A stretch of DNA of 64,000 bases, taken from positions 152,535 through 216,534 of the forward strand of contig WELA01002099.1 in the NCBI GenBank assembly GCA_009602735.1, given 5' to 3'. The stretch's first letter is position 1. Each line of letters begins with the position of its first letter. A model generated the notes under the pieces. The model ran no database searches. It was not told where the DNA came from and worked only from the letters and a program-made list of their open reading frames with translations. The translations under genes were made by a program, and so were the position numbers. Shown one piece after another: positions 1-64,000 of this stretch. This DNA is from Mesotaenium endlicherianum. Its lineage: Eukaryota.

Positions 1-3000
1 GGGAGGGGAAGGAGGGGAAGGAGGGGGGTGTGAGGGGGGAGCTGGAGGGGGGAGGGTAGAGGATGGTGGCAGGGAGGGGGGAATGGCTGATGGGGAGGGC
101 GTGGGCGATGGGAAAGTTGGCGGAGAGCGGGGAGGAAGGGATGGTGGCGGCGGGGAGCTGTTGGGCAAGGAGGATGGCGGTGGGGGCGAGGGGGTGGCAG
201 GCGCAGCCAGGGGGGCCGGCTGTGGCGCAGGTACCACCGGTGGGGGCCCCCCTGAAGTGGTGCTGCTCGTTGGAGGAGCAGGAGGCGGTGGTGCGCTCAG
301 CTGCAGCGCTGGCAGTGATGGCGGCGGGCCTGCGGGAGGAGGCACTGCTGCAAGCAGAGCAGAGAAAGCAGGTGTGTCAACAAACACCCCCCGCTCCGAG
401 CTTGAGCGATCTGCTCTCTTCTCTGAGGCTTCAGCACCCACACCCCCGAGCCATGCATCGCGGGCACCTCAGCGGGCTTACGGCATACGACTGCAAACGG
501 AAGCCGGGACGCCTTCGCTGAATGCCACATCGTCCAAGGTTACTTCTAGTTCCGATGTGTGCTCCAACGCTCCGCAATGCAGACCAAGCACATGGAAAGC
601 GCGGGCGTCCGCTGGTCGTGGCAAAGGCACGCAGCTGCATGGCTTCCGCACAAGTAGCTGCGCCGCCACAGCGACTGCATATGCTCAACTCGTAGGGCAC
701 CCGAAGAGGCCGAACCCTCCCACCCCTTCCCACCCACTCACTCCCCCGCCCCCCCAAGCGACTGAAACACGCGTACATGCAAGACCAAGGGAGGGCACTA
801 CTTGGCCAGCGAGGAGACAAGGAGGAGGAGGAGGACTGCAAAGCAAACTGTGCCAAACCGTGCAACGAGTGTCAGCACACTGCCACACCTTCCTGAACAA
901 GTATTCAACGGCACTCCTAAGGTTTCATGCCTTGAGAAAGGAACGCAGGCATCAAAACGGCCGCCTTCTTAAGCTTTCCTGAACGAACAATCGCAATATC
1001 ACACATGCATAGGCAGGCGGCTAGCTCCTTGCGTGCACGTGCTCGTGAGGCAGGCCCCCCCAACATGCTTAAAAAACAAACAAGCCCTCACACGACACAC
1101 GCGTAGGCAACTCAAAAGGGAGGAAGATAGAGGCAGGTGGGGTGTACCTGGGGGAGGGCGCGGGGAGGGTGCTGCTTGCTGCCCAGCTGGAGGCGGCGGA
1201 AGCGGCGCTGAGGGGGGGCCAGCACCAGGAGGAGGAGGGGTTGGTGGAGCACGAGGCAGCTGTGGTGGCAGCTCTGGTGGCAACGCAGCAGAGGGAGGCG
1301 GACTAGGGGGAGGGGCAGTTGGTGGCGCAAACTCCTGTGGTGGCGGAGCAGAGGGAGGGTGACTCCCAGGGGCAGTTGGTGGCGCAAGCTCCTGTGGCGG
1401 CGGAGCCGAGGGAGGCGGGTGACTGCCAGGGGAAGGGTGACCACCAGGGGCAGTTGGTGGCGCAAGCTCTTGTGTCGGCGGCGCAGAGGGAGGGAGGCTA
1501 GAGGGAGGTTGACTCCCAGGGGCAGTTGGTGGCGCAAGCTCCTGTGGTGGCGACGCAGAGTGAGGCCGGGATGTAGGAGGGGGCGACTGTAGAGGAAGCG
1601 ACTGGGAAAGCAAGGGAGGGGGAGGAGGGGAAGCAGGAGGGGCTTGCAGCTGAGAGCTGGGGGCAGGGGTAAGCGTAGGGGCGCTGAAGGGCAGAGCCAG
1701 GCTGCCAGGTAGCGTAGGAGGGGGAGGAGGGGGAGGAGGAGGGGGAGGGGGATGTGACTCGGGGGCGACGTTCGGGCAGGACTCGAGCAGAGTCGGGTCG
1801 TCTACAATGGAGGAGGTGACATTGCCGCCGACGCCAGCTGGCGAGCTCCGGCTGAGCATGACGAGGCTGGACTGCCTGCCCACCCACACGTCCTGCGCTG
1901 CGGACGCCTGCAAGAGCCAAGAGCCCGTGGAAAACGGAGAAACGAGAAGGAGAAGAGCAGCGGGACACCCGCGAGGAAGTCAGGAGCGGCCTCAGGCTTT
2001 CCGCCGTGCACGCCCTCGGCCCCTCGCCCCCCTCGGACAACGCCAGTCCACTCCCGGGAGGTTTGAAAACTCGGAGCCGGAAATCAAGCGCTACGCATCT
2101 CAGGCAGCCACGGCAGGAGCAGCAGCCGCCGCCGTCGCCACCGCCGCCGCAGCAGCACAAGCAGCATGATCTGAGAGTACCATGTGCTGCATGGGCGCTG
2201 CAACAAGGGAAGCCAGATCTGCGCGGCCGAGCCAGCTGGCAGTCCCAGGCATGCTTCTCAGGCTTGCCTGCTTGCCAATACTCTTCTTAAAAAAAAAAGG
2301 TGAGATTGGAGTTGTGAGCTAGACTTGAGGTTGTACCGGCACGCCGCCCGGGCCCGTGGCGGGGTCCGCTCCGTTGTTGGCGAAGGTGACCTGGCACAGG
2401 TAGACCTGCGAGTGTCCTGTGGACTGGAGAGCGCCGCCTGCCGCCTGCGCACGCCGCCATGCATGGAAAGTACGACAGGTGAGTGCCAGCAGCCACCTCA
2501 CCGGAGCTTGTAGAGGCTAACCTCTTGGTACCCCTGCAGCACCCGCCTCGAGCATGCGCGGCACCGAGACTTGAGGACGAGTGCCCGTGGGGGAGGTTCT
2601 TCCGAGAGAGCCTCTGAGCAGCAAACAGCAGCAGCAGCACACTGGCTGGCTGGCAAACTCTTGCTGCTATTGTCAGAGCTGCAACCTGTCCCTACCCGGA
2701 GCTTTTCAAGACACAGACACGGTGCTCCCCGAGCTCCAGCTGGCACGCCTGCTGACCCTAGGACTGGCCTGAAGGGTGTTCCCAGGGGCCAGAACCAAGA
2801 CACGCACTTCCAAGGCAAAGAAGAGTCCCTCCCGCCCTGCAACCCTCCCTCCACCTCCACCCCAAACCAAAGGGAGGGGCCAGAGGCCCATGACTCCCAC
2901 CCGCACGCACCATGCCCGTGGACAGGGCACAGGTGGCAGCAGCACGCACCGCAAAGTTGTCGCGGACGGTGCTGTAGAGGATGCTGACGCGCGACCCGAT

Positions 3001-4076
3001 GTTGGCGCTCAGGGCGGCTCCCCGCTCATCGATGTCCACCTAACCAGCACAACATTCCGACATATGGCATGCTCTGATTCACGCATGTTCACCTAAAATA
3101 CGCAACGCAATGCTGCAGCTACTCACTCAGGGCTCACTGCAGCCGACGAAACGACAACATTGCCTACAGGCATTACAGCTCCCTTGCCTCACTCGAGCTT
3201 GAGTGTCACAATGCTACCCGGTGCCTTGCATAGAGAAGACCACGTAACCATATAGTGTTTATAACGATAGAAATCTACAAAATAGACACTGCCCAAGGGC
3301 ATCTCTGCCCGAGTCAAGAGTCGATATGAATTTGCAAGCACTCGTCCCCAACCTACAGGACTGCAGAAGGAGCGCCACTTGGCAGCGAGGGATGCATAGT
3401 CATCCTTTGTCTAGCTCTTCGTGTCCCACGTTTTTCATGTGTGCCTTGCACGCTGAGCCAGCTTGGGAGCACAGAGGCCACGAGCTGCAAGCAAGGTGGC
3501 AGGTACGGCTCCGGCGCACAGCAGATCGGAGATAAGGCCGTATGACTCACCTGCTTGCCCTGACCGACGAGACGGAACCCCCTCATGACGACACCTGAGC
3601 ACAACACCTGGGGCCCGTTGCCGGCCCTGGTCTTCCCCTTTCCGACAACGTAGATGCCAGGCTGCGATAGGAACAATTTGCAACACAGGGCCATCAGTAC
3701 GCGGCATAAACGTGGAAGGATATAAGAGTGACCTGGGGCACGCACTGCAATACAGAGCGCACGCGCATCGTCTCATGCGCACTTGCTTCACATGCAGGGA
3801 CAGGAACACCTCAAGATGTGCACACACAAATGTGCAAAAACGGGACCAAATTGCATTGACTTCAGCGCGCACACCCACACGTACACGCACACGCGCTGAC
3901 GCAGACACTGCCGACACATTCACAGACACGTCTTTGCGCATGCTCGCACTTGCACCACACACACCACAAACATACACAAAACACGTATACGTACACGTGC
4001 GCGCTTGAGCACTTGCGGCCACACACACAGACTTGCACGCACCCCACAAGCTTGTGCATGAGTACGCGCACACGCG

Positions 4077-4127
<51 letters not shown>

Positions 4128-6891
4128 CTACACTCGCCCACAGCCATGGGCTGACGACTGGAAGACCGCACATGCACACGCACATGCACACACAGGCCCA
4201 CACACCTACACACATTCGCATGCATCTAGACACCGTGCTGCGTGCGAATTGCTAAGGAGGAACGCGCATGTGAAATAAAGCCTTCACCTGACCGTCAGGG
4301 TCATCCATGTCACAGCTGTCTATTTCTTCAAGAAGTGAGAGAAACCACACGACAAAATTGAACAATCCAGCCGCACACTGACTGCCATGTGAAGCTCAGA
4401 CTTGAAGTGCACACGAGAAGGAGTGTCAGGTGTCAGGAGACGCACCAGCATGCGGTCAATGCCGAAGCCGTCAAAGGTGAGGCCTTGGAAGGAGACCTTC
4501 AGCTTGGAAGTGCCAAACACTCTGACTCCGTACATCGTGAGCGGAGGAGAGGCGCCGGTGAAGCCGATGGTGACGCTAGCGCCGGAGGCCTGGAACCTCA
4601 GGCTCTTCTCGATCTTGACTGTCGACGACACGTTGAACGAGGCGCGCACGACAATGACGTCGTTGGTGGCTGCGGCGGCGATGGCCCTCTTGAGCGTCAA
4701 CGCACTTACAACTGCCAAGAGAGGCAAGAGAAGATTCTTGAGCATTCTCTGAGACGGGCGGGGAAGGATTGACACCATTGGACATCCGCTGGGGACACTT
4801 TTGCATGGCATGGAGTAACTCTCCAGCGCCATTACTGCTAACATCTACACCAAAGTCGCAGGTCTACGTCGCAGCTGCAGCTCACCTGCTCCAAATGCAC
4901 TCATAGATACAGATTGTCAGAGGATGCAAACGACGTGGATCATGCACACACCACCCTCCTACCATAGGGCAGCGCCACACGATGCATACGCGTAGAAGAC
5001 AGCAGCTAATTACTAACTTCAATTCATGCAGCACATGCTGGGAGTACCTCCTGCTGAGCAACGAGGCGTGACAGACATGCCCTCTCGTGAACAAGGGCAA
5101 ATCGTCGCGAGAGAGTGACCTTCACACGCACGGCTCACCAACAAGAGCATTCCAACTGGCATGCTAGGCGGCAAGTCAGAGTGGAGGCGACGGAGAGATT
5201 GCTACCTTTGATTACGCATCGCTTGCCCTGAGCCACGTATCCGCTCTGACAGTAGCACGCGGCCTCCCCGTTGACCACCTCGCAAACCGAGTGGGCGCCG
5301 CATGCCACCCCCGTGCAGGAGCCTGAAGATTGAGAGAGCCACAGGCATTACACAAATGTACACGAGAATATAGATTTACATATATATGTTTTTACATGTA
5401 TCTGTTTTGTACTTCGTTCCTAAAGTAGAGCAGACGAGCTTGAAATCCAGCAAGGCGGTATTAGGTCCTATGTTACATCATAAGTGCAGGCCATGGGGAG
5501 AAGCATGGGGACTGGCGTGCATACCTCCCGCGGCGGTGCTCAGGAGCTGCCGGGAGCGGGGCCTGGCCATGGGCATGCGAGCGACTGGCATCATCTCAGA
5601 ACCCGCTCTGACGACGTCGAAATCCTTCACCTGTATGACCTCAGAGGACGGGGGCCAGTCAGCAGGGGCAGATAGGAGCAGGGAGAAGTGAGGCCGCTTG
5701 CAGTTTTCGAGACCTCGGAAGGTACTTGGAGGAAGGAAGAGTTGCCCTGTAGCACCAAATTAGGCCGGGGAAGAGGTAAAGAACTCATGCTCAGTAGATG
5801 TGAGGATTACGCAAGCCCACTTGCAGCAAGCGCGCGCAGGAGATGCCACGCACACATCCACCCGCCCACCCATCCACACGCACACAAACACAGACATTTT
5901 CACTCACCCGCTTGCGAGCTGCAGGGTCGTTGTCATCGTCGTCGTTCGGAGCTTTCATGCCAGCATCTGTCTCCGGAATCGTCCACCTCCACGGAGCATG
6001 CTCCAGAACGCGTTTAACGACAAAGGCCGCAGCCTGCGCCAGCAGTCCTGCCGCATGACCGAGCCCCTCCCGCTCTTGCTCCTGTTGCTGCTGCTGCTGG
6101 GAGTCAGATGGAGCCATATGCATCTCCTCCTCCTCCTCCTGCTGCTGCTGCTGCAGTCACAGCGTGCAATTTGCCACCGAAAGCGAAAGCTGCTAAGACG
6201 AGAGATCCAGGCTGCTTGTGTCAGGCAACTAGAAAGGCTGACAGCGCCTGATGACAGGCTTTCTGAAGGATGGCAAGTGGCACTTGACCTTTCAAGAATC
6301 AATCAGCTAGCATTATTTTGATTCCGTAGACACCTCGTATGTAGACGCAAATGAGCGTGCAGCTATTCACCAACGAGCATTAGCCATAGCAGACTAATTG
6401 GTTGACTATACCATTACCATGAATTATGATACATGTATATTACACTCCCATATGACAGACCAACGATGTAAAGAATCTAAGAGCATGTACAAGCGGAGTA
6501 TTGACACTCAGCAATTCTGAGTAACACATCCAAAAAGGTGGGAAAATCAGTTGACCAAAGGAGCACATGTGAAACTCCGGAGCATACACTACTCACTTTG
6601 GCATCAAGTGCAGCTTCATAGAAAGGGAAAAGTGAGGAATCCTGCTGATCATGCACGCCACCTTGAGACATGGCACCTCTTCTCCCAGCTGCACAATCAA
6701 AAAGCAAGTGCACAAGATGAGAATGGGACCGAGCGTACATTGGTGCAGTGGAAGTGCAGATAGCGGGTAACAAGTGCTGGAAACGCCACTAATTTTCACA
6801 GGACGTTGAGTCTACCTTCGGAAGATGCGGCCTGTGCGACCAAGGAATTGACTACAATGAGTATCATAAGTCTGCGAATCGCAGTCGCCAT
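1..6891 (-). CDS. Multi-exon host gene, 3' end beyond window start: putative secreted cell-wall glycoprotein with signal peptide, Pmp/pectin-lyase-like beta-helix region and extensin-like polyproline stalk
   Basis: Phase-consistent GT-AG exon chain read by hand: 6891-6816 (MATAIRRLMILIVVNSLVAQAASSE, signal-like), 6688-6597, 6150-5908, 5630-5525 (RQLL), 4711-4402, 4315-4288, 3661-3551, 3039-2950 (GAAL..VRDNFA), 2444-2337 (AAGGAL..FANN), 1907-1148 (Pro-rich), 347-<1 (SPPPP). The donors at 4401 and 2336 are weak, so some boundaries are uncertain. Confidence 0.65.
1300..1550 (-). repeat. Four imperfect coding tandem repeats (PPPQELAPPTAPG) in the Pro-rich exon
   Basis: Core ggggcagttggtggcgcaa recurs at about 1312, 1369, 1447 and 1519 on the + strand. 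Confidence 0.85.
4071..4125. repeat. (CG)n(CA)n microsatellite in a host-gene intron
   Basis: cgcgcgcgcgcg followed by about 18 CA units, inside a CA-rich low-complexity intron (3800-4230). Confidence 0.95.
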
Positions 6892-8429
6892 CCTAAGCTT
6901 GGCATTCGGTAACATCACAATCATCAACATTAAGAAGCATGAATGTGGACAGTGAGAGATGGACGTAAGAAGCCAAGCAATGAAGACGCGAATTCATGAG
7001 CAAAGTGCACTGCACTGAAGTAGTATTTCACTGTGTTTCAAACAATGCTATAGTCGCTGCTACACGCCCGCTGAAGCACTTACTCTGGACTGCTCTACTG
7101 TATATGCGCCCGGAATTGGTCGGACGTTTTCTATTCGCAGGTCCTTATTTGAGTATCCAATCAATTTTTATGAGCCCCCCATCTGGGGTTTGAAATAGTG
7201 CCGGGTCAGGCGGGCCGCGAGTATGACTGGGAGGGAAACCCGGCGAGTTGCGGCGAGGACTTTTGGGGACCTACGCTCCGTTCCTCTGTCGCACCCATCG
7301 TTGAGACTCTGGAGCAGCTAGGCCCTCGGTTTGACATAATTCCTGGATTTCGAAAACATCCTCTGCCCGACGTTTAGGTTTCAAAAAACATCCACCATTT
7401 GTAGTGCATTATATACGGCATAATAACATGCCACTATAGTCCTCAAAGAGATATTTTAGATTTGAAGTATCTTAAGAAACCTTGCCTCTCCGTTTTATGG
7501 GTCCCAGGTTCTTTAGATTCAACAAAACAAATAACACCAGATTTATTGCGAATCGAAAGATCTGTTCTGACCAGTTCTGGAGTCGGAACTGGGAAGCATC
7601 ACGTGCTTAATGACATTCTGAAACGCCCTGAGACTGGCTGAGATGGGCTGAAGCCTGAGATGGGCTGAGATAGGGGGGGACCAGGGGGGACCTTGATTGC
7701 GGTTTTCTTGGTTTGCTTTTCTATGTGGCTTTCTAATGTTCTACAGAAATGCTTCTGACAACTTTGATTGGGCTTGGCGGGCACAGCATGCCAGCCTCCA
7801 GGGTTTGTCCACGAGCGCTTGTCCTACACGGTCAACCAAGGTCGACCCATGCTACTACTTTGGCTCGAAGTTATTGAGCCAAAATATCAGTTTACATTGG
7901 TTTACATTGGTTTACATTCGTTCGCGTTAGTATACATCCATGGACGTTATTCGCCCAAAGAATGTCTTATCGTATGTTTTTGGCCTTTTGTTCCCACACT
8001 TCTTGGTCCCACTTGGTCCTTTCTCTTCAGTCGCCGTTAGGCGTGCGCCTCGAGACCACTCGAGAGACTCGTGACCACTCGTGACACTCAGTTCTCGTCT
8101 ACTTATCCTGCCACCGCCGCTGACCGCCACCAAGCCTACCCTAGGGCACACAAAGCTTGTCAGGCGTGGTCATGAGGGTGTCAGGCGTGGTCAGGATGTT
8201 GTCAGGGTGTTCTACGCGTGGGAATAGCACGAGATGGCGGGTGTTGAGGGTGCGGATCAGTGCGGTTGGATGGGGGGAAAAGGAAAAGAAGGATTGATTC
8301 GATAGAAAATGGAAATGGAATGGATAAAATATAAAATGAATATACAAAGCATGGGGTGGTAACTTGCGCTAATTTTCCAGATTTTATAATTTAGGCCCCT
8401 AAAATATTAAATTCTTCTTCATCCTTCTT

Positions 8430-8570
8430 CTAAGCCTCACGCTGAAGTCGGAGTCGCTCTGATTCCCGAGATAAGATGGAGGACAATTCGATGTCGCCGT
8501 GGAATTCCTTGTACTCCGCCTGTGCCTCGTCCGCTCTTCTTTTCCTCTTGAGTTCCGACTTCTGGGTCAT
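8430..8570 (-). pseudogene. Truncated, diverged ORF3 homologue of A0
   Basis: MTQKSELKRKRRADEA...SILSRESERLRLQREA* aligns by eye with A1 ORF3 TTQKEDRKRKAEEA...SLTRREQERVRKQQEA. Same position after pol, preceded by CACTAAC..AG. Confidence 0.65.
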
Positions 8571-8943
8571 CTTGCTCAAACAAAACACAAATGGAGTTAG
8601 TGAAGTCGTAATGTCGTGCACAATCATTGAGTCCTTGGACAGGTAAGAGCGTAGTAGTGAGAGTTACCGGGTTTGCAATACCCGGTGTAAGTAAGCGGAA
8701 AGTGGAACTGTGCTTGAGAGAGAAGTGCGTGTGAACGCAGTTTAGCGTGGAGAATGGATATCTAAAAGCAATTGGCTGGTTCCCGAGATGTTATCCCACT
8801 CCCTCCAACTTAATGTTTTAAGGTGGGCTGCTTGTCACAACTGTCACTTACTGTCACTAACTGTCACTTTCAAGCAAATTTCCCCTCTAACTTAAATGGA
8901 GATAGGACCTCCTGTCACCTTCCCATGTCAACTGAAATGACAG

Positions 8944-10104
8944 TTAAGGAGGTGTCTCAGTCTCCCGAGGGTAAAAGCGTTTCAACGCCCCTTTGGCATT
9001 GTTCAAATGATCCTTAAATTCCCAGGTGTCCCCAGAGGCATCATAACCCATCCATCTGACCAAATATTTCATGACAAATTTAGATGATCGACGAACAGAG
9101 CGAGCTTCTAAAATCTTGTCTACCTCATAATCCTCAGGGTCACCATCTTGGACAGCGGGGACCGGTCCCGGTTGGACAAGTAACCGATCTGTGAACAGTG
9201 TGTCACCCTTGATGTATGGTTCTAGGAAAGAGACATTAAAGACTAGGTGACCCTTGTATTCCGCTGACATGTTCAGTTTGTAAGCATTCTGACCGACATG
9301 GCGCACCACCAAATATGGACCAACCCAAATTGGGCAAAGCTTTTCCTTGACCACACCAGGCAAGTACAGGTGTCGAGAATGCAATTTGACCAAATCGCCC
9401 TTAGAAAATGTCAGCTCACGACGGTGTTGATTAGCATATTTTTGTTGATTTTCTTGGGCTTTGTGCACGTTCTGTTGGACCTCTGACATGGTGTCAGGAA
9501 ACTCTTGAGTTAACTGGAGAGACACCGGATTGTCAATCCCCTTAGGATGAGTTAAAGACTCCCCTACACATCCAAAGGGGACTTGGGGACTCTACCTAGA
9601 CTGAGTTCAAAAGGAGTCTTTGTCGTTGACGCATGCACCGCACTGTTGATCGCAAATTGAATTTGAGGCAACGGGTCATCCCAATTATTATGTTTTTGGT
9701 TAATATATGCTCTGAGCACCCCTTGCAGTACTCGATTAGTTCTTTCAGTCTGCCCATCAGTCTGAGGGTGGTTTGCTGTGTTGAGCCAGTGTTTGACTCC
9801 CATTAACCCCATTAAAGCTCTCCAGGACTTAGAGGTGAATTTTGAGTCTTCGTCCGAGATAATATTGTAGAGTAGCCCATGTTGGCATACTGCGTAGTTG
9901 TAGAACTGTCTCCCAATTTTGAGTGCAGTCACCTTGGCGGTGGTGGGGATGAAAATGACCATTTTCGTCAGTTTATCCACTACTACCAGGACGGAATTAT
10001 GCCCGTTGGCAGTTTTCGATAGTGTTACCACCCACTCCATGGATATTGTTTTTTATCGTCCAGCTGGGATGGGTAGTGGTTGTAATAGCCCTTCGGATGG
10101 TGTG
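8944..10104 (-). pseudogene. pol: A0 integrase core plus chromodomain, disrupted
   Basis: ORFs 9564-10040 and 8944-9525 ([27 protein letters not shown]) closely match A1 pol, with a premature stop. Confidence 0.9.
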
Positions 10105-10326
10105 TGAAAGGGGGAAGGGTGCGGGGAGTGCGCCCACACACACTCACGCACCCTCACCCGCGAGTGGAAGCGTGCACAAGGACCTTTCCTAGTTGCATAC
10201 ACAAGGTGGAGTGGCCTGGTGGTATGCCACCCTTGCAAGAGTTAGAGGGCTACATGAGAGGAGTGGAAAAGCACTCACTTTATTAAGAAAAGTCGTGTAC
10301 AAGTTAAGACGGTTAGACTAGACTAA

Positions 10327-11043
10327 TGAAATGAATCGACTTACCAAATAGGCGATTAACAATTAATAAAGATCTTTATATCAGCAAGTAATCTTATGGT
10401 ATTTCCGTTAACTAGTCAAACGGCAAAGGACAATACACTAGCAGGGAATAATACTTGTAAGTCAAATGCGAGTAAACTAGCATCAATGATGCAAGTCAGT
10501 AAACTCATACATAAGCAAGGTTAGAAGATAGTGCATATCAATGGCTTCTCGCCTTGGATTCAGAGTTCTCTCAGTAAGCTGTACAAGAGAGTTGGCCTCG
10601 TTTCCGAATGCCAAACTCGAGAGCAATGCCTAGCATATGTACATGGAATGAGTTTACTGTTCAACGGTCAGTGCGATGGCACCGCCTACCCGGGAGTTAA
10701 CCACGTTGGTAGGACCTCGGTTAACCAAATCCACCGCCATCTCCCATCATCCCGAATAGCCATCCATCATGGGGATGTCATCTGGCCATTCATCTAGCAG
10801 GTGGTACTTAGATGCATATCAAGGCAGTTCGCTGCTACCGAGCACGGAAGTCAGCTTGCTGTCAAAGAATGTGTCAGCAAGCTGACTTAAGTTGACTTCA
10901 GCCTGCTGCTTTCGGCCGAGTCATTAAACTGATAATTATGTAAAGTCCAGCAACTGATTATTAACTAAAGTTCAGCAGGCTGAACTTGATTAACTATTAT
11001 ATTTAAATGAATATTATATCCACTAATATACTGATTCATTACA
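10327..11043 (-). repeat. A1 3' LTR
   Basis: 717-bp direct repeat of 18399-19118, adjacent to the PPT. Confidence 0.95.
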
Positions 11044-11156
11044 ATCCCTCCAACTTAACTTGTTGTCGCCTCGACAACATTAAACTGCAGAAATTTTAAA
11101 TAAGGGAACTGAACCTGACCAGCCTCCCTTACTGACTGCCTCTTCAGCGTGTCACC

Positions 11157-12833
11157 TTAAGGGGTTGTTCCTGGGGCTTCAGGGTCAGGAGACGGAGATC
11201 TGGACCTAGATCTGGACAGCCCTCTAGGTCTGTCAGCTGGCCTTCTAAAGAACCCTGTTTGCTCTAAAGTTGGCCCTCGAGGAGAACGGAGGATGGTGGC
11301 CTGCTCTTCAACCACTTGGGTGTTGATTCCCACATAGACAGGCATTCCAGTAGGATGCTGAAATACATTGGCTAGAGGTACATGCCCCTGAGCGGAGGGG
11401 GAGGCTGGCATACCTCTGGCCCACCCGCGTGTCCCTCTTCTGGCACCCCTGTCCTCTGGGGATTTCTGTCTGTGTCTGCTGCCCAGTACCGTCAGATCAG
11501 CTTCTTCCCCTGCTTGGGCAGGTGGGCTGGGGGAGCGAGCGCGGGGTCCAGTTGTCGCCATAACGGGGATCACATTCCACAAACCTGATCGTGGTTCTTT
11601 AAGAAGTGCCACTGCCTGTCCCTGGGTATCCTGAGTACCCGCTGCTGATGCTTCTCCTTTGCCTTGTTCTCCTTCCTCATCCTCCTCATCCTCCTCTTCG
11701 GAAAGAGTAGGGGTCTCGTCCACGAAGTCGTCCTGCTCCCTAGTAGACATGGAGTAGTCTACCGACCTCCCTTTCTTAGGGCGCGCTGGAGGTTGCTTGG
11801 CCTTCAGCCTACTGATATCTATCCGGCCTGCATTCTTTGCCCATTTGACAAAGGCATGCTTTCCCTTAGAGAAGTACTCTCTTCCCCTCCTCCTATGTTC
11901 CTTGGTCTCTGCATTCATATTGCTCAGGCATCCATTCAGCCTGGGGTCCCAAGGGGCAATGTGAGGTGGTAGGATGAGATAGCCGTCTAGGCCATAGTGG
12001 AAGTCATCCGGTTGGGCTCGGTCACACTCCTGCTTCTTATTTGTGACGGTCATCCACCTCCAGTCTGTTGGCTGCTGGTAGTACTGGGGTCCGTGCTCAG
12101 CCTTCCTCAGTTTACACGGGAACCAGTGGGGAGAGAACATCTGCTGTCCTGCTTCCCTGGCCAAGTACTCCCAGCTCCTTCTTTCAACTTCATTGTAAGC
12201 TGACAGGAGTGTGAGGTAGAATACCGTATCCTTAAAGCTATCGGGCCGCATGCTCACCATCCGGATGAGTCTCTGATCTCCCACTATTCCCGGTATGGGG
12301 ACCGGCTTGTCTTCTGAATCATCTGCGAGATACCGGGCCTGCTCTGCTGTATAGCCCACCATCTTAGCATAATCTTCGTAAAGGACCACGCCGGTGTGTG
12401 TCTCGATGTACCTGTCCAGTGCTGTAGCTCCTTCCTTCTGTAGCAGTGTTGTCTGTTCCAGCCTGTTGATCTCCTGGGCTGCCAGCAATGCTTCCTTCAG
12501 GTTATCGAAGTTTTGGCCACCCACCACAGTATACCTGTAAGTGGCCAAGCTCTTCTGTCTGTCCGCTTCAATCTTTTTTCTTTTCTCCTCTTCTGCCGCT
12601 GCCGCTTCTTCTTGCTGTTTCTTCTGTCTCTCCTCCTCAGCCTTCCTGAGGTTTTCCGCTTCCTGATCCTTCTTCCTCTGTGCCTCTTCTGCCGCCTCTT
12701 GTTGTTTGCGGACCCTTTCTTGTTCTCTCCTGGTGAGGGACGTCGCCGCCAGCTCCTTCTGGTATTGCTCCATTGTCCTCCTGGCTTCTTCTGCCTTGCG
12801 CTTTCTGTCCTCCTTTTGTGTGGTGGGCGCCAT
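11157..12833 (-). CDS. Accessory ORF3 of A1 (558 aa from ATG 12833), function unknown: basic NLS-like/coiled-coil N-terminus, aromatic-rich core, acidic tract, RS/SP-rich tail
   Basis: Uninterrupted frame between the pol stop and the PPT. Homologous frames at 40645-41890 and 8430-8570. Confidence 0.85.
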   Translation of the reverse strand: MAPTTQKEDRKRKAEEARRTMEQYQKELAATSLTRREQERVRKQQEAAEEAQRKKDQEAENLRKAEEERQKKQQEEAAAAEEEKRKKIEADRQKSLATYRYTVVGGQNFDNLKEALLAAQEINRLEQTTLLQKEGATALDRYIETHTGVVLYEDYAKMVGYTAEQARYLADDSEDKPVPIPGIVGDQRLIRMVSMRPDSFKDTVFYLTLLSAYNEVERRSWEYLAREAGQQMFSPHWFPCKLRKAEHGPQYYQQPTDWRWMTVTNKKQECDRAQPDDFHYGLDGYLILPPHIAPWDPRLNGCLSNMNAETKEHRRRGREYFSKGKHAFVKWAKNAGRIDISRLKAKQPPARPKKGRSVDYSMSTREQDDFVDETPTLSEEEDEEDEEGEQGKGEASAAGTQDTQGQAVALLKEPRSGLWNVIPVMATTGPRARSPSPPAQAGEEADLTVLGSRHRQKSPEDRGARRGTRGWARGMPASPSAQGHVPLANVFQHPTGMPVYVGINTQVVEEQATILRSPRGPTLEQTGFFRRPADRPRGLSRSRSRSPSPDPEAPGTTP

Positions 12834-13100
12834 CCTGCACATGTAACCAGGGCACAAGTTAGTAGGATATGGACCTTTGTCATAGGGATTGCAGGAAGTA
12901 TGTTAGTATTTAGTATAGTGGCTTCGCTGCTGTTTACCTTACAGGATGATTGCTAAAAGTTGACGTAGTTGCGATGCGCTACACATAAACGTATGAGTGT
13001 GTTTTTATCGCTCTCGCTCACTAACTGTCATATATTTTCCCCTCCAACTTAAATGGAGACAGGACCGCCTGTCACCTTCCCGTGTCAACTGAAATGACAG

Positions 13101-16100
13101 TTATGGAGGGACTCCAGCGGCCCGAAGGTGGAACCGTGTCAACGCCCCTTTGGCATTGGTCAAGTGGTCCTTAAACTCCCAAGTGTCCCCAGAGGCATCG
13201 TAACCCTTCCATCGAATGAGGTATTTCATGACATATTTAGACGATCGACGGACCGAGCGAGCGTCTAAAATCTCATCGACCTCATATTCCTCAGGGTCGC
13301 CGTCCCGGACAGCGGGGACCGGTCCCGGTTGGACAGGGAACCGACCTGTGAACAGTGTATCACCTTTGATGTACGGTTCCAGGAAGGAGACATTAAAGAC
13401 CGGGTGCCCCTTGTATTCAGCTGACATGTTCAGTTTGTAAGCATTCTGACCGACACGACGGACCACCGAATATGGACCGACCCAGACAGGGCCAAGCTTT
13501 TTCTTGACCACACCAGGGAGGTACAGGTGCTGAGAATGCAGTTTGACTAAATCCCCCTTGGAAAATGTCAGTTCCCGACGGTGTTGATTAGCGTATTTTT
13601 GTTGGTTTTCTTGGGCCGTGTGCAAGTTTCGTTGGACTTCTGACAGGGTGTCAGCAAACTCCTGAGTTAACTGGAGGGAGACCGGGTTGTCAATCCCTTC
13701 AGGGTGAGTTAAAGATTCCCCTAGCACATCTAGAGGAGACTTAGGGACTCTACCCAGGCTGAGTTCAAAAGGAGTTTTGCCCGTTGACGCGTGCACCGCA
13801 CTGTTGACCGCAAACTGAATTTGAGGCAACAGGTCATCCCAATTATCTTGTTTTTGGTTAATATATGCTCTCAGCACCTCCTGCAGAACTCGGTTAGTTC
13901 TTTCAGTCTGCCCATCAGTCTGAGGGTGGTTTGCTGTGCTGAGCAGCTGTTTGACTCCCATTAACCCCATTAAAGCTCTCCAGAACTTAGAGGTGAATTT
14001 TGAGTCTCTGTCTGAGATGATATTAGAAGGGAGCCCATGTTGGCATACTACATGGTTGTAAAACTGTCTCGCTGTTTCGAGTGCAGTCACTTTGACAGTT
14101 GTGGGGATAAAAATGACCATTTTTGTCAGTTTATCCACGACTACCAGTATTGAATCATGCCCGTTGGCAGTTCTTGGTAGTGAGACCACCCAGTCCATGG
14201 ATATAGTTTCCCAGCGTCCCGCTGGGATGGGTAGCGGTTGCAAGAGACCTCCGGGTGGTGTGTGCCGAGACTTATTTCTCTGACACTGGTCACAGGACTT
14301 GACATATTTCAAGACCTCCCGGGGTAACCCCTCCCAATGATAATGTTTTGCCAGTTTGCCAACAGTTTTGGCCTGCCCCAAATGTCCACCCAGGAGACTG
14401 TCATGAGCTTGACTCAGTAAGAGAGACCTTATTTCCAAGTTATTAGGAATGACCAGCTTCAGCCTGCCTGAAGTGGTTTCAGTCACCCAGACCCCTCCCT
14501 TGAGCTTATACCCGAGTGCAGTAGCACGACACACACCAGTAGTGGGGCTGGGCTCAAATGTTGGGTCAGAAAGGTAGGCTTTCCTAAGTTGTTCAAGGAA
14601 GGACTTTTTCACCTTTAGTGAAGTGAGTGCACACAGGACTTTATCTACAGCATGCTGACTAAAGTTCCTTTCTTGCAAGTCAGGTCTTCTAGAGAGTGCA
14701 TCAGCAGGATTCAACTTCCCTGGTTTGTAGTCGATCTGGACTTGGAACTGCTCCAGCATCTGGCTCCAGCGGTTCTCCCTCCTCGACAGCTTGGACTTCT
14801 TCTGAAAGTGGGTCAGAGCTAGATGATCTGTAATCACCTTAAAAGCTTTACCATGTAAGTATGCTCTCCACTGTTTGAGTACATGAATGATAGCTAGCAG
14901 CTCTTTATCATGCACTGAGTAATTAATCTCCGCTGGATTAAATTTCATAGACTCATACAACACAGGATGCCACTCCTGCCGTACCTTACCATCCTTTGTG
15001 GTTTTGTCAGCAGGCTGCAACAAAATAGCACCCATGGCAAAATCAGAGGCATCAGTAACCACCTGCACCGGTTTGCTGGGGTCATACACGGCTAGCACTG
15101 GGGCAGAACAAAGGGCATCTTTAAGGGTCTGGAAGGCAGCCTGCTGCTCTTCCCCCCACACATACCCGATGTCTTTCTTAGTAAGGTCAGTCAGTTTACT
15201 GGCCTTTGTGGAATAATTCTCAATAAATCTCCTATAGTAGTTAGCCAACCCGAGGAAGGATCTAACTTCAGAGACAGACTGTGGTACTGGCCAGTCCCTT
15301 ATGGTCTGGACTTTCTTAGGATCCACACTGATGCCCTCTTTACTGACAACGTGGCCTAAGAATTCAATACTTTCCTTAAAGAAATCACACTTGCTCATTT
15401 TAGCATACAAGTGATTTTTCCGCAGAGTGTCCAGCACTTTCTTTAAGTGTTCAGTGTGCTGAGCTTCATCTTTAGAGAAAATTAAAATATCATCCAGGAA
15501 AACTTGCACAAACTTATCCAAATAAGGTCTGAAAATGTCATTCATAGCACCCATAAAGGTAGCAGGAGCATTAGTCAGTCCAAATGGCATCACGTTGAAC
15601 TCATAGTGTCCATAACGTGTGCGGAAAGCAGTCTTGTGTTCATCCCCCTCAGCAATTCTGATTTGATGATAACCACTCTTGAGATCTATCTTACTGAACA
15701 CCTTAGCGCCAGACAGGGTATCAAGCAAGTCCTCGATTCTGGGTAAAGCATACTTGTTCTTTACTGTAATTCTGTTCAGGGCTCTGTAATCCACACACAT
15801 CCGCATACTGCCATCCTTTTTCTTAACAAATAGGATAGGTGCGCCGTACGGTGATTTACTGGGAGAAATGTAACCATTTTCCTCCAGCTCTGCAATCTGT
15901 GTTTTCAACTCCTCGCTCTCCAAATAAGACAAGCCATAAGTGCGTTGCCAGGGTGGCTGGCTACCAGGTAATAGATCAATCCTATGATCTACTTCCCTTT
16001 TAGGGGGTAGTCCTGGAGGCATGTTAAACACATCAGTGTACTGAGCAACAATTTTTGCAGCAGTAGGGTGCTCCGGAGGGCTTACCTTTTTCTCAACCAC

Positions 16101-16910
16101 TTCTTCAGGTTGAGGAGGTACCTCTCTTAGCAGCAGACAGAACATTCTGTCTTCCTTCTGGTTCCAGCTTTTGACGAACTCCATTGCATTCAGCAACTTG
16201 CATCCTTCTGGAAGCCTCTTCTTTTCCTTCATTTGCCATCCACACAGGACAAGAGGAAGAGCACTGGTGGGTGCCAAGTCAGTCTGCCCATCACTGGCTC
16301 CTCTCACTTTAACTGTACCTCTGCTCCAACACACTTCAGCTTGATGTCTATTAAGCCAGGACCTGCCTAGCACGAGATCATAAAAGCCAGTGTTGAGTAC
16401 CTCAAATGTAAGCGTTTCAGTTAGAACTGCAATGCCAGAACCTAACTGGACCTCAATAGGCTTGGTTATAACTCCTCCCGGGATACTTGAGGCATCTCCA
16501 AGGAATATTTTTCTATTCCCTTGGGTGACAGTAGGCAGCCTTAGCCGCTTAACTAAGTCCTTGTGAATAAAAGTATGTGACGCCCCTCCGTCAACAAATG
16601 CCCTCACCTTCCTACCTGCAATCATGCAATGCAGTAGGATAGGGGGGACTGTCTTTTCCTGACTTTCGCATTGTTCTCCTGACGTAGCAAAGAAATGTTG
16701 GACATCAGGTGGAACAAGAGCATCCAGAGTGTGCACTCTCTGGACGTCTATATTACTGATGGTCTCCTTTATCTGTTTGTCAGGCATGCATAGTGAATCC
16801 AGTTCAGCAGGACCCATAATACCTGCTACGAGGGCAGCTAGTGACGACTCACTATCTCTAGCATCCTCATAGTCAGTAGTCTGGATTACTGACTGTTGCT
16901 GTCTTTTAAA
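13101..16910 (-). CDS. pol: A1 Pol polyprotein (protease, RT, RNase H, integrase, chromodomain), probably expressed by -1 frameshift
   Basis: [75 protein letters not shown] order indicates Ty3/Gypsy. Confidence 0.97.
16858..16910 (-). promoter_or_regulatory. Putative -1 programmed ribosomal frameshift signal
   Basis: U UUA AAA heptamer in the gag frame (16910-16904), a 9-nt spacer, then the stem AGTCAGTA/TACTGACT. pol is in the -1 frame. Confidence 0.75.
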
Positions 16911-18364
16911 GGCTGGTCTTTTCTCTCGACCTTAGGCAGGTGCCTGACCGGACACTGTTCTCTGTAGTGGCCTTTCTGCTGACAATGGTAGCAAGTAGAT
17001 TTTGCTGAGGCTGGTCTCGGCTTAGTCCTACCACCACCCCTTCCATAGCCACCTCGAGAGGGACCACCTCTACCTCTAGACTGAATAGCATTGTACTCAT
17101 ACTCATATTCATCACCCTGATTATCCTCAGCCTGGTCTCCTTCAACTGCATTGTAGGAACCGTGGGGCTTTTTGACAATCTTAGACACCAAAGCGTTACT
17201 CTGGCGCTTGTGATTGAACTGCTGCTGATCCCAGGCGTCAGCATCCTGGATCAAGTCAGCCAGTTTCTCATACTTTTTCTCAGCAAAATGACCAGAGACC
17301 TCGGATTTCAAGCCATACCTGAAGTATGCTATCCTATACCGTTCTGGCAAATCAGGCTGCTTCATCATGTTCTCTTGGAACTTTTGAGCAAACTCAGCAA
17401 CTGAAGTGGTCTGCTTCAGTGTCAGGGAGATCATCGCATAGATAGCTTTCTCCTGCTGGTTGATGACATCAAACTTCTCATGCAACTTCTCGACAAACTC
17501 TACCCACGTAGGGTCACCGAGTTGCCGAGCCTTACGCTCTTCCTTCCAGTAAAGCCACCAGTCTGCGGCACTGCCTTTCAGTAGCGCACCGGTGTGCCTG
17601 ACCTTCTCGTAATCTTGCAGTTCTGGGTAGTTCTCCAGCCACTGCTCAACATCCGCGAGAAACTTGATCAGGTAATATTTTCTGTTTCCCTCAGGATCAT
17701 AGTCCTGGGGAGGTTTCGGCTTGGGCTTACTAGGCCCTCGGCCACCACCACTAGTGGTGTGAGACCCCAGTTGGTCTCTGTCCCGGAGTAGGGACATTAT
17801 GATTCTTTTGTCCTCCTGCTGGGACTGATACATGGTCGCCATTTGCGACTGCATCTGAACGAACAATGCTCCCAAGTCTACATTTTGGGGTGGTAGATTA
17901 GCAAATGCAGCAGCAGCATTGGCATCTACTCGCTGAGTAGTGTCCTCAACAATCCCTCTTGCTCCTGCAGCAGCAATTCCTGCCGCATTCAGCCGGTCAC
18001 GTATTTGACCTAGGGGTACATTGAGTTGTACGGCAGGAGGTGGGTTCAGAACATTGGCCCTTGATGCCATAAGTTCTTCAACAGTGCGCTCGTCAGCTGG
18101 CTGTCCTTCCCTCCTTTGTATATCTTCAGCGGCCTTTGCTACTTGTTCAGCTTCTAGTCTGGCTATCTCCTCCTCAGCTTGCTGAGCTGCGACTGAGGCA
18201 ATAGCAGCTGCCTCATCTGCAGCCTCCCTAGCTGCAGTATCCGCTACTGCTTCCGAATAGGTACGGTTTCCCGCTACATGGCTTTCCGCCTGGTTTTCGA
18301 CATTCTCGTTATCCTGGTTCTCCATGTCTCGGGAGTTGCTAGTTTGAGACCTTGTCCTTACCAT
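16886..18364 (-). CDS. gag: A1 Gag (492 aa) with RGG tract and CCHC zinc knuckle
   Basis: Starts just after the [41 protein letters not shown]. Confidence 0.95.
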
Positions 18365-18398
18365 ACAAAGAAGACTGTGATAACTGCTCCGATACCAC

Positions 18399-19118
18399 TG
18401 AAATGAATCGACTTACCAAATAGGCGATTAACAATTAATAAAGATCTTTATATCAGCAAGTAATCTTTATGGTATTTTCCGTTAACTGGTTAAACGGCAA
18501 AGGACAACACACTAGCAGTGAATAATACTCGTAAGTCAAATGCGAGTAAACTAGCATCAATAATGCAAATCAGTAAACTCATACATAAGCAAGGTTAGAA
18601 GACAGTGCGTATCAATGGCTTCTTGCCTTGGATTCAGGATTCTCTCAGTAAGCTGTACAAGAGAGTTGGCCTCGTTTCCGAATGCCGAACTCGAGAGCAA
18701 TGCCTAGCATATGTACATGGAATGAGTTTATTGTTCAACGGTCAGTGCGATGGCACCGCCTACCCGGGAGTTAACCACGTTGGTAGGACCTCGGTTAACC
18801 AAATCCACCGCCATCTCCCATCATCCCGAATAGCCATTCATCATGGGGATGTCATCTGGCCATTCATTTAGCAGGTCGTCCTTAGATGCATATCACGGCA
18901 GTTCGCTGCTACCGAGCACGGAAGTCAGCTGGCTGTCAAAGAATGTGTCAGCAAGCTGACTTAAGTTGACTTCAGCCTGCTGCTTTCGGCCGAGTCATTA
19001 AACTGATAATTATGTAAAGTCCAGCAGACTGATTATTAACTAAAGTTCAGCAGGCTGAACTTGATTAACAATTATATTTAAATGAATATTATATCCACTA
19101 ATATACTGATTCATTACA
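18399..19118 (-). repeat. A1 5' LTR
   Basis: 720 bp, followed by the PBS on the - strand. Confidence 0.95.
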
Positions 19119-22100
19119 ACTAACTAGACTAGACTCCCTCTACTTCTTTGTGCTTCCCATTTATGCTTTAACTCTAAGTGTCCTCTTTAGCAAAGTACCT
19201 CCAGAACCTTCTACTATGGCTCCTTCCAATGTAGGTGACCTTGCCTAGTTGGACAAGCTAGCACACTCACACGCACGCTATCACACACTAGAATATTCCA
19301 CTACACAATCCACTAACTCTTCACGAACTTTCTAGAAATTCCACGATCACTTTGGCACTCTACGTAGTTTTTGGAACCCTCGTGTTTCAATGTCCTACTT
19401 TGTGGACTCCAACCGAAATTTCCGTCACTGAACCTGTCCTTGTCACTAATTTGAATCTGTGACACTAAAAACTCACTAAAAATTCTCAAAATTCATAACT
19501 TTCTCAATACTTGTCCAAATGACTTGAAATGAAGGCCAAAGTTCTTCTAAAATCACACTCTATGCATTTAAAATATTAGAAAGATACAAACTACAATTCA
19601 ATAACCTTACATCATCCCCCTCCTCAAGATGCGACGTCCTCGGCGCATACTAAGCATAAGTGACGTCATATGAGGAATCGAGCTCACATATACGCTACAT
19701 AACACACATACACATTTATTATACAAGTTGCAGGTCTTGAACAGGCTCCAGGATGATACTCATTACTCCAAACTTGCTCCACTTAGTGAAAGCTCTATCG
19801 CATACATTGGCTCCACACATGGCGTCTCCTTACACAAGTGCATTTTCTCTTCAACTCCTTCGTCTTGGAATAGGCCAATATCTTCATAAGGGCTGTAACA
19901 TACTCCCTCCATCATCTCCACATACTCCAAAGCTGGATCCAAGGCATAATAGTCCGCCAAATCGCCAAAATACTCATTCTTCGCCCTCTTGGACAAGTGG
20001 CAACTCCTCGTCGCGCCATGTGGCTTACTCGTGGTGCTCTTATAATAGACTACATCATGAACCTAAGTCCACTATGTTCCTGAACCTTCTAGTACCCTTA
20101 GCTACCTCTAGCTCTAAGCCATACTCCTTGTAGAGGTATTGCACTCTCTCAGTCGTGTGCGTGACTCGTGGTGACCTCTCAAGACGCCAAGTGGCACCCC
20201 CCTGACTTTTTCTGACATTTTTAGCCTCAAAGTTGTGCAATCTACATAGTATCACCCCTCTGAACTCACTGGTATGCTCGGTTTCCCCTGATTTTAAGTC
20301 TAAGACCATAAAACCAGATTACGCCTTGCCTCACACATGTGGCTCCCACGGCAGTCCAGCAGACCGCCATGTGGCACTGTCAGAACTTAATTTAAATATT
20401 TTCATAAAATAAATTTATTTTTCTAAATCTGAACCCATAGGACTACCTCTCCACAAAATTTCAGAATCTGAATCAAAGTCTAACACTCAAACGAGATCGT
20501 CACTTTGTGCCTCACGCTCGTAGGACGTACACGCGCGCAACACGTATCAAGCTCCCGCGCCTACAAATGGCACATGCTTAAACCCCTAACTTTGAAACTT
20601 GACTCTGACTCAGGGCAGGCCTCATACTAGGCCTCTCACATCATGTAGGACTTCTAGTGAAGATATTATCCACTCATTTCTAAGTAGGCAAAAAGTAGCC
20701 AAAAGCTGCCAACTTTAATCCTCGCGCTCGCCTACCCATAAAACCCTCAAACATGGACAGATTTGAGTATCCACTATAAACAACTATAACACTCTCCCCC
20801 CTCATCATGAAGGTAAGGCGCTTACCACTCGAGTGTCCAAGTGCATATTTTACGCCTCTCTCGTGCTTGCTTGTATAGGCGCTGATTCTCCTAGCTTCAT
20901 GCACTGGTCTTTGTCATGTATCTCCATCTTAGGCAGGACATATCAGCCCCATAACACTTGGTCTCCTCCTCATAGGTCCATATCCATAAAGTCGTAGTCT
21001 CCATCAAGCGACGATAGTAACCTTCACAAGGCATGAGCGCGTAGTCTCGCTCGTGGTGCACCAAACTCCATCATAGTCTTCTTCTTGGCTAGATGCTCAC
21101 TCCCACATACTTCTGGCTCTTCTTGAAGGTCAACCTTTACACAAGGCTCCAAGAAACACATCTGGAACGCCTCCAAGAGCTCCATAACTTGGGCATACGC
21201 ACATACTCTTAGTGCTTGCACCTCATCTTGTGCACGCACACACGTCGTCTTGCAAGCGGGCTTCTCTTGAGCTCACTTTCTAGGAGCTCCTCCACTTGAG
21301 CAGTTGGGGTCTGCTCTATATATGAGCAAGGGGATCATACACCTCTACTTGCTCCACCGGCGATGCGCGCTCGCCAAGGTTGTTAGGAGGCACGCTTGCT
21401 CCATGCGATTTCCGGGCCAAGGTCACCAAAACAAGTGCTTCTCCTTCACCTTCACCTTCCCGCGTCGCTTCTTTGCTAGCGGGCTGAAGATAGCTACTTG
21501 TGGTCTTATCTATCTCCACCTATTTCACTATCTTCACTTGACCATACTCCTCCTTGGTCTTCACTTGACCCGTGCACTAAAGCACTAGAGGATAGGCTAC
21601 TCTCTTTGTGCAACTCCTTCCACATGCTTAGCTTCTTGAGTGCACTCTAGCCTTGGTCACCCCAATGACACTTCTTACTACTAAACCCAGCTTGCCTTGG
21701 TGCTCTACTTTCACATGAAGAGCTTCCATAGATGCACCAAAATTTGCCCCTTAACTATGCCAACACACAACTATTGGCACACGCACTTCAAGTGGGAGAC
21801 ATCTCTTGCACTAGCCCTCTTGCACCACCTTCATACCTTGCTTCTTCTTCCACACCATAGGCTTGTCTTCATCATAGTTCTCAACTTCATATACTCTGTA
21901 GTACTCTCCTCCATAGAAAAGAGAAATCTGAACTTGAAAGGCTCCATCTCCATCTCTACTCTTTGAAGAAAACATCTGCGTCACTTCTTCTTGCTCCAAG
22001 CCTCCCCCACGGCGCTTTTCTTCACTTGAGGCTTCATCAATCTCCATAAGAATGACCAAGCTCCATCATGGCTGGCCAACAATACCCAGTGGCTATGTAG

Positions 22101-23823
22101 GAGTGATGCAAGGCAACCCAAATCTGGCCACATACTTGGCCAACTTGGTGCAACGCCCCGGTGCACCCTCTCTTGAGCTTCTCATGAGCTCCTCTTGAGC
22201 TTGCGAGTGCTATGCTCGCCAAAGCTCCTAGACTTGCAAGTACACATGCTTGCTAAGTCCTTGGTTGCCTACCCTTAAAACCTGCTCCACCTTCATTGAA
22301 GATCTGAAATAAAGATGGGCACACACTCCTTTCTAGCCACTATCACCTCTATGCTAAGCCCCCCCTCAAAGAAAGTGCTTAATACTAAAGAGCTTGCATC
22401 TTCAAAGAAACATCCAGTCGTGTGAACTCCAGATTTTCTTCATGCTCATATGTCTCCATACTCGAGCAAAGGCTGCTCTATGTTACTTATGTCACTACCA
22501 TGCTTGGGTAACCTTCTTATACTGTAAAGATGACATACAAAAATCTGGTTGCATCCAAGTTAACACTTCTTGGAGCACCTCCCACTTCCCATCTCCTCCC
22601 TCTTTCAAGAGAGGGAGATGCTAGCTTGCATCAACGTCTTCATGGCTGCCCTTAGCAACTTATAAATCATCCTTGCTTCTCCTCTCTACCCTCTCTACAT
22701 TCCTACAAGCATCACCAACCAAAGCTCCTTCCTCCAAATGAAGCAACTAGGTAGCTCTGATACCATGTGAAAGGGGGAAGGGTGCGGGGAGTGCGCCCAC
22801 ACACACTCACGCACCCTCACCCGCGAGTGGAAGCGTGCACGAGGACCTTTCCTAGTTGCATGCACAAGGTGGAGTGGCCTCGTGGTATGCCACCCTTGCA
22901 AGAGTTAGAGGGCTACATGAGAGAGGAGTGGAAAAGAACTCATTTTATTAAGAAAAGTCGTGTATAACTTAAGAAGGTTAGACTAGACTAACTAGACTAG
23001 ACTCCCTCTATGTAGTGATTTGAGTTATTATATATTAGTTTGCATCAATAACTGAACCAGACACAGGCTGCGTGTATGAGGCATCTTCCCAGATCCTCTC
23101 AAAGACATATGTTCATTATATCTCCTCAAACTCTTCACCTAGTGATGAAATACGAATACGAAGTATTAGTATAATAAATACATATTAGAGTTATACGTGT
23201 ATGATAAAAATACGAGCGTATTTCAATTTCCCAAGATTTTTAGTATAGAGAAAAAGCTTCATAACTTCCACATAACTTCAAAATGTAGTGATTTGAGTTA
23301 TTATATATTAATTTGCATATATTTTAATGTTTTCAAATATATTTGGAGTAGTATTGTGTGGATTCAAGTGTGAATAGGTACTCTAGTGACTTGGTTCATG
23401 TCCTTTGAACCTTCTAAGGCATTTTCGAAGTTAGAGGAAAGACCTAGAAGAACTCCACGTGGCAAAACTTAAATGTGCCATTTTTAGGTCAAAAGGACAT
23501 GTGTACATTATTCTAGAAAGAGGTGGCAAGTTTTGGGATGTGTTGGGTGCCAGCACATCAACATACACCTTCCTAGAAATTACTTATGTAGCAAGTATAT
23601 AAACAAGAGCTAGAACATAGAAAGACATTCAAGAATCACTCTTGTACTTGCCAAAATCCAGAAATATATTAACTTTCAAGAAGCCATCTCTCTTTCAAGA
23701 AGCTACCACTTGTGTTCAAAGATCCTTGTCTTGAATAGATAAAGTATTATATTTTACTAAGTACTTTATCTATCTGTTTCACTACAGTGGTATCGGAGCT
23801 AGGCACTTTGGTAGCACAAGAAG

Positions 23824-26800
23824 ATGGCCGATCCTCAAGACCAACAGCAAGCTTTCGAAGGAAGCCCTTCCTCTCCAAGACACCCTCCTCCAGCGCCGAT
23901 GGGAGAGCCCACTCAAGAAAATCTGCAACTACTAGAAAGCACTACAAGGAGGAGTACACCTTCCTCTGGCGCCAATGGGAGAGCCTACTCAAGGAAATCT
24001 GCAACAACAAGAAGCACCACAAGAAGGAGCACCGTCAAATCCCGTGGCAGCCGCTATAGCAAAGTTGACCCCACCACAAGGAGTTCCCGCAAATGAGTGG
24101 GCAGCCTTCCTAATGACCGTCCACAACCAAGTGGGCTTGGCCACCTATGAAGCAACCGTGCAAGCGTCAAGAGAAGCTATGGCTGCCATGGTTGCCCCTA
24201 TTGCGAGCAATGCTCAAAATCCAGCCCCGGCTCAAGCGCCTCCACAAGAGCCAACGAGAGCAAGGAAACTCATCAAGCCCGGCAAACCCGACACTTTCAA
24301 CCCCGGGAAAGGTGCCAACCTGAATTTATGGCTCTACCAAGTGGAGACGTACCTCGCATTCCTTGAAGTACTCGAGGAGGACTACGTTCCCTTTGCTGTT
24401 CCCTTACTTAGAGGAGCAGCAACATCATGGTGGCGTAACTATCAAGCAGCTATATATCAAGCTATGGCGCACCCCATGCTCGGCCAAGAGCCCCCACCAT
24501 CATATGCAAGATGGGCAGATTTTNNNNNNNNNNNNNNNNNNNNNNNNNNNNNNNNNNNNNNNNNNNNNNNNNNNNNNNNNNNNNNNNNNNNNNNNNNNNN
24601 NNNNNNNNNNNNNNNNNNNNNNNNNNNNNNNNNNNNNNNNNNNNNNNNNNNNNNNNNNNNNNNNNNNNNNNNNNNNNNNNNNNNNNNNNNNNNNNNNNNN
24701 NNNNNNNNNNNNNNNNNNNNNNNNNNNNNNNNNNNNNNNNNNNNNNNNNNNNNNNNNNNNNNNNNNNNNNNNNNNNNNNNNNNNNNNNNNNNNNNNNNNN
24801 NNNNNNNNNNNNNNNNNNNNNNNNNNNNNNNNNNNNNNNNNNNNNNNNNNNNNNNNNNNNNNNNNNNNNNNNNNNNNNNNNNNNNNNNNNNNNNNNNNNN
24901 NNNNNNNNNNNNNNNNNNNNNNNNNNNNNNNNNNNNNNNNNNNNNNNNNNNNNNNNNNNNNNNNNNNNNNNNNNNNNNNNNNNNNNNNNNNNNNNNNNNN
25001 NNNNNNNNNNNNNNNNNNNNNNNNNNNNNNNNNNNNNNNNNNNNNNNNNNNNNNNNNNNNNNNNNNNNNNNNNNNNNNNNNNNNNNNNNNNNNNNNNNNN
25101 NNNNNNNNNNNNNNNNNNNNNNNNNNNNNNNNNNNNNNNNNNNNNNNNNNNNNNNNNNNNNNNNNNNNNNNNNNNNNNNNNNNNNNNNNNNNNNNNNNNN
25201 NNNNNNNNNNNNNNNNNNNNNNNNNNNNNNNNNNNNNNNNNNNNNNNNNNNNNNNNNNNNNNNNNNNNNNNNNNNNNNNNNNNNNNNNNNNNNNNNNNNN
25301 NNNNNNNNNNNNNNNNNNNNNNNNNNNNNNNNNNNNNNNNNNNNNNNNNNNNNNNNNNNNNNNNNNNNNNNNNNNNNNNNNNNNNNNNNNNNNNNNNNNN
25401 NNNNNNNGAGGACTACAAAGAAGTGTTCTCCCCAAAATTGCCCAAGGGCCTACCCCCCAAAAAGATTTGTAGACCACAAGATAGAGTTGGAGCTCGGAAG
25501 CAAGCCCATCTCTCGGCCTAGGTTCAAAATGTCATACACGGAGCTAAACGAAGTCAAGAAGCAAATCAAGGAGCTACTGGAGCATGGCTTCATTCGACCT
25601 AGCAAGTCGCCATTTGGAGCCCCGGTGCTATTTGTCAAGAAGAAAGATGGTACCTTGAGGATGTGTGTGGACTATCGCGCCCTCAACAAGATCACCATCA
25701 AGAATCGATACCCGCTGCCGCGCATGGATGAGCTCATGGACCGGCTGGTTGGAGCCAAGTACTTCACGAAGATTGACTTACGGAGCGGCTACCACCAGAT
25801 TCGCATCGCAGAACCGGACATAGAGAAGACGGCATTCAGGACAAGATATGGACATTTTGAGTTCATGGTCCTGCCATTTGGACTCACCAACGCGCCAGCA
25901 ACTTTCATGACTATGATGAACACCATATTTCAGCCCATGTTGGACAGATTTGTGGTGGTATTCATCGATGACATCCTTATCTACAGCAAGACCCTTGAAG
26001 AGCATGCGAGACACTTGAAAGAAGTCCTTGAAGTATTGAAGCAAAACAAGCTGTTTGCGAAGGAGTCAAAATGCGAGTTTGCCAAACAAGAAGTGGAGTT
26101 CCTAGGTCTCCACGTGACTGCTGATGGCATCAAGATGGACCCCAAGACTACGGTGGTGGAGGAATGGCCAACCCCCACAACCAAGAAAGAACTCCAATCA
26201 TTCTTGGGATTTGCCAATTGGTACAGAAAATTCATCCAAGGCTTCTCGCACATAGCAGCCCCCCTGACAGATCTACTCAAGAAGGACAGGCTATATACAT
26301 GGAGCGAGAAAGAGGAAGAGGCATTTCAAGAGTCAAAGCAAAGATTGACCACATCCCCGGTGCTCACACTCCCAAGTCCAAACCCAGATTGGCCCTTCCA
26401 CGTCATCACCGATGCATCTTCCTATGCAATAGGAGCAATCCTGCTTCAAGACCAAGGCAAGGGACTGCAGCCCATCGCCTACGAGTCAAGGAAGCTAAAT
26501 CTACCCGAGCAAACTTATACAACCACGGAGCGAGAGGCATTGGCGATTGTACATGCCTTAAGGTTTGGCGCTGCTACGTTGAAGGACGCAAGGTACTGGT
26601 CACCACGGACCACGAGGCGTTAAAGCACCTCCAGACGCAGCCGTATCTCTCAAGGAGACAAGCAAGATGGAGCGGATACTTGCAACAATACAACATCACG
26701 ATTCAGTACCAGCCCGGCAAGACAAACCCGGCTGACCCCCTCTCAAGACTGCAATTAAATGCAGTGATGACATCCCTGAAGACAGATCTGGAAGCTCGAT

Positions 26801-28341
26801 TTTCAGCCGCCTATAAAAGAGATCCTTACTACAAGAACTGAGAAGCAGCCTTGGACCCATACAAGAAGCAAGAAGGCAATTATTGGGTGAGGCAAGATAC
26901 GGGCCAGAGATGTGTTCCTAATGACATAGACCTCCGGCTCTTGCTTCTAAGATAAGCACACGACAACCCACTTGGATGACACTTTGGAATCCTAAGGACC
27001 ACGGGCGTTCTAGCCAGGACTTATTGTTGGCCAGGCATGTCTAAGCAAGTCAAGGAGTACTGCAGGAGCTGTGACACATGCCAAAGAATCAAGCCATCAT
27101 CGCAAAAGGCGGGAAGACTCCTCCAACCACTACCAATTCCCGAAAGACAATGGACGGACATCTCAATGGACCTTATCGTGGACCTGCCCGTGACACCTCG
27201 AGGCCATAGTGCAATACTCACGGTGGTGGACAGACTTACTAAGATGGCTCATTTTATTCCCACAACGACTAAGGCTACAGCACCACAACTTGCAAGACTC
27301 ATCTTTGACAACATCTTTGGACTCCATGGACTACCATCAAGAATTGTGTCAGATAGAGATCCAAGATTCACAAGCCATTTCTGCGAAAATCTCTTCAAGA
27401 ACTTGGGTACATCGTTGGATATGTCTACTGCCTACCACCCACAATCAGATGGGCAAACCGAGCGTATGAATCGTACCCTAAAGACCTCTCTAAAGGCCTA
27501 CGTGTCTACCCTGAAGCAAGACTGGGACATGTACTTGACCCCTCTCGAGTTTGCCTACAACAACACGACGCAGGCCTCTACCCAAGAGTCCCCATTCTTC
27601 CTCAACTATGGCTTCCACCCAACCACGCTGCTGAGATTCACGGCTTGTCATGATGAAGTACCTGCAGCAACAGATTTTATGGAGACATTAGAAACGGCCC
27701 TTACAGCAGCGAAGAAAGCTCTGCAACAGGCGCAAGATGCTCAAGCAAGAGTGGCAAACAGGTCCAGAAGAGAACTTACGTACAGAGTGGGTGACAACGT
27801 GTTACTATCATCCAAGAATATTTCCTTGAACAACAAGCCTGCCGGCAGCAAGTTCTCTCCCAAGTATTTGGGACCCTTCAAGATTATCCAGCAAGTCAAC
27901 CCCGTTGCTTTCAAGCTAGAACTTCCCCAGACTATGCACATTGACCCCGTATTCCACGCTTCCCTCTTCAAGCCGTATGTGCAACCCGACAACAAGTTCC
28001 CAGGACGTGTGACAACCCCACCAGCCCCAACAATAGTGGATGATCATTTGGAGTACGAAGTGGAAGACATAGTGGCTATGAGAAATTTCAGGAGACAGCA
28101 TCAATACTTGATCAAGTGGAAAGGATATTCAGATTCGGATAATAGTTGGGTGGCGGCGCACTACCTTGACAAAGTTCAGAGAAAGTTGAAGCGCTTCCAT
28201 GCCGCCAACCCCCATCTTGGACCAACCCCAAAACTCTCTACTAGAAGCCCCAAGACTTCAGGGAGGCAGCCTGCCACCATCAAGAAGCAGCAGAAGACCC
28301 CTTGGAGGCAGCCTGCAAGAACAAGAAAGAGGAAAAATTGA
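23824..28341 (+). pseudogene. C1 gag-pol with frameshifts and stops, spanning an assembly gap
   Basis: gag [40 protein letters not shown]. RNaseH TDAS. IN SMD..SDRD..QTER. Chromodomain YEVEDIV..YLIKWKGY. Confidence 0.92.
24524..25407. other. Assembly gap (884 N)
   Basis: Run of N. Confidence 1.
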
Positions 28342-31300
28342 CATTAGACACTCTTCTCTTCTNCATTAGACACTTTTCTCTTCTCACAGTTTCTAGATAG
28401 AAAACTAGAACTGCTACTGGTGATAGGTCTCTGCATAATAAATTCTGAAAATTTATCTGGCTGTAGTCCATAAGTAGCCGGTCATTTAGAGTCCAAGTTT
28501 GCTCAATTTGGAGCATTGATAAGAGAGATATAATGCTCTAAGTAGAAGGGGGTCAAGCTGCTGGCATTGTTAGGGCAGAATATGCCTTCTGACATTGTGC
28601 CCTCCCCTGAACTTGGAATGCTCTGAAACTCAAGACTCTGGTAGAGCATGTGACAGCGCCTAGTTTGAGACTTAGTTTGCAGAATTTGGAGAAGTATAGA
28701 AGGACTTATGATTCTCAGAAGTTTCTGCACAGATTTGGAGGAGTGCCTACTCTCTCAGCTCTCAACGACACTCCAGAAATGAGAATGCTCTCAAATTTGG
28801 TGACCCGGTAGAGTTCTCCGACGCGGTCCGTCTGGCACTCGAATTTTCAGATTTGGAGCAGTTCTGTGGCCGCTATGAATTTTTGAGTTCGTGGCAGATT
28901 CTGGGCCAACTTGTACAATTTTCTTTATCATTAAGGAGTAGGCTAGCCAATAAGGTCACACCACCCACGACCTTGCCTAGTCTACCTTACATGTGTAGCA
29001 CCTGACTTGGCGCCTTGGACTAATCCTCTTCACATGTGCGGCATCTGACTTGAAGCTGTAGACTAGTCTGCTCCACATGTGTAAGACCTGACTTGACGCG
29101 CCGAGACGTCGCTTTTTTCGGCGGGGGGGTGATGTAGTGATTGGAGTTATTATATATTAGTTTGCATATATTTTAATGTTTTCAAATATATTTGGAGTAG
29201 TATTGTTTGGATTCAAGTGTGAATAGATACTCTAGTGACTTGGTTCATGTCCTTTGAACCTTCTAAGGCATTTTCAAAGTTAGAGGAAAGACCTAGAAGA
29301 ACTCCACGTGGCAAAAGTCAAATGTGCCATTTTTCGGTCAAAAGGACATGTGTACATTATTCTAGAAAGAGGTGGCAAGTTTTGGGATGTGTTGGGTGCC
29401 AACACATCAACATACACCTTCCTAGAAATTACTTATGTAGCAAGTATATAAACAAGAGCTAGAACATAGAAAGACATTCAAGAATCACTCTTGTACTTGC
29501 CAAAATCCAGAAATATATTAACTTTCAAGAAGCCATCTCTCTTTCAAGAAGCTACCACTTGTGTTCAAAGATCCTTGTCTTGAATAGATAAAGTATTATA
29601 TTTCACTAAGTACTTCATCTATCTTTTTCACTACACTCTACTTCTTTGTGCTTCCCATTTATGATTTAACTCTAAGTGTCCTCTCTAGCAAAGTACCTCC
29701 AGAATCTTCTACTATGGCTCCTTCCATGTAGTTGACCTTGCCTAGTTGGACAAGCTAGCACACTCACACGCACGCAATCACACTCTAGAATATTCTACTA
29801 CACAATCCACTAACTCCGCACGAACTTTCTAGAAATTCCACGATCAGTTTGGCACTCTACGTAGTTATTGGAACCCTCATGTTTCAATGTCCTACTTTCT
29901 GGACTCCAACCGAAATTTCCGTCACTGAACCTGTCCTTGTCACTACTTTGAATCTGTGACACTAATAATTCACTAAAAACTCCCAAAATTCATAACTTTC
30001 TCAATACTTGTCCAAATGACTTGAACCGAAGGCCAAATTTTTTCTAAAATCACACTTTATGCATATAAAATACTAGAAAGATACAAACTACACTTTCATA
30101 ATCTTACAGTGTAGGTCTAGACATATTTTTTTGACACCGATCACATAGCTTAACATAAATCAAGACCTCTCGAGGCAACCCTTCCCAATAATGATGCGCT
30201 GCTAATTTGCCAACAATTTTGGCCTGCAAATGTCCTCCCAGAAAACTGTCTTGTACTTGACTCAGTAAAAGTGACCTTATTTCCAACTTATTAGGAATGA
30301 CCAATTTCAACTTGACTGAAGTGGTTTCTATTACCTAGACCCCTCCTTTCAACTTATACCCGAGTGCAATTGCAGGACACACACCATCAGTGGGGCTGGG
30401 CTCAAATGTTGGGTTAGAAAGGTATGCTTTTCTAATTTGTTCAAGGAAGGACTTTTTGACTTTCAATGAAGTGAGTGCACAAAGAACTTTACTTACAGCA
30501 TGCTGGTTAAAGTTCCTTTCTTGCAAGTCAAGTCTTCTAGATAGTGCATCAGCAGGATTCAACTTCCCTGGTTTGTAGTCAATCTGGACTTGAGACTGCT
30601 CCAACATCTGGCTCCAACGATTCTCCCTCCTCGACAGCTTGGACTTTTTCCAAAAGTGAGTCAAAGCTAGATGATATGTAATCACCTTAAAAGCTTTGCC
30701 ATGTAAGTAAGCTCTCCACTGTTTAAGCAAATGAATGATAGTCAGCAGCTCTTTATCATGCACAGAACAATTGATCTTAGCTAGATTGAATTTCATACAC
30801 TCGTATAGCACAGGTGCCACTCCTGCTTCACCTTACCATCCTTTGTGGTTTCATCAGCAGGCTGCAACAAAATAGCACCTATGGCAAAGTCAGAAGCACC
30901 AGTAACCACCTACACAGCTTTGTTGAGGTCATACATAGCTAAGATTGGGGCAGAACAGAGAGCATTTTTAAGGGTCTGGAAGGCAGCTTGCTGCTCTTCA
31001 CCCCCCACATACTCTATATCCTTCTTAGTAAAGTCAGACACCTTACTAGCCTTTGTAGAAATATTTTCAAAAAAAATCTCCTATAATAGTTAGCCCATCC
31101 GAGGAAGGATTCAACTTCCGAGACTGACTGTGGTATTGGCCAGTCCCCCATGGTCTACACTTTCGTAGAATCACATTGATGCCTTCCTTATTGACAACGT
31201 GCCCTTTGAATCAATGCTCTCCTCAAACAATTCACACTTGCTCATTTTTACATATGAATGATTCTCTCTTAAAGTGTCCATTAACCACTTTTAAGATCTA

Positions 31301-31906
31301 TCTTACTGAACACTTTAGCACCAGACATGGTATCAAGCAAGTCCTTGATTTTGGATAAAGCTTACTTGTTCTTTACTGTAATTCTTCTAAGAGCTTTGTA
31401 ATCCACGCACATTCGCATCTGCCATCCTTTGTCTTGACAAATAAGATGGGTGCGCCATAAGGTGATTTATTGGGAGAAATATAATCATTTTCCTCCAACT
31501 CTGCAATCTATGTTTTTAACTTCTCACTCTCCACATAAGACAAGCCATATGTGCGTTGCTAAGGTGGCTGACTCCCGGGTAATAAATCAATCTTATGTTT
31601 TACTTCTCTCTCAGGGGACAATCTTGGAGGCCCGTTAAAAACATCAGTATACTGACCAACAATTTTTGCAGCAGTAGGGTGCTCCGGAGGACTCACCTTT
31701 TCCTCAATCACGTCTTCCAATTGAAAAGATACCTCTTTCAGCAGCAGACAGAACGTTATGTCTTCCTTCCGGTTCCAGCTTTCAATGAACTCCATTGCAT
31801 TCAACAATTTGCATCCTCCTGGAAGCCTCTTCTTTTCCTTTCGTTGCCATCCATACAAGACAAGAGGAAGAGCACTGATGGGTGCCAAGTTAGTCTGCCC
31901 ATCAAT

Positions 31907-34900
31907 TGAAAGGGGGAAGGGTGCGGGGAGTGCGCCCACACACACTCACGCACCCTCACCCGCGAGTGGAAGCGTGCACAAGGACCTTTCCTAGTTGCAT
32001 ACACAAGGTGGAGTGGCCTGGTGGTGTGCCACCCTTGCAAGGGTTAGAGGGCTACATGATAGAGGCGTGCAAAAGAACTCACTTTATTAAGAAAAGTCGT
32101 GTACAAGATACGAAGGTTAGACTAGAATAAGCCCCCTCTACTTCCTTGTGCTTCCCATTTATCCTTTAACTCTAAGTGTCCTCTCTAGCAAAGTACCTCC
32201 AGAACCTTCTCCTATGGCTCCTTCCATGTAGGTGACCTTGCCTAGTTGGACAAGCTAGCACACTCACACGCACGCAATCACACTCTAGAATATTCTACTA
32301 CACAATCCACTAATTCCTCACGGAGTTTCTAGAAATTCCACAATCACTTTGGCACTCTACGTAATTGTACGTACTTTCTGGAACCCTCATGTTTCAATGT
32401 CCTACTTCCTGGACTCCAACCAAAATTTTCGTCACTGGACCTGTCCTCACTAAATAGAATCTGTGACATTAAAAACTCACTAAAAACTTCCAAAATTCAT
32501 GACTATCTCAATACTTGTCCAAATGACTTGAAATAAAGGCCAAAGTTCTTCTAAAATCACACTCTATGCATATANGAATTACAATCTATGAATATTAAAT
32601 ACAAGAAAGAAACAAACTACACTTTCATAACCTTACATCATCCCCCTCCTCAAGATGTGACGTCCTCGGCGCGTACTAAGCATAAGTGACGTCATATGAG
32701 GAATCGAGCTCACATATACGCTAGAAAAATACATATTCATATATATTATACAGGTTGCAGGTCTTGAACAGGCTACAGGATGATACTTAATACTCGAGAC
32801 TTGCTCCACTTAGTAAAAGCTCCATCGCATACATTGGCTCCACACATGGCGTCTCCTACCACAAATGCATCTTCTCTTCAACTCCTTCGTCTTGGAATAG
32901 GCCAATATCTTCATAAGGGCTGTAACATACTCTCTCCATCATCTTCACATACTCCAAAGCTGGATCCAAGGCATAATAGTCCACCAAATTGCCAAAATAC
33001 TCATTCTTCGCCCTCTTGGACAAGTGGCAACTCCTCGTCGCGCCATGTGGTTTACTCGTGATGCTTTTATAAATTTGACCAGATTACATCATGAACCTGA
33101 CTCCACTATGTTCTTGAACCTTCTGGTACACTTAGCTACCTCTAGCTCTAAGCCATACTCCTTGTAGAGGTATTGCATTCTCTCACTCGTGTGCGTGACT
33201 CGTGGTGACCTCTCAAGACGCCAAGTGGCACCCTCCTGACTTTTTCTCACATTTTTAGCCTGAAAGTTGTGTAATCTACATAACATCCCCCCTCTAAACT
33301 CACTGGTATGCTTTGTTTCTTGTGATTCCAAGCCTAAGACCATGATACCAGATTGCGCCTTGCCTCACACATGTGGCTCCCACGGCAGTCCAGCAGACCG
33401 CCATGTGGCACTGTCAGGACTTAATTTAATATTTCATACCAAAAATTACTTTTTCTGAATCTCAACCCATAGGACTACCTCTCCACAAAATTTCAGAATC
33501 TGAATCAAAGTCTAACACTCAAACGAGATCGTCACTTTGTGCCTCACGCTCGTAGGACGCACACGCGCGCAACACGTATCAAGCTCCCGCGCCTACAAAT
33601 GGCACATGCTTAAACCCCTAATTCTGAAACTTGACTATGACTCAGGGTAGGACTCATACTAGGCCTCTCACATCATGTAGGACTTCTAGTGAAAATATTA
33701 TCCACTCTCTTCTAAGTAGGCAAAAAGTAGCCAAAATCTGCCAACTTTTACCCTCGCGCTCGCCTACCCGTAAAATCCTCAAACATAGACAGATTTGAGT
33801 ATCTTCCAAGTTCTTGCTCTCAAACTTCTTTTTACTTCACATCTCTTAGTTACAACTGAACTCATGGGACTGGTTTGACCTTGCTTACAAGCACTCTAAA
33901 CAACTATAACACTCCTCCCCCTCATCATGAAGGTAAGGCGCTTACCACTCGAGTGTCCAAGTCCAGATTTTACGCCTCTCTCGTGCTTGCTTGTATAGGC
34001 GCTGATTCTCCTAGCTTCATGTCCAGGTCTTTGTCATATAACTCCATCTTAGGCAGGACATATCAGCCCCATAACACTTGGTCTCCTCCTCATAGGTCCA
34101 TATCCATAAAGTCGTAGTCTCCATCAAGCGACGATAGTAATCTTCACAAGGCATGAGCGCGTAGTCTCGCTCGTGGTGCACCAAACTCCATCATAGTCTT
34201 CTTCTTGGCTAGATGCTCACTCCCACATACTCCTGGCTCTTGTCAAAGGTTAGCCTTCACACAAGGCTCTAAGAAACACATCTGGAACGCCTCCATGAGC
34301 TCCATAACTTGGGCAAACGCACATAGTCTTAGTGCTTGCACCTCATCTTGTGCTCGCACACACTTTGCCTTGCAAGCGGGCTTCTCTTGAGCTCACTTTC
34401 TAGGAGCTCCTCCACTTGAGCAGTTGGGGTCTGCTCTATATATGAGCAAGGGGATCATACACCTCTACTTGCTCCACCGGCGATGCGCGCTCGCCAAGGT
34501 TGTTAGGAGGCGCGCTTGCTCCATGCGATGACCGGGCCAAGGTCACCCAAACAAGCGCTTCTCCTTCACCTTCACCTTCCCGCGTCGCTTCCTTGCTAGC
34601 GGGCTGAAGATAGCTACTTGTGGTCTTATCTACCTCCACCTATTTCACTATCTTCACTTGACCGTACTCCTCCTTGGTCTTCACTTGACCCGTGCACTAA
34701 AGCACTAGAGGATAGGCTACTCTCTTTGTGCAACTCCTTCCACATGCTTAGCTTCTTGAGTGCACTCTAGCCTTGNTCCCAATGACACTTCTTACTACTN
34801 TACTACTAAACCCAGCTTGCCTTGGTGCTCTACTTTCACATGAAGAGATTCCATAGATGCACCAAAATTTGCCCCTTAACTATGCCAACACACAACTATT

Positions 34901-36607
34901 GGCACACGCACTTCTAGTGGGAGACATCTCTTGCACTAGCCCTCTTGCACCAACTTCATACCTTGCTTCTTCTTTCACACCATAGGCTTGTCTTCATCAT
35001 AGTTCTCAACTCCATATACTCCGTAGTACTCTCCTCCATAAGAAAAAAGAAATCTGAACTTGAAAGGCTCCATCTCCATCTCTCCTTTTTGAAGAAAAAT
35101 CTGGAATACTTCTTCTTGCTCCAAGCCTTCTCCACAGTGCTTCTCTTCACGTGAGGCTTCTTCAATCTCCATACAAGGTACCAAGCTCCATCATGGCTGG
35201 CCTCAAATAACCAGTGGCTACAAAGGAGTGATGCAAGGCAACCCAGATCTGGCCACATACTTGGCCAACTTGGTGCAACACCCTGGTGCACCCTCTCTTG
35301 AGCTTCTCATGAGCTCCTCTTGAGCTTGTGAGTGCTATGCTCGCCAAAGCTCCTAGACTTGCAAGTACACACGCTTGCTAAGTCCCCGGTTGCCTACCCT
35401 TAAAACCTGCTCCACCTTCATTGAAGATCTGAAATAAAGATGGGCACACACTCCTTTCTAGCCACTATCACCTCTATGCTAAGCCCCCTCATCAAAGAAA
35501 GAGCTTAACACTAAAGAGCTTGCATCTTCAAGGAAAAATCCAGCCGTGTGAACTCCAGATTTTCTTCATGCTCATATGTCTCCATACTCAAGCAAAGGCT
35601 NGAGCAAAGGCTGCTTTATATTACTTATATCACTACCATGCTTGGGCAACCTTCTTATACTACAAGGAAGATGTACAAAAATCTGGTTGCATCCAAGTTA
35701 ACACTTCTTGGAGCACCTCCCTATTCCCATCTCCTCCCTCCTTCAAGAGAGTGAGATGCTAGCTTGCATCAACGTCTTCATGGCTGCCCTTAGCAACTTT
35801 CCTTGCTTCTCCTCTCTACCCTCTTTACACCCCTACAACATCACCAACCAAAGCTGCTCCTCCAAATGAAGCAGCTAGGTAGCTCCGATACCATGTGAAA
35901 GGGGGGAGGGTGCGGGGAGTGCGCCCACACACACTCACGCACCCTCACCCGCGAGTGGAAGCGTGCACAAGGACCTTTCCTAGTTGCATACACAAGGTGG
36001 AGTGGCCTGGTGGTGTGCCACCCTTGCAAGGGTTAGAGAGCTACATGATAGAGGCGTGGAAAAGAACTCACTTTATTAAGAAAAGTCGTGTACAAGATAC
36101 GAAGGTTAGACTAGAATAAACTCCCTCTACTTCCTTGTGCTTCCCATTTATCCTTTAACTCTAAGTGTCCTCTCTAGCAAAGTACCTCCAGAACCTTCTC
36201 CTATGGCTCTTTCCATGTAGGTGACCTTGCCTAGTTGGACAAGCTAGCACACTCACACGCACGCAATCACACTCTAGAAACTTCTACTACACAGTCCACT
36301 AACTCCTCACGGAATTTCTAGATATTCCACGATCACTTTGACACTCTACGTAATTGTACGTACTTTCTGGAACCCTCATGTTTCAATGTCCTACTTCCTG
36401 GACTCCAACTGTAATTTTCGTCACTGGACATGTCCTTGTCACTAAATAGAATCTGTGACATTAAAAACTCACTAAAAACTTCCAAAATTCATGACTATCT
36501 CAATACTTGTCCAAATGACTTGAAATAAAGGCCAAAGTTCTTCTAATATTACACTCTATGCATATAAAATACTAGAAAGAAACAAACTACACTTTCATAA
36601 CTTTACA
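31907..36607 (-). mobile_element. Second family B non-autonomous element (B2), inserted in the A0 protease region
   Basis: LTRs 31907-32637 and 35896-36607. PBS TGGTATCGGAGC at 35882-35893. Interior colinear with B1. Degenerate TSD TCAAT/TCAGA (A1 has TCACT here). Confidence 0.88.
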
Positions 36608-36979
36608 TCAGAGGCTCCTCTCACTTCAATTGTATATCTGCTCCAACACACTTCAGCCTGATGTCTATTAAGCCAGGACCTTCCTAGCGCGAGATCATAG
36701 AAGCCAGTGTTGAGTACCTCAAATGTAAGCGTTTCAGTTAGAATTGCAATGCCAGAACCTAACTGGACCTCCATGGGCTTGGTTGTAACTCCTCCCGGGA
36801 TACTTGAGGCATCTCCAAGGAATATTTTTCTATTCCCTTGGGTGACAGTGGGCAGCCATAGCCGCTTAACTAAGTCCTTATGCATGAAAGTATGTGACGC
36901 CCCTCCTTCAACAAATGCCCTCACCTTCCTACCTGTAATCATGCAATGCATTAGGATAGGGGGAACTGTCTTTTCCTTA

Positions 36980-37482
36980 TGTAGTGAAACAGATAGATAA
37001 AGTACTTAGTAAAACAGAATACTTTATCTATTCAAGACAAGGATCTTTGAACACAAGTGGTAGCTTCTTGAAAGAGAGATGGCTTCTTGAAAGTTAATAT
37101 ATTTCTGGATTTTGGCAAGTACAAGAGTGATTCTGGAATGTTTTTCTATGTTCTAGCTCTTGTTTATATACTTGCTACATAAGTAATTTCTAGGAAGGTG
37201 TATGTTGATGTGTTGGCACCCAACACATCCCAAAACTTGCCACCTCTTTCTAGAATAATGTACACATGTCCTTTTGACCTAAAAATGGCACATCTGACTT
37301 TTGCCACATGGAGTTCTTCTAGGTCTTTCCTCTAACTTCGAAAATGCCTTGGAAGGTTCAAAGGACATGAACCAAGTTACTAGAGTACCTATTCACACTT
37401 GACTCCACACCATACTACTTCAAATATATTTGAAAACATTAAAATATATGCAAACTAATGTATAATAACTCAAATCACTACA
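36980..37482 (-). mobile_element. Solo LTR, family C
   Basis: 503-bp reverse complement of the C LTR. Perfect TSD CCTTA. Confidence 0.95.
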
Positions 37483-39839
37483 CCTTACTTTCGCATTGTT
37501 CTCCTGACTTAGCAAAGAAATGTTGGACATCAGGTGGAACAAGACCATCTAAAGTGTGCATTCTCTGGAGATCTATATTGCTGATGGTCTCCTTTTCTTG
37601 TTTGTCAGGCATGCATAGTGAATGCAGCTCAACAAGACCCATAATACCAGCTACAAGGGCAACTAGCGACGACTCATTATCTCTAGCATCCTCACTGTCA
37701 GTAGACTGGATTTTTGACTGATGCTGTCTTTTATAGGCTGATCCTTTCTCTCAACCTTTTGAAGGTGCTTTCTAGGACACTGCTCTCTGTAGTGGCCCAA
37801 GTCCTAGCAATGGTAGCAAATAAATTATGCTGAGGCTGGTCTCGGCTTAGTCCTACCACCACCTCTTCCATAGCCACCTTGAGAGTATCCACTTTTCCCC
37901 GTAGACTGCATAGCATTATACACATACTCCTACTCATCACTTTGATCGTCCCTAGCCTGGTCTCCTTCAATTGCATTGTAGGAACCATGTGGCTTATTGA
38001 CAATCTTAGACACCAAAGCATTACTTTGGCGATTGTGATTGAACTCCTACTGATCCCAGGCATCAGCATTTTGGATCAAGTCATCCAATTTCTCATACTT
38101 CTTTTTAGCAAAATGACCTGAGACCTCGCGCTTCAAGCCATACTTGAAGCATGCTAACTTATAATAACGCTTCGGCAGTTCCGGCTGCTTCATCATGTTC
38201 TCGTGGAACTTCTGAGCAAATTCAGCAACTGAAGTGGTCTGCTTCAGTGTCAAGGAGATCATTGCATAGATAACTTTCTCCTGTTGATTGACAACATCAA
38301 ACTTATCCTGCAGTTTCTCGACAAATTCTACCCAAGTAGGGTCACCGAGTTGTTGAGCCTTACGCTCTCCTTCCCAATATACCCACAAGTCTGCTGCGCT
38401 GTCTTTCACTAGAGCACCGGTGTGCCTGACTTTCTTGTAGTCTTGCAGTTTTGGGTAATTCTCCAGCCACTGCTCAACATCAGCGAGAAACTTGATCAGG
38501 TAGTACTCTTTGTTTCCTTCAGGGTCATAGTTTTGAGGAGGTTTTGACTTAGGCTTACTCGGCCCTCTGTCACCACCATGGCAAGCCCAAACCTGTCGTC
38601 TTAGTTTCTAGTCGTACCCTGTTGTGGCACTCTGTTGATGCTAAGGGTGGGAATGGGTGGGATGGTAGGTGAGGGTCAGACTGTTAGGTGCTGCGGGAAG
38701 TGAGTTAGCTGGATCTCTTCTTCCGATCATGAGGTCGCTTTTGAGCTGCCATGGGACGCTCTCGAACTAACACGTGCCCAACGACCATTCCCATGTGCGC
38801 CTCGCCACCGCCGGTCGTGGGACACGTGCAGACCAGTTGACTTACCATAGCAACTACCGACCAGTACCGACCGCTAGTTAGGGGAGGGGGTGAGATGATA
38901 AGGCCGCATCACTACGGGCCAGCCCATATGTTAGGAAGTGTAGGTGAGTGCTATCCACACACTAGTATCATCTACTGCTCAATTCCTGTACTCTGATATC
39001 TAGAAAAGACGCGTTAATTCTCACGCGTCTTTTACGCTGTGCATGTTAGATTTGGCTCAAGCTAGGGCAAGATAGAGAGCAAGTTAGGTAGGAATCTGGT
39101 CATTTTTTGTCAAATTAACCCTGTTGTTAAGAGCCAAGCGGACGGTGACCGACACCTAGACGCTGATTCAAACGCAGATAAGGGTCTATTAGAAGTTGAA
39201 CCCCGCAATACCCAGCGGTTAGAAGAGGTGAGGACTTGGCTGGTAATAGACGAGATGACGTCAGAGATAGGAGGGGGTACACACCAGCTAATTTTTGGAA
39301 AACCAACAGGGATGACCTTGCATACCTTAAGATCACGACTGATGCTTCTTTTGCGGTGCTGCGTGCTCGCAGCAATCGGGTAACTCGAGACGATTTCTTC
39401 CTCATGTTGCCAAACTACCTCAGCGATGACGCTTTGACTCTCTGTGAGGACAACAAACCATTTTTATCCCAGTATCCCACCTGTTGGAGGTATCCCAATT
39501 CCCTCGGCAGTGCCAGCGGCAGGAGCAGTAGCTGCTGAGGGACAAGAGGAAGCCTTAGAAGGGGACGACAACAATGTAGCGGGAGGAGGTGGATTTTTTG
39601 TTACAGGAATTGGGGGAATAGGTGCTTTGGGCCCAGGAGCAGGTCATGGAGGAGATGATGCCAATGTAGGACCTGGTCCAGAGGAGCGCAGTCTACCGGC
39701 TTACGCTACGCCCGTCCAGATTGCCGCCGCTTGCGCCCTGGACATTCAGCAGCTGGATGCTCAACGCTGTCAGCGTCAAGCACTCATTGGAGTTCACGTT
39801 CCTCCATACCCACTCATGCCTGATGTTCCAGTTGATTGA

Positions 39840-42800
39840 TGAAATAAATCGACTTACCAAATAGGCGATTAACAATTAATAAAGATCTTTATATCAGCAA
39901 TTAATCTTTATGGATTTTCCGTTAATTGATTAAACGGCAAGAGGACAACACACTAGCAGTGAACAACAATTGTAAATCAAATGCAAGTAAACTAGCATCA
40001 ACAATGCAATCAGTAAACTCATGCATAAGCAAGGTTAGAAGACAGTGCGTATCAATGGCTTCTCGCCTTGGATTCAGATCTCTCTCAGTAAGCTGTACAA
40101 GAGAGTTGGCGTCGTTTCCGAATGCCGAACTCGAGAGCAATCCTTAGCATATGTACATGGAATGAGTTTACTGTTCAACGGTCAGTGCGATGGCACCGCC
40201 TACCCGGGAGTTAACCACATTGGTAGGACCTCGGTTAACCAAATCCACCGCCATCTCCCATCATCCCGAATCGCCATCCATCATAGGGATGTCATCTGGC
40301 CATTCATCTAGCATACCACACTTAGATGCATATCGAGGCAGTTCGCTGCTACCGAGTACGGAAGTCAGCTGGCTCTCAAAGAATGTGTCAGCAAGCTGAC
40401 TTAAGTTGACTTCAGCCTGCTACTTCCGGCCGAGTCATTAAACTGATATTAAATATGAAGTCCAGCAGACTGATTATTAACTAGAGTTCAGCAGGCTGAA
40501 CTTAATTAACTATTATATTTAAATGAATATTATATCAACTAATATACTGATTCATTACAATCCCTCCAACTTATCATGTTGTCGCCTCGACAACACTATC
40601 ACTAATAACAGCGTGCTGTCCCTTTTGTCCCCATCCTACTGCCATTAGGAGGGAGATGTCCCTGAGGCTCTATACTCAGGGGAGCCAAATCTCCTCCTGT
40701 CTTGGGGTCTTCTGAAGCCTGTCAGCGAGGGAGGTTCCGTGTAAGGACCCGGCGGAGAACGCAGTAACTGGGCTGTTTCCTCCTGCACAGTCTGAAACTG
40801 AAGGGAGGCAGCCTCCTCTTGGGCAGCCCTCAAACTGACAGGTACGTAAACCGGCATCCCAGAAGGATGTTGCATGACATGAGCCAAGGGTACATGCCCT
40901 CTCTGCGAGGGAGATGCTGGCAGGCCTCTGGCTATCTCCCGAGCAGCCCTCCTGTCTGCCCTGTCTGACTGGGTCACCTTGCCTGGAGATGGGGTCTGTC
41001 TTCTGGCAGTCCCCAGCCAAGTGATATCCTCCTCTTCAGCGAGCTGCTGCAGGGCCGACTCAGTCTTCTCCCTTACAGGGGATGTGGCAGGCGTCAGGAT
41101 CACGGCGGGGCTAGTGTCCTCCTCCTCGCCTTCCTCCTCGTCTTCCTCTGACTCCTCCTCCTCGCCGTCCCCGGGTTCCTCTGAGACTTCTGGGGTCTCC
41201 TCTGTCAGCTGCTCCAGCTCTTCCCGAAAAAAAGAATATCCTACTGACCTTCCTCTTTTGGGTGCTGGTGGGGGCTGCTGAGTCCGGACCGCATAGAGGT
41301 CCTTTTCCCCCTGCTTACTTGCCCATTTGGCATAAGTGTGCTTCCCTTTGGAGAACGAGTCTCGGGCCTTGCTCCTGTCCCCCTGCATTTCTTGGCTCAT
41401 GCAGTCTCTGACTCCATCCAATCTTGGGTCCCAAGCCGCAATGTGAGGGGGCAATACTATGTTCCCCTTTAGGTCTGTCAGGAAATCCTCATCCGTCGCC
41501 TTGTCATTCTGCTGGTCCCTCATGTTGATGGTCATCCACCGCCAATCAGTGGGCTTTTGGAAGAAGGCAGGGTCTGTCCTTTTAAGAGTACAAGGGTACC
41601 AGTGCCCTGCAAAGTCCAGCTGACTGGTTTCCCTGGCCAAGAATTCCCAGCTCCTTCTCTCCACCTCATTATACAGGGCCTTGAACCTGTTATGGGGTGT
41701 TGAGTCCTTGAAGCTGTCCGCGTCCATGGGGATCATCCTGATGACCCTATCTTCCCCCAAGATACCAGGAATCGAGACAGCCCCTGCTTCGTTCACCTGA
41801 GCCATTGCCTTGGCCTCTCTGACCGTATATCCTACCATCCTGGCGCAATCGTGGTAGAGGAGGAGCCCCGTGCTGACCTCTATATACTTGTCCTCAGCCT
41901 GGTCTCCTTTAATTGCATTGTAGGAACCGTGGGGCTTTTTGACAATCTTAGACACCAAAGCATTACGCTGGCGCTTGTGATTGAACTGCTGCTGATCCCA
42001 GGCATAAGGATCCTGGATCAAGTCAGCCAATTTCTCGTACTTCTTCTCAGCGAAATGACTAGAGACTTCGGATTTCAAGCCATACCTGAAGTATGCTATC
42101 CTATACCGTTCTGGCAAGTCTTGCTGCTTCATCATGTTCTCCTGGAACTTTTGAGCAAACTCAGCAACTGAAGTCGTCTGCTTCAGTGTCAGGGAGATCA
42201 TCGCGTAGATAGCTTTCTCCTGCTAGTTGATGACATCAAATTTCTCATGCAACTTATCGACAAACTCTGCCCACGTAGGGTCACCGAGTTGCCGAGCCTT
42301 ACGCGCTCCTTTCCAGTGAAGCCACCAGTCTGCGGCACTGCCTTTCAATAGCGCACCGGTGTGCCTGACCTTCTCGTAATCTTGCAGTTCTGGGTAGTTC
42401 TCCAGCCACTGCTCAACATCCGCGAGAAACTTGATCAGGTAATATTTTCTGTTTCCCTCAGGATCATATTCCTGGGGAGGTTTCGGCTTGGGCTTACTAG
42501 GCCCTCGGCCACCACCACCAGTGGTGTGAGACCCCAGTTGGTCTCTGTCCCGCAGTAGGGACATTATGATTCTTTTGTCCTCCTGCTGGGACTGATACAT
42601 GGTCGCCATTTGCGACTGCATCTGAACAAACAATGCTCCCAAGTCTACACTCTTGGGTGGTAGTCTAGCAAATGCAGCAGTAGCATTGGCATCTACTCGC
42701 TGAGTAGTGTCCTCAACTGTCCCTCTCGCTCCTGCAGCAGCAATTCCTGCCGCATTCAGCCGGTCACGTATTTGACCTAGGGGTACATTGAGTTGTACAG

Positions 42801-43885
42801 CAGGAGGTGGGTTCAGAACATTGGCCCTTGGTGCCATGAGTTCTTCATCAACGCGCTCGTCAGCTGGCTGTCTTTCCCTCCTTTCTGTATCTTCAACGGC
42901 CTTTGCTAATTGTTCAATTTCTAGTCTGGCTCTCTCCTCCTCAGCTTGCTGTGCTGCGACTGCGGCTATAGCAGCTGCCTCATCTGCAGCCTCTCTAGCT
43001 GCAGTATCTGCCACTGCTTCAGAATGGGTACGGGTTCTCGCTACATAACTTTCCGCCTGGTTTTTGACATTCTCGTTATCCTGGTTCTCCATGTCTCGGG
43101 AGTTGCTAGTTTGAGACCTTGTCCTTACCATACGAAGAAGACTGTGATAACTGCTCCGATACGACTGAAATAAATCGACTTACCAAATAGGCGATTAACA
43201 ATTAATAAAGATCTTTATATCAGCAAGTAATCTTTATGGATTTTCCGTTAATTGATTAAACGGCAAGAGGACAACACACTAGCAGTGAACAACAATTGTA
43301 AATCAAATGCAAGTAAACTAGCATCAACAATGCAATCAGTAAACTCATGCATAAGCAAGGCTAGAAGACAGTGCGTATCAATGGCTTCTCGCCTTGGATT
43401 CAGAGTTCTCTCAGTAAGCTGTACAAGAGAGTTGGCGTCGTTTCCGAATGCCGAAATTGAGAGCAATCCTTAGCATATGTACATGGAATGAGTTTACTGT
43501 TCAACGGTCAGTGCGATGGCACCGCCTACCCGGGAGTTAATCACGTTGGTAGGACCTCGGTTAACCAAATCCACCGCCATCTCCCATCATCCCGAATCGC
43601 CATCCATCATAGGGATGTCATCTGGCCATTCATCTAGCATACCACACTTAGATGCATATCGAGGCAGTTCGCTGCTACCGAGTACGGAAGTCAGCTGGCT
43701 GTCAAAGAATGTGTCAACAAGCTGACTTAAGTTGACTTCAGCCTGCTACTTCCGGCCGAGTCATGAAACTGATATTGAATATGAAGTCCAGCAGACTGAT
43801 TACTAACTAGAGTTCAGCAGGCTGAACTTAATTAACTATTATATTTAAATGAATATCATATCAACTAATATACTGATTCATTACA
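39840..43885 (-). mobile_element. Family A deletion derivative A2 (LTR, gag::ORF3, LTR; no pol)
   Basis: 720-bp LTRs at 39840-40559 and 43166-43885. Perfect TSD ATTGA. PBS variant TCGTATCGGAGC. Confidence 0.95.
40645..43131 (-). pseudogene. In-frame Gag::ORF3 fusion (828 codons) with one premature TAG at 42223-42225
   Basis: ORFs 42223-43131 and 40645-42201 share a frame, and the TAG corresponds to a CAG in A1. Junction GDQAED|KYIEVSTG at about 41890. Confidence 0.88.
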
Positions 43886-46521
43886 ATTGAGTGGCTGTTT
43901 TGTTAGAATTGCTTTAGACTGCATACCCATTAGACGTTGTTGCCCGTCAGGATGAAATCCGAGGCCTGGAGCACCAACCTGGAGAAACCCTATGATGCTC
44001 AGACACCGGTTTAGCAAACAAATTCAAAATACAGGTCTATTCTTAGGGGTGAATGATGCTTGCTTCCATTACATGCGAGGTATGCCAATCCTCCAGGATA
44101 AGCTGCAACAGCAATTTGCACTATCCGATCCAACTAAATGCACGTTGGTCCAAATCCGCGCATGGGCGAAACAACTAGAGATGGTGGCAGCAGCGATTGC
44201 CTCATGACGTCATTTCACTAGATCATTATCCTTGTCCGCTCATGTTGTTTTGGTACAGCCTACTCTGACTATCCTGATGGGAGCCGCTCCAGCTTCAGCA
44301 CCTAAGCGAGTTATTTGCGATCACTGCAAGCGACGAGGTCACTCTTTGCCAGACTGGTACCAGTTGTATCCGCACAAAGCCCCTGTCAGATGGGTCTACC
44401 GCGCGCCAAGGACAACTCTTACGTCGAGTGCTCCGGTTGTACCAGCTGCGGTCGCCCAGATGCCACCCCTACTACCACCACTCCAGGTCGGTTCTTCCTA
44501 CTTGGAAGGGGCACAAGGAGCAGGCCAAGCCGTCTAGCCAGCCGCTCCTGGTACAATGCCTGGTCCGGCCCACCCAGCCAACGAGTTCTACGTCCGGCAG
44601 CAGCTTGCAACTCTCGAGGCAAGTCTACAAGACATGCATTGGCGCGTTGGGTCCCAGCCGGATCCAGTCAGCTACGTGGGGCTCCACCCTCAGCCATGGG
44701 CATACCCAGATAGGCCCTTTCCATACCCTCGTCCACCCGACTTTGCATGCTGTGTGTCAGACGAAGTTGGTGCATCTGGTGGGGAGCCAGGGTTGGCTGT
44801 TCAAACTCGGCGAGTGTCTTGTGTAAAAACTAACGCGTCGATTTGGCCTACCCCGCTAGGTCCGGACCACGGACGTCCTCTGGGTAGGCCCACTCAACAG
44901 TTTTCTTGTTCTTTTGAGTATTTCGGTGCCGACATGGATCCGCCTTTGGTTGGTATCAGTGCTACGTCTCTCTCCATGCGCATGGGTGGGGGGAGCGCAG
45001 GTATCCTCCACATTACGCCAGTCAAATTTCCGGCAGCACAAGCCCATGCACATGCGATTTGTGATAGTCTATAAGCAAGTGCGTCGAACAAAAATTGCTC
45101 CTACCACCTTCCTACGCCCAGATGGTAGCAAACCTGTCCAAAGCATTCCTTGCCACAAGCTGCACCGATGTGGCACCTACTATGGCTACCATTTTGGTCC
45201 TCCAAATGGACTCGATTCCAATTTCCCTTTCTGATTACTCTGCTGATTCTTGGACAGCGACTGTTTCGTATGATATGCCCTACATCGTTACGTCTATTTT
45301 AAGGGAAGTGCGCTACGCTGCATTCACCATGGGGCTTCGCTCCGCTTACAATACACTACCTGGTCCTGTCACAAAAAGTACCGTGTCTCTTGCACCTCCA
45401 AAGGTGGTTGATCCACGTGTGCCGCCTGTCGTGCCTGCTAGCGCGTCCAAATCTTGATTCATTCCACCACCTCCAGATCAGCTGGTCACCCTGCTGGCGT
45501 TCCTCACTGCGTTGCCTGTTCTTTCTGTGGCTCAGTTAGTACAGGTGCAAGCCCACATCACTTGTGAGTTCGCCCGGCGCTATTTTGACGAAGCATCGAC
45601 TTCCTCGTCCATGCCTGAGCTCACCCGTACCAACACCGCAACTTTCAGATGGGGGAGGACGTCGACGCACCACGCGAGGAGAATGCTGCCGTCCTATCGT
45701 CGTTCCTGCTCGCTCAAGACATGACCGCCTTGTCAACCTCAATCGTCACCGCTCTCCCGCCTCTAGCTCTTCCTACCCCGGGTAAGCTTTCACTTGCCGC
45801 TCCCGCGTTCATGCCCACTTCTGGTTTGCAGGTTCCTTTCAAGTATGAGCCGACAACTTCTTTCCTCAGTCCAACAGCTCAACAGTCACCATTCCCACAA
45901 AACACCGTGCTAAACAACCGCCATGCGTGCTTTTTGATTGCGGGTCTAGCACCTCAAGTAGTTATCCTGAATATTGGGGCCCAACCGGTTTTGCTTGGGG
46001 CTGTCATGTGCAAGCACCCAGGTCTCTCTCCTGCTGATTTAGAACCTTGTCCAAATCCAGTTTCAACAGCCATGTCAGCTGATAACCATATTGCATTTCA
46101 AACGCGTAGACGCTTACCAATCACCCTTAATTCACACACCTCCGCCGCTGTCACCCTCTACGCCCAGTGTATGGTTACTAAATCTACTTCCTATGACGTC
46201 CTCCTTGGCCAAGAGTTCAACTTCCTCACGGGTCTTACATAGATTCGTGGCACGGATACTCTACATACCGCCTATCAAGCAGCAGAATTACACGTCTGAT
46301 ATCTCCCAATTATCTTCACTCATTCTAACTCTACCGTTCCTATCGCTTATACCGTCCACTCTGAACCTTCGTCAACTGCCACCCAAACCAAGATCAAGTT
46401 AGCTTCAGACCAGCCCATCGCTCCACTTGCTGGTTCCCCACTTCCTCCTCTGCCGCTTCCTCCCTCGTGCGCTCCAGCTCTCCACACCAGCCCTATTAGT
46501 TGGTCTTCCTCTCCCGCCGAT

Positions 46522-47480
46522 TTAGTCGTACTGGATCTCTTCGCAGGTCTGTCTACCGCCGTTGCAGCGTTGCTCCTGCTCCTCAGTGGCCATACCATCG
46601 CTCACTGTTATTATTGCGATAGCGATCCTCAAGCTCGCCTAGGTAGCTCCTTCCACCTCCAACAGCTCTCCCATCACTTCCCAACTTGGTTTCCTCCCTC
46701 CGCCTATACTACCGCTTATCAAGCTCTTCCCCAAGACATCCGTTTTATCCAATCCAACTACATTCTCGCTATAGGACCCGTCGACCTTCTCATTGGTGAT
46801 TGGGAGTGCCAGGGGCACTCACGTGCCGGTAAGGGTCTCGGCCTAGGGGACCCACGCTCCCAGTTATGCTTTGAACTAGTACAAGTCTTACATTGTATTC
46901 AGACCAGTCAGACCGTTCCTGTTGCCTACCTATTTGAGAATGTTTATTCCAAAGACGACCCTCGAGTAGCTGTATGCCACAACTTTCTCACCATTCTCTC
47001 CATTCTTGGGCCTTGTGTCGTGCTCAATGTCGCCGCCGTGGGGTCCTATGCCCATCATTCTTGCGCCTTTTGGCAAAAATTTGTCACTGACGAGATCTTA
47101 CGCGCTCCACTTCATCGTATTCACGCCGCCCCACCCAGTCTCCGCCTCGCAAATATTTTAGCACCTCACCGCTGCCCAACGGAAGTTCAAACAGCCAATC
47201 ACGCTTTGTTTTGTCGGGTTAATCTGCCAGGGTTTTTGCGTGCAGCATTTCCTACCCTAGTCAATCGACCTTCTTTGTATGGCTTTCGCAACTTCGGTCC
47301 CGGCATGTTGTTTGATGCTCTCACCAGCACTCACGTCAAACCCGATGCGTCCGAACGAGAGCGAGCTTTAGGTTTCTTGCCTAATGCCACTGCCTCCCCG
47401 CATCTCATCGACACCCGTTGCTGTTAGCTTCTAGGTCGAGTCATGGATATACACGCTCTTAGTTGGCTTTTCACTATCCT
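46522..47480 (+). pseudogene. C5 DNA cytosine methyltransferase domain embedded in retrotransposon pol
   Basis: Motif I VLDLFAG, III PQDIRFI, IV DLLIGDWECQGHS (Cys 46807-46809), VI YLFENV (ENV 46936-46944), VIII SYAHHSCAFW, IX ERERALGF, X *LLGRVMD, in canonical order. Confidence 0.88.
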
Positions 47481-47952
47481 CCCTGCTCTTAACTCTACCC
47501 AACCCCACTCTTTCCACATTATACATGCCTGTCACGCTAAGGTTTTTACTTGGGGGGGGGGTAGGTTTGTAGCTTCTAATTAGCAACTAGCGATTTCACC
47601 TTCGTCCTCACCCAACCCTGTCGCCCTCGTACCCACGTGGGATCTAGGGTCACAATTGACGAAGGATGAGGCCACCCAATTTCTCACCATGCTCACGCAC
47701 AAGGAGGATTGTTTTGCACGCACCATACTGGAGCTAGGGTTATGTACTATCTCTCAGATGACCATAGAATTCACTGTCATAGAGCCCATCTTTAAGCGCC
47801 CATACCAACACAGTATAGTAGAACGCAATATTATCGAGGCTAAATGCGCAAAATTGCTTCAAGCCGGGCTCATCGAAGAGTCTATGTTCGACTTTGCAGC
47901 CCCTACAGTTATGCCAGCTAAGAAAAATCTGGACGGGAACTATATTGAGAAA

Positions 47953-50900
47953 CTCACGGATCTACTCAAGAAGGACAAGCCATACGTTTGGACCAAGAAA
48001 GAGGAGGAAGCATTCCAACAACTGAAGCAAAGATTGACGACATCCCCGGTGCTTACACTCCCAAGTCCAAACCTTGATTGGCCCTTCCACGTCATCACCG
48101 ATGCATCTGCTTATGCAATAAGAGCAATCTTGCTTCAAGACCAAGGCAAGGGATTGCAGCCCATTGCCTATGAGTTCAGGAAGCTGAATCCAGCCCAGCA
48201 AAATTTTACAACCACGGAGCGAGAGGCATTGGCGATTATACATGCCTTGAAGGTTTGGCGCTGCTACGTTGAAGGACGCAAGGTGCTGGTCACTACGGAC
48301 CACGAGGCGTTGAAGCACCTCCAGACGCAGCCGTATCTCTCAAGAAGACAAGCAAGATGGAGTGGATACTTGCAACAATGCAACATCACAATTCAGTACC
48401 AGTCCGGCAAGACAAACCCGGCTAACCCCCTTCCAAGACTGCAATGAAACGCAGTGATGACATCCCTGAAGACAGATCTGGGAGCTCATTTTTCAACCGC
48501 CTATGAAAAAGACCCTTACTACAAGAACTGAGAAGCAGCCTTGGACTCATACAAGAAGCAAGAAGGCAATTATTAGGTGAGGCAAGACACGGGCCAGAGA
48601 TGTGTTCCTGATGACTTAGACCTCCGGCTCTTGCTCATATGAGAAGCACACGACAACCCTCTTGGAGGACACTTTGGGATACTCAAGACCACACGCGTTG
48701 TAGCCAGGACTTATTGCTGGCCTGGCATGTCTAAGAAAGTCAAGGAGTACTGCAGGAGCTGTGACACATGCCAAAGAGTCATGCCATCATCATAAAAGGC
48801 GGGAGGACTCCTCCAACCACCACCAATTCTAAAAAGGCAATGGACGGACATCTCGATGGACCTTATCGTGGACCTGCCTGTGACACCTCGAGGCCATAAT
48901 GCAATACTAACGGTGGTGGACAGACTCATCAAGATGGCTCATTTCATTCCCACGATGACTAAGGCTACAGCACCACAGCTTGCAAGACTCATCTTTGACA
49001 ACATCTTCCGACTCCATGGACTACCATCAAAAATTGTGTCGGATAGAGATCCAAGATTCACAAGCCATTTCTGGAAAAATCTCTTCAAGAACTTGGGTAC
49101 ATCGCTGGATATGTCTGCTGCCTACCACCCGCAATCAGATGGGCAAACAGAGCGCATGAATCGTACCCTAAGGACCTCTCTAAAGGCGTACGTGTCTACT
49201 CTGGAGCAAGGCTGGGACATGTACTAGACCCCCTTGGAGTTTGCCTACAATAACATGACGCAGGCCTCTATTCAAGAGTCTCCATTCTTCCTCAACTATG
49301 GCTTCCATCCGACCACGCCATTGAGCTTCACGGCTAGCCATGATAATGTACCTGCAGTCACAAATTTTTTGGAGACAGCAAAAGCAGCCCTTGCAACTGC
49401 GAAGAAGACTCTACAACACGCGCAAGATGCTCAAGCAAGAGTCGCAAACAGGTCCAGAAGAGAAATTACGTACAGAGTGGGTGACAACGTGTTACTATCA
49501 TCCAAGAATATTTCCCTGAACAACAAGCCTGCCGGCAGCAAGTTCTCTCCCAAGTATTTGGGACCCTTCAAAATTATCCAGCAAGTCAACCCCGTTGCTT
49601 TCAAGCTAGATTTTCCCCAGACTATGCACATCGACCCCGTATTCTATGCTTCCCTCTTCAAGCCATATGTGCAACCGGGCAACAAGTTCCCAGGACGAGT
49701 GACAACCCCACCAGTCCCAATAATTGTGGATGATCATTTGGAGTACAAAGTGGAAGGTATTTTGGCTGTGAGAAATTTCAGGAGACAGCAGCAATACTTG
49801 ATCAAGTGGAAAGGACATCCAAATTCTGAGAATAGTTGGATGGCGGCGCACTACCTTGACAAAGTTCAGAGAAAGTTGAGACGGTTCCATGTCGTCAACT
49901 CCCATCTTGGGCCAGCCCAAAAGTCTCTCTACTAGAAGCCAGAAGATTTCAGGGAGGCAGCCTACCACCATCAAGAAGCACCAAAAGACCACTTGGAGAC
50001 GGCCTGCAAGAACCAAAACGAGGAAAAATTGATATTAGACATTCTTCTCTTCTCGCAATTTTTGAATAGACAACTAAAACTGCTATTTTCGATAGGTATC
50101 AGATGCTCATTATTTTCTGAAATTTTACCTAGCTAAATTCCATGAGTAGCTGGTCCTTTAGAGCCCAAGTTTGCTCAATTTGGAGCACTGGTGAGAGAGA
50201 TATGATCCTCTGAGTAGAAGGGGGTCAGGCTGCTGGCATTATTAGGGCAGAATATGCCTTCTGACATTGCGCCCTCCCCTGAACTTGGAATGCTCTGAAA
50301 CTCAAGACTATGGAAGAAGACCTTATTGCGCCCATTTAGAGCTAAACTTTGCAAAATTTGGAGAAGTATGATATTCAAAAATTCCTGCACAAATTTGGAG
50401 GAGTACTCACTCTCTTTGCTCTCGACAACACTCCAAAAGTTGGAATGCTCTCAAATTCAGTGACCTGGTAGATTTCTTTGACGCGCTCCATTTGACATTA
50501 GAATTTTTAGGTTTTGGAGCAATTATGTGGACGCTATGAGCTTTTGAATTTATGGCAGATTTTGGGCCAATTTGTACTATTTTCCTTATCGTCAAGGAGT
50601 AGGCTAGCCAATAAGGTCACACCAACCACGACCTTGCCTAGTTTACCTTACATGTGTAGCACCTGGCTTGGTTGTCTTTGAATAATCCTCTGCACATGTG
50701 TGGCACCCAACTTGCAGCTGTTGACTAGTCTGCTCCACATGTGTAAGCCCTGACTTGACGCGTCGAGACGTCGCTTTTTTTGTCGGGGGAGTGATGTAGT
50801 GATTTGAGTTATAATATATTAGTTTGCGTATATTTTAATGCTTTGGAATATATTTGGAGTAGTATTGTGTGAATTCGAGTGTGAATAGATACTCTAATGA

Positions 50901-51430
50901 CTTGATTCATGTTCTTTGAACCTTCTAAGGCATTTTCAAAGAAAGAGGAAGGACCTAGAAAAACTCCATGTGGCAAAAGTCAAATGTGCCATTTTTAGGT
51001 CAAAAGGACATGTGTACATTATTCTAGAAAGAGGTGGCAAGTTTTGGGATGTGTTGGGTGCCGACACATTAACATGCACCTTCGTAGAAATTTCTCATGT
51101 AGCAAGTATATAAACAAGAGCTAGAACATAGAAAGGGCATTCCAAAATCACTCTTGTACTGGCCAAATTCCAGAAATATATTAACTTTCAAGAAGTCACC
51201 TCTCTTCTAAAAAGCTACCACTTGTGTTCAAAGATCCTTGTCTTGAATAGATAAAGTATTGTGTTTTACTGAGGTCCTTATCTATCAGTTTCACTACAGT
51301 GGTAAAGAAGCAAGGCACTTTGGTAGCCCAAGAAGATGGCCGATCCTCAAGACCAACAACAAGCTTTTGAAGGAAGCCCTTCCTCCAAGAGACTCTCCTC
51401 CAGCACCGACCCTCCTCCAGCACAAGCACC
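47953..51430 (+). mobile_element. Family C fragment: RNaseH-IN-chromodomain, LTR (50795-51298), then degenerate PBS and gag start of a tandem C copy
   Basis: Colinear with C1 from about 26262 to 29635. After the LTR come TGGTAAAGAAGC and MADPQDQQQAFEG, as at 23824. Confidence 0.9.
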
Positions 51431-53342
51431 TAGAATTTTCTGCTCACTAAGGAGTGTTGTGACCCGCTCAGAAGGAGGCTTTGCGACTTGCTCTGGACAT
51501 ACTCTTTATAGACCCCTTGCCTTTCCCCTTAAATCATTTCTCGACCCCTTTGCAAAAGGGCATGTTCAGAAAGTATGCCTAGAATTCCCGCATGCAAAAC
51601 ACAGACCCTCCGTTAACATGCGGGCAAGAGCCTCGGTGTTGTTTATCTTGCTAACCTTGGGAGGAGGATCCGATGATCTGGACGGGGTGGCTCCTGCAAA
51701 TAAGGAGTGTTTCTCTTCGGTCCCAATGGGCTAGAATTAGGAAAGGAGGGTGGAGGACGTGAAGGACGAACGAGCTGACGCTTAGACCGTGCGACCGGCT
51801 CCTCTTGTGCTAAAGTCTCAGTGTACCGTATCAGATCACTAACCGTAGTCCACTCTAAACCTGTCACAGGATTTGTGTTAAGACGCATAGCATATACCGA
51901 CTGGAGACCTAGGCGAAAAAGGTGAATTTGAGTACCGCCGTCTGCTGGGATATCAACTATCTGGGCTACCAGAATATGGAACTTATTGACATAAGTCTCG
52001 ATGGTGCCCGTCTGCTTTAACTGAAGTAACTTGTCACGAGCCAACTTGGGAGGGTTGTGGCGTCCAAAGGAACTATGTGACGCAGTAGAGTACTTCTCAA
52101 AGGACACGGGACTCCTGTCTTGTGCATGCCACAATTGAGAGGCGTCCCCCTTGAGAAAGGTGGAAGCCATCATGGTTTGGTCAGCGAGAGCGACCTTTGC
52201 GAGCGCAAAGAACGTTTTCAGCTCCTTGAAAAACGACGCACATCAATGCCGGGGCCGTCCTGAAAATTTTCAAGCGGAGAAGGCTTGTATGAAGGCGTTG
52301 GTGCCGCGGCCTGCCTAAGAATGGCGGGCGGAGGGTTGATGTTGCCTCCGGCGTTGAATGTGCCCAGCATTCCCTGGGCAGCCTAAGAAAGGACCAACAG
52401 TACGGTGAGATTCCATAGCAGTACCAAAACGAGTAACTAAATTTGTTAAGTCAACATGACTAGCCTCAGCGAGATTCATGCGGCCTTCTTCTTGACCAAT
52501 CAAAATGTGACAAAGTGCTCGGAGCCAGAGTCATGGTTTGAGTGTCGTTTGTCAAGGGAGTGAAGCGGCCAAGAACACTCGCTTGGACTGAACCCGGCAA
52601 AAGTGGTGCAGCCGGCAAAACTCCGCCGCCGCCCTGAGGGTTGGGAGGAATGTTGATGGTGCCAGCATTGGCGTTGGTCGTCAGGGCAGCAGCATTTGCG
52701 GCTGCAATAGTAGCAGCGGAAGCAGCAACATCGGCACCAGTGTCGGTTTTCATAGGAAAGCCAAGGTAGCGCCCGAACGCAGAGAAAAAAATTCCCGTCG
52801 GACGACGATAAGCAACCGTATATCAAGCCGATACTGGGATGGGTGACCGCTTGACAATCTGCCCCAGAAACTACGATAAGTGACCGTAGCGCAGGGCAGC
52901 ATTGGGATGGGTGACCACTCGGCAATCTATGATAAGCGACCATAGCGCAGGGCAATACTGTGATGGGTGACCGTTCTAATAAAGAATTGCCCCGAAGACA
53001 TATTTTTCCAAAATATATTTTCCAACCAATTTCCTTGGAGAAACCGAGATTGACTCCAATACCAATGTAAAGTTTCTGCTTCTCACGAGGATCTTTGCTT
53101 GGTATTCAAGGATATTTCATTATTAGCGAAAAAGAAATAGCAATTACTTCGCAAAAATGGACAATCCTTGTGAAAGCGAAAATGACAACTAAAGTAGAAT
53201 TTCTGCTTGTAAGAGTTGCACTCACAATGACTCTTGCAAGCATATATACTTGCACAACGTGAGGCACTGGAGTGCTTCCAGTCACCACCTAGGGCACTGG
53301 TTCATATTCATCGAAAACAGGCGGAGGGGGATTACCCGTTTG
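51430..53342 (-). mobile_element. Family E LTR element fragment (partial 5' LTR 53066-53342, PBS, gag remnant)
   Basis: TTTACA-T-TGGTATTGGAGT on the - strand. gag FLKGDASQLW..ARDKLLQLKQTGTIETYVNKF. Knuckle CFACGNSRHTF*TC at about 51560-51605. Confidence 0.75.
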
Positions 53343-56300
53343 TGTAATGAATTAGTATATTGGTTGATTCAATATTCATTTAAATATAATAGTTATATAA
53401 GTTCAGCCTGCTGAACATTAGTTACTATTAAGTCTGCTGGATTTTATTAAATCCTCCAATAAACGACTCAGCCGGGGGCAGCAGGCTGAAGTCAACTTAG
53501 GAGAGCTTGCTGACACATTCTTTGACAGCCAGCTGACTTCCGTACTCGGTAGCAGCAAACTGCCTAGATATGCATCTAAGTGTGGTGTGCTAGATGAATG
53601 GCCAGATGACATCCTTAGGATGAATGGCAATTCAGGATGATGGGAGATGGCGGTGGATTTGGTTAACCGAGGTCCTACCAACGTGGTAAACTCCCGGGTA
53701 GGCGACGCCATCGCACTGGCAGTTGAACAGTAAACTCATTCCATGTACGTATGCTAGGTATTGCTCCGGAGTTCAGCATTCGAAAAGGAGGCCAACTCTC
53801 TTGTACAGCTTACTGAGAGAGATCTGAATCCAAGGCGAGAAGCGATTGTTGTGCACTGTCTCCTAGCCTTCCTTATGTGTGAGTATACTGATTGCATTAT
53901 TGATGCTAGTTTACTTGCATTTGATTTACAATTGTTGTTCACTGCTAGTGTGTTGTCCTCTTGCCGTTTAATCAATTAACGGAAAATCCATAAAGATTAC
54001 TTGCTGATATAAAGATCTTTATTAATTGTTAATCGCCTATTTGGTAAGTCGATTTATTTCAGTCGTATCGGAGCAGTTATCACAGTCTTCTTCGTATGGT
54101 AAGGACAAGGTCTCAAACTAGCAACTCCCTAGACATGGAGAACCAGGATAACGAGAATGTTGAAAACCAGGCGGAAAACCATGTAGCGGGAACCCGTACC
54201 TATTCTGAAGCAGTGGCAGATACTGCAGCTAGAGAGGCTGCAGATGAGGCAGCCGCTATTGCCGCAGTCGCAGCATAGCAGGCTGAGGAGGAGAGAGCCA
54301 GAATTGAAGTTGAACGATTAGCAAAGGCTGCTGAAGATACAAAATCGAGGGAAGGACAGCCAGCGGACGACTGCACTGTCGAAGAACTTATGGCATCAAG
54401 GGCCAATGTTTTGAACCCACCTCCTGCTGTACAACTCAATGTGCCCCTAGGTCAAATTTGTGACCGGCTGAATGCGGCAAGAATTGCTGCTGCAGGAGCG
54501 AGAGGGACTGTTGAGGACACAAGTCAGCGAATGGATGCCGCTCCTACAGCTGCATTTGCTAGACTCCCATCTCAGAATGTGGATCTGGGAGCTTTGTTCG
54601 TGCAAATGCAATCACAAATGGCGAGCATGTATCAGTCCCAACAGCAGGACAAAAGAATCATAATGTCTCTACTGCGAGATCGAGACCAACTGGGTTCTCA
54701 AACCATGGGTGGTGGTGGCAGAGGGCCTAGTAAGCCCAAGCCGAAACCTCCCCAGGAATATGATCCTGAGGGTAACAAAAAGTATTACCTGATCAAGTTT
54801 CTCGCTGATGTTGAGCAGTGGCTGGAGAACTACCCAGAACTGCAAGATCACGAGAACGTCAGGCACACTGGTGCTCTACTAAAGGCAGCGCAGCAGACTG
54901 GTGGCTATACTGGAAAGGAGAGCGCAAGGCTCAACAACTCGGTGACCCTGCTTGGGTAGAGTTTGTCGAGAAACTGCATGAGAAGTTTGATGTGATCAAT
55001 CAGCAGGAGAAAGCTATCTTTGCGAGGATCTCCTTGACACTGAAGCAGACCACTTCAGTTGCTGAGTTTGCTCAAAATTTCCAGGAGAACATGATGAAGC
55101 AACCAGACTTGCCAGAGCGATATAGGATAGCATACTTCAGGTCTGGCTTGAAATCCGAAGTTTTTGGTCATTTTGCTAAAGAGAAGTATGAGAAGTTGGC
55201 TGACTTGATCCAGGATCCTGATGCCTGGGATCAGCAGCAGTTCAATCACAAGCGCCAGAGTAATGCTTTGGTGTCTAAGGTTGTCAAAAAGCCCCACAGT
55301 TCCTACAATGCAATTGAAGGAGACCAGGCTGAGGATGATCAGGGTGATGGATATGAGTATGACTATATTGCCATACAGTCTAGAGGTAGAGGTGGTTTCC
55401 CTCGAGGCGACTATGGAAGAGGTGGTGGTAGGACTTAGCCGAGACCAGCCTCAGCAAAATCGATTTGCTTCCATTGCCAGCAGCCAGGTCACTTCAGAGA
55501 GCAGTGTCCAGACAAGCACCTCCCAAAGGTCGAGAGAAAAGACCAGCCTTTAAAAAGACAGCACAGTCAGTAGTCCAGTCTACTGACTGTGAGGATGCTA
55601 GAGATAGTGAGTCGTCACTAGCTGCCCTCGTAGCAGGTATTATGGGTCCTGCTGAATTGGATTCACTATGCATGCCTGACAACCAGATGAAGGAGACTAT
55701 CAGCAATTTAGATCTCCAGAGAGTGCACCCTCTGGATGATCTTGTTCCACCTGATGTCCAACATTTCTTTGCTAAGTCAGGAGAACAATGCAAAAGTCAG
55801 GAAAAGACAGTCCCCCCTATCCTAATGCATTGCATGATTGCAGGTAGGAAGGTGAGGGCATTTGTTGAAGGAGGGGCGTCACATACTTTCATCCATAAGG
55901 ACTTAGTTAAGTGGCTAAGGCTGCCTACTGTCACCCAAGGGAATAGAAAAATATTCCTTGGAGATGCCTCAAATATCCCGGGAGGAATTGTAACCAAGCC
56001 TATTGAGGTCCAGTTAGGTTCTGGCATTGCAGTTCTAATTGATACGCTTACATTTGAGGTACTCAACACTGGCTTTTATGATCTCGTGCTAGGCTGGTTC
56101 TGGCTTAATAGACATCAAGCTGAAGTGTGTTGGAGCAGAGGTACAGTTAAAGTGAGAGGAGCCAGTGATGGGCAGATTAACTTGGCACCCACCAGTGCTC
56201 TTCCTCTTGTCCTGCATGGATGGCAAATGAAGGAAAAGAAGAGGCTTCCAGGAGGATGCAAATTGCTGAATGTAATGGAGTTCATCAACAGCTGGAACCA

Positions 56301-58402
56301 GAAGGAAGACAGAATGTTCTGTCTGCTGCTAAAAGGGGTACCTCCTTGACCTGAAGAAGTGGTTGAGAAAAAGGTAAGCCCTCCGGAGCACCCAACTGCT
56401 GCAAAAATAGTTGCTCAGTACACTGATGTTTTTAATATGCCTCCAGGACTACCTCTTAAGAGGGAAGTGGATCACAGGATTGATTTATTACCTGGGAGTC
56501 AGCCACCTTGGCAACGCACTTATGGCTTGTCTTATGTGGAGAGCGAGGAGTTGAAAACACAGATCGCAGAGCTTGAGGAAAATGGTTATATTTCCCCTAG
56601 TAAATCACCTTATGGCGCACCCATTCTCTTTGTTAAGAAAAAGGATGGGAGTATGCGGATGTGCGTTGATTACAGAGCTCTTAACAGAATTTTAGTAAAG
56701 AACAAGTATGCTTTATCCAGAATCGAGGACTTGCTCGATACCCTGTCTGGTGCTAAGGTGTTCAGCAAGATAGATCTCAAGAGTGGTTATCATCAAATCA
56801 GAATTGCTAAAGGGGATGAACACAAGACTGCCTTTCGCACACGTTATGGACACTATAAGTTCAATGTGATGCCATTTGGACTGACTAATGCTCCTGCAAC
56901 CTTCATGGGTGCTATGAATGACATGTTCAGACCTTACCGGGATAAGTTTGTGCAAGTCTTTCAAGATGATATAATAATTTTCTCTAAGGATGAAGCTCAA
57001 CATGCTGAACAGTTAAAGACAGTTATGGACACTCTGAGAAGGAACGAGTTGTATGCTAAAACGAGCAAGTGCGATTCCTTCAAAGATAGTATTAAATTCT
57101 TAGGCCATGTTGTCAGCAAAGAGGGCATCAGTGTGGATCCTAAGAAAGTCCAGACCATAAGGGACTGGCCTATACCACAATCCGTCTCCGAAGTTAGATT
57201 CTTCCTTGGGTTGGCTAACTACTATAGGAGATTTATTGAGAATTATTCTACAAAGGCCAGTAAACTGATTGACCTTACCAAGAAAGACATAGGGTATGTG
57301 TGGAGGGAAGAGCAGCGACTGCTTTCCAGACCCTTAAAGGTGCTCTTTGTTCTGCCCTAGTGCTAGCCGTGTATGACCCCAGCAAACCTGTGCAGGTGGT
57401 TACTGATGCCTCTGACTTTGCCATGGGTGCTATTTTGTTGCAGCCTGCTGACAAAACCACAAAGGATGGTAAGGTAAAGCAGGAGTGGCATCCTGTGTTG
57501 TATGAGTCTATGAAATTTAATCCAGCTGAGATTAATTACTCAGTGCATGACAAAGAGCTGCTAGCAATCATTCATGTGCTCAAACAGTGGAGAGCATATT
57601 TACATGGTAAGGCGTTTAAGGTGATGACAGATCATCTAGCTCTGACTCACTTTTGGAAGAAGTCCAAGCTGTCGAGGAGGGAGAACCGCTGGAGCCAGAT
57701 GCTGGAGCAGTTTCAAGTCCAGATTGACTACAAACCAAGGAAGTTGGATCCTGCTGATGCACTCTCTAGAAGACCTGACTTGCAAGAAAGGAACTTTAGT
57801 CAGCATGCTGTAGATAAAGTCCTGTGTGCACTCACTTCACTAAAGGTGAAAAAGTCCTTCCTTGAACAACTTAGGAAAGCCTACCTTTCTGACCCAACAT
57901 TGGAGCCCAGCCCCACTGATGGTGTGTGTCCTGCTACTGCACTCGGGTATAGACTTAAGGGTGGGGTCTGGGTAACTGAAACCACTTCAGGCAGGCTAAA
58001 GCTGGTCATTCCTAATCACTTGGAAATAAGGTCCCTTTTACTGAGTCAAGCACATGACAGTTTACTGGGTGGGAATTTGGGGCAGGCTAAAACTGTTGGC
58101 AAATTGGCAAAACATTATCATTGGGAGGAATAACCTCGGGAGGTCTTGAAATATGTTAAGTACTGTGACCAGTGCCAAAGGAATAAGTCTAGGTACACAC
58201 CACCGGGGGGGCTCTTACAACCGCTGCCCATCCCAGCTGGCCGCTGGGAAACAATATCCATGGACTGGGTGGTAACACTACCAAGAACTGCCAATGGGCA
58301 TGATTTGATACTGGTAGTAGTGGATAAACTGACAAAAATAATCATCTTCATCCCCACAACTGCAAAAGTAACTGCACTCGAAACAGCGAGACAATTCTAC
58401 AA
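53343..58402 (+). mobile_element. Family A element A3 (5' LTR 53343-54061, decayed gag-pol up to integrase), inserted in the E LTR
   Basis: LTR, PBS TCGTATCGGAGC at 54063-54074, gag from 54096 with stop and frameshift, pol with stops. Interrupted at 58403. Confidence 0.92.
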
Positions 58403-61400
58403 TGTAATGAATCATAATGTCTCTACTGCGGGACAGAGACCAACTGGGGTCTCAAACCACTAGTGGTGGTGGCCGAGGGCCTAGTAAGACCAAGCCAAAA
58501 CCTCCCCAGGAATATGATCCTGAGGGAAACAGAAAATATTACCTTATCAAGTTTCTCGCGGATGTTGAGCAGTGGCTGGAGAACTACCCAGAACTGCAAG
58601 ATTACGAGAAGGTCAGGCACACCGGTGCGCTACTGAAAGGCAGTGCCGCAGACTGGTGGCTTTACTGGAAAGGAGAGCGTAAGGCTCGGCAACTCGGGGA
58701 CCCTACGTGGGTAGAGTTTGTGGAGAAGTTGCATGAGAAATTTGATGTCATCAACCAGCAGGAGAAAGATATCTATGCGATGATCTCCCTGACACTGAAG
58801 CAGACCACTTCAGTTGGTGAGTTTGCTCAAAAGTTCCAGGAGAACATGATGAAGCAGCCAGACTTGCCAGAACGGTATAGGATAGCATATTACAGATATG
58901 GTTTGAAATCCGAAGTCTCTGGTCATTTCGCTGAGAAGAAGTATGAGAAACTGGCTGACTTGATCCAAGATGCTGATGCCTGGGATCAGCAGCAGTTCAA
59001 TCACAAGCGCCAGAGTAGTGCTTTGGTGTCTAAGATTGTCAAAAATCCCCACGGTTCCTACAATGCAATTGTAGGAGACCAGGCTGAGGATGATCAGGGT
59101 GATGGATATGAGTATGACTATATTGCCATACAGTCTAGAGGTAGAGGTGGTTTCCCTCGAGGCGGCTATGGAAGAGGTGGTGGTAGGACTAAGCCGAGAC
59201 CAGCCTCAGCAAAATCGATTTGCTTCCATTGCCAGCAGCCAGGTCACTTCAGAGAGCAGTGTCCAGACAAGCACCTCCCAAAGGTCGAGAGAAAAGACCA
59301 GCCTTTAAAAGACAGCAACAGTCAGTAATCCAGTCTACTGACTGTGAGGATGCTAGAGATAGTGAGTCGTCACTAGCTGCCCTCGTAGCAGGTATTATGG
59401 GTCCTGCTGAACTGGATTCACTATGCATGCCTGACAACCAGATAAAGGAGACCATCAGCAATATAGACGTCCAGAGAGTGCACACTCTGGATGCTCTTGT
59501 TCCACCTGATGTCCAACATTTCTTTGCTACGTCAGGAGAACAATGCGAAAGTCAGGAAAAGACAGTCCCCCCTATCCTACTGCATTGCATGATTGCAGGT
59601 AGGAAGGTGAGGGCATTTGTTGACGGAGGGGCGTCACATACTTTTATCCACAAGGACTTAGTTAAGCGGCTAAGGCTGCCTACTGTCACCCAAGGGAATA
59701 GAAAAATATTCCTTGGAGATGCCTCAAGTATCCCGGGAGGAGTTATAACCAAGCCTATTGAGGTCCAGTTAGGTTCTGGCATTGCAATTCTAACTGAAAC
59801 GCTTACATTTGAGGTACTCAACACTGGCTTTTATGATCTCGTACTAGGCAGGTCCTGGCTTAATAGACATCAAGCTGAAGTGTGTTGGAGCAGAGGTACA
59901 GTTAAAGTGAGAGGAGCCAGTGATGGGCAGACTTATTTGGCACCCACCAGTGCTCTTCCTCTTGTCCTGCATGGATGGCAAATGAAGGAAAAGAAGAGGC
60001 TTCCAAAAGGATGCAAGATGCTAAATGCAATGGAGTTCGTCAAAAGCTGGAACCAGAAGGAAAACATAATGTTCTGTCTGTTGCTAAGAGAGGTACCTCC
60101 TCAACCTGAAGAAGTTGTGGAGAAAAAGGTAAGCCCTCCGGAGCACCCTACTGCTGCAAAGATTGTTGCTCAGCATACAAATGTATTAATATGCCTTCAG
60201 GACTACCCCCTAAGAGAGAAGTAGATCATAGGATTGATTTATTACCTGGGAGTCAGCCACCCTGGCAACGCACTTATGACTTGTCTTATGTGGAGTGCGA
60301 GGAGTTGAAAACACAGATCGCAGAGCTTGAGGAAAATGGTTATATTTCCCCCAGTAAATCACCTTATGGCGCACCCATCCTGTTTGTTAAGAAAAAGGAT
60401 GGCAGTATGCGGATGTGTGTGGATTACAGTAAAGAACAAGTATGCTTTACCGAGAATCGAGGACTTGCTTGATACCCTGTCTGGTGCTAAGGTGTTCAGT
60501 AAGATAGATCTCTAGAGTGGTTATCATCAAATCAGAATTGCTGAGGGGGATGAACACAAGACTGCCTTCCGCACACGTTATGGACACTATGAGTTCAACG
60601 TGATGCCATTTGGACTAATTAATGCCCTTGCGACCTTCATGGGTGCTATGAATGACATTTTCAGACCTTATTTGGATAAGTTTGTGCAAGTTTTCTTGGA
60701 TGATATTTTAATTTCCTCAAAAGATGAAGGTCAGCACGCTAAACACTTGAACACAGTCATGGCCACTCTTAGAAAAAATCATTTATATGCTAATATGAGC
60801 AAGTGTGATTTCTTTAAAGAAAGCATTGAATTCTTAGGCCACGTCGTCAGTAAAGCAGGCATCAATGTGGATCCTAAGAAAGTCCAGACCATAAGGGACT
60901 GGCCAATACCACAGTCTGTCTCTGAAGTTAGATCCTTCCTCGGGTTGGCTAACTACTATAGGAGATTTATTGAGAATTATTTTACAAAGGCCAGTAAATT
61001 GACTGACCTTACTAAAAAGGACATAGGGTATGTGTGGGGGGAAGAGCAGCAGGGTGCCTTCCAGACCCTTAAAAATGCTCTTTGTTTTGCCTCGGTGCTA
61101 GCCGTGTATGAACCCAGCAAACCGGTGCAGGTGGTTACTGACGCCTCTGACTTTGCCATGGGTGCTATTTTGTTGCAGCCTGCTGACAAAACCACCGAGG
61201 ATGGTAAGGTACGACAGGAGTGGCATCCTGTGTTGTATGAGTCTATGAAATTTAATTCAGCGGAGATTAATTACTCAGTGCATGATAAAGAGCTGCTAGC
61301 TATCATTCATGTGCTCAAACAATGGAGAGCATACTTACATGGTAAAGCTTTTAAGTGATTACAGATCATCTATCTCTGACTCACTTTCAAAAAAAGTCCA

Positions 61401-63753
61401 AGCTGTCGAGGAGGGAGAACCGCTGGAGCTAGATGCTGGAGCAGTTCCAAGTCCAGATCGACTACAAACCAGGGAAGTTGAATCCTGCTGATGCACTCTC
61501 TAGAAGACCTGACTTGCAAGAAAGGAACTTTAGTCAGCATGCTGTCGATAAAGTCATCTGTGCAATCACTTCACGAAAGGTGACAAAGTCCTTTCTTGAA
61601 CAACTTAGGAAAGCCTACCTTTCTGACCCAACATTTGAGCCCAGCCCCACGGATGGTTTGTGTCCTGCTACTGCACTCGGGTACCGGCTTAAAGGAGGGG
61701 TCTGTGTGACTGAAACCACTTCAGGGAGGCTGAAGCTGGTCATTCCTAATCACTTGGAAATAAGGTCTCTCTTACTGAGTCAAGCGCATGACGGTCTTCT
61801 GGGTGGACATTTGGGGCAGGCCAAAACTGTTGGCAAACTGGCAAAACATTATCATTGGGAGGGGTTACCCCGAGAGGTCTTGAAATATCTGAAGTCCTGT
61901 GATCAGTGTCAGAGAAGTAAGTCTCGGCAGACACCACCGGGAGGTCTCTTGCAACCACTGCCCATCCCAGCTGGACGCAGGGAAACTATATCCATGGACT
62001 GGGTGGTCTCACTACCAAGAACTGCCAATGGGCATGATTCAATACTGGTAGTCGTGGATAAACTGACAAAAATGGTCATTTTTATCCCCACCACTGTCAA
62101 AGTAACTGCACTCAAAACAGCGAAACAGTTCCACAACCATGTAGGATGCCAACATGGGCTCCCTTCTAATATCATCTCAGACAGTGAAATGAATCGACTT
62201 ACCAAATAGGCGATTAACAATTAATAAAGATCTTTATATCAGCAAGTAATCTTTATGGTATTTCCGTTAACTCGTTAAACGGCAAAGGACAATACACTAG
62301 CAGGGAATACTACTCGTCAGTCAAAAGAGAGTAAACTAGCATCCATAATGCAAATCAGTAAACTCATACATAAGCAAGGTTAGAAGACAGTGCGTATCAA
62401 TGGCTTCTCGCCTTGGATTCAGATCTCTCTCAGTAAGCTGTACAAGAGAGTTGGCCTCGTTTCCGAATGCCGAACTCGAGAGCAATGCCTAGCGTATGTA
62501 CATGGAATGAGTTTACTGTTCAACGGTCAGTGCGATGGCACCGCCTACCCGGGAGTTAACCACGTTGGTAGGACCTCGGTTAACCAAATCCACCGCCATC
62601 TCCCATCATCCCGAATAGCCATCCATCATAGGGATGTCATCTGGCCATTCATCTAGCATATCGCACTTAGATGCATATCAAGGCAGTTCGCTGCTACCGA
62701 GTACGGAAGTCAGCTGGCTGTCAAAGAATGTGTCAGCAAGCTGACTTATATGGACTTTCAGCCTGCTGCTTTCCACTGCGTCAGCAAACTGATAATTATG
62801 TAAAGTCCAGCAGACTGACTATTAAGTAAAGTTCAGCAAGCTGAACTTAATGAACTATTATATTTAAATGAATATTATATCTACTAATATACTGATTCAT
62901 TACAGACAGAGACTCAAAATTTACCTCTAAGTTCTGGAGAGCTTTAATGGGGTTAATGGGAGTCAAACAGCTGCTCAGCACAGCTAACCACCTTCAGACT
63001 GATGGGCAGACTGAAAGAACTAACCGCGTTCTGCAGGAGGTGCTGAGAGCATATATTAACCAAAAACAAGATAATTGGAATGACCTGTTACCTCAAATTC
63101 AGTTCGCAGTCAACAGTGCGGTGCACGCGTCAACGGGCAAGACTCCTTTTGAACTCAGCCTAGGTAGAGCCCCTAAGTCTCCTTTAGATGTACTGGGGAA
63201 GTCTTTGACTCACCCGGAAGGGATTGACAATCCGGTCTCTCTCCAGTTAACTCAGGAGTTTGCTGACACCTGTCACAGGTCCAACATAACCTGCACACAG
63301 CCCAAGAAAATCAACAAAAATACGCTAACCAGCACCGTCGCGAGCTGACATTTTCTAAGGGCGATTTGGTCAAACTGCATTCTCAGCACCTGTACCTGAC
63401 TGGTGTGGTCAAGAAAAAGCTTGGTCCTGTCTGGGTCGGTCCATATTCGGTGGTGCACCGTGTCGGTCAGAATGCTTACAAACTGAACATGTCAGCAGAC
63501 TACAAGGGTCACCAAGTCTTTAATATCTCTTTCCTGGAACCGTACATCAAAGGTGACAAACTGTTCACCAGTCGGCTACCTGTCCAACCGGGACCAATCC
63601 CCGGTGTCAGAGAGGGTGACGCTGAGGAATATGACGTCGAGGAGATTTTAGACGCTCGCTCTGTTCGTCGATCGTCTAAATATGTCATGAAGTACCTCAT
63701 CCGATGGAATGGTTACGATGCCTCTCGAGACACTTGGGAATTTAAAGATCAGA
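58403..63753 (+). mobile_element. Family A element A4 nested in the A3 integrase; 5' LTR and gag N-terminus deleted
   Basis: TGTAATGAATCA (A LTR start) is joined to mid-gag. gag ends at 59328, followed by decayed pol through the chromodomain. Confidence 0.88.
62185..62904 (-). mobile_element. Solo LTR, family A, in the A4 integrase
   Basis: 720 bp. Perfect TSD GACAG. Confidence 0.95.
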
Positions 63754-64000
63754 TGTAGTGAAACAGATAGATAAAGTACTTAGTAAAACAGAATACTTTA
63801 TCTATCCAAGACAAGGATCTTTGAACACAAGTGGTAGCTTCTTGAAAGAGAGATGGCTTCTTGAAAGTTTATATATTTCTGGATTTTGGCAAGTACAAGA
63901 GTGATTCTGGAATGTCTTTCTATGTTCTAGCTCTTGTTTATATACTTGCTACATAAGTAATTTCTAGGAAGGTGTATGTTGATGTGTTGGCACCCAACAC
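63754..64000 (-). mobile_element. Family C LTR (partial, runs off the window), inserted in the A4 chromodomain
   Basis: Nearly identical to 36980-37225. Confidence 0.92.

Follow-up and report, generated by a model that had tools for sequence, protein, structure and literature searches.

A conserved third open reading frame without envelope features in a chromovirus of Mesotaenium endlicherianum

Introduction

The extra genes of LTR retrotransposons have often been recorded but are almost never understood. Sense-orientated additional open reading frames between pol and the 3' LTR (aORF-3S) have already been described, and the function of their products is given as unknown, in the sections of Vicient and Casacuberta (2020; PMC7264820) that treat them. 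Chromoviruses usually encode gag and pol only, a premise of the initial annotation of the DNA analysed here that is fair, although the aORF-3S kind was already on record in those sections of PMC7264820. In the literature on chromoviruses, including the green-algal, Volvox and Chlamyvir elements, we found no description of such a gene (curated repeat libraries such as Repbase lay outside the scope of this search), and the accessible portions of PMC3350952 and PMC6317226 describe no gene resembling the one reported below.

Here we analyse a stretch of 64,000 nucleotides from contig WELA01002099.1 of the Mesotaenium endlicherianum assembly, referred to throughout as the window. It contains an intact chromovirus (A1) with a third open reading frame (ORF3) in the position that env occupies in other elements, a pol-deleted derivative (A2) and a fragment (A0). 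ORF3 offers a clean case of an extra gene: it belongs to an intact element, its protein is selected, the searches made found neither envelope features nor relatives, and it appears to be an exchangeable module.

Table 1. Features of the A1 element, and of A2 and A0, in the window. Positions count from the first letter of the window.
Feature	Position	Strand	Details and basis
Target-site duplication of A1, TTAG (4 bp)	19120..19123 (upstream copy); 10323-10326 (downstream copy)	(-)	Flanking sequence
5' LTR of A1	18399..19119	(-)	TG...CA ends; 96.7% identical to 10327-11044 by blastn
PBS-like TGGTATCGGAGC	18386..18397	(-)	1 nt past the 5' LTR; by sequence
gag, 492 aa	16886..18364	(-)	ORF; Pfam Ty3_capsid 4.3e-10, Retrotrans_gag 2.6e-08, zf-CCHC 8.4e-04
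Slippery heptamer T TTA AAA	16904..16910	(-)	Inside the 45-nt gag/pol overlap
pol, 1238 aa from first ATG	13101..16817	(-)	Protease, RT, RNase H, integrase, SH3 and chromodomain, in that order
Internal copy of the polypurine tract motif, TTAAGTTGGAGGG	13040..13052	(-)	Shortly after the pol stop; 13-mer identical to the one before the 3' LTR
pol-ORF3 spacer, 258 nt	12843..13100	(-)	4 in-frame stops; 3 upstream ATGs (ORFs of 8, 15 and 128 codons)
ORF3, 561 aa	11157..12842	(-)	Sense to gag-pol; first ATG at 12842
ORF3 residues 8-107	12522..12821	(-)	RKRK basic cluster, then long charged helix
ORF3 residues 125-350, conserved core	11793..12470	(-)	Blocks YNEVERRSWE, HWxPC, PTDWRWMT, LPPHIA.WDPRL, FSKGKH
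ORF3 residues 361-400, acidic tract	11643..11762	(-)	Net charge -15; composition
ORF3 residues 470-505, C-terminal motif	11328..11435	(-)	PASPS..GHVPLA.V.QHP.GMPVYV; A1/A2 alignment
ORF3 residues 543-561, RS/SP-rich tail	11160..11216	(-)	Only loosely kept in A2
Polypurine tract motif, TTAAGTTGGAGGG	11046..11058	(-)	Abuts the 3' LTR of A1
3' LTR of A1	10327..11044	(-)	blastn search of the window with A1
A2, pol-deleted derivative	39840..43886	(-)	LTRs 39840-40560 and 43166-43886; target-site duplication TCAA
A2 gag(1-414)::ORF3 frame, 828 codons	40645..43131	(-)	One internal stop at 42223-42225
A0 remnant of ORF3 N-terminus, 64 aa	8403..8579	(-)	36% identity to A1; one stop

The host element and the position of ORF3

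A1 is an intact Ty3/gypsy chromovirus of 8,793 bp that lies on the minus strand and carries gag, pol and ORF3 (Table 1). It has the TG...CA LTRs and short target-site duplication, the protease-RT-RNase H-integrase order and the C-terminal chromodomain by which chromoviruses are recognised. The two LTRs differ at 21 of 718 aligned bases (about 97% identical), and the PBS-like motif behind the 5' LTR probably resembles the primer-binding site that plant elements have for the initiator-Met tRNA. Pol gives Pfam matches to RVT_1 (2.1e-41), RT_RNaseH (1.9e-33), Integrase_H2C2 (2e-18), SH3_Tf2-1 (4.3e-15) and Chromo (2e-08, residues 1178-1230), and its closest named relatives, from Closterium, seed plants and Haematococcus, are 37-52% identical. 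The pol frame is -1 relative to gag and open from 16931, so that the two genes overlap, and a -1 frameshift at the heptamer in the overlap is the likely route to Pol. The flank at 1-2000 of the window has 65% GC and contains long Ser-Pro-rich frames. Together with the pol relatives, these features point to a host that is probably a green alga.

In the initial annotation an intact element has a sense ORF of 558 aa between its chromodomain and its 3' LTR, and the ORF, LTR, target-site duplication and domain evidence all uphold this. The length becomes 561 aa when counted from the first ATG; the second ATG, at 12833, gives 558 aa and has the better context (A at -3, G at +4). The gene order is pol, ORF3, 3' LTR, all on one strand, as in the aORF-3S, and 98 nt separate the end of ORF3 from the polypurine tract and 3' LTR. 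Because of the three upstream ATGs and four stops that follow pol, translation of ORF3 would require a subgenomic or spliced mRNA.

The polypurine tract 13-mer occurs five times in the window, where 0.04 matches are expected. A1 has it once after pol and once before the LTR, A0 twice after pol, and A2 once before the LTR. This duplication would fit an origin of ORF3 by insertion behind the polypurine tract, or a second plus-strand primer.

Homologues and mosaic history

A tblastn search of the window (E up to 0.001) returned a single other homologue of ORF3, that in A2 (41991-40651), with 41% identity across 473 aligned positions. The A2 LTRs differ at 14 of 721 positions. In this derivative, which has lost pol, a single frame leads from gag residues 1-414 into ORF3 at about residue 143, and this rules out the A2 homologue as a free third ORF. 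All nine of the motif blocks scanned are present in A1, and eight are exact in A2, with one substitution in the ninth. The initial annotation had these blocks kept in both A2 and A0. That holds for A2; A0 contains none of the nine, only the 64-aa N-terminal fragment downstream of a pol tail (8854-10106) that is 86% identical to A1, and an isolated hexamer with one mismatch at 6272-6289 is about what chance predicts. The three copies in the window in which DNA behind pol or ahead of the 3' LTR is retained all carry ORF3 or a remnant of it, and contigs under five organism labels cover the gene. The ORF3 alignment is shallow, with two full homologues in the window.

The divergence between copies is uneven along their length. 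The gag genes of A1 and A2 differ by a dS of 0.117 and a dN of 0.041, and the LTRs of the two elements are about 93% identical. Their ORF3 sequences are saturated at synonymous sites, and high identity returns 38 nt before the 3' LTR. A0 combines a pol tail at a dS of 0.47 with an ORF3 N-terminus that is 36% identical. Contigs of runs X3, X6, X7 and X9 depart from A1 exactly at 13039, past the internal copy of the polypurine tract, into A0-like sequence. Faster protein evolution is ruled out as the cause of the ORF3 divergence, since it would not saturate synonymous sites next to a young LTR-gag backbone; the saturation indicates that old ORF3 lineages recombined onto related backbones. Judged from these comparisons, ORF3 behaves as a module far older than its LTR-gag backbone and exchanged between element lineages. 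The 4-bp target duplications around both A1 and A2 indicate that each transposed with ORF3 aboard.

Selection on ORF3

Over 393 aligned codons, the ORF3 sequences of A1 and A2 have a pS of 0.78, which is saturated, a pN of 0.33 and a dN of 0.44; 49% of aligned residues are identical despite the synonymous saturation. The conserved core is 50% identical over 216 codons, again with synonymous sites saturated, and the C-terminal block has a dN/dS of about 0.13. The dN/dS comparison on which the initial annotation was to be judged therefore came out well below 1.

Close copies of A1 give a second, independent scale. These were contigs of runs X1, X3, X6, X7 and X9 (five organism labels), taken from 20 run rows in 7 studies, and the variant counts come from 40 of 75 variant rows; the copies are related, and the sites are not independent events. 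At least 30 variant sites fall in ORF3; of those listed, 19 are synonymous, where 8.5 would be expected, and 11 are non-synonymous, and among the variants listed this synonymous excess has a Poisson-binomial P of 5.6e-05. Linker residues 373-421 hold seven of the 11 replacements listed, and none of the variants listed is an indel. Residues 470-504 have no variant among those listed; two synonymous ones fall at codon 505, and V510M is close by but beyond the motif. Variable sites among those listed number 1.7 per 100 nt in ORF3 versus 10 in the 98-nt non-coding stretch downstream.

On this pattern of substitution ORF3 is under purifying selection, and we are confident that it is a real protein-coding gene. 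With dN/dS well below 1 and no characterised protein matching in the libraries searched, the initial finding is not refuted, even with expression undetected in three RNA-seq runs.

Features of the ORF3 protein

ORF3 is a hydrophilic protein of contrasting charged segments. Basic clusters, RKRK and KRKK among them, occur at residues 13, 56, 87 and 317; a basic stretch (residues 321-360, net charge +11) directly precedes the acidic tract, and a Pro/Ser/Gly-rich linker separates that tract from the C-terminal motif. The KRK-type N-terminus, acidic tract and RS/SP tail listed in the initial annotation are thus all present, the first as RKRK. Conservation is lowest in the RS tail and in the N-terminal helix, which is wholly absent from A2.

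Residues 8-107 include 24 D/E, 28 K/R and 12 hydrophobic residues in 100. AlphaFold2 predicts a helix here, with block pLDDT values of 74-92 over residues 11-100. Because 52 of the residues are charged and only 12 are hydrophobic, the predicted helix resembles a charged single helix more closely than a classical coiled coil; with 25 opposite-charge pairs at i/i+4 as well, the coiled coil named in the initial annotation was not borne out. The AlphaFold2 model, built on a two-sequence alignment, has a mean pLDDT of 43 for the full-length protein and 34 for the core. The N-terminal helix is accordingly the one confident part of the model; for residues ~130-350, where the initial annotation proposed a structural check, no reliable fold was predicted.

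Searches for relatives

Pfam searches with the whole protein and four pieces of it returned only sub-threshold noise at E up to 10 (Borrelia_P83, DUF6462, HsdM_N, TraI-like_C, CDC45). A word-indexed protein search with whole ORF3 and with residues 125-350 gave no matches (among proteins of 308-982 aa), and neither did phmmer against 1.84 billion protein representatives at E up to 0.001. No PDB sequence matched below E = 0.088. That value belongs to the CUT domain of HNF6 (15.6 bits), and a CUT or lambda-repressor-like domain was rejected, Pfam being without CUT at E up to 10. In the ESM Atlas, residues 100-360 of A1 ORF3 scored 0.90 at best, with 124 of 256 features shared, and A2 gave no usable match. 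Pattern searches produced 227 matches in metagenome contigs and 62 in viral contigs, none of which was confirmed. The possibility that ORF3 arose by duplication of A1's gag or pol and then diverged was rejected as well, at an hhalign probability of 0.2% against each.

The searched libraries may contain few eukaryotic transposon ORFs, so the lack of a match in them is not proof of novelty. The results agree with the suggestion made at the outset that ORF3 might belong to an undescribed family, since no relative was found in the Pfam, PDB, protein, Atlas, metagenome or viral libraries searched, and the family assignment is consistent with the evidence from its sequence.

Expression

RNA-seq brought no support for the annotated gene. 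The data comprised three poly-A runs of one organism (label A), of which 6-12% of each run was read (1.0-1.8 billion letters), and across these samples the depth over 11045-12934 was 0. Depth over gag and pol was 0-4x, and reads in the LTRs mostly carry on into sequence that is unrelated. None of the three runs showed a splice joint that leads to ORF3. Loose RNA ends at 18296 and 18399 were considered as traces of ORF3 splicing and rejected; their continuations are absent from the window, which marks them as chimeric transcripts of other loci. By eye, the candidate splice sites are a GT right behind the gag start codon and, upstream of ORF3, two TACTAAC-plus-AG sites, for which no read support was found in the runs. 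Run X3, whose depth is even along all of A1, probably represents DNA. The lack of ORF3 reads is weak evidence that the gene is silent in the three RNA samples.

Possible function

Our preferred reading, held tentatively and at somewhat less than balanced confidence, is that ORF3 is a selected, non-envelope third gene whose product is likely a soluble, nucleus-directed helper of replication that is associated with nucleic acid or RNP and acts in trans. The product would be soluble and sent to the nucleus by its RKRK and KRKK clusters and the basic region at residues 321-360. There it might associate with nucleic acid or RNP through the basic stretch and the RS/SP tail, the charged N-terminal helix serving as a spacer or in oligomerisation. 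It could then aid its own element in trans, for example by handling RNA, assembling particles or entering the nucleus. Taken by itself the mechanism, a nucleus-directed helper associated with nucleic acid or RNP, is read from composition and is possible rather than probable. The roles put forward in the initial annotation, a nuclear factor that counters silencing, regulates RNA splicing or export, or directs targeting, would likewise be read from composition, namely the basic clusters, the RS/SP tail and the acidic tract.

A more elaborate reading, which we regard as doubtful, makes ORF3 an undescribed nuclear accessory family whose ancient allelic cassettes are swapped between near-identical chromovirus backbones and, in non-autonomous derivatives, can form fusions with Gag; the product would be a trans-acting factor that selects elements for replication or evades control by the host. 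It likens the swapping of ORF3 to the swapping of env genes between retroviruses.

ORF3 might instead be a counter-defence gene that antagonises host transposon silencing or some other restriction, with old alleles kept and shuffled as the host changes. Such a gene could account for deeply diverged ORF3 lineages on near-identical LTR-gag backbones and for at least three of those lineages in one 64-kb window; the A0-type continuations at 13039 in runs X3, X6, X7 and X9, which come from other organisms, and the concentration in the linker of the non-synonymous changes listed point the same way. Synonymous saturation, however, means age and not rapid adaptive change, and the core and C-terminal motif are under purifying, not diversifying, selection. 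As ORF3 is also unlike any known suppressor, and its expression was not seen in the three poly-A runs, we consider this explanation unlikely.

It is distinctly improbable that ORF3 was captured from the host or a foreign source and is a passenger, temporarily open but with no part in transposition. No relative outside the element was found in the 1.84 billion protein representatives or the other libraries, purifying selection acts across synonymously saturated lineages that all lie within elements, and a transposed derivative that has lost pol (A2) still keeps ORF3 in frame. What a passenger would explain is base composition and position. The GC3 of ORF3 (0.57 in A1, 0.63 in A2) is above the 0.49-0.50 of gag and pol and shifted towards the flanking DNA (GC 0.62), a weak hint of a separate origin, and ORF3 is flanked by copies of the polypurine tract motif, which would fit insertion of a segment between that tract and the LTR.

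The place of ORF3 in the env position and its sense orientation raise the question of a degenerate envelope or movement-type gene, like those of errantiviruses or the env-like extra ORFs of plants, and chromodomain-bearing elements that carry env do exist in Cnidaria, Mollusca and Annelida according to the available part of PMC13524379. A simple hydropathy scan, used here rather than SignalP or TMHMM, detected no hydrophobic stretch, signal-peptide-like N-terminus or membrane anchor in ORF3 of A1 or A2: the best 19-residue Kyte-Doolittle mean is 0.73 in A1 and 0.85 in A2, and the first 25 residues average -1.81. ORF3 has no N-x-S/T sequons and no furin-type R-x-K/R-R sites, and Pfam shows no env family even at E up to 10. 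These results agree with the original statement that ORF3 is not env-like and is without a signal peptide or transmembrane stretch; an envelope identity is effectively refuted and retains only a very slight probability. That ORF3 is a non-functional frame surviving by chance in a young insertion, as the absence of RNA reads and of database relatives might suggest, is scarcely credible and is excluded by two lineages that both keep the frame open, at 49% amino-acid identity and with synonymous sites saturated, together with the synonymous excess among the variants listed from close copies (P = 5.6e-05).

The role of ORF3, if found, would indicate what a retrotransposon needs beyond gag and pol, and it could reveal how elements handle the host nucleus or silencing.

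Comparison with known systems

In architecture, the proposed helper recalls P6, the transactivator-viroplasmin of Caulimovirus. P6 is a soluble protein of about 500 aa encoded right after pol and translated from its own message, and it has a helical N-terminal part that self-associates, basic stretches that bind RNA, and nuclear signals. The likeness of ORF3 to it is architectural only and serves as a lead, there being no match to a Pfam caulimovirus family at E up to 10.

Among retrotransposons, the envelope genes of errantiviruses, including the chromodomain-bearing ones, resemble ORF3 in being a third ORF after a Ty3/gypsy pol with a history separate from that of gag-pol, as far as the accessible part of PMC13524379 describes them. 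Measured against that same account, ORF3 differs in having no signal peptide, membrane anchor, sequon, cleavage site or env-family match. GENE23 of the maize element Grande, in the sections of PMC7264820 that mention it, is likewise an accessory protein without database relatives for which a nuclear role has been proposed. ORFs of the GENE23 type are antisense to gag-pol, however, whereas ORF3 is sense, and the two are compared here by description only (same sections of PMC7264820).

The closest described counterparts are the aORF-3S, which, as those sections of PMC7264820 present them, match ORF3 in position, orientation, lack of database relatives and a presumed separate message, and perhaps also in carriage at the level of the family. 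The plant aORF-3S described there are mostly env-like, with transmembrane segments, and belong to lineages other than chromoviruses, whereas ORF3 is hydrophilic, resides in a chromovirus and shows exchange as a module. ORF3 is thus a new orphan of the described sense-extra-ORF kind, non-membrane, selected and modular, and not a new kind of system.

A pol-less gag::ORF3 derivative

The second element with a homologue of ORF3, the third gene of the intact chromovirus A1, is a 4-kb non-autonomous derivative (A2, 39840-43886, minus strand) that lacks both pol and the gag zinc knuckle. In A2, gag(1-414) is fused in frame to ORF3 over 828 codons, with a single stop at 42223-42225. A2 has transposed in this pol-less gag::ORF3 form, as it is flanked by its own 4-bp target duplication, TCAA.

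Sequence motifs and family abundance

The polypurine motif TTAAGTTGGAGGG lies directly after pol in A1 in addition to its copy before the 3' LTR, and five matches were observed in the window against 0.04 expected. The extra copy either provides a second plus-strand primer or marks a scar left when ORF3 was acquired. The 15-mer context of the gag/pol slippery heptamer was found again in two further copies, at 59302-59316 and, with one mismatch, at 37723-37737.

Positions of the slippery heptamer and polypurine motif copies
Feature	Position	Strand	Location
Slippery heptamer T TTA AAA	16904-16910	minus	within 45-nt gag/pol overlap
Polypurine motif TTAAGTTGGAGGG	13040-13052	minus	
Polypurine motif TTAAGTTGGAGGG	11046-11058	minus	
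Polypurine motif TTAAGTTGGAGGG	8801-8813	minus	
Polypurine motif TTAAGTTGGAGGG	8883-8895	minus	
Polypurine motif TTAAGTTGGAGGG	40562-40574	minus	

In sequencing run X1, 7,029 contigs matched the 2-kb stretch 11045-13100 at an identity of at least 88%, and their summed depths reached several hundred thousand. The family that carries ORF3 is either very high-copy or strongly over-represented in this data set.

RNA reads on the A1 sequence

Many RNA reads (11-57 per run) exit the LTR/leader at 18296 and 18399, and beyond each position they continue into one uniform sequence that the window does not contain. Expressed chimeric transcripts therefore include LTR fragments from other parts of the genome. 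Three poly-A reads of run X23 jump 159 nt within 14854-15014, with GT..AG on the plus strand, antisense to A1 pol, and may represent a spliced antisense transcript.

Genomic surroundings

The remainder of the window (19120-64000) is a nest of Ty3/gypsy copies, including several truncated relatives of A1 (for example 53343-58402 and 58406-62187, plus strand) and, at about 23283-29431, a second chromovirus family that lacks a third ORF and whose copy contains an 884-base run of N (24524-25407). The flank at 1-4225, where a Pfam search gave no match, is GC-rich (0.59-0.65), carries GT microsatellites around 3860-4220, and contains long Ser/Pro-rich frames similar to hydroxyproline-rich glycoprotein repeats.

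What the first reader, a model, noticed from the sequence alone, without database searches (positions are those of the whole stretch)
12831..18417. Splice signals suggesting a dedicated mRNA for ORF3
Seen (- strand): TACTAAC (12864-12858), then TTGTGCCCTGGTTACATGTGCAG|G-ATG places an acceptor 1 nt before the ORF3 ATG. A second TACTAAC lies at 12908-12902. The diverged A0 copy independently has CACTAAC (8602-8596), a T-rich tract and AG|ATG. Candidate donors are a consensus G|GTAAGT in U5 of the LTR (18416, present in all full A LTRs), which would excise gag-pol as in env splicing, or local GTAAGG/GTAAAC (12942/12937; GTAACT at 8667 in A0), giving a ~100-nt 5'UTR intron from an internal promoter. 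Inference: regulated subgenomic expression.
Basis: partly seen in the sequence, partly recalled or inferred. Interest (0 to 1): 0.7.

Follow-up and report, generated by a model that had tools for sequence, protein, structure and literature searches.

The report
Retrotransposon orphan gene with leader intron
A jumping gene carries an extra gene of unknown function that likely gets its own messenger RNA by removing a short intron just in front of its start codon (seen once in RNA of a sister copy, not yet in this copy), rather than by the long retrovirus-style splice from the element's end repeat.

Summary
All cited motifs are present. The branch point + CAG directly before the ORF3 start is beyond chance (1 of 2241 ATGs). 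The element is a Ty3/gypsy chromovirus with a 558-aa sense extra ORF, an orphan under purifying selection and without a transmembrane segment, so not Env. One contig (depth 4.3) of a run shown to be RNA removes 110 nt (8681-8572) in an A0-type copy and lands at the predicted acceptor. That supports the short local leader intron, with a donor 14 nt upstream of the one proposed. The equivalent A1 intron is 12937-12835 (103 nt). The two introns share position, size and branch point but not their interior sequence. No junction into 12834 was seen: raw-read depth there was about 0-2, 16 joints were hidden, and one RNA contig runs through unspliced. The LTR donor has no support and is one of 13 equally good donors upstream. 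An internal promoter is inferred, not shown. Side finds: a second RNA contig shows an antisense GT-AG intron (12762-13062), and ORF3 cassettes are far more diverged than the elements that carry them. New variant of a known kind.

The parts
18399..19118 (-). 5' LTR of element A1 (TG...CA, 5-bp target-site duplication TTAGT)
   Evidence: 97% identical to the 3' LTR
18411..18417 (-).
   Evidence: no junction
18386..18397 (-). Primer-binding site (TGGTATCGGAGC; tRNA-Met type, recalled)
16886..18364 (-). gag (Ty3 capsid, zinc knuckle)
13101..16931 (-). pol open frame: protease, RT, RNase H, integrase, chromodomain
13038..13050 (-). Duplicate of the polypurine tract right after pol; read on the + strand it is the pyrimidine tract of the antisense acceptor
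12938..13037 (-). Spacer: inferred internal promoter and first exon of the ORF3 mRNA; a CTTTTAG at 12959-12953 could be an upstream acceptor
   Evidence: inference
12835..12937 (-). Predicted 103-nt leader intron (AAG|GTAAAC ... TACTAAC ... TGCAG|G); holds upstream ATGs 12883 and 12842
   Evidence: by positional equivalence to the A0-type junction
12858..12864 (-). Branch point TACTAAC, 24 nt before the acceptor
12902..12908 (-). Second TACTAAC; one X1 contig lacks a base at 12909
11157..12833 (-). ORF3, 558 aa, orphan; charged N-terminus, conserved core (about aa 142-367), low-complexity tail; no transmembrane segment
11045..11056 (-). True polypurine tract before the 3' LTR
10327..11043 (-). 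3' LTR of A1
12762..13062 (+). Antisense intron candidate, 301 nt (CTG|GTATTG ... CACTAAC ... pyrimidine tract ... CAG|G)
   Evidence: one X6 contig, 28 letters on the short side; signals
8572..8681 (-). 110-nt stretch removed in an RNA contig of an A0-type copy; begins GTATTG, holds CACTAAC 8602-8596 and an upstream ATG at 8627
   Evidence: table 5c (X5, depth 4.28)
8409..8570 (-). Broken A0 ORF3 5' end: 46 codons, an in-frame stop, a few more homologous codons, then unrelated DNA
40645..41886 (-). ORF3 paralog in element A2 (49% aa identity), joined to a truncated gag by an internal deletion; its 5' signals are lost

Best explanation
This chromovirus carries an orphan third gene behind pol that is likely expressed from its own mRNA, in which a short (103-110 nt) GT-AG intron just before the start codon is removed (seen in one RNA contig of a sister copy, inferred for this copy) and which likely starts at a promoter in the pol-ORF3 spacer. 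Shown: the ORF, the splice signals and their rarity, purifying selection on ORF3, and one spliced contig for the A0 type. Inferred: that A1 splices 12938 to 12834, that transcription starts in the spacer, and that splicing serves to remove upstream ATGs (12883 out of frame and 12842 in A1; 8627 in A0) so that the ORF3 ATG is the first good start. The full-length RNA stays unspliced there, which is why the intron is kept in the DNA copies. ORF3 is most likely a soluble, possibly nuclear accessory protein (no hydrophobic segment, basic clusters at aa 10 and 84), not an envelope.
For:: run X5 is RNA (4 host introns spliced at GT-AG ends; zero depth at 7310-8212), and one of its contigs joins 8571 to 8687 with five letters between that stand in place of 8686-8682 (3 of 5 the same) and end in CAG, so the skip begins at the GT at 8681 and ends within one base of the predicted acceptor, leaving G-ATG as in A1; signal set unique among 2241 ATGs; intron interiors do not align (598 of 1000 shuffles score as well) while the ORF starts do (1 of 1000), yet size, branch point and acceptor position match, as expected if the signals are selected. 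AAG|GTAAAC matches 7 of 9 consensus letters, against 6, 6, 7, 6 for the RNA-confirmed host donors. A1 vs A2 ORF3 core dN 0.40 with synonymous sites saturated; 4 of the 5 displayed run variants inside ORF3 are synonymous. TGACA motifs are dense in both spacers (24.5 and 26.6 per kb, window 3.1), though three lie in a stretch shared by descent.
Against: No junction into 12834 in either lay. (joint table complete, 2 rows) had depth 0, 0 and about 2 at 12676-12946 in the three raw RNA runs. One search showed 15 joints and hid 16. In RNA run X6 a contig of depth 24.5 runs unbroken across 12733-13048, i.e. unspliced. The supporting junction is one contig at depth 4.28 whose intron ends cannot be seen; the window's A0 has AA where that junction needs AG, and its donor scores 5 of 9. 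No transcript start was mapped. None of the 4 confirmed host introns uses TACTAAC, so the host does not need that motif.
Confidence: 0.57

Rival explanations
1. Two-step splicing from the LTR promoter: a long intron from the U5 donor (18416) or the donor right after the first gag ATG (18361) lands on an upstream acceptor in the spacer (CTTTTAG at 12953 in A1, 8762 in A0), and the short intron is removed next.
For: Both spacers hold one CTTTTAG upstream of the local donor; spliced subgenomic RNA is the known route for Athila, Bagy-2 and Tor3a. The X5 junction says nothing about the 5' end.
Against: No such junction displayed; four or more pyrimidines + AG occur about 4.9 times per kb in gag-pol; the A1 middle exon would be only 15 nt; neither site passed the CTRAY branch test (A1).
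Confidence: 0.15
2. Direct env-style splice from the LTR donor 18416 to 12834.
For: Consensus G|GTAAGT in 6 of 6 LTRs; strong acceptor.
Against: One of 13 sites with at least 7 of 9 consensus letters among 357 GT sites upstream, and 16085 is better; found in 122 of 5000 LTR shuffles; the only junction seen uses a local donor; the leader would carry at least 3 and up to 17 upstream ATGs (gag shares this burden). Sense reads over U5 were nearly absent in X10 and X16, so the test was weak.
Confidence: 0.07
3. The short intron is removed from long, pol-containing or read-through RNAs (or is a relic of a captured host gene's leader), and no dedicated ORF3 promoter exists.
For: ORF3 depth in X6 (about 60) is far below pol depth (about 600), and no start site was seen.
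Against: Routine splicing of genomic RNA would yield intron-less DNA copies; both window copies and the X1, X2 contigs keep the intron. ORF3 is under selection and needs a translatable message.
Confidence: 0.11
4. The motifs are chance and the X5 junction is a DNA deletion or an assembly artefact.
For: Single low-depth contig; exon-end and intron-end CAG give microhomology; A2 shows that this family suffers deletions.
Against: The junction falls within one base of a site predicted without RNA data and starts at a GT (GT is 6% of spacer positions); signal set 1 of 2241 ATGs.
Confidence: 0.1

Closest known systems
Oikopleura Tor3b/Tor4b LTR elements, env from an internal promoter (PMC4402516, passages read)
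   Same: Third ORF behind pol expressed from a start in pol or in the spacer after pol, independent of the LTR; sister group Tor3a uses an LTR-initiated splice.
   Different: Tor env is a transmembrane glycoprotein and its internal-promoter RNA lacked evidence of splicing; here the ORF is soluble, an orphan, and has a leader intron. Our internal start is inferred, theirs was mapped.
Athila ORF2 / barley Bagy-2 env-like subgenomic RNA (PMC7197481 passages; PMC7264820 parts 1-2 of 3)
   Same: Plant Ty3/gypsy elements with a sense ORF between pol and the 3' LTR, expressed from a spliced RNA.
   Different: Non-chromovirus lineage; splice described as from the full-length RNA; some carry transmembrane domains. 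Here a chromovirus, a short local intron, no transmembrane segment.
Maize Grande gene23 (as reviewed in PMC7264820)
   Same: Accessory gene in the pol-LTR region with its own promoter; nuclear protein of unknown function.
   Different: gene23 is antisense and in a non-chromovirus lineage; ORF3 is sense.
Extra ORFs of plant LTR retrotransposons in general (PMC6317226 passages; sunflower Tekay 5' aORF, PMC11728184 passages; rotifer ORF3s, PMC5408684 passages)
   Same: Extra ORFs are common (3372 Ty3/gypsy elements in that survey), highly divergent, mostly without known domains.
   Different: The passages seen give no leader intron for a 3' sense ORF of a chromovirus; the Tekay ORFs are 5' of gag.

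Membership tests
Ty3/gypsy chromovirus | gag, then protease-RT-RNase H-integrase order | tested here: met
Ty3/gypsy chromovirus | Chromodomain at the integrase C-terminus | tested here: met
   PF00385, E 2e-08; residues printed
Ty3/gypsy chromovirus | Paired LTRs, target-site duplication, primer-binding site, polypurine tract | tested here: met
Ty3/gypsy chromovirus | Placement in a named clade (Chlamyvir, Tcn1, Galadriel, Reina, Tekay, CRM) by RT tree | not tested
   No tree built; best full-coverage pol hits 55% identical
env-class elements (errantivirus, Athila, Bagy-2 type) | Sense ORF between pol and the 3' LTR | tested here: met
env-class elements (errantivirus, Athila, Bagy-2 type) | Transmembrane or signal segment in the third ORF | tested here: not met
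   Highest 19-residue hydropathy 0.73 (A1) and 0.85 (A2); no N-glycosylation sequon
env-class elements (errantivirus, Athila, Bagy-2 type) | mRNA made by a long splice from LTR-initiated RNA | tested here: inconclusive
   No junction displayed, coverage low, rows hidden
Internal-promoter third gene (Tor3b/4b, Grande gene23 type) | Capped 5' end inside pol or the pol-ORF spacer | not testable with these tools
   Contigs show no starts; raw reads too sparse
Internal-promoter third gene (Tor3b/4b, Grande gene23 type) | Extra ORF kept across copies under purifying selection | tested here: met
Spliceosomal GT-AG leader intron | Exact removal in RNA at GT...AG with a branch point | tested here: inconclusive
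   Met in one contig for the A0 type; not seen for A1

The most novel reading that the evidence does not exclude
The family carries interchangeable orphan-gene cassettes, each a self-contained transcription unit between two copies of the polypurine tract (possibly a relic LTR as promoter, a leader intron, ORF3), and the first tract copy doubles as the pyrimidine tract of an antisense intron, so one 300-nt switch region makes either the accessory-protein mRNA or a spliced antisense RNA against integrase.
Probability: 0.18. Interest if true: 0.72.

Novelty: new variant of a known kind. Interest (0 to 1): 0.46.

Why it matters
How extra ORFs behind pol are expressed is open for most plant and algal LTR retrotransposons; reviews call for checking spliced and antisense transcripts (PMC7264820). 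A short leader intron with an internal start would be a third route beside LTR splicing and unspliced internal promoters, and it gives exact primers to test. The protein is a conserved orphan whose cassette diverges far faster than, or is exchanged between, nearly identical elements, a pattern that would fit conflict with host silencing (inference).

Tried and rejected
No whole genome is held, so only 3 ORF3 copies, 2 with 5' signals, could be compared. No listed holder of the ORF3 stretch was on record as RNA. X2 has no depth on the host gene and flat depth on the element, so X2 and, by shared study, X1 were treated as DNA-like; their unspliced contigs say nothing on splicing. ORF3 relatives: none at E<=0.001 among 7992 candidates, none among 6083 longer ones, none in viral or metagenome contigs, one hit among 1.84 billion representatives rejected as a repeat-summed match to an unrelated repetitive protein, no Atlas hit at 0.9, PDB best E 0.077, Pfam only a sub-threshold low-complexity match. 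The fold model (mean pLDDT 37.9) was too poor for a fold search. No Rfam match. The donor after the gag ATG (18361) spliced straight to 12834 would put that ATG out of frame with ORF3 and was set aside. The A2 gag-ORF3 join is a deletion with microhomology, not a splice product. The 9.7x sense peak of X17 at 12427-12727 lies on low-complexity sequence at a loose likeness setting and was not counted. Two key papers (Steinbauerova 2011; Vicient 2001) are not held. Paper searches showed no chromovirus 3' ORF with a leader intron in the listings and passages seen; supplements were not opened, and those of PMC6317226 may list such elements.

Full report
Setting. The window is a nest of LTR retrotransposons beside a multi-intron host gene. 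The finding lies in element A1 (- strand): 5' LTR 19118-18399, primer-binding site, gag, pol with protease, RT, RNase H, integrase and chromodomain, then ORF3 (12833-11157, 558 aa), polypurine tract and 3' LTR; the LTRs are 97% identical with a 5-bp target-site duplication. It is a Ty3/gypsy chromovirus. The best full-coverage pol relatives are 55% identical. The primer site and the aromatic residues of the chromodomain point to an alga or non-seed plant, by the statement in PMC6317226 (passages) that the aromatic cage is limited to these; this is inference, and no genome is held.

Observation. A TACTAAC 18-40 nt before a YAG that ends 0-3 nt before an ATG is met by 1 of 2241 ATGs in the window, the ORF3 start; a loose branch motif gives 11 of 2241; shuffles of the spacer give 1 and 70 of 20000. 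A0 itself fails that strict test because its acceptor reads AAG. The LTR donor is ordinary: 122 of 5000 LTR shuffles hold GGTAAGT, and 13 of 357 GT sites upstream of the acceptor match the consensus as well or better. Its presence in 6 of 6 LTRs follows from 88-98% identity.

ORF3 is a real gene. A paralog in element A2 is 49% identical and the A0 fragment 43%. Over 224 core codons dN is 0.40 while synonymous sites are saturated; gag of the same two elements has dS 0.12. So the ORF3 cassettes are much older or faster than their carriers, which suggests exchange (inference). Four of the five run variants displayed inside ORF3 are synonymous (938 rows of that table were hidden). It has no hydrophobic segment and no relative in any search; the fold model was unusable. 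It fails the test for an envelope protein.

RNA evidence. laid three raw RNA runs (6, 13 and 24% of each read) and contig set X1 on 11050-19150: no junction into 12834, but depth at 12676-12946 was 0, 0 and about 2. laid X5, X6, X2 (contigs) and X17 (raw) on 4300-13300, including the host gene. X5, X6 and X17 are RNA: four host introns are removed at GT-AG ends. X2 has no host-gene depth and is treated as DNA-like. One X5 contig (depth 4.28) joins 8571 to 8687 with five letters between, which stand for 8686-8682 and end in CAG on the element's strand. The skipped part is 8681-8572, 110 nt, begins with GT, holds the CACTAAC, and the next exon begins G-ATG, the same layout as A1's CAG|G-ATG. The transcribed copy is not A0 itself: it differs at two of those five letters, and A0's AG sits one base later. 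Against: it is one contig; the intron ends of that copy are unseen; 16 joints were hidden; and an X6 contig of depth 24.5 crosses A1's donors and acceptor unspliced, which may be genomic or antisense RNA or may mean that A1 splices rarely.

Equivalence in A1. The matching intron is 12937-12835 (103 nt, AAG|GTAAAC, 7 of 9 consensus letters; host donors 6, 6, 7, 6; the 12942 site 6). The two intron interiors do not align better than shuffles (598 of 1000), nor do the upstream exons (685 of 1000), whereas the ORF starts do (1 of 1000). Same size, branch point and acceptor in otherwise unalignable DNA is what selection on splicing predicts. Splicing removes upstream ATGs in both types.

Mechanism. 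Shown: gene, signals, one spliced contig of a sister type. Inferred: splicing in A1; a start site in the spacer, since ribosomes would not reach ORF3 on the gag-pol RNA and the spacer is rich in TGACA repeats right after a duplicate polypurine tract; unspliced full-length RNA for replication. I put this at 0.57. A two-step splice from the LTR through an upstream CTTTTAG fits the same junction (0.15); the direct LTR splice 0.07; no dedicated promoter 0.11; chance or deletion 0.10.

Antisense side. One X6 contig skips 12762-13062 with GT-AG ends on the + strand (28 letters on the short side, below the tool's caution line of 30). The acceptor has CACTAAC, a pyrimidine tract that is the duplicate polypurine tract read backwards, and CAG; A0 keeps the same layout with TAG. 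In the stranded runs X10, X16 and X17, reads over the integrase 3' end are mostly antisense, judged by the host gene's orientation in X17, though these come from more diverged copies. No + strand frame over 78 codons lies there beyond 13063, so it would be non-coding.

Known cases. Spliced env-like RNA in Athila and Bagy-2 (PMC7197481 passages; PMC7264820 parts 1-2 of 3), internal env promoters in Oikopleura Tor3b/4b (PMC4402516 passages), Grande gene23 (through the review), and thousands of divergent extra ORFs (PMC6317226 passages). Also read in passages: PMC5408684, PMC9289625, PMC11728184, PMC11963269, PMC13547354. In seven searches I saw no chromovirus 3' ORF with a short leader intron, but two key papers were not held and supplements were not opened. 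It works like an internal-promoter third gene with a cellular-style leader intron; it is a chromovirus, not an env-class element.

Verdict. Observation confirmed, interpretation partly supported: local intron favoured, LTR donor not. New variant of a known kind; interest 0.46.

Noticed in passing
window 12762-13062 (+): Antisense GT-AG intron shown by one X6 contig; acceptor signals kept in A0 (about 8846-8905, +); antisense reads over the integrase 3' end in three stranded runs.
   Followed up: partly
window 13050, 11056, 8893, 8811, 40572 (-): The polypurine tract occurs twice in A1 and twice in the A0 spacer, bracketing the ORF3 cassette; runs show further spacer variants diverging at 13039 and 3' ends of A2 type at 11079-11083. 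The spacer may be a relic LTR start.
   Followed up: partly
window 39840-43886 (-): Element A2 lacks pol: a deletion joins truncated gag in frame to a 49%-identical ORF3 paralog; gag has a stop at about 42223; LTRs 98% identical.
   Followed up: partly
window 16911-16904 (-): T TTA AAA at the gag end, with pol open in another frame from 16931: looks like a -1 frameshift site (motif recalled).
   Followed up: no
window 11413 (-): 18 X13 reads leave the element after GAG|GTA into other sequence: possibly a cryptic donor inside ORF3 used by one copy.
   Followed up: no
   Followed up: partly
window 10103-10326; 19123-22991; 31907-36119: A second family with 224-bp LTRs and no long ORF; A1 is inserted in its LTR. 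This LTR has very high depth in RNA runs (summed contig depth about 63,600 in X6; 295 sense in X17).
   Followed up: no
window about 300-7100 (-): Expressed multi-exon host gene with a proline-rich tail; four introns confirmed by RNA (4712-5205, 5323-5524, 5631-5907, 6689-6815); paralogs also map.
   Followed up: partly
window 18640-19118 (-): Sense reads cover the LTR down to about 18640 and stop, suggesting the polyadenylation site; reads over U5 are mostly antisense (X10, X16).
   Followed up: no
window 24524-25407: Assembly gap of 884 N inside another element's pol.
   Followed up: no

Follow-up and report, generated by a model that had tools for sequence, protein, structure and literature searches.

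Architecture of the locus

The window analysed here is a stretch of 64,000 nucleotides from Mesotaenium endlicherianum. Judged by its sequence, the locus within it is a decayed relic of a Ty3/Gypsy lineage which encodes a DNMT3-like methyltransferase (DNMT) at the end of its Gag-protease frame. The following features were distinguished.

38579..39839, + strand: perhaps the 5′ portion of the DNMT element, on the left side of the nested insertion (uncertain); the target-site duplication joins it up with 43891
39840..43885, - strand: younger element of chromovirus type, inserted within the Gag region (LTR pair and flanks; Ty3_capsid match)
43891..44400, + strand: Gag remnant with weak capsid-region matches (tblastn, profiles) and a decayed zinc knuckle, CDHCKRRGHSLPDW, at 44313-44354
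45952..46299, + strand: aspartic protease (PR) remnant (tblastn E 5e-12 to the protease of the related protein P0002)
46522..47450, + strand: DNMT3-like C5 cytosine methyltransferase domain, decayed, with an EC variant of motif IV; TAG at 47425 breaks the frame just before motif X
47581..47589, + strand: conserved in-frame stop, TAG CAA CTA (CAR-YYA), between ORF1 and ORF2; predicted programmed readthrough site
47584..47952, + strand: the element's own N-terminal 123 codons of reverse transcriptase (RT); the RT core and all beyond are lost
47953..51298, + strand: 3′ half of an unrelated high-copy chromovirus with RNase H, integrase, SH3, chromodomain and LTR (50794-51298), which continues the frame of the relic

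The LTRs of the nested element (39840-40561 and 43166-43885) are 98% identical, and its flanks, read directly, carry the 5-bp target-site duplication ATTGA at 39835-39839 and 43886-43890. To the right of it, 43891..44400 received 28 tblastn matches from 49 Gag queries, 27 of them on the + strand (best E 1.4e-5), against 0 matches in two control stretches; capsid-region profile matches there are collinear and weak (scores 1.5 and 4.5). To the left, 38579..39839 received 0 tblastn matches from 49 Gag queries, its Gag profile match is collinear but non-significant (score -3.8), and it has no repeat match elsewhere in the window. The protease remnant alone has no Pfam match. Its active-site motif reads NIGAQ versus D[ST]GA in relatives, and it contains stops at 46240 and 46297. 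Local tblastn with P0002 missed the DNMT region under default composition statistics and found it with them off.

An earlier note on this DNA had placed a protease upstream of the methyltransferase in the same frame and had continued this frame into the N-terminus of RT. Both parts are confirmed by homology, as the protease remnant matches the protease of relatives and the RT start is 42% identical to the ORF2 of one of them (L004, E 7e-24) versus 29-31% over 49 aa to the chromoviruses of the window. On the RT tree it groups with the stop-bearing relatives, on a long branch. The view of DNMT as an intrinsic domain between PR and RT also holds: related loci repeat the order PR-DNMT-RT, and there is no sign of introns or of an independent insertion.

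The DNMT copy ends at 47952, which the earlier note had not recognised. We tried a single continuous element through 51298 and rejected it: 47953..51298 matches another family and is 87.9% identical over 3380 bp to 26264-29635 in the window. The downstream RNase H has 82% identity to this chromovirus copy versus 36% to the DNMT family, and the integrase 90% versus 29%. Summed contig depth is 7e4-6e5 on the chromovirus 3′ half versus 75-275 on the DNMT part. The chromodomain (49744-49890) belongs to the other family and is no chromovirus trait of the DNMT element. An assembly chimera is excluded, since a read-derived contig (possibly itself the source DNA) is identical to the window over 43858-47982. 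No tRNA genes were found within the window.

Copies in the host were looked for in read-derived contigs, which stood in for a whole-genome search. No close second copy was seen in the window or in the sequencing runs, and no near-length homologue was found. Each DNA run has 16 further contigs with short matches, e.g., at PR, motif IV and RT. These short matches suggest older copies in the same genome. The mosaic structure with its chromovirus 3′ half, like the want of a close second copy, would suit the chance arrival of a host DNMT3 fragment or retrocopy in a decayed chromovirus. That course of events is barely conceivable, and we take it as refuted by the matches of PR, DNMT, stop and RT start to intact Gag-PR-DNMT relatives in the same order and spacing; the short-stretch contigs count against it as well.

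Identity and decay of the methyltransferase domain

All the C5 methyltransferase motifs that had been claimed lie in one + frame and in order: motif I DLFAG at 46534, motif IV GDWECQGHS at 46795 (E 46804, C 46807), motif VI FENV at 46933, motif VIII AHHSCAFW (H 47056, C 47062), motif IX ERERALGF at 47353 and motif X LLGRVMD at 47428. This I to X order is without the DRM permutation. The suggested profile check gave a PF00145 match (E 1.8e-6, 28.1 bits, cut-off 22). Three usual properties of PF00145 members are altered in the window copy: Pro-Cys of motif IV is EC, with Cys kept; R-x-R of motif VIII is H-x-C; and TAG 47425 interrupts the frame before motif X. Relatives have both R-x-R and the unbroken frame.

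A DNMT3-type resemblance had likewise been suspected, and DNMT3 proved to be the best match by profile and by fold. The family profile matched DNMT3A with E 5e-17 versus HaeIII 7e-7, HhaI 1e-6 and DRM 5e-7. The predicted model of the window domain has pLDDT 91.7; all of its listed PDB matches are DNMT3A/B/C (best E 1.5e-14), and viral fold matches are weaker than DNMT3. On this profile and model evidence the domain is classed as a DNMT3-type C5 methyltransferase; our family tree comprised only family members and two bacterial-type outgroups. Among viral contigs one distant bacterial-type match was seen.

The window domain is 37-38% identical to intact Gag-PR-DNMT proteins over 97% of its length (E 1e-53). 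It keeps 41/54 conserved columns, whereas the relatives' median is 93%. Single transitions removed the two motif VIII arginines, whose conservation among relatives is 98-99%, and one-step C>T or G>A changes account for 7 of the 13 departures from conserved columns versus a neutral share of 15% (P 0.0014). The decay that the earlier note had proposed is thereby borne out. Exactly four in-frame stops occur in 45649-47952: TAG 46240, TGA 46297, TAG 47425 and TAG 47581. With three stops besides 47581 and with both motif VIII arginines and the protease aspartate lost, the copy is by its sequence dead. This judgement also draws on the absence of a close second copy in the window and runs and of reads in 5 RNA runs on 44122-47950, except for 0.13 depth in one bin. 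This copy would have taken up a younger element in Gag and lost its frames to transitions, and presumably a deletion brought the beginning of RT up against the 3′ half of the other family.

Relatives of the element and the EC variant

Named family members come from green algae, liverworts and mosses (Mesostigma, Closterium, Marchantia, Calypogeia and Sphagnum). The intact relative L002 has an ORF1 of 1369 codons (Gag-PR-DNMT), a TAG, and in the same frame an ORF2 of 1047 codons (RT-RH-IN-PHD); ORF2 of L003 is built likewise. Both thus show the Ty3/Gypsy order Gag-PR-RT-RH-IN, which the window copy follows only to the RT start, and their integrase ends in a PHD finger. For DNMT, dN/dS is 0.09-0.12 in 3/3 pairs among L001-L003, the signature of purifying selection on the domain in relatives; RT dN/dS pairs with L001 were left out, their ungapped comparison being out of register.

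With the EC form as query, 873 clusters at 50% identity match the domain, and the best 150 of the 873 were analysed as representatives. Motif IV reads EC in 81 of these 150, PC in 53 and otherwise in 16. The nearer relatives are mostly PC (42/43 loci; among 31 nearer proteins, 26 PC, 2 EC and 3 unreadable). The EC members keep the SAM-site Gly (66/66), the motif VI Glu (81/81), the Cys, and the motif VIII arginines (79/80 and 80/80). We had to consider EC as decay, and its frequency among the best 150 together with the retained catalytic residues led us to reject this. The earlier suggestion of a possible family-specific variant was justified, and on these sequences EC is a common family state. 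Natural intact EC domains include Mesostigma Mv19666, Closterium CAI7911866.1 and P0122, and intact domains of the PC type occur in Marchantia.

Would such an enzyme work? According to published descriptions, the motif IV Pro before the catalytic Cys is invariant and makes contact with the amino group of cytosine, and a Cys without Pro is predicted to be inactive (PMC2965745). One may therefore suppose that the EC form is not a DNA methyltransferase, serving for cytosine binding or trapping, acting on an RNA or RNA-DNA hybrid target, or being a decoy, and that only the PC form methylates DNA. A Klebsormidium domain that showed no activity in yeast (PMC5890265) fits this supposition, and so does the lack of extra CpG loss: CpG observed/expected is 0.79 in the DNMT segment versus 0.43-0.51 in neighbours without DNMT, and 0.28-0.78 in relatives. 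We consider it unlikely all the same, as EC members retain the SAM-site Gly, Cys, Glu and both Arg, unlike DRM3 and DNMT3L, which lose catalytic residues (PMC2965745), and the tree shows about 13 E/P interchanges (shuffled mean 49) with no matching change of layout. Many intact EC relatives are predicted to remain active. The EC state challenges the invariance of Pro-Cys in C5 methyltransferases and offers natural variants.

The layout also varies. Among the best 150 of the 873, DNMT precedes RT in one open frame in 7 and lies between RNase H and integrase in 79. The stop between DNMT and RT is therefore not universal, and the family as a whole does not require the enzyme at Gag-like abundance.

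The conserved stop and a proposed mechanism

Of 43 fetched loci, 26 extend as far as RT, and at its start each of the 26 carries an in-frame stop. Of these loci, 21 belong to a single family of close relatives, in which some insertions are present twice through duplicate assembly; independent lineages number about six. After TAG, the window reads CAA CTA, L001 and L002 CAG TTA, L003 CAA TCA and L004 CAA CCA; these hexamers vary only at the degenerate places of CAR-YYA, the second codon being Leu, Ser or Pro. CAR-YYA is described as the six-base 3′ readthrough signal of tobacco mosaic virus (PMC2194720). In the window it follows 5/1719 TAG triplets, and stops 46240, 46297 and 47425 lack it. Stop and context are present in both L002 and L003, which are dS 1.4 apart. 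The 21-locus family has CAA CCC after the stop (one mismatch to CAR-YYA), TAA in 8 cases, and an in-frame ATG two codons on; L015 reads TAG TAG CCA. RNA structure 3′ of the stop is inconsistent (z -3.5 to +0.4). The earlier note had treated both TAG stops as interruptions. This stands for 47425, which breaks the domain and lacks the context, but not for 47581, where decay is rejected by the 26/26 conservation and the readthrough context. The stop at the ORF1/ORF2 border is likely leaky, as its context suggests.

Production of ORF2 by splicing or from a separate start, with TAG kept as a splice acceptor (YAG) or as the ORF1 end, has a precedent and some support: the Ogre intron is described as separating GAG-PROT from RT-RH-INT (PMC6317226), the CAA CCC family has its ATG just past the stop, and some Marchantia and Sphagnum database gene models join DNMT to RT. 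These joins, however, disagree (gaps 20, 38, 79, 85 and 101 residues), as expected of predicted introns dodging a stop. The two flanks form a single open frame: motif X and the stop are 51-138 codons apart, and the 6 sequences scored have 0 internal stops in between, so there is no stop-rich spacer; nor is there a pyrimidine tract (0.43-0.65 pyrimidine) or a shared start codon, the first Met standing at codon 3, 3, 4, 5, 14, 36, 48 and 117 in 8 sequences. Conservation 3′ of the stop follows the CAR-YYA pattern. On this evidence splicing or a separate start seems distinctly improbable.

The best overall explanation, which we hold to be rather probable, is a relic of a Gag-PR-DNMT lineage with a low-frequency readthrough stop, whose enzyme would be as plentiful as Gag and would probably methylate the element's new DNA copy. 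Occasional readthrough of TAG CAR-YYA would yield the RT-RH-IN-PHD fusion, while DNMT would be produced and enter the particle in amounts close to those of Gag and be cut free there by the protease. EC enzymes would be active, the substrate would be the element's cDNA, entering the genome pre-marked, and the integrase PHD finger may read chromatin at the target. The position of the stop predicts an enzyme abundant in the particle, which points to cDNA as substrate; since the DNMT segment is less CpG-depleted than its neighbours, CpG content gives self-methylation no support. An active enzyme might instead act mainly on host chromatin near the insertion or on other genomic DNA. The PHD finger ending the integrase of intact relatives agrees with such a target, as does the adjoining of DNMT and integrase in 79 of the best 150 of 873 representatives; on the Gag side of the stop, by contrast, most DNMT molecules would not be attached to integrase, and we think a host target unlikely.

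More tentatively, and with somewhat less than even confidence, we picture an old, large green-lineage Gypsy clade with an active DNMT3-like enzyme, repeated Pro-Cys to Glu-Cys switches, a domain moved between two places of the polyprotein, one branch dosing it at capsid level by TMV-type readthrough, particles pre-methylating cDNA, and a PHD finger steering into chromatin. Why transposons carry the silencing enzyme of their hosts has been a question since 2018, and the only charophyte enzyme assayed showed no activity in yeast. The window copy, being dead, adds only one data point, but full-length ORF1 proteins are annotated as hypothetical genes in Marchantia, a genetic model, and if the picture is true, young intact Marchantia copies (e.g., Mp_4g09160, BBN08134.1) would open self-methylation to direct tests in a model plant.

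The concept of a Gypsy-borne DNMT3 is already published: KnitGypsy-Dnmt3 of Klebsormidium nitens (de Mendoza et al. 2018, PMC5890265) is described as an intronless Dnmt3-related domain in a streptophyte Gypsy element, like the present family, and as under purifying selection, like L001-L003. No Klebsormidium-named sequence was among the relatives retrieved by our search, and KnitGypsy is compared by description. Its DIRS-like repeat layout (PMC5890265) has a counterpart in L026, which shows A-internal-B-A-B, the only one of 5 loci to do so by self-blastn; the others miss one or both ends or are collapsed, and the window copy has lost its 3′ end. In KnitGypsy the DNMT is placed in the Pol ORF with RT and RNase H (PMC5890265), whereas in the present family DNMT and RT lie on either side of a conserved stop. 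The single-ORF state is absent from the window copy and from 26/26 loci (same frame, stop) and is found in 7 plus 79 of the best 150 of 873. The text consulted on KnitGypsy mentions no readthrough, EC variant, PHD finger, land-plant members or second layout, and reports no activity of the enzyme in yeast, called inconclusive by its authors (PMC5890265).

SymbioDIRS-Dnmt3 and SymbioLINE-Dnmt are likewise described as retrotransposon-borne C5 methyltransferases, with two domain orders coexisting, but belong to other retrotransposon classes (tyrosine recombinase; LINE) and other hosts; SymbioDIRS-Dnmt3 domains of Symbiodinium reportedly methylate CG de novo in yeast (PMC5890265). The EpiLTRs of Cymbomonas and Euglena, which are LTR elements too, combine a cytosine methyltransferase with a domain that reads chromatin. 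They differ in a DNMT sister to DNMT4, accompanied by a Dam methylase and a chromodomain, and their description calls them distinct from streptophyte Gypsy-DNMT3 (bioRxiv 10.64898/2026.05.21.726589). With regard to the stop, a caution comes from Tca2, whose junction is reported to have also driven downstream expression independently of upstream ribosomes (PMC2194720). In Tca2, SIRE1, MuLV and Tj1/Tosmo, as proposed here, an in-frame stop is described as lowering the downstream product relative to Gag, but it stands between gag and pol or pol and env, whereas in the present family it follows the protease and the methyltransferase (PMC2194720, bioRxiv 10.1101/2022.12.06.519325).

Anatomy and decay of the window copy

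The C5-methyltransferase motifs listed in the earlier note are all present in one frame, 45649-47952, which is broken by four stops (46240, 46297, 47425 and 47581), and in a check suggested there the ORF 46300-47424 scores above the Pfam cut-off for PF00145. DNMT3A gave the top solved-structure matches to the domain in a sequence search. The family profile (ten members) matched DNMT3A with an E value of 5e-17 versus 5e-7 for the best non-DNMT3 entry, and all listed PDB rows for the predicted structure (pLDDT 91.7) were DNMT3A/B/C, with TM-scores of 0.60-0.69. The window copy is almost certainly a relic of a Gypsy-DNMT3 lineage.

The window consists of nested chromovirus-type elements, and no second copy of 43888-47952 was found within its 64 kb. 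Two features lie to the left of the methyltransferase:

39840-43885, younger nested element left of the relic, LTRs 98% identical, ATTGA duplication at both ends
44283-44393, decayed zinc knuckle matching the Gag of relatives

The zinc knuckle drew 28 matches from 49 Gag queries, versus 0 in two control stretches. In the protease remnant the catalytic Asp is replaced by Asn. At 46240-46299 the protease end runs on in another frame (by eye, IDSWHGYSTYR vs LDYWGESVCFR in related locus L004), and the stops at 46240 and 46297 likely arose by a local frameshift compensated further on. The RT core is missing from the relic. At 47953 the family switches: downstream DNA is 87.9% identical to the copy 26264-29635, a chromovirus without a methyltransferase. 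The RT start is closer to the DNMT family (42%), and RNase H (82%) and integrase (90%) to chromovirus. Elsewhere in the window, an 884-base N run (24524-25407) inside a chromovirus copy creates false long ORFs, and the chromovirus at 11157-18412 has all domains, with open gag (508 codons) and pol (1276 codons) and LTRs near 10326-11082 and 18399-19119.

A read-derived contig, which may be the source DNA itself, spans 43858-47982 with zero differences and overlaps each flanking repeat by 28-30 bases, making an assembly chimera unlikely. Summed contig depth, which does not equal copy number, is 75-275 over the DNMT part versus 7e4-6e5 downstream, a contrast of three orders of magnitude. Matches limited to short stretches were seen for 16 further contigs in another two DNA runs from this sample; older, diverged copies are therefore likely in the sample.

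The window copy is dead. It keeps 41 of the 54 columns conserved in >=80% of relatives (median 93%), which places it in the bottom four of 138. Of the 13 departures, 7 are explained by a single C>T or G>A change, including those at both motif VIII arginines, as the earlier note had proposed; the excess has P 0.0014 under an equal-rate null model that ignores the general transition excess. Five RNA runs (6-24% of each read) gave no reads on the domain except a trace in one bin; the flanking repeats were covered in three of them. At 49348-49852 and 50006-50139, 3/3 RNA runs show reads from other chromovirus-family copies (90-95% similar) in which 503 bases are missing. The gap is bounded by CT..AC, which corresponds to GT..AG on the minus strand, and in the two stranded-looking runs the reads come mostly from a single strand. 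The 3' region of the chromovirus integrase likely has a spliced antisense transcript.

The stop ahead of reverse transcriptase

The TAG at 47581 had been taken for decay, a reading which does not hold across the 43 loci from the pattern scan (42 metagenome, 1 viral): all 26 that reach the RT start have an in-frame stop at the same spot. Stop-CAR-YYA is exact in the window and L001-L004, with all four YY pairs used, while across the window CAR-YYA follows only 5 of the 1719 TAG triplets. In 21 loci of one close family the stop (13 TAG, 8 TAA) is followed by CAA CCC, and L015 reads TAG TAG CCA. For tobacco mosaic virus, the accessible text of PMC2194720 calls CAR-YYA sufficient to direct readthrough. 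Reinitiation and splicing of the Ogre type (comparison case in the part seen of PMC6317226) are disfavoured because the family sequences compared have no conserved Met 3' of the stop, and neither a stop-rich spacer nor a pyrimidine tract was found at the junction in those scored. From sequence context, the conserved stop is probably read through. Because seven relatives have DNMT and RT in a single frame and others follow the second layout described below, the stop is a trait of a single branch only. The additional TAG that L004 carries between protease and DNMT (3192-3194) lacks the CAR-YYA signal and probably reflects decay of L004 itself.

Layouts and motif IV in the family

Two intact 1330-residue proteins run from Gag through protease to DNMT, with roughly 100 residues following the DNMT. 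Locus L002 has the full plan in one frame: ORF1 Gag-PR-DNMT, TAG, ORF2 RT-RH-IN-PHD. Here (8053-8187) and at the same place in ORF2 of L003, a PHD finger (Pfam E 3e-10) closes the integrase, where chromoviruses have a chromodomain. L002 also has a similar short GC-rich palindrome at its start and end, and repeats in L026 are laid out A-internal-B-A-B (1676-2017 and 10238-10805). L038-L041 and L043 are bacterial or phage-type C5 methyltransferases, sharing GWPCQG with the family and far more distant overall.

A profile search gave 31 proteins, with source names Marchantia, Calypogeia, Sphagnum and Mesostigma; one of ten representatives looked up is of Closterium origin. Full-length ORF1 proteins P0025, P0058, P0059, P0065 and P0066 are annotated as Marchantia hypothetical genes, several on the V chromosome. 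The search at 50% clusters gave 873 matches, and layouts were assigned with local profiles over the best 150. DNMT precedes RT in 20 (13 PR-DNMT ending after DNMT, 7 continuing into RT), lies between RNase H and integrase in 79, and 51 are fragments. The second layout, RT-RH-DNMT-IN-PHD (e.g. P0044, P0072, P0119), clusters on a single branch when RT sequences are compared in a tree (support 0.97). Many of its proteins start shortly before RT, which may reflect an upstream stop or frameshift. In each of the two trees the window copy sits on a long branch and groups with the first layout, where local support is weak.

The residue pair at the motif IV catalytic cysteine is EC (GAG TGC) in the window and L014; WEC also occurs in Mesostigma and Closterium members. 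The suggestion that EC is a family variant was borne out among the best 150 of 873 (81 EC, 53 PC, 16 other), a ratio that may be inflated by the query being EC itself. Second-layout members are mostly EC and nearer relatives mostly PC (42/43 loci), with about 13 changes on the tree. The motif IV proline has been called invariant, with inactivity predicted in its absence (PMC2965745, in part). Retention of the other catalytic residues is as complete in EC members as in PC members, and for this reason EC enzymes are probably active.

Proposed mechanism and known systems

With ORF1 as their common source, Gag, protease and DNMT would be equally abundant, and rare readthrough would add RT-RH-IN-PHD. 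DNMT would then be abundant at the site of cDNA synthesis and would likely methylate the cDNA ahead of its insertion into the genome; de Mendoza et al. (PMC5890265, in the portion available) proposed this for DIRS elements. We slightly favour cDNA as the main target. Against this mechanism, the same portion reports no activity of the Klebsormidium domain in yeast, a result its authors do not treat as decisive, and the DNMT segment is no more CpG-poor than neighbours without DNMT.

In the literature searched (titles and abstract openings, most subscription papers lying outside), the stop, EC variant, second layout and land-plant members are undescribed. These family traits, reached through a dead copy, are testable. 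Later texts, as far as accessible, mention KnitGypsy-type elements in passing only (PMC12344493; bioRxiv 2026). The published precedent is KnitGypsy-Dnmt3 of Klebsormidium nitens (PMC5890265, in part), whose layout, any PHD domain or motif IV state may stand in the figures or main supplement of that paper; compared by text only, its DNMT lies in the ORF of the RT, according to the authors' reply to reviewers.
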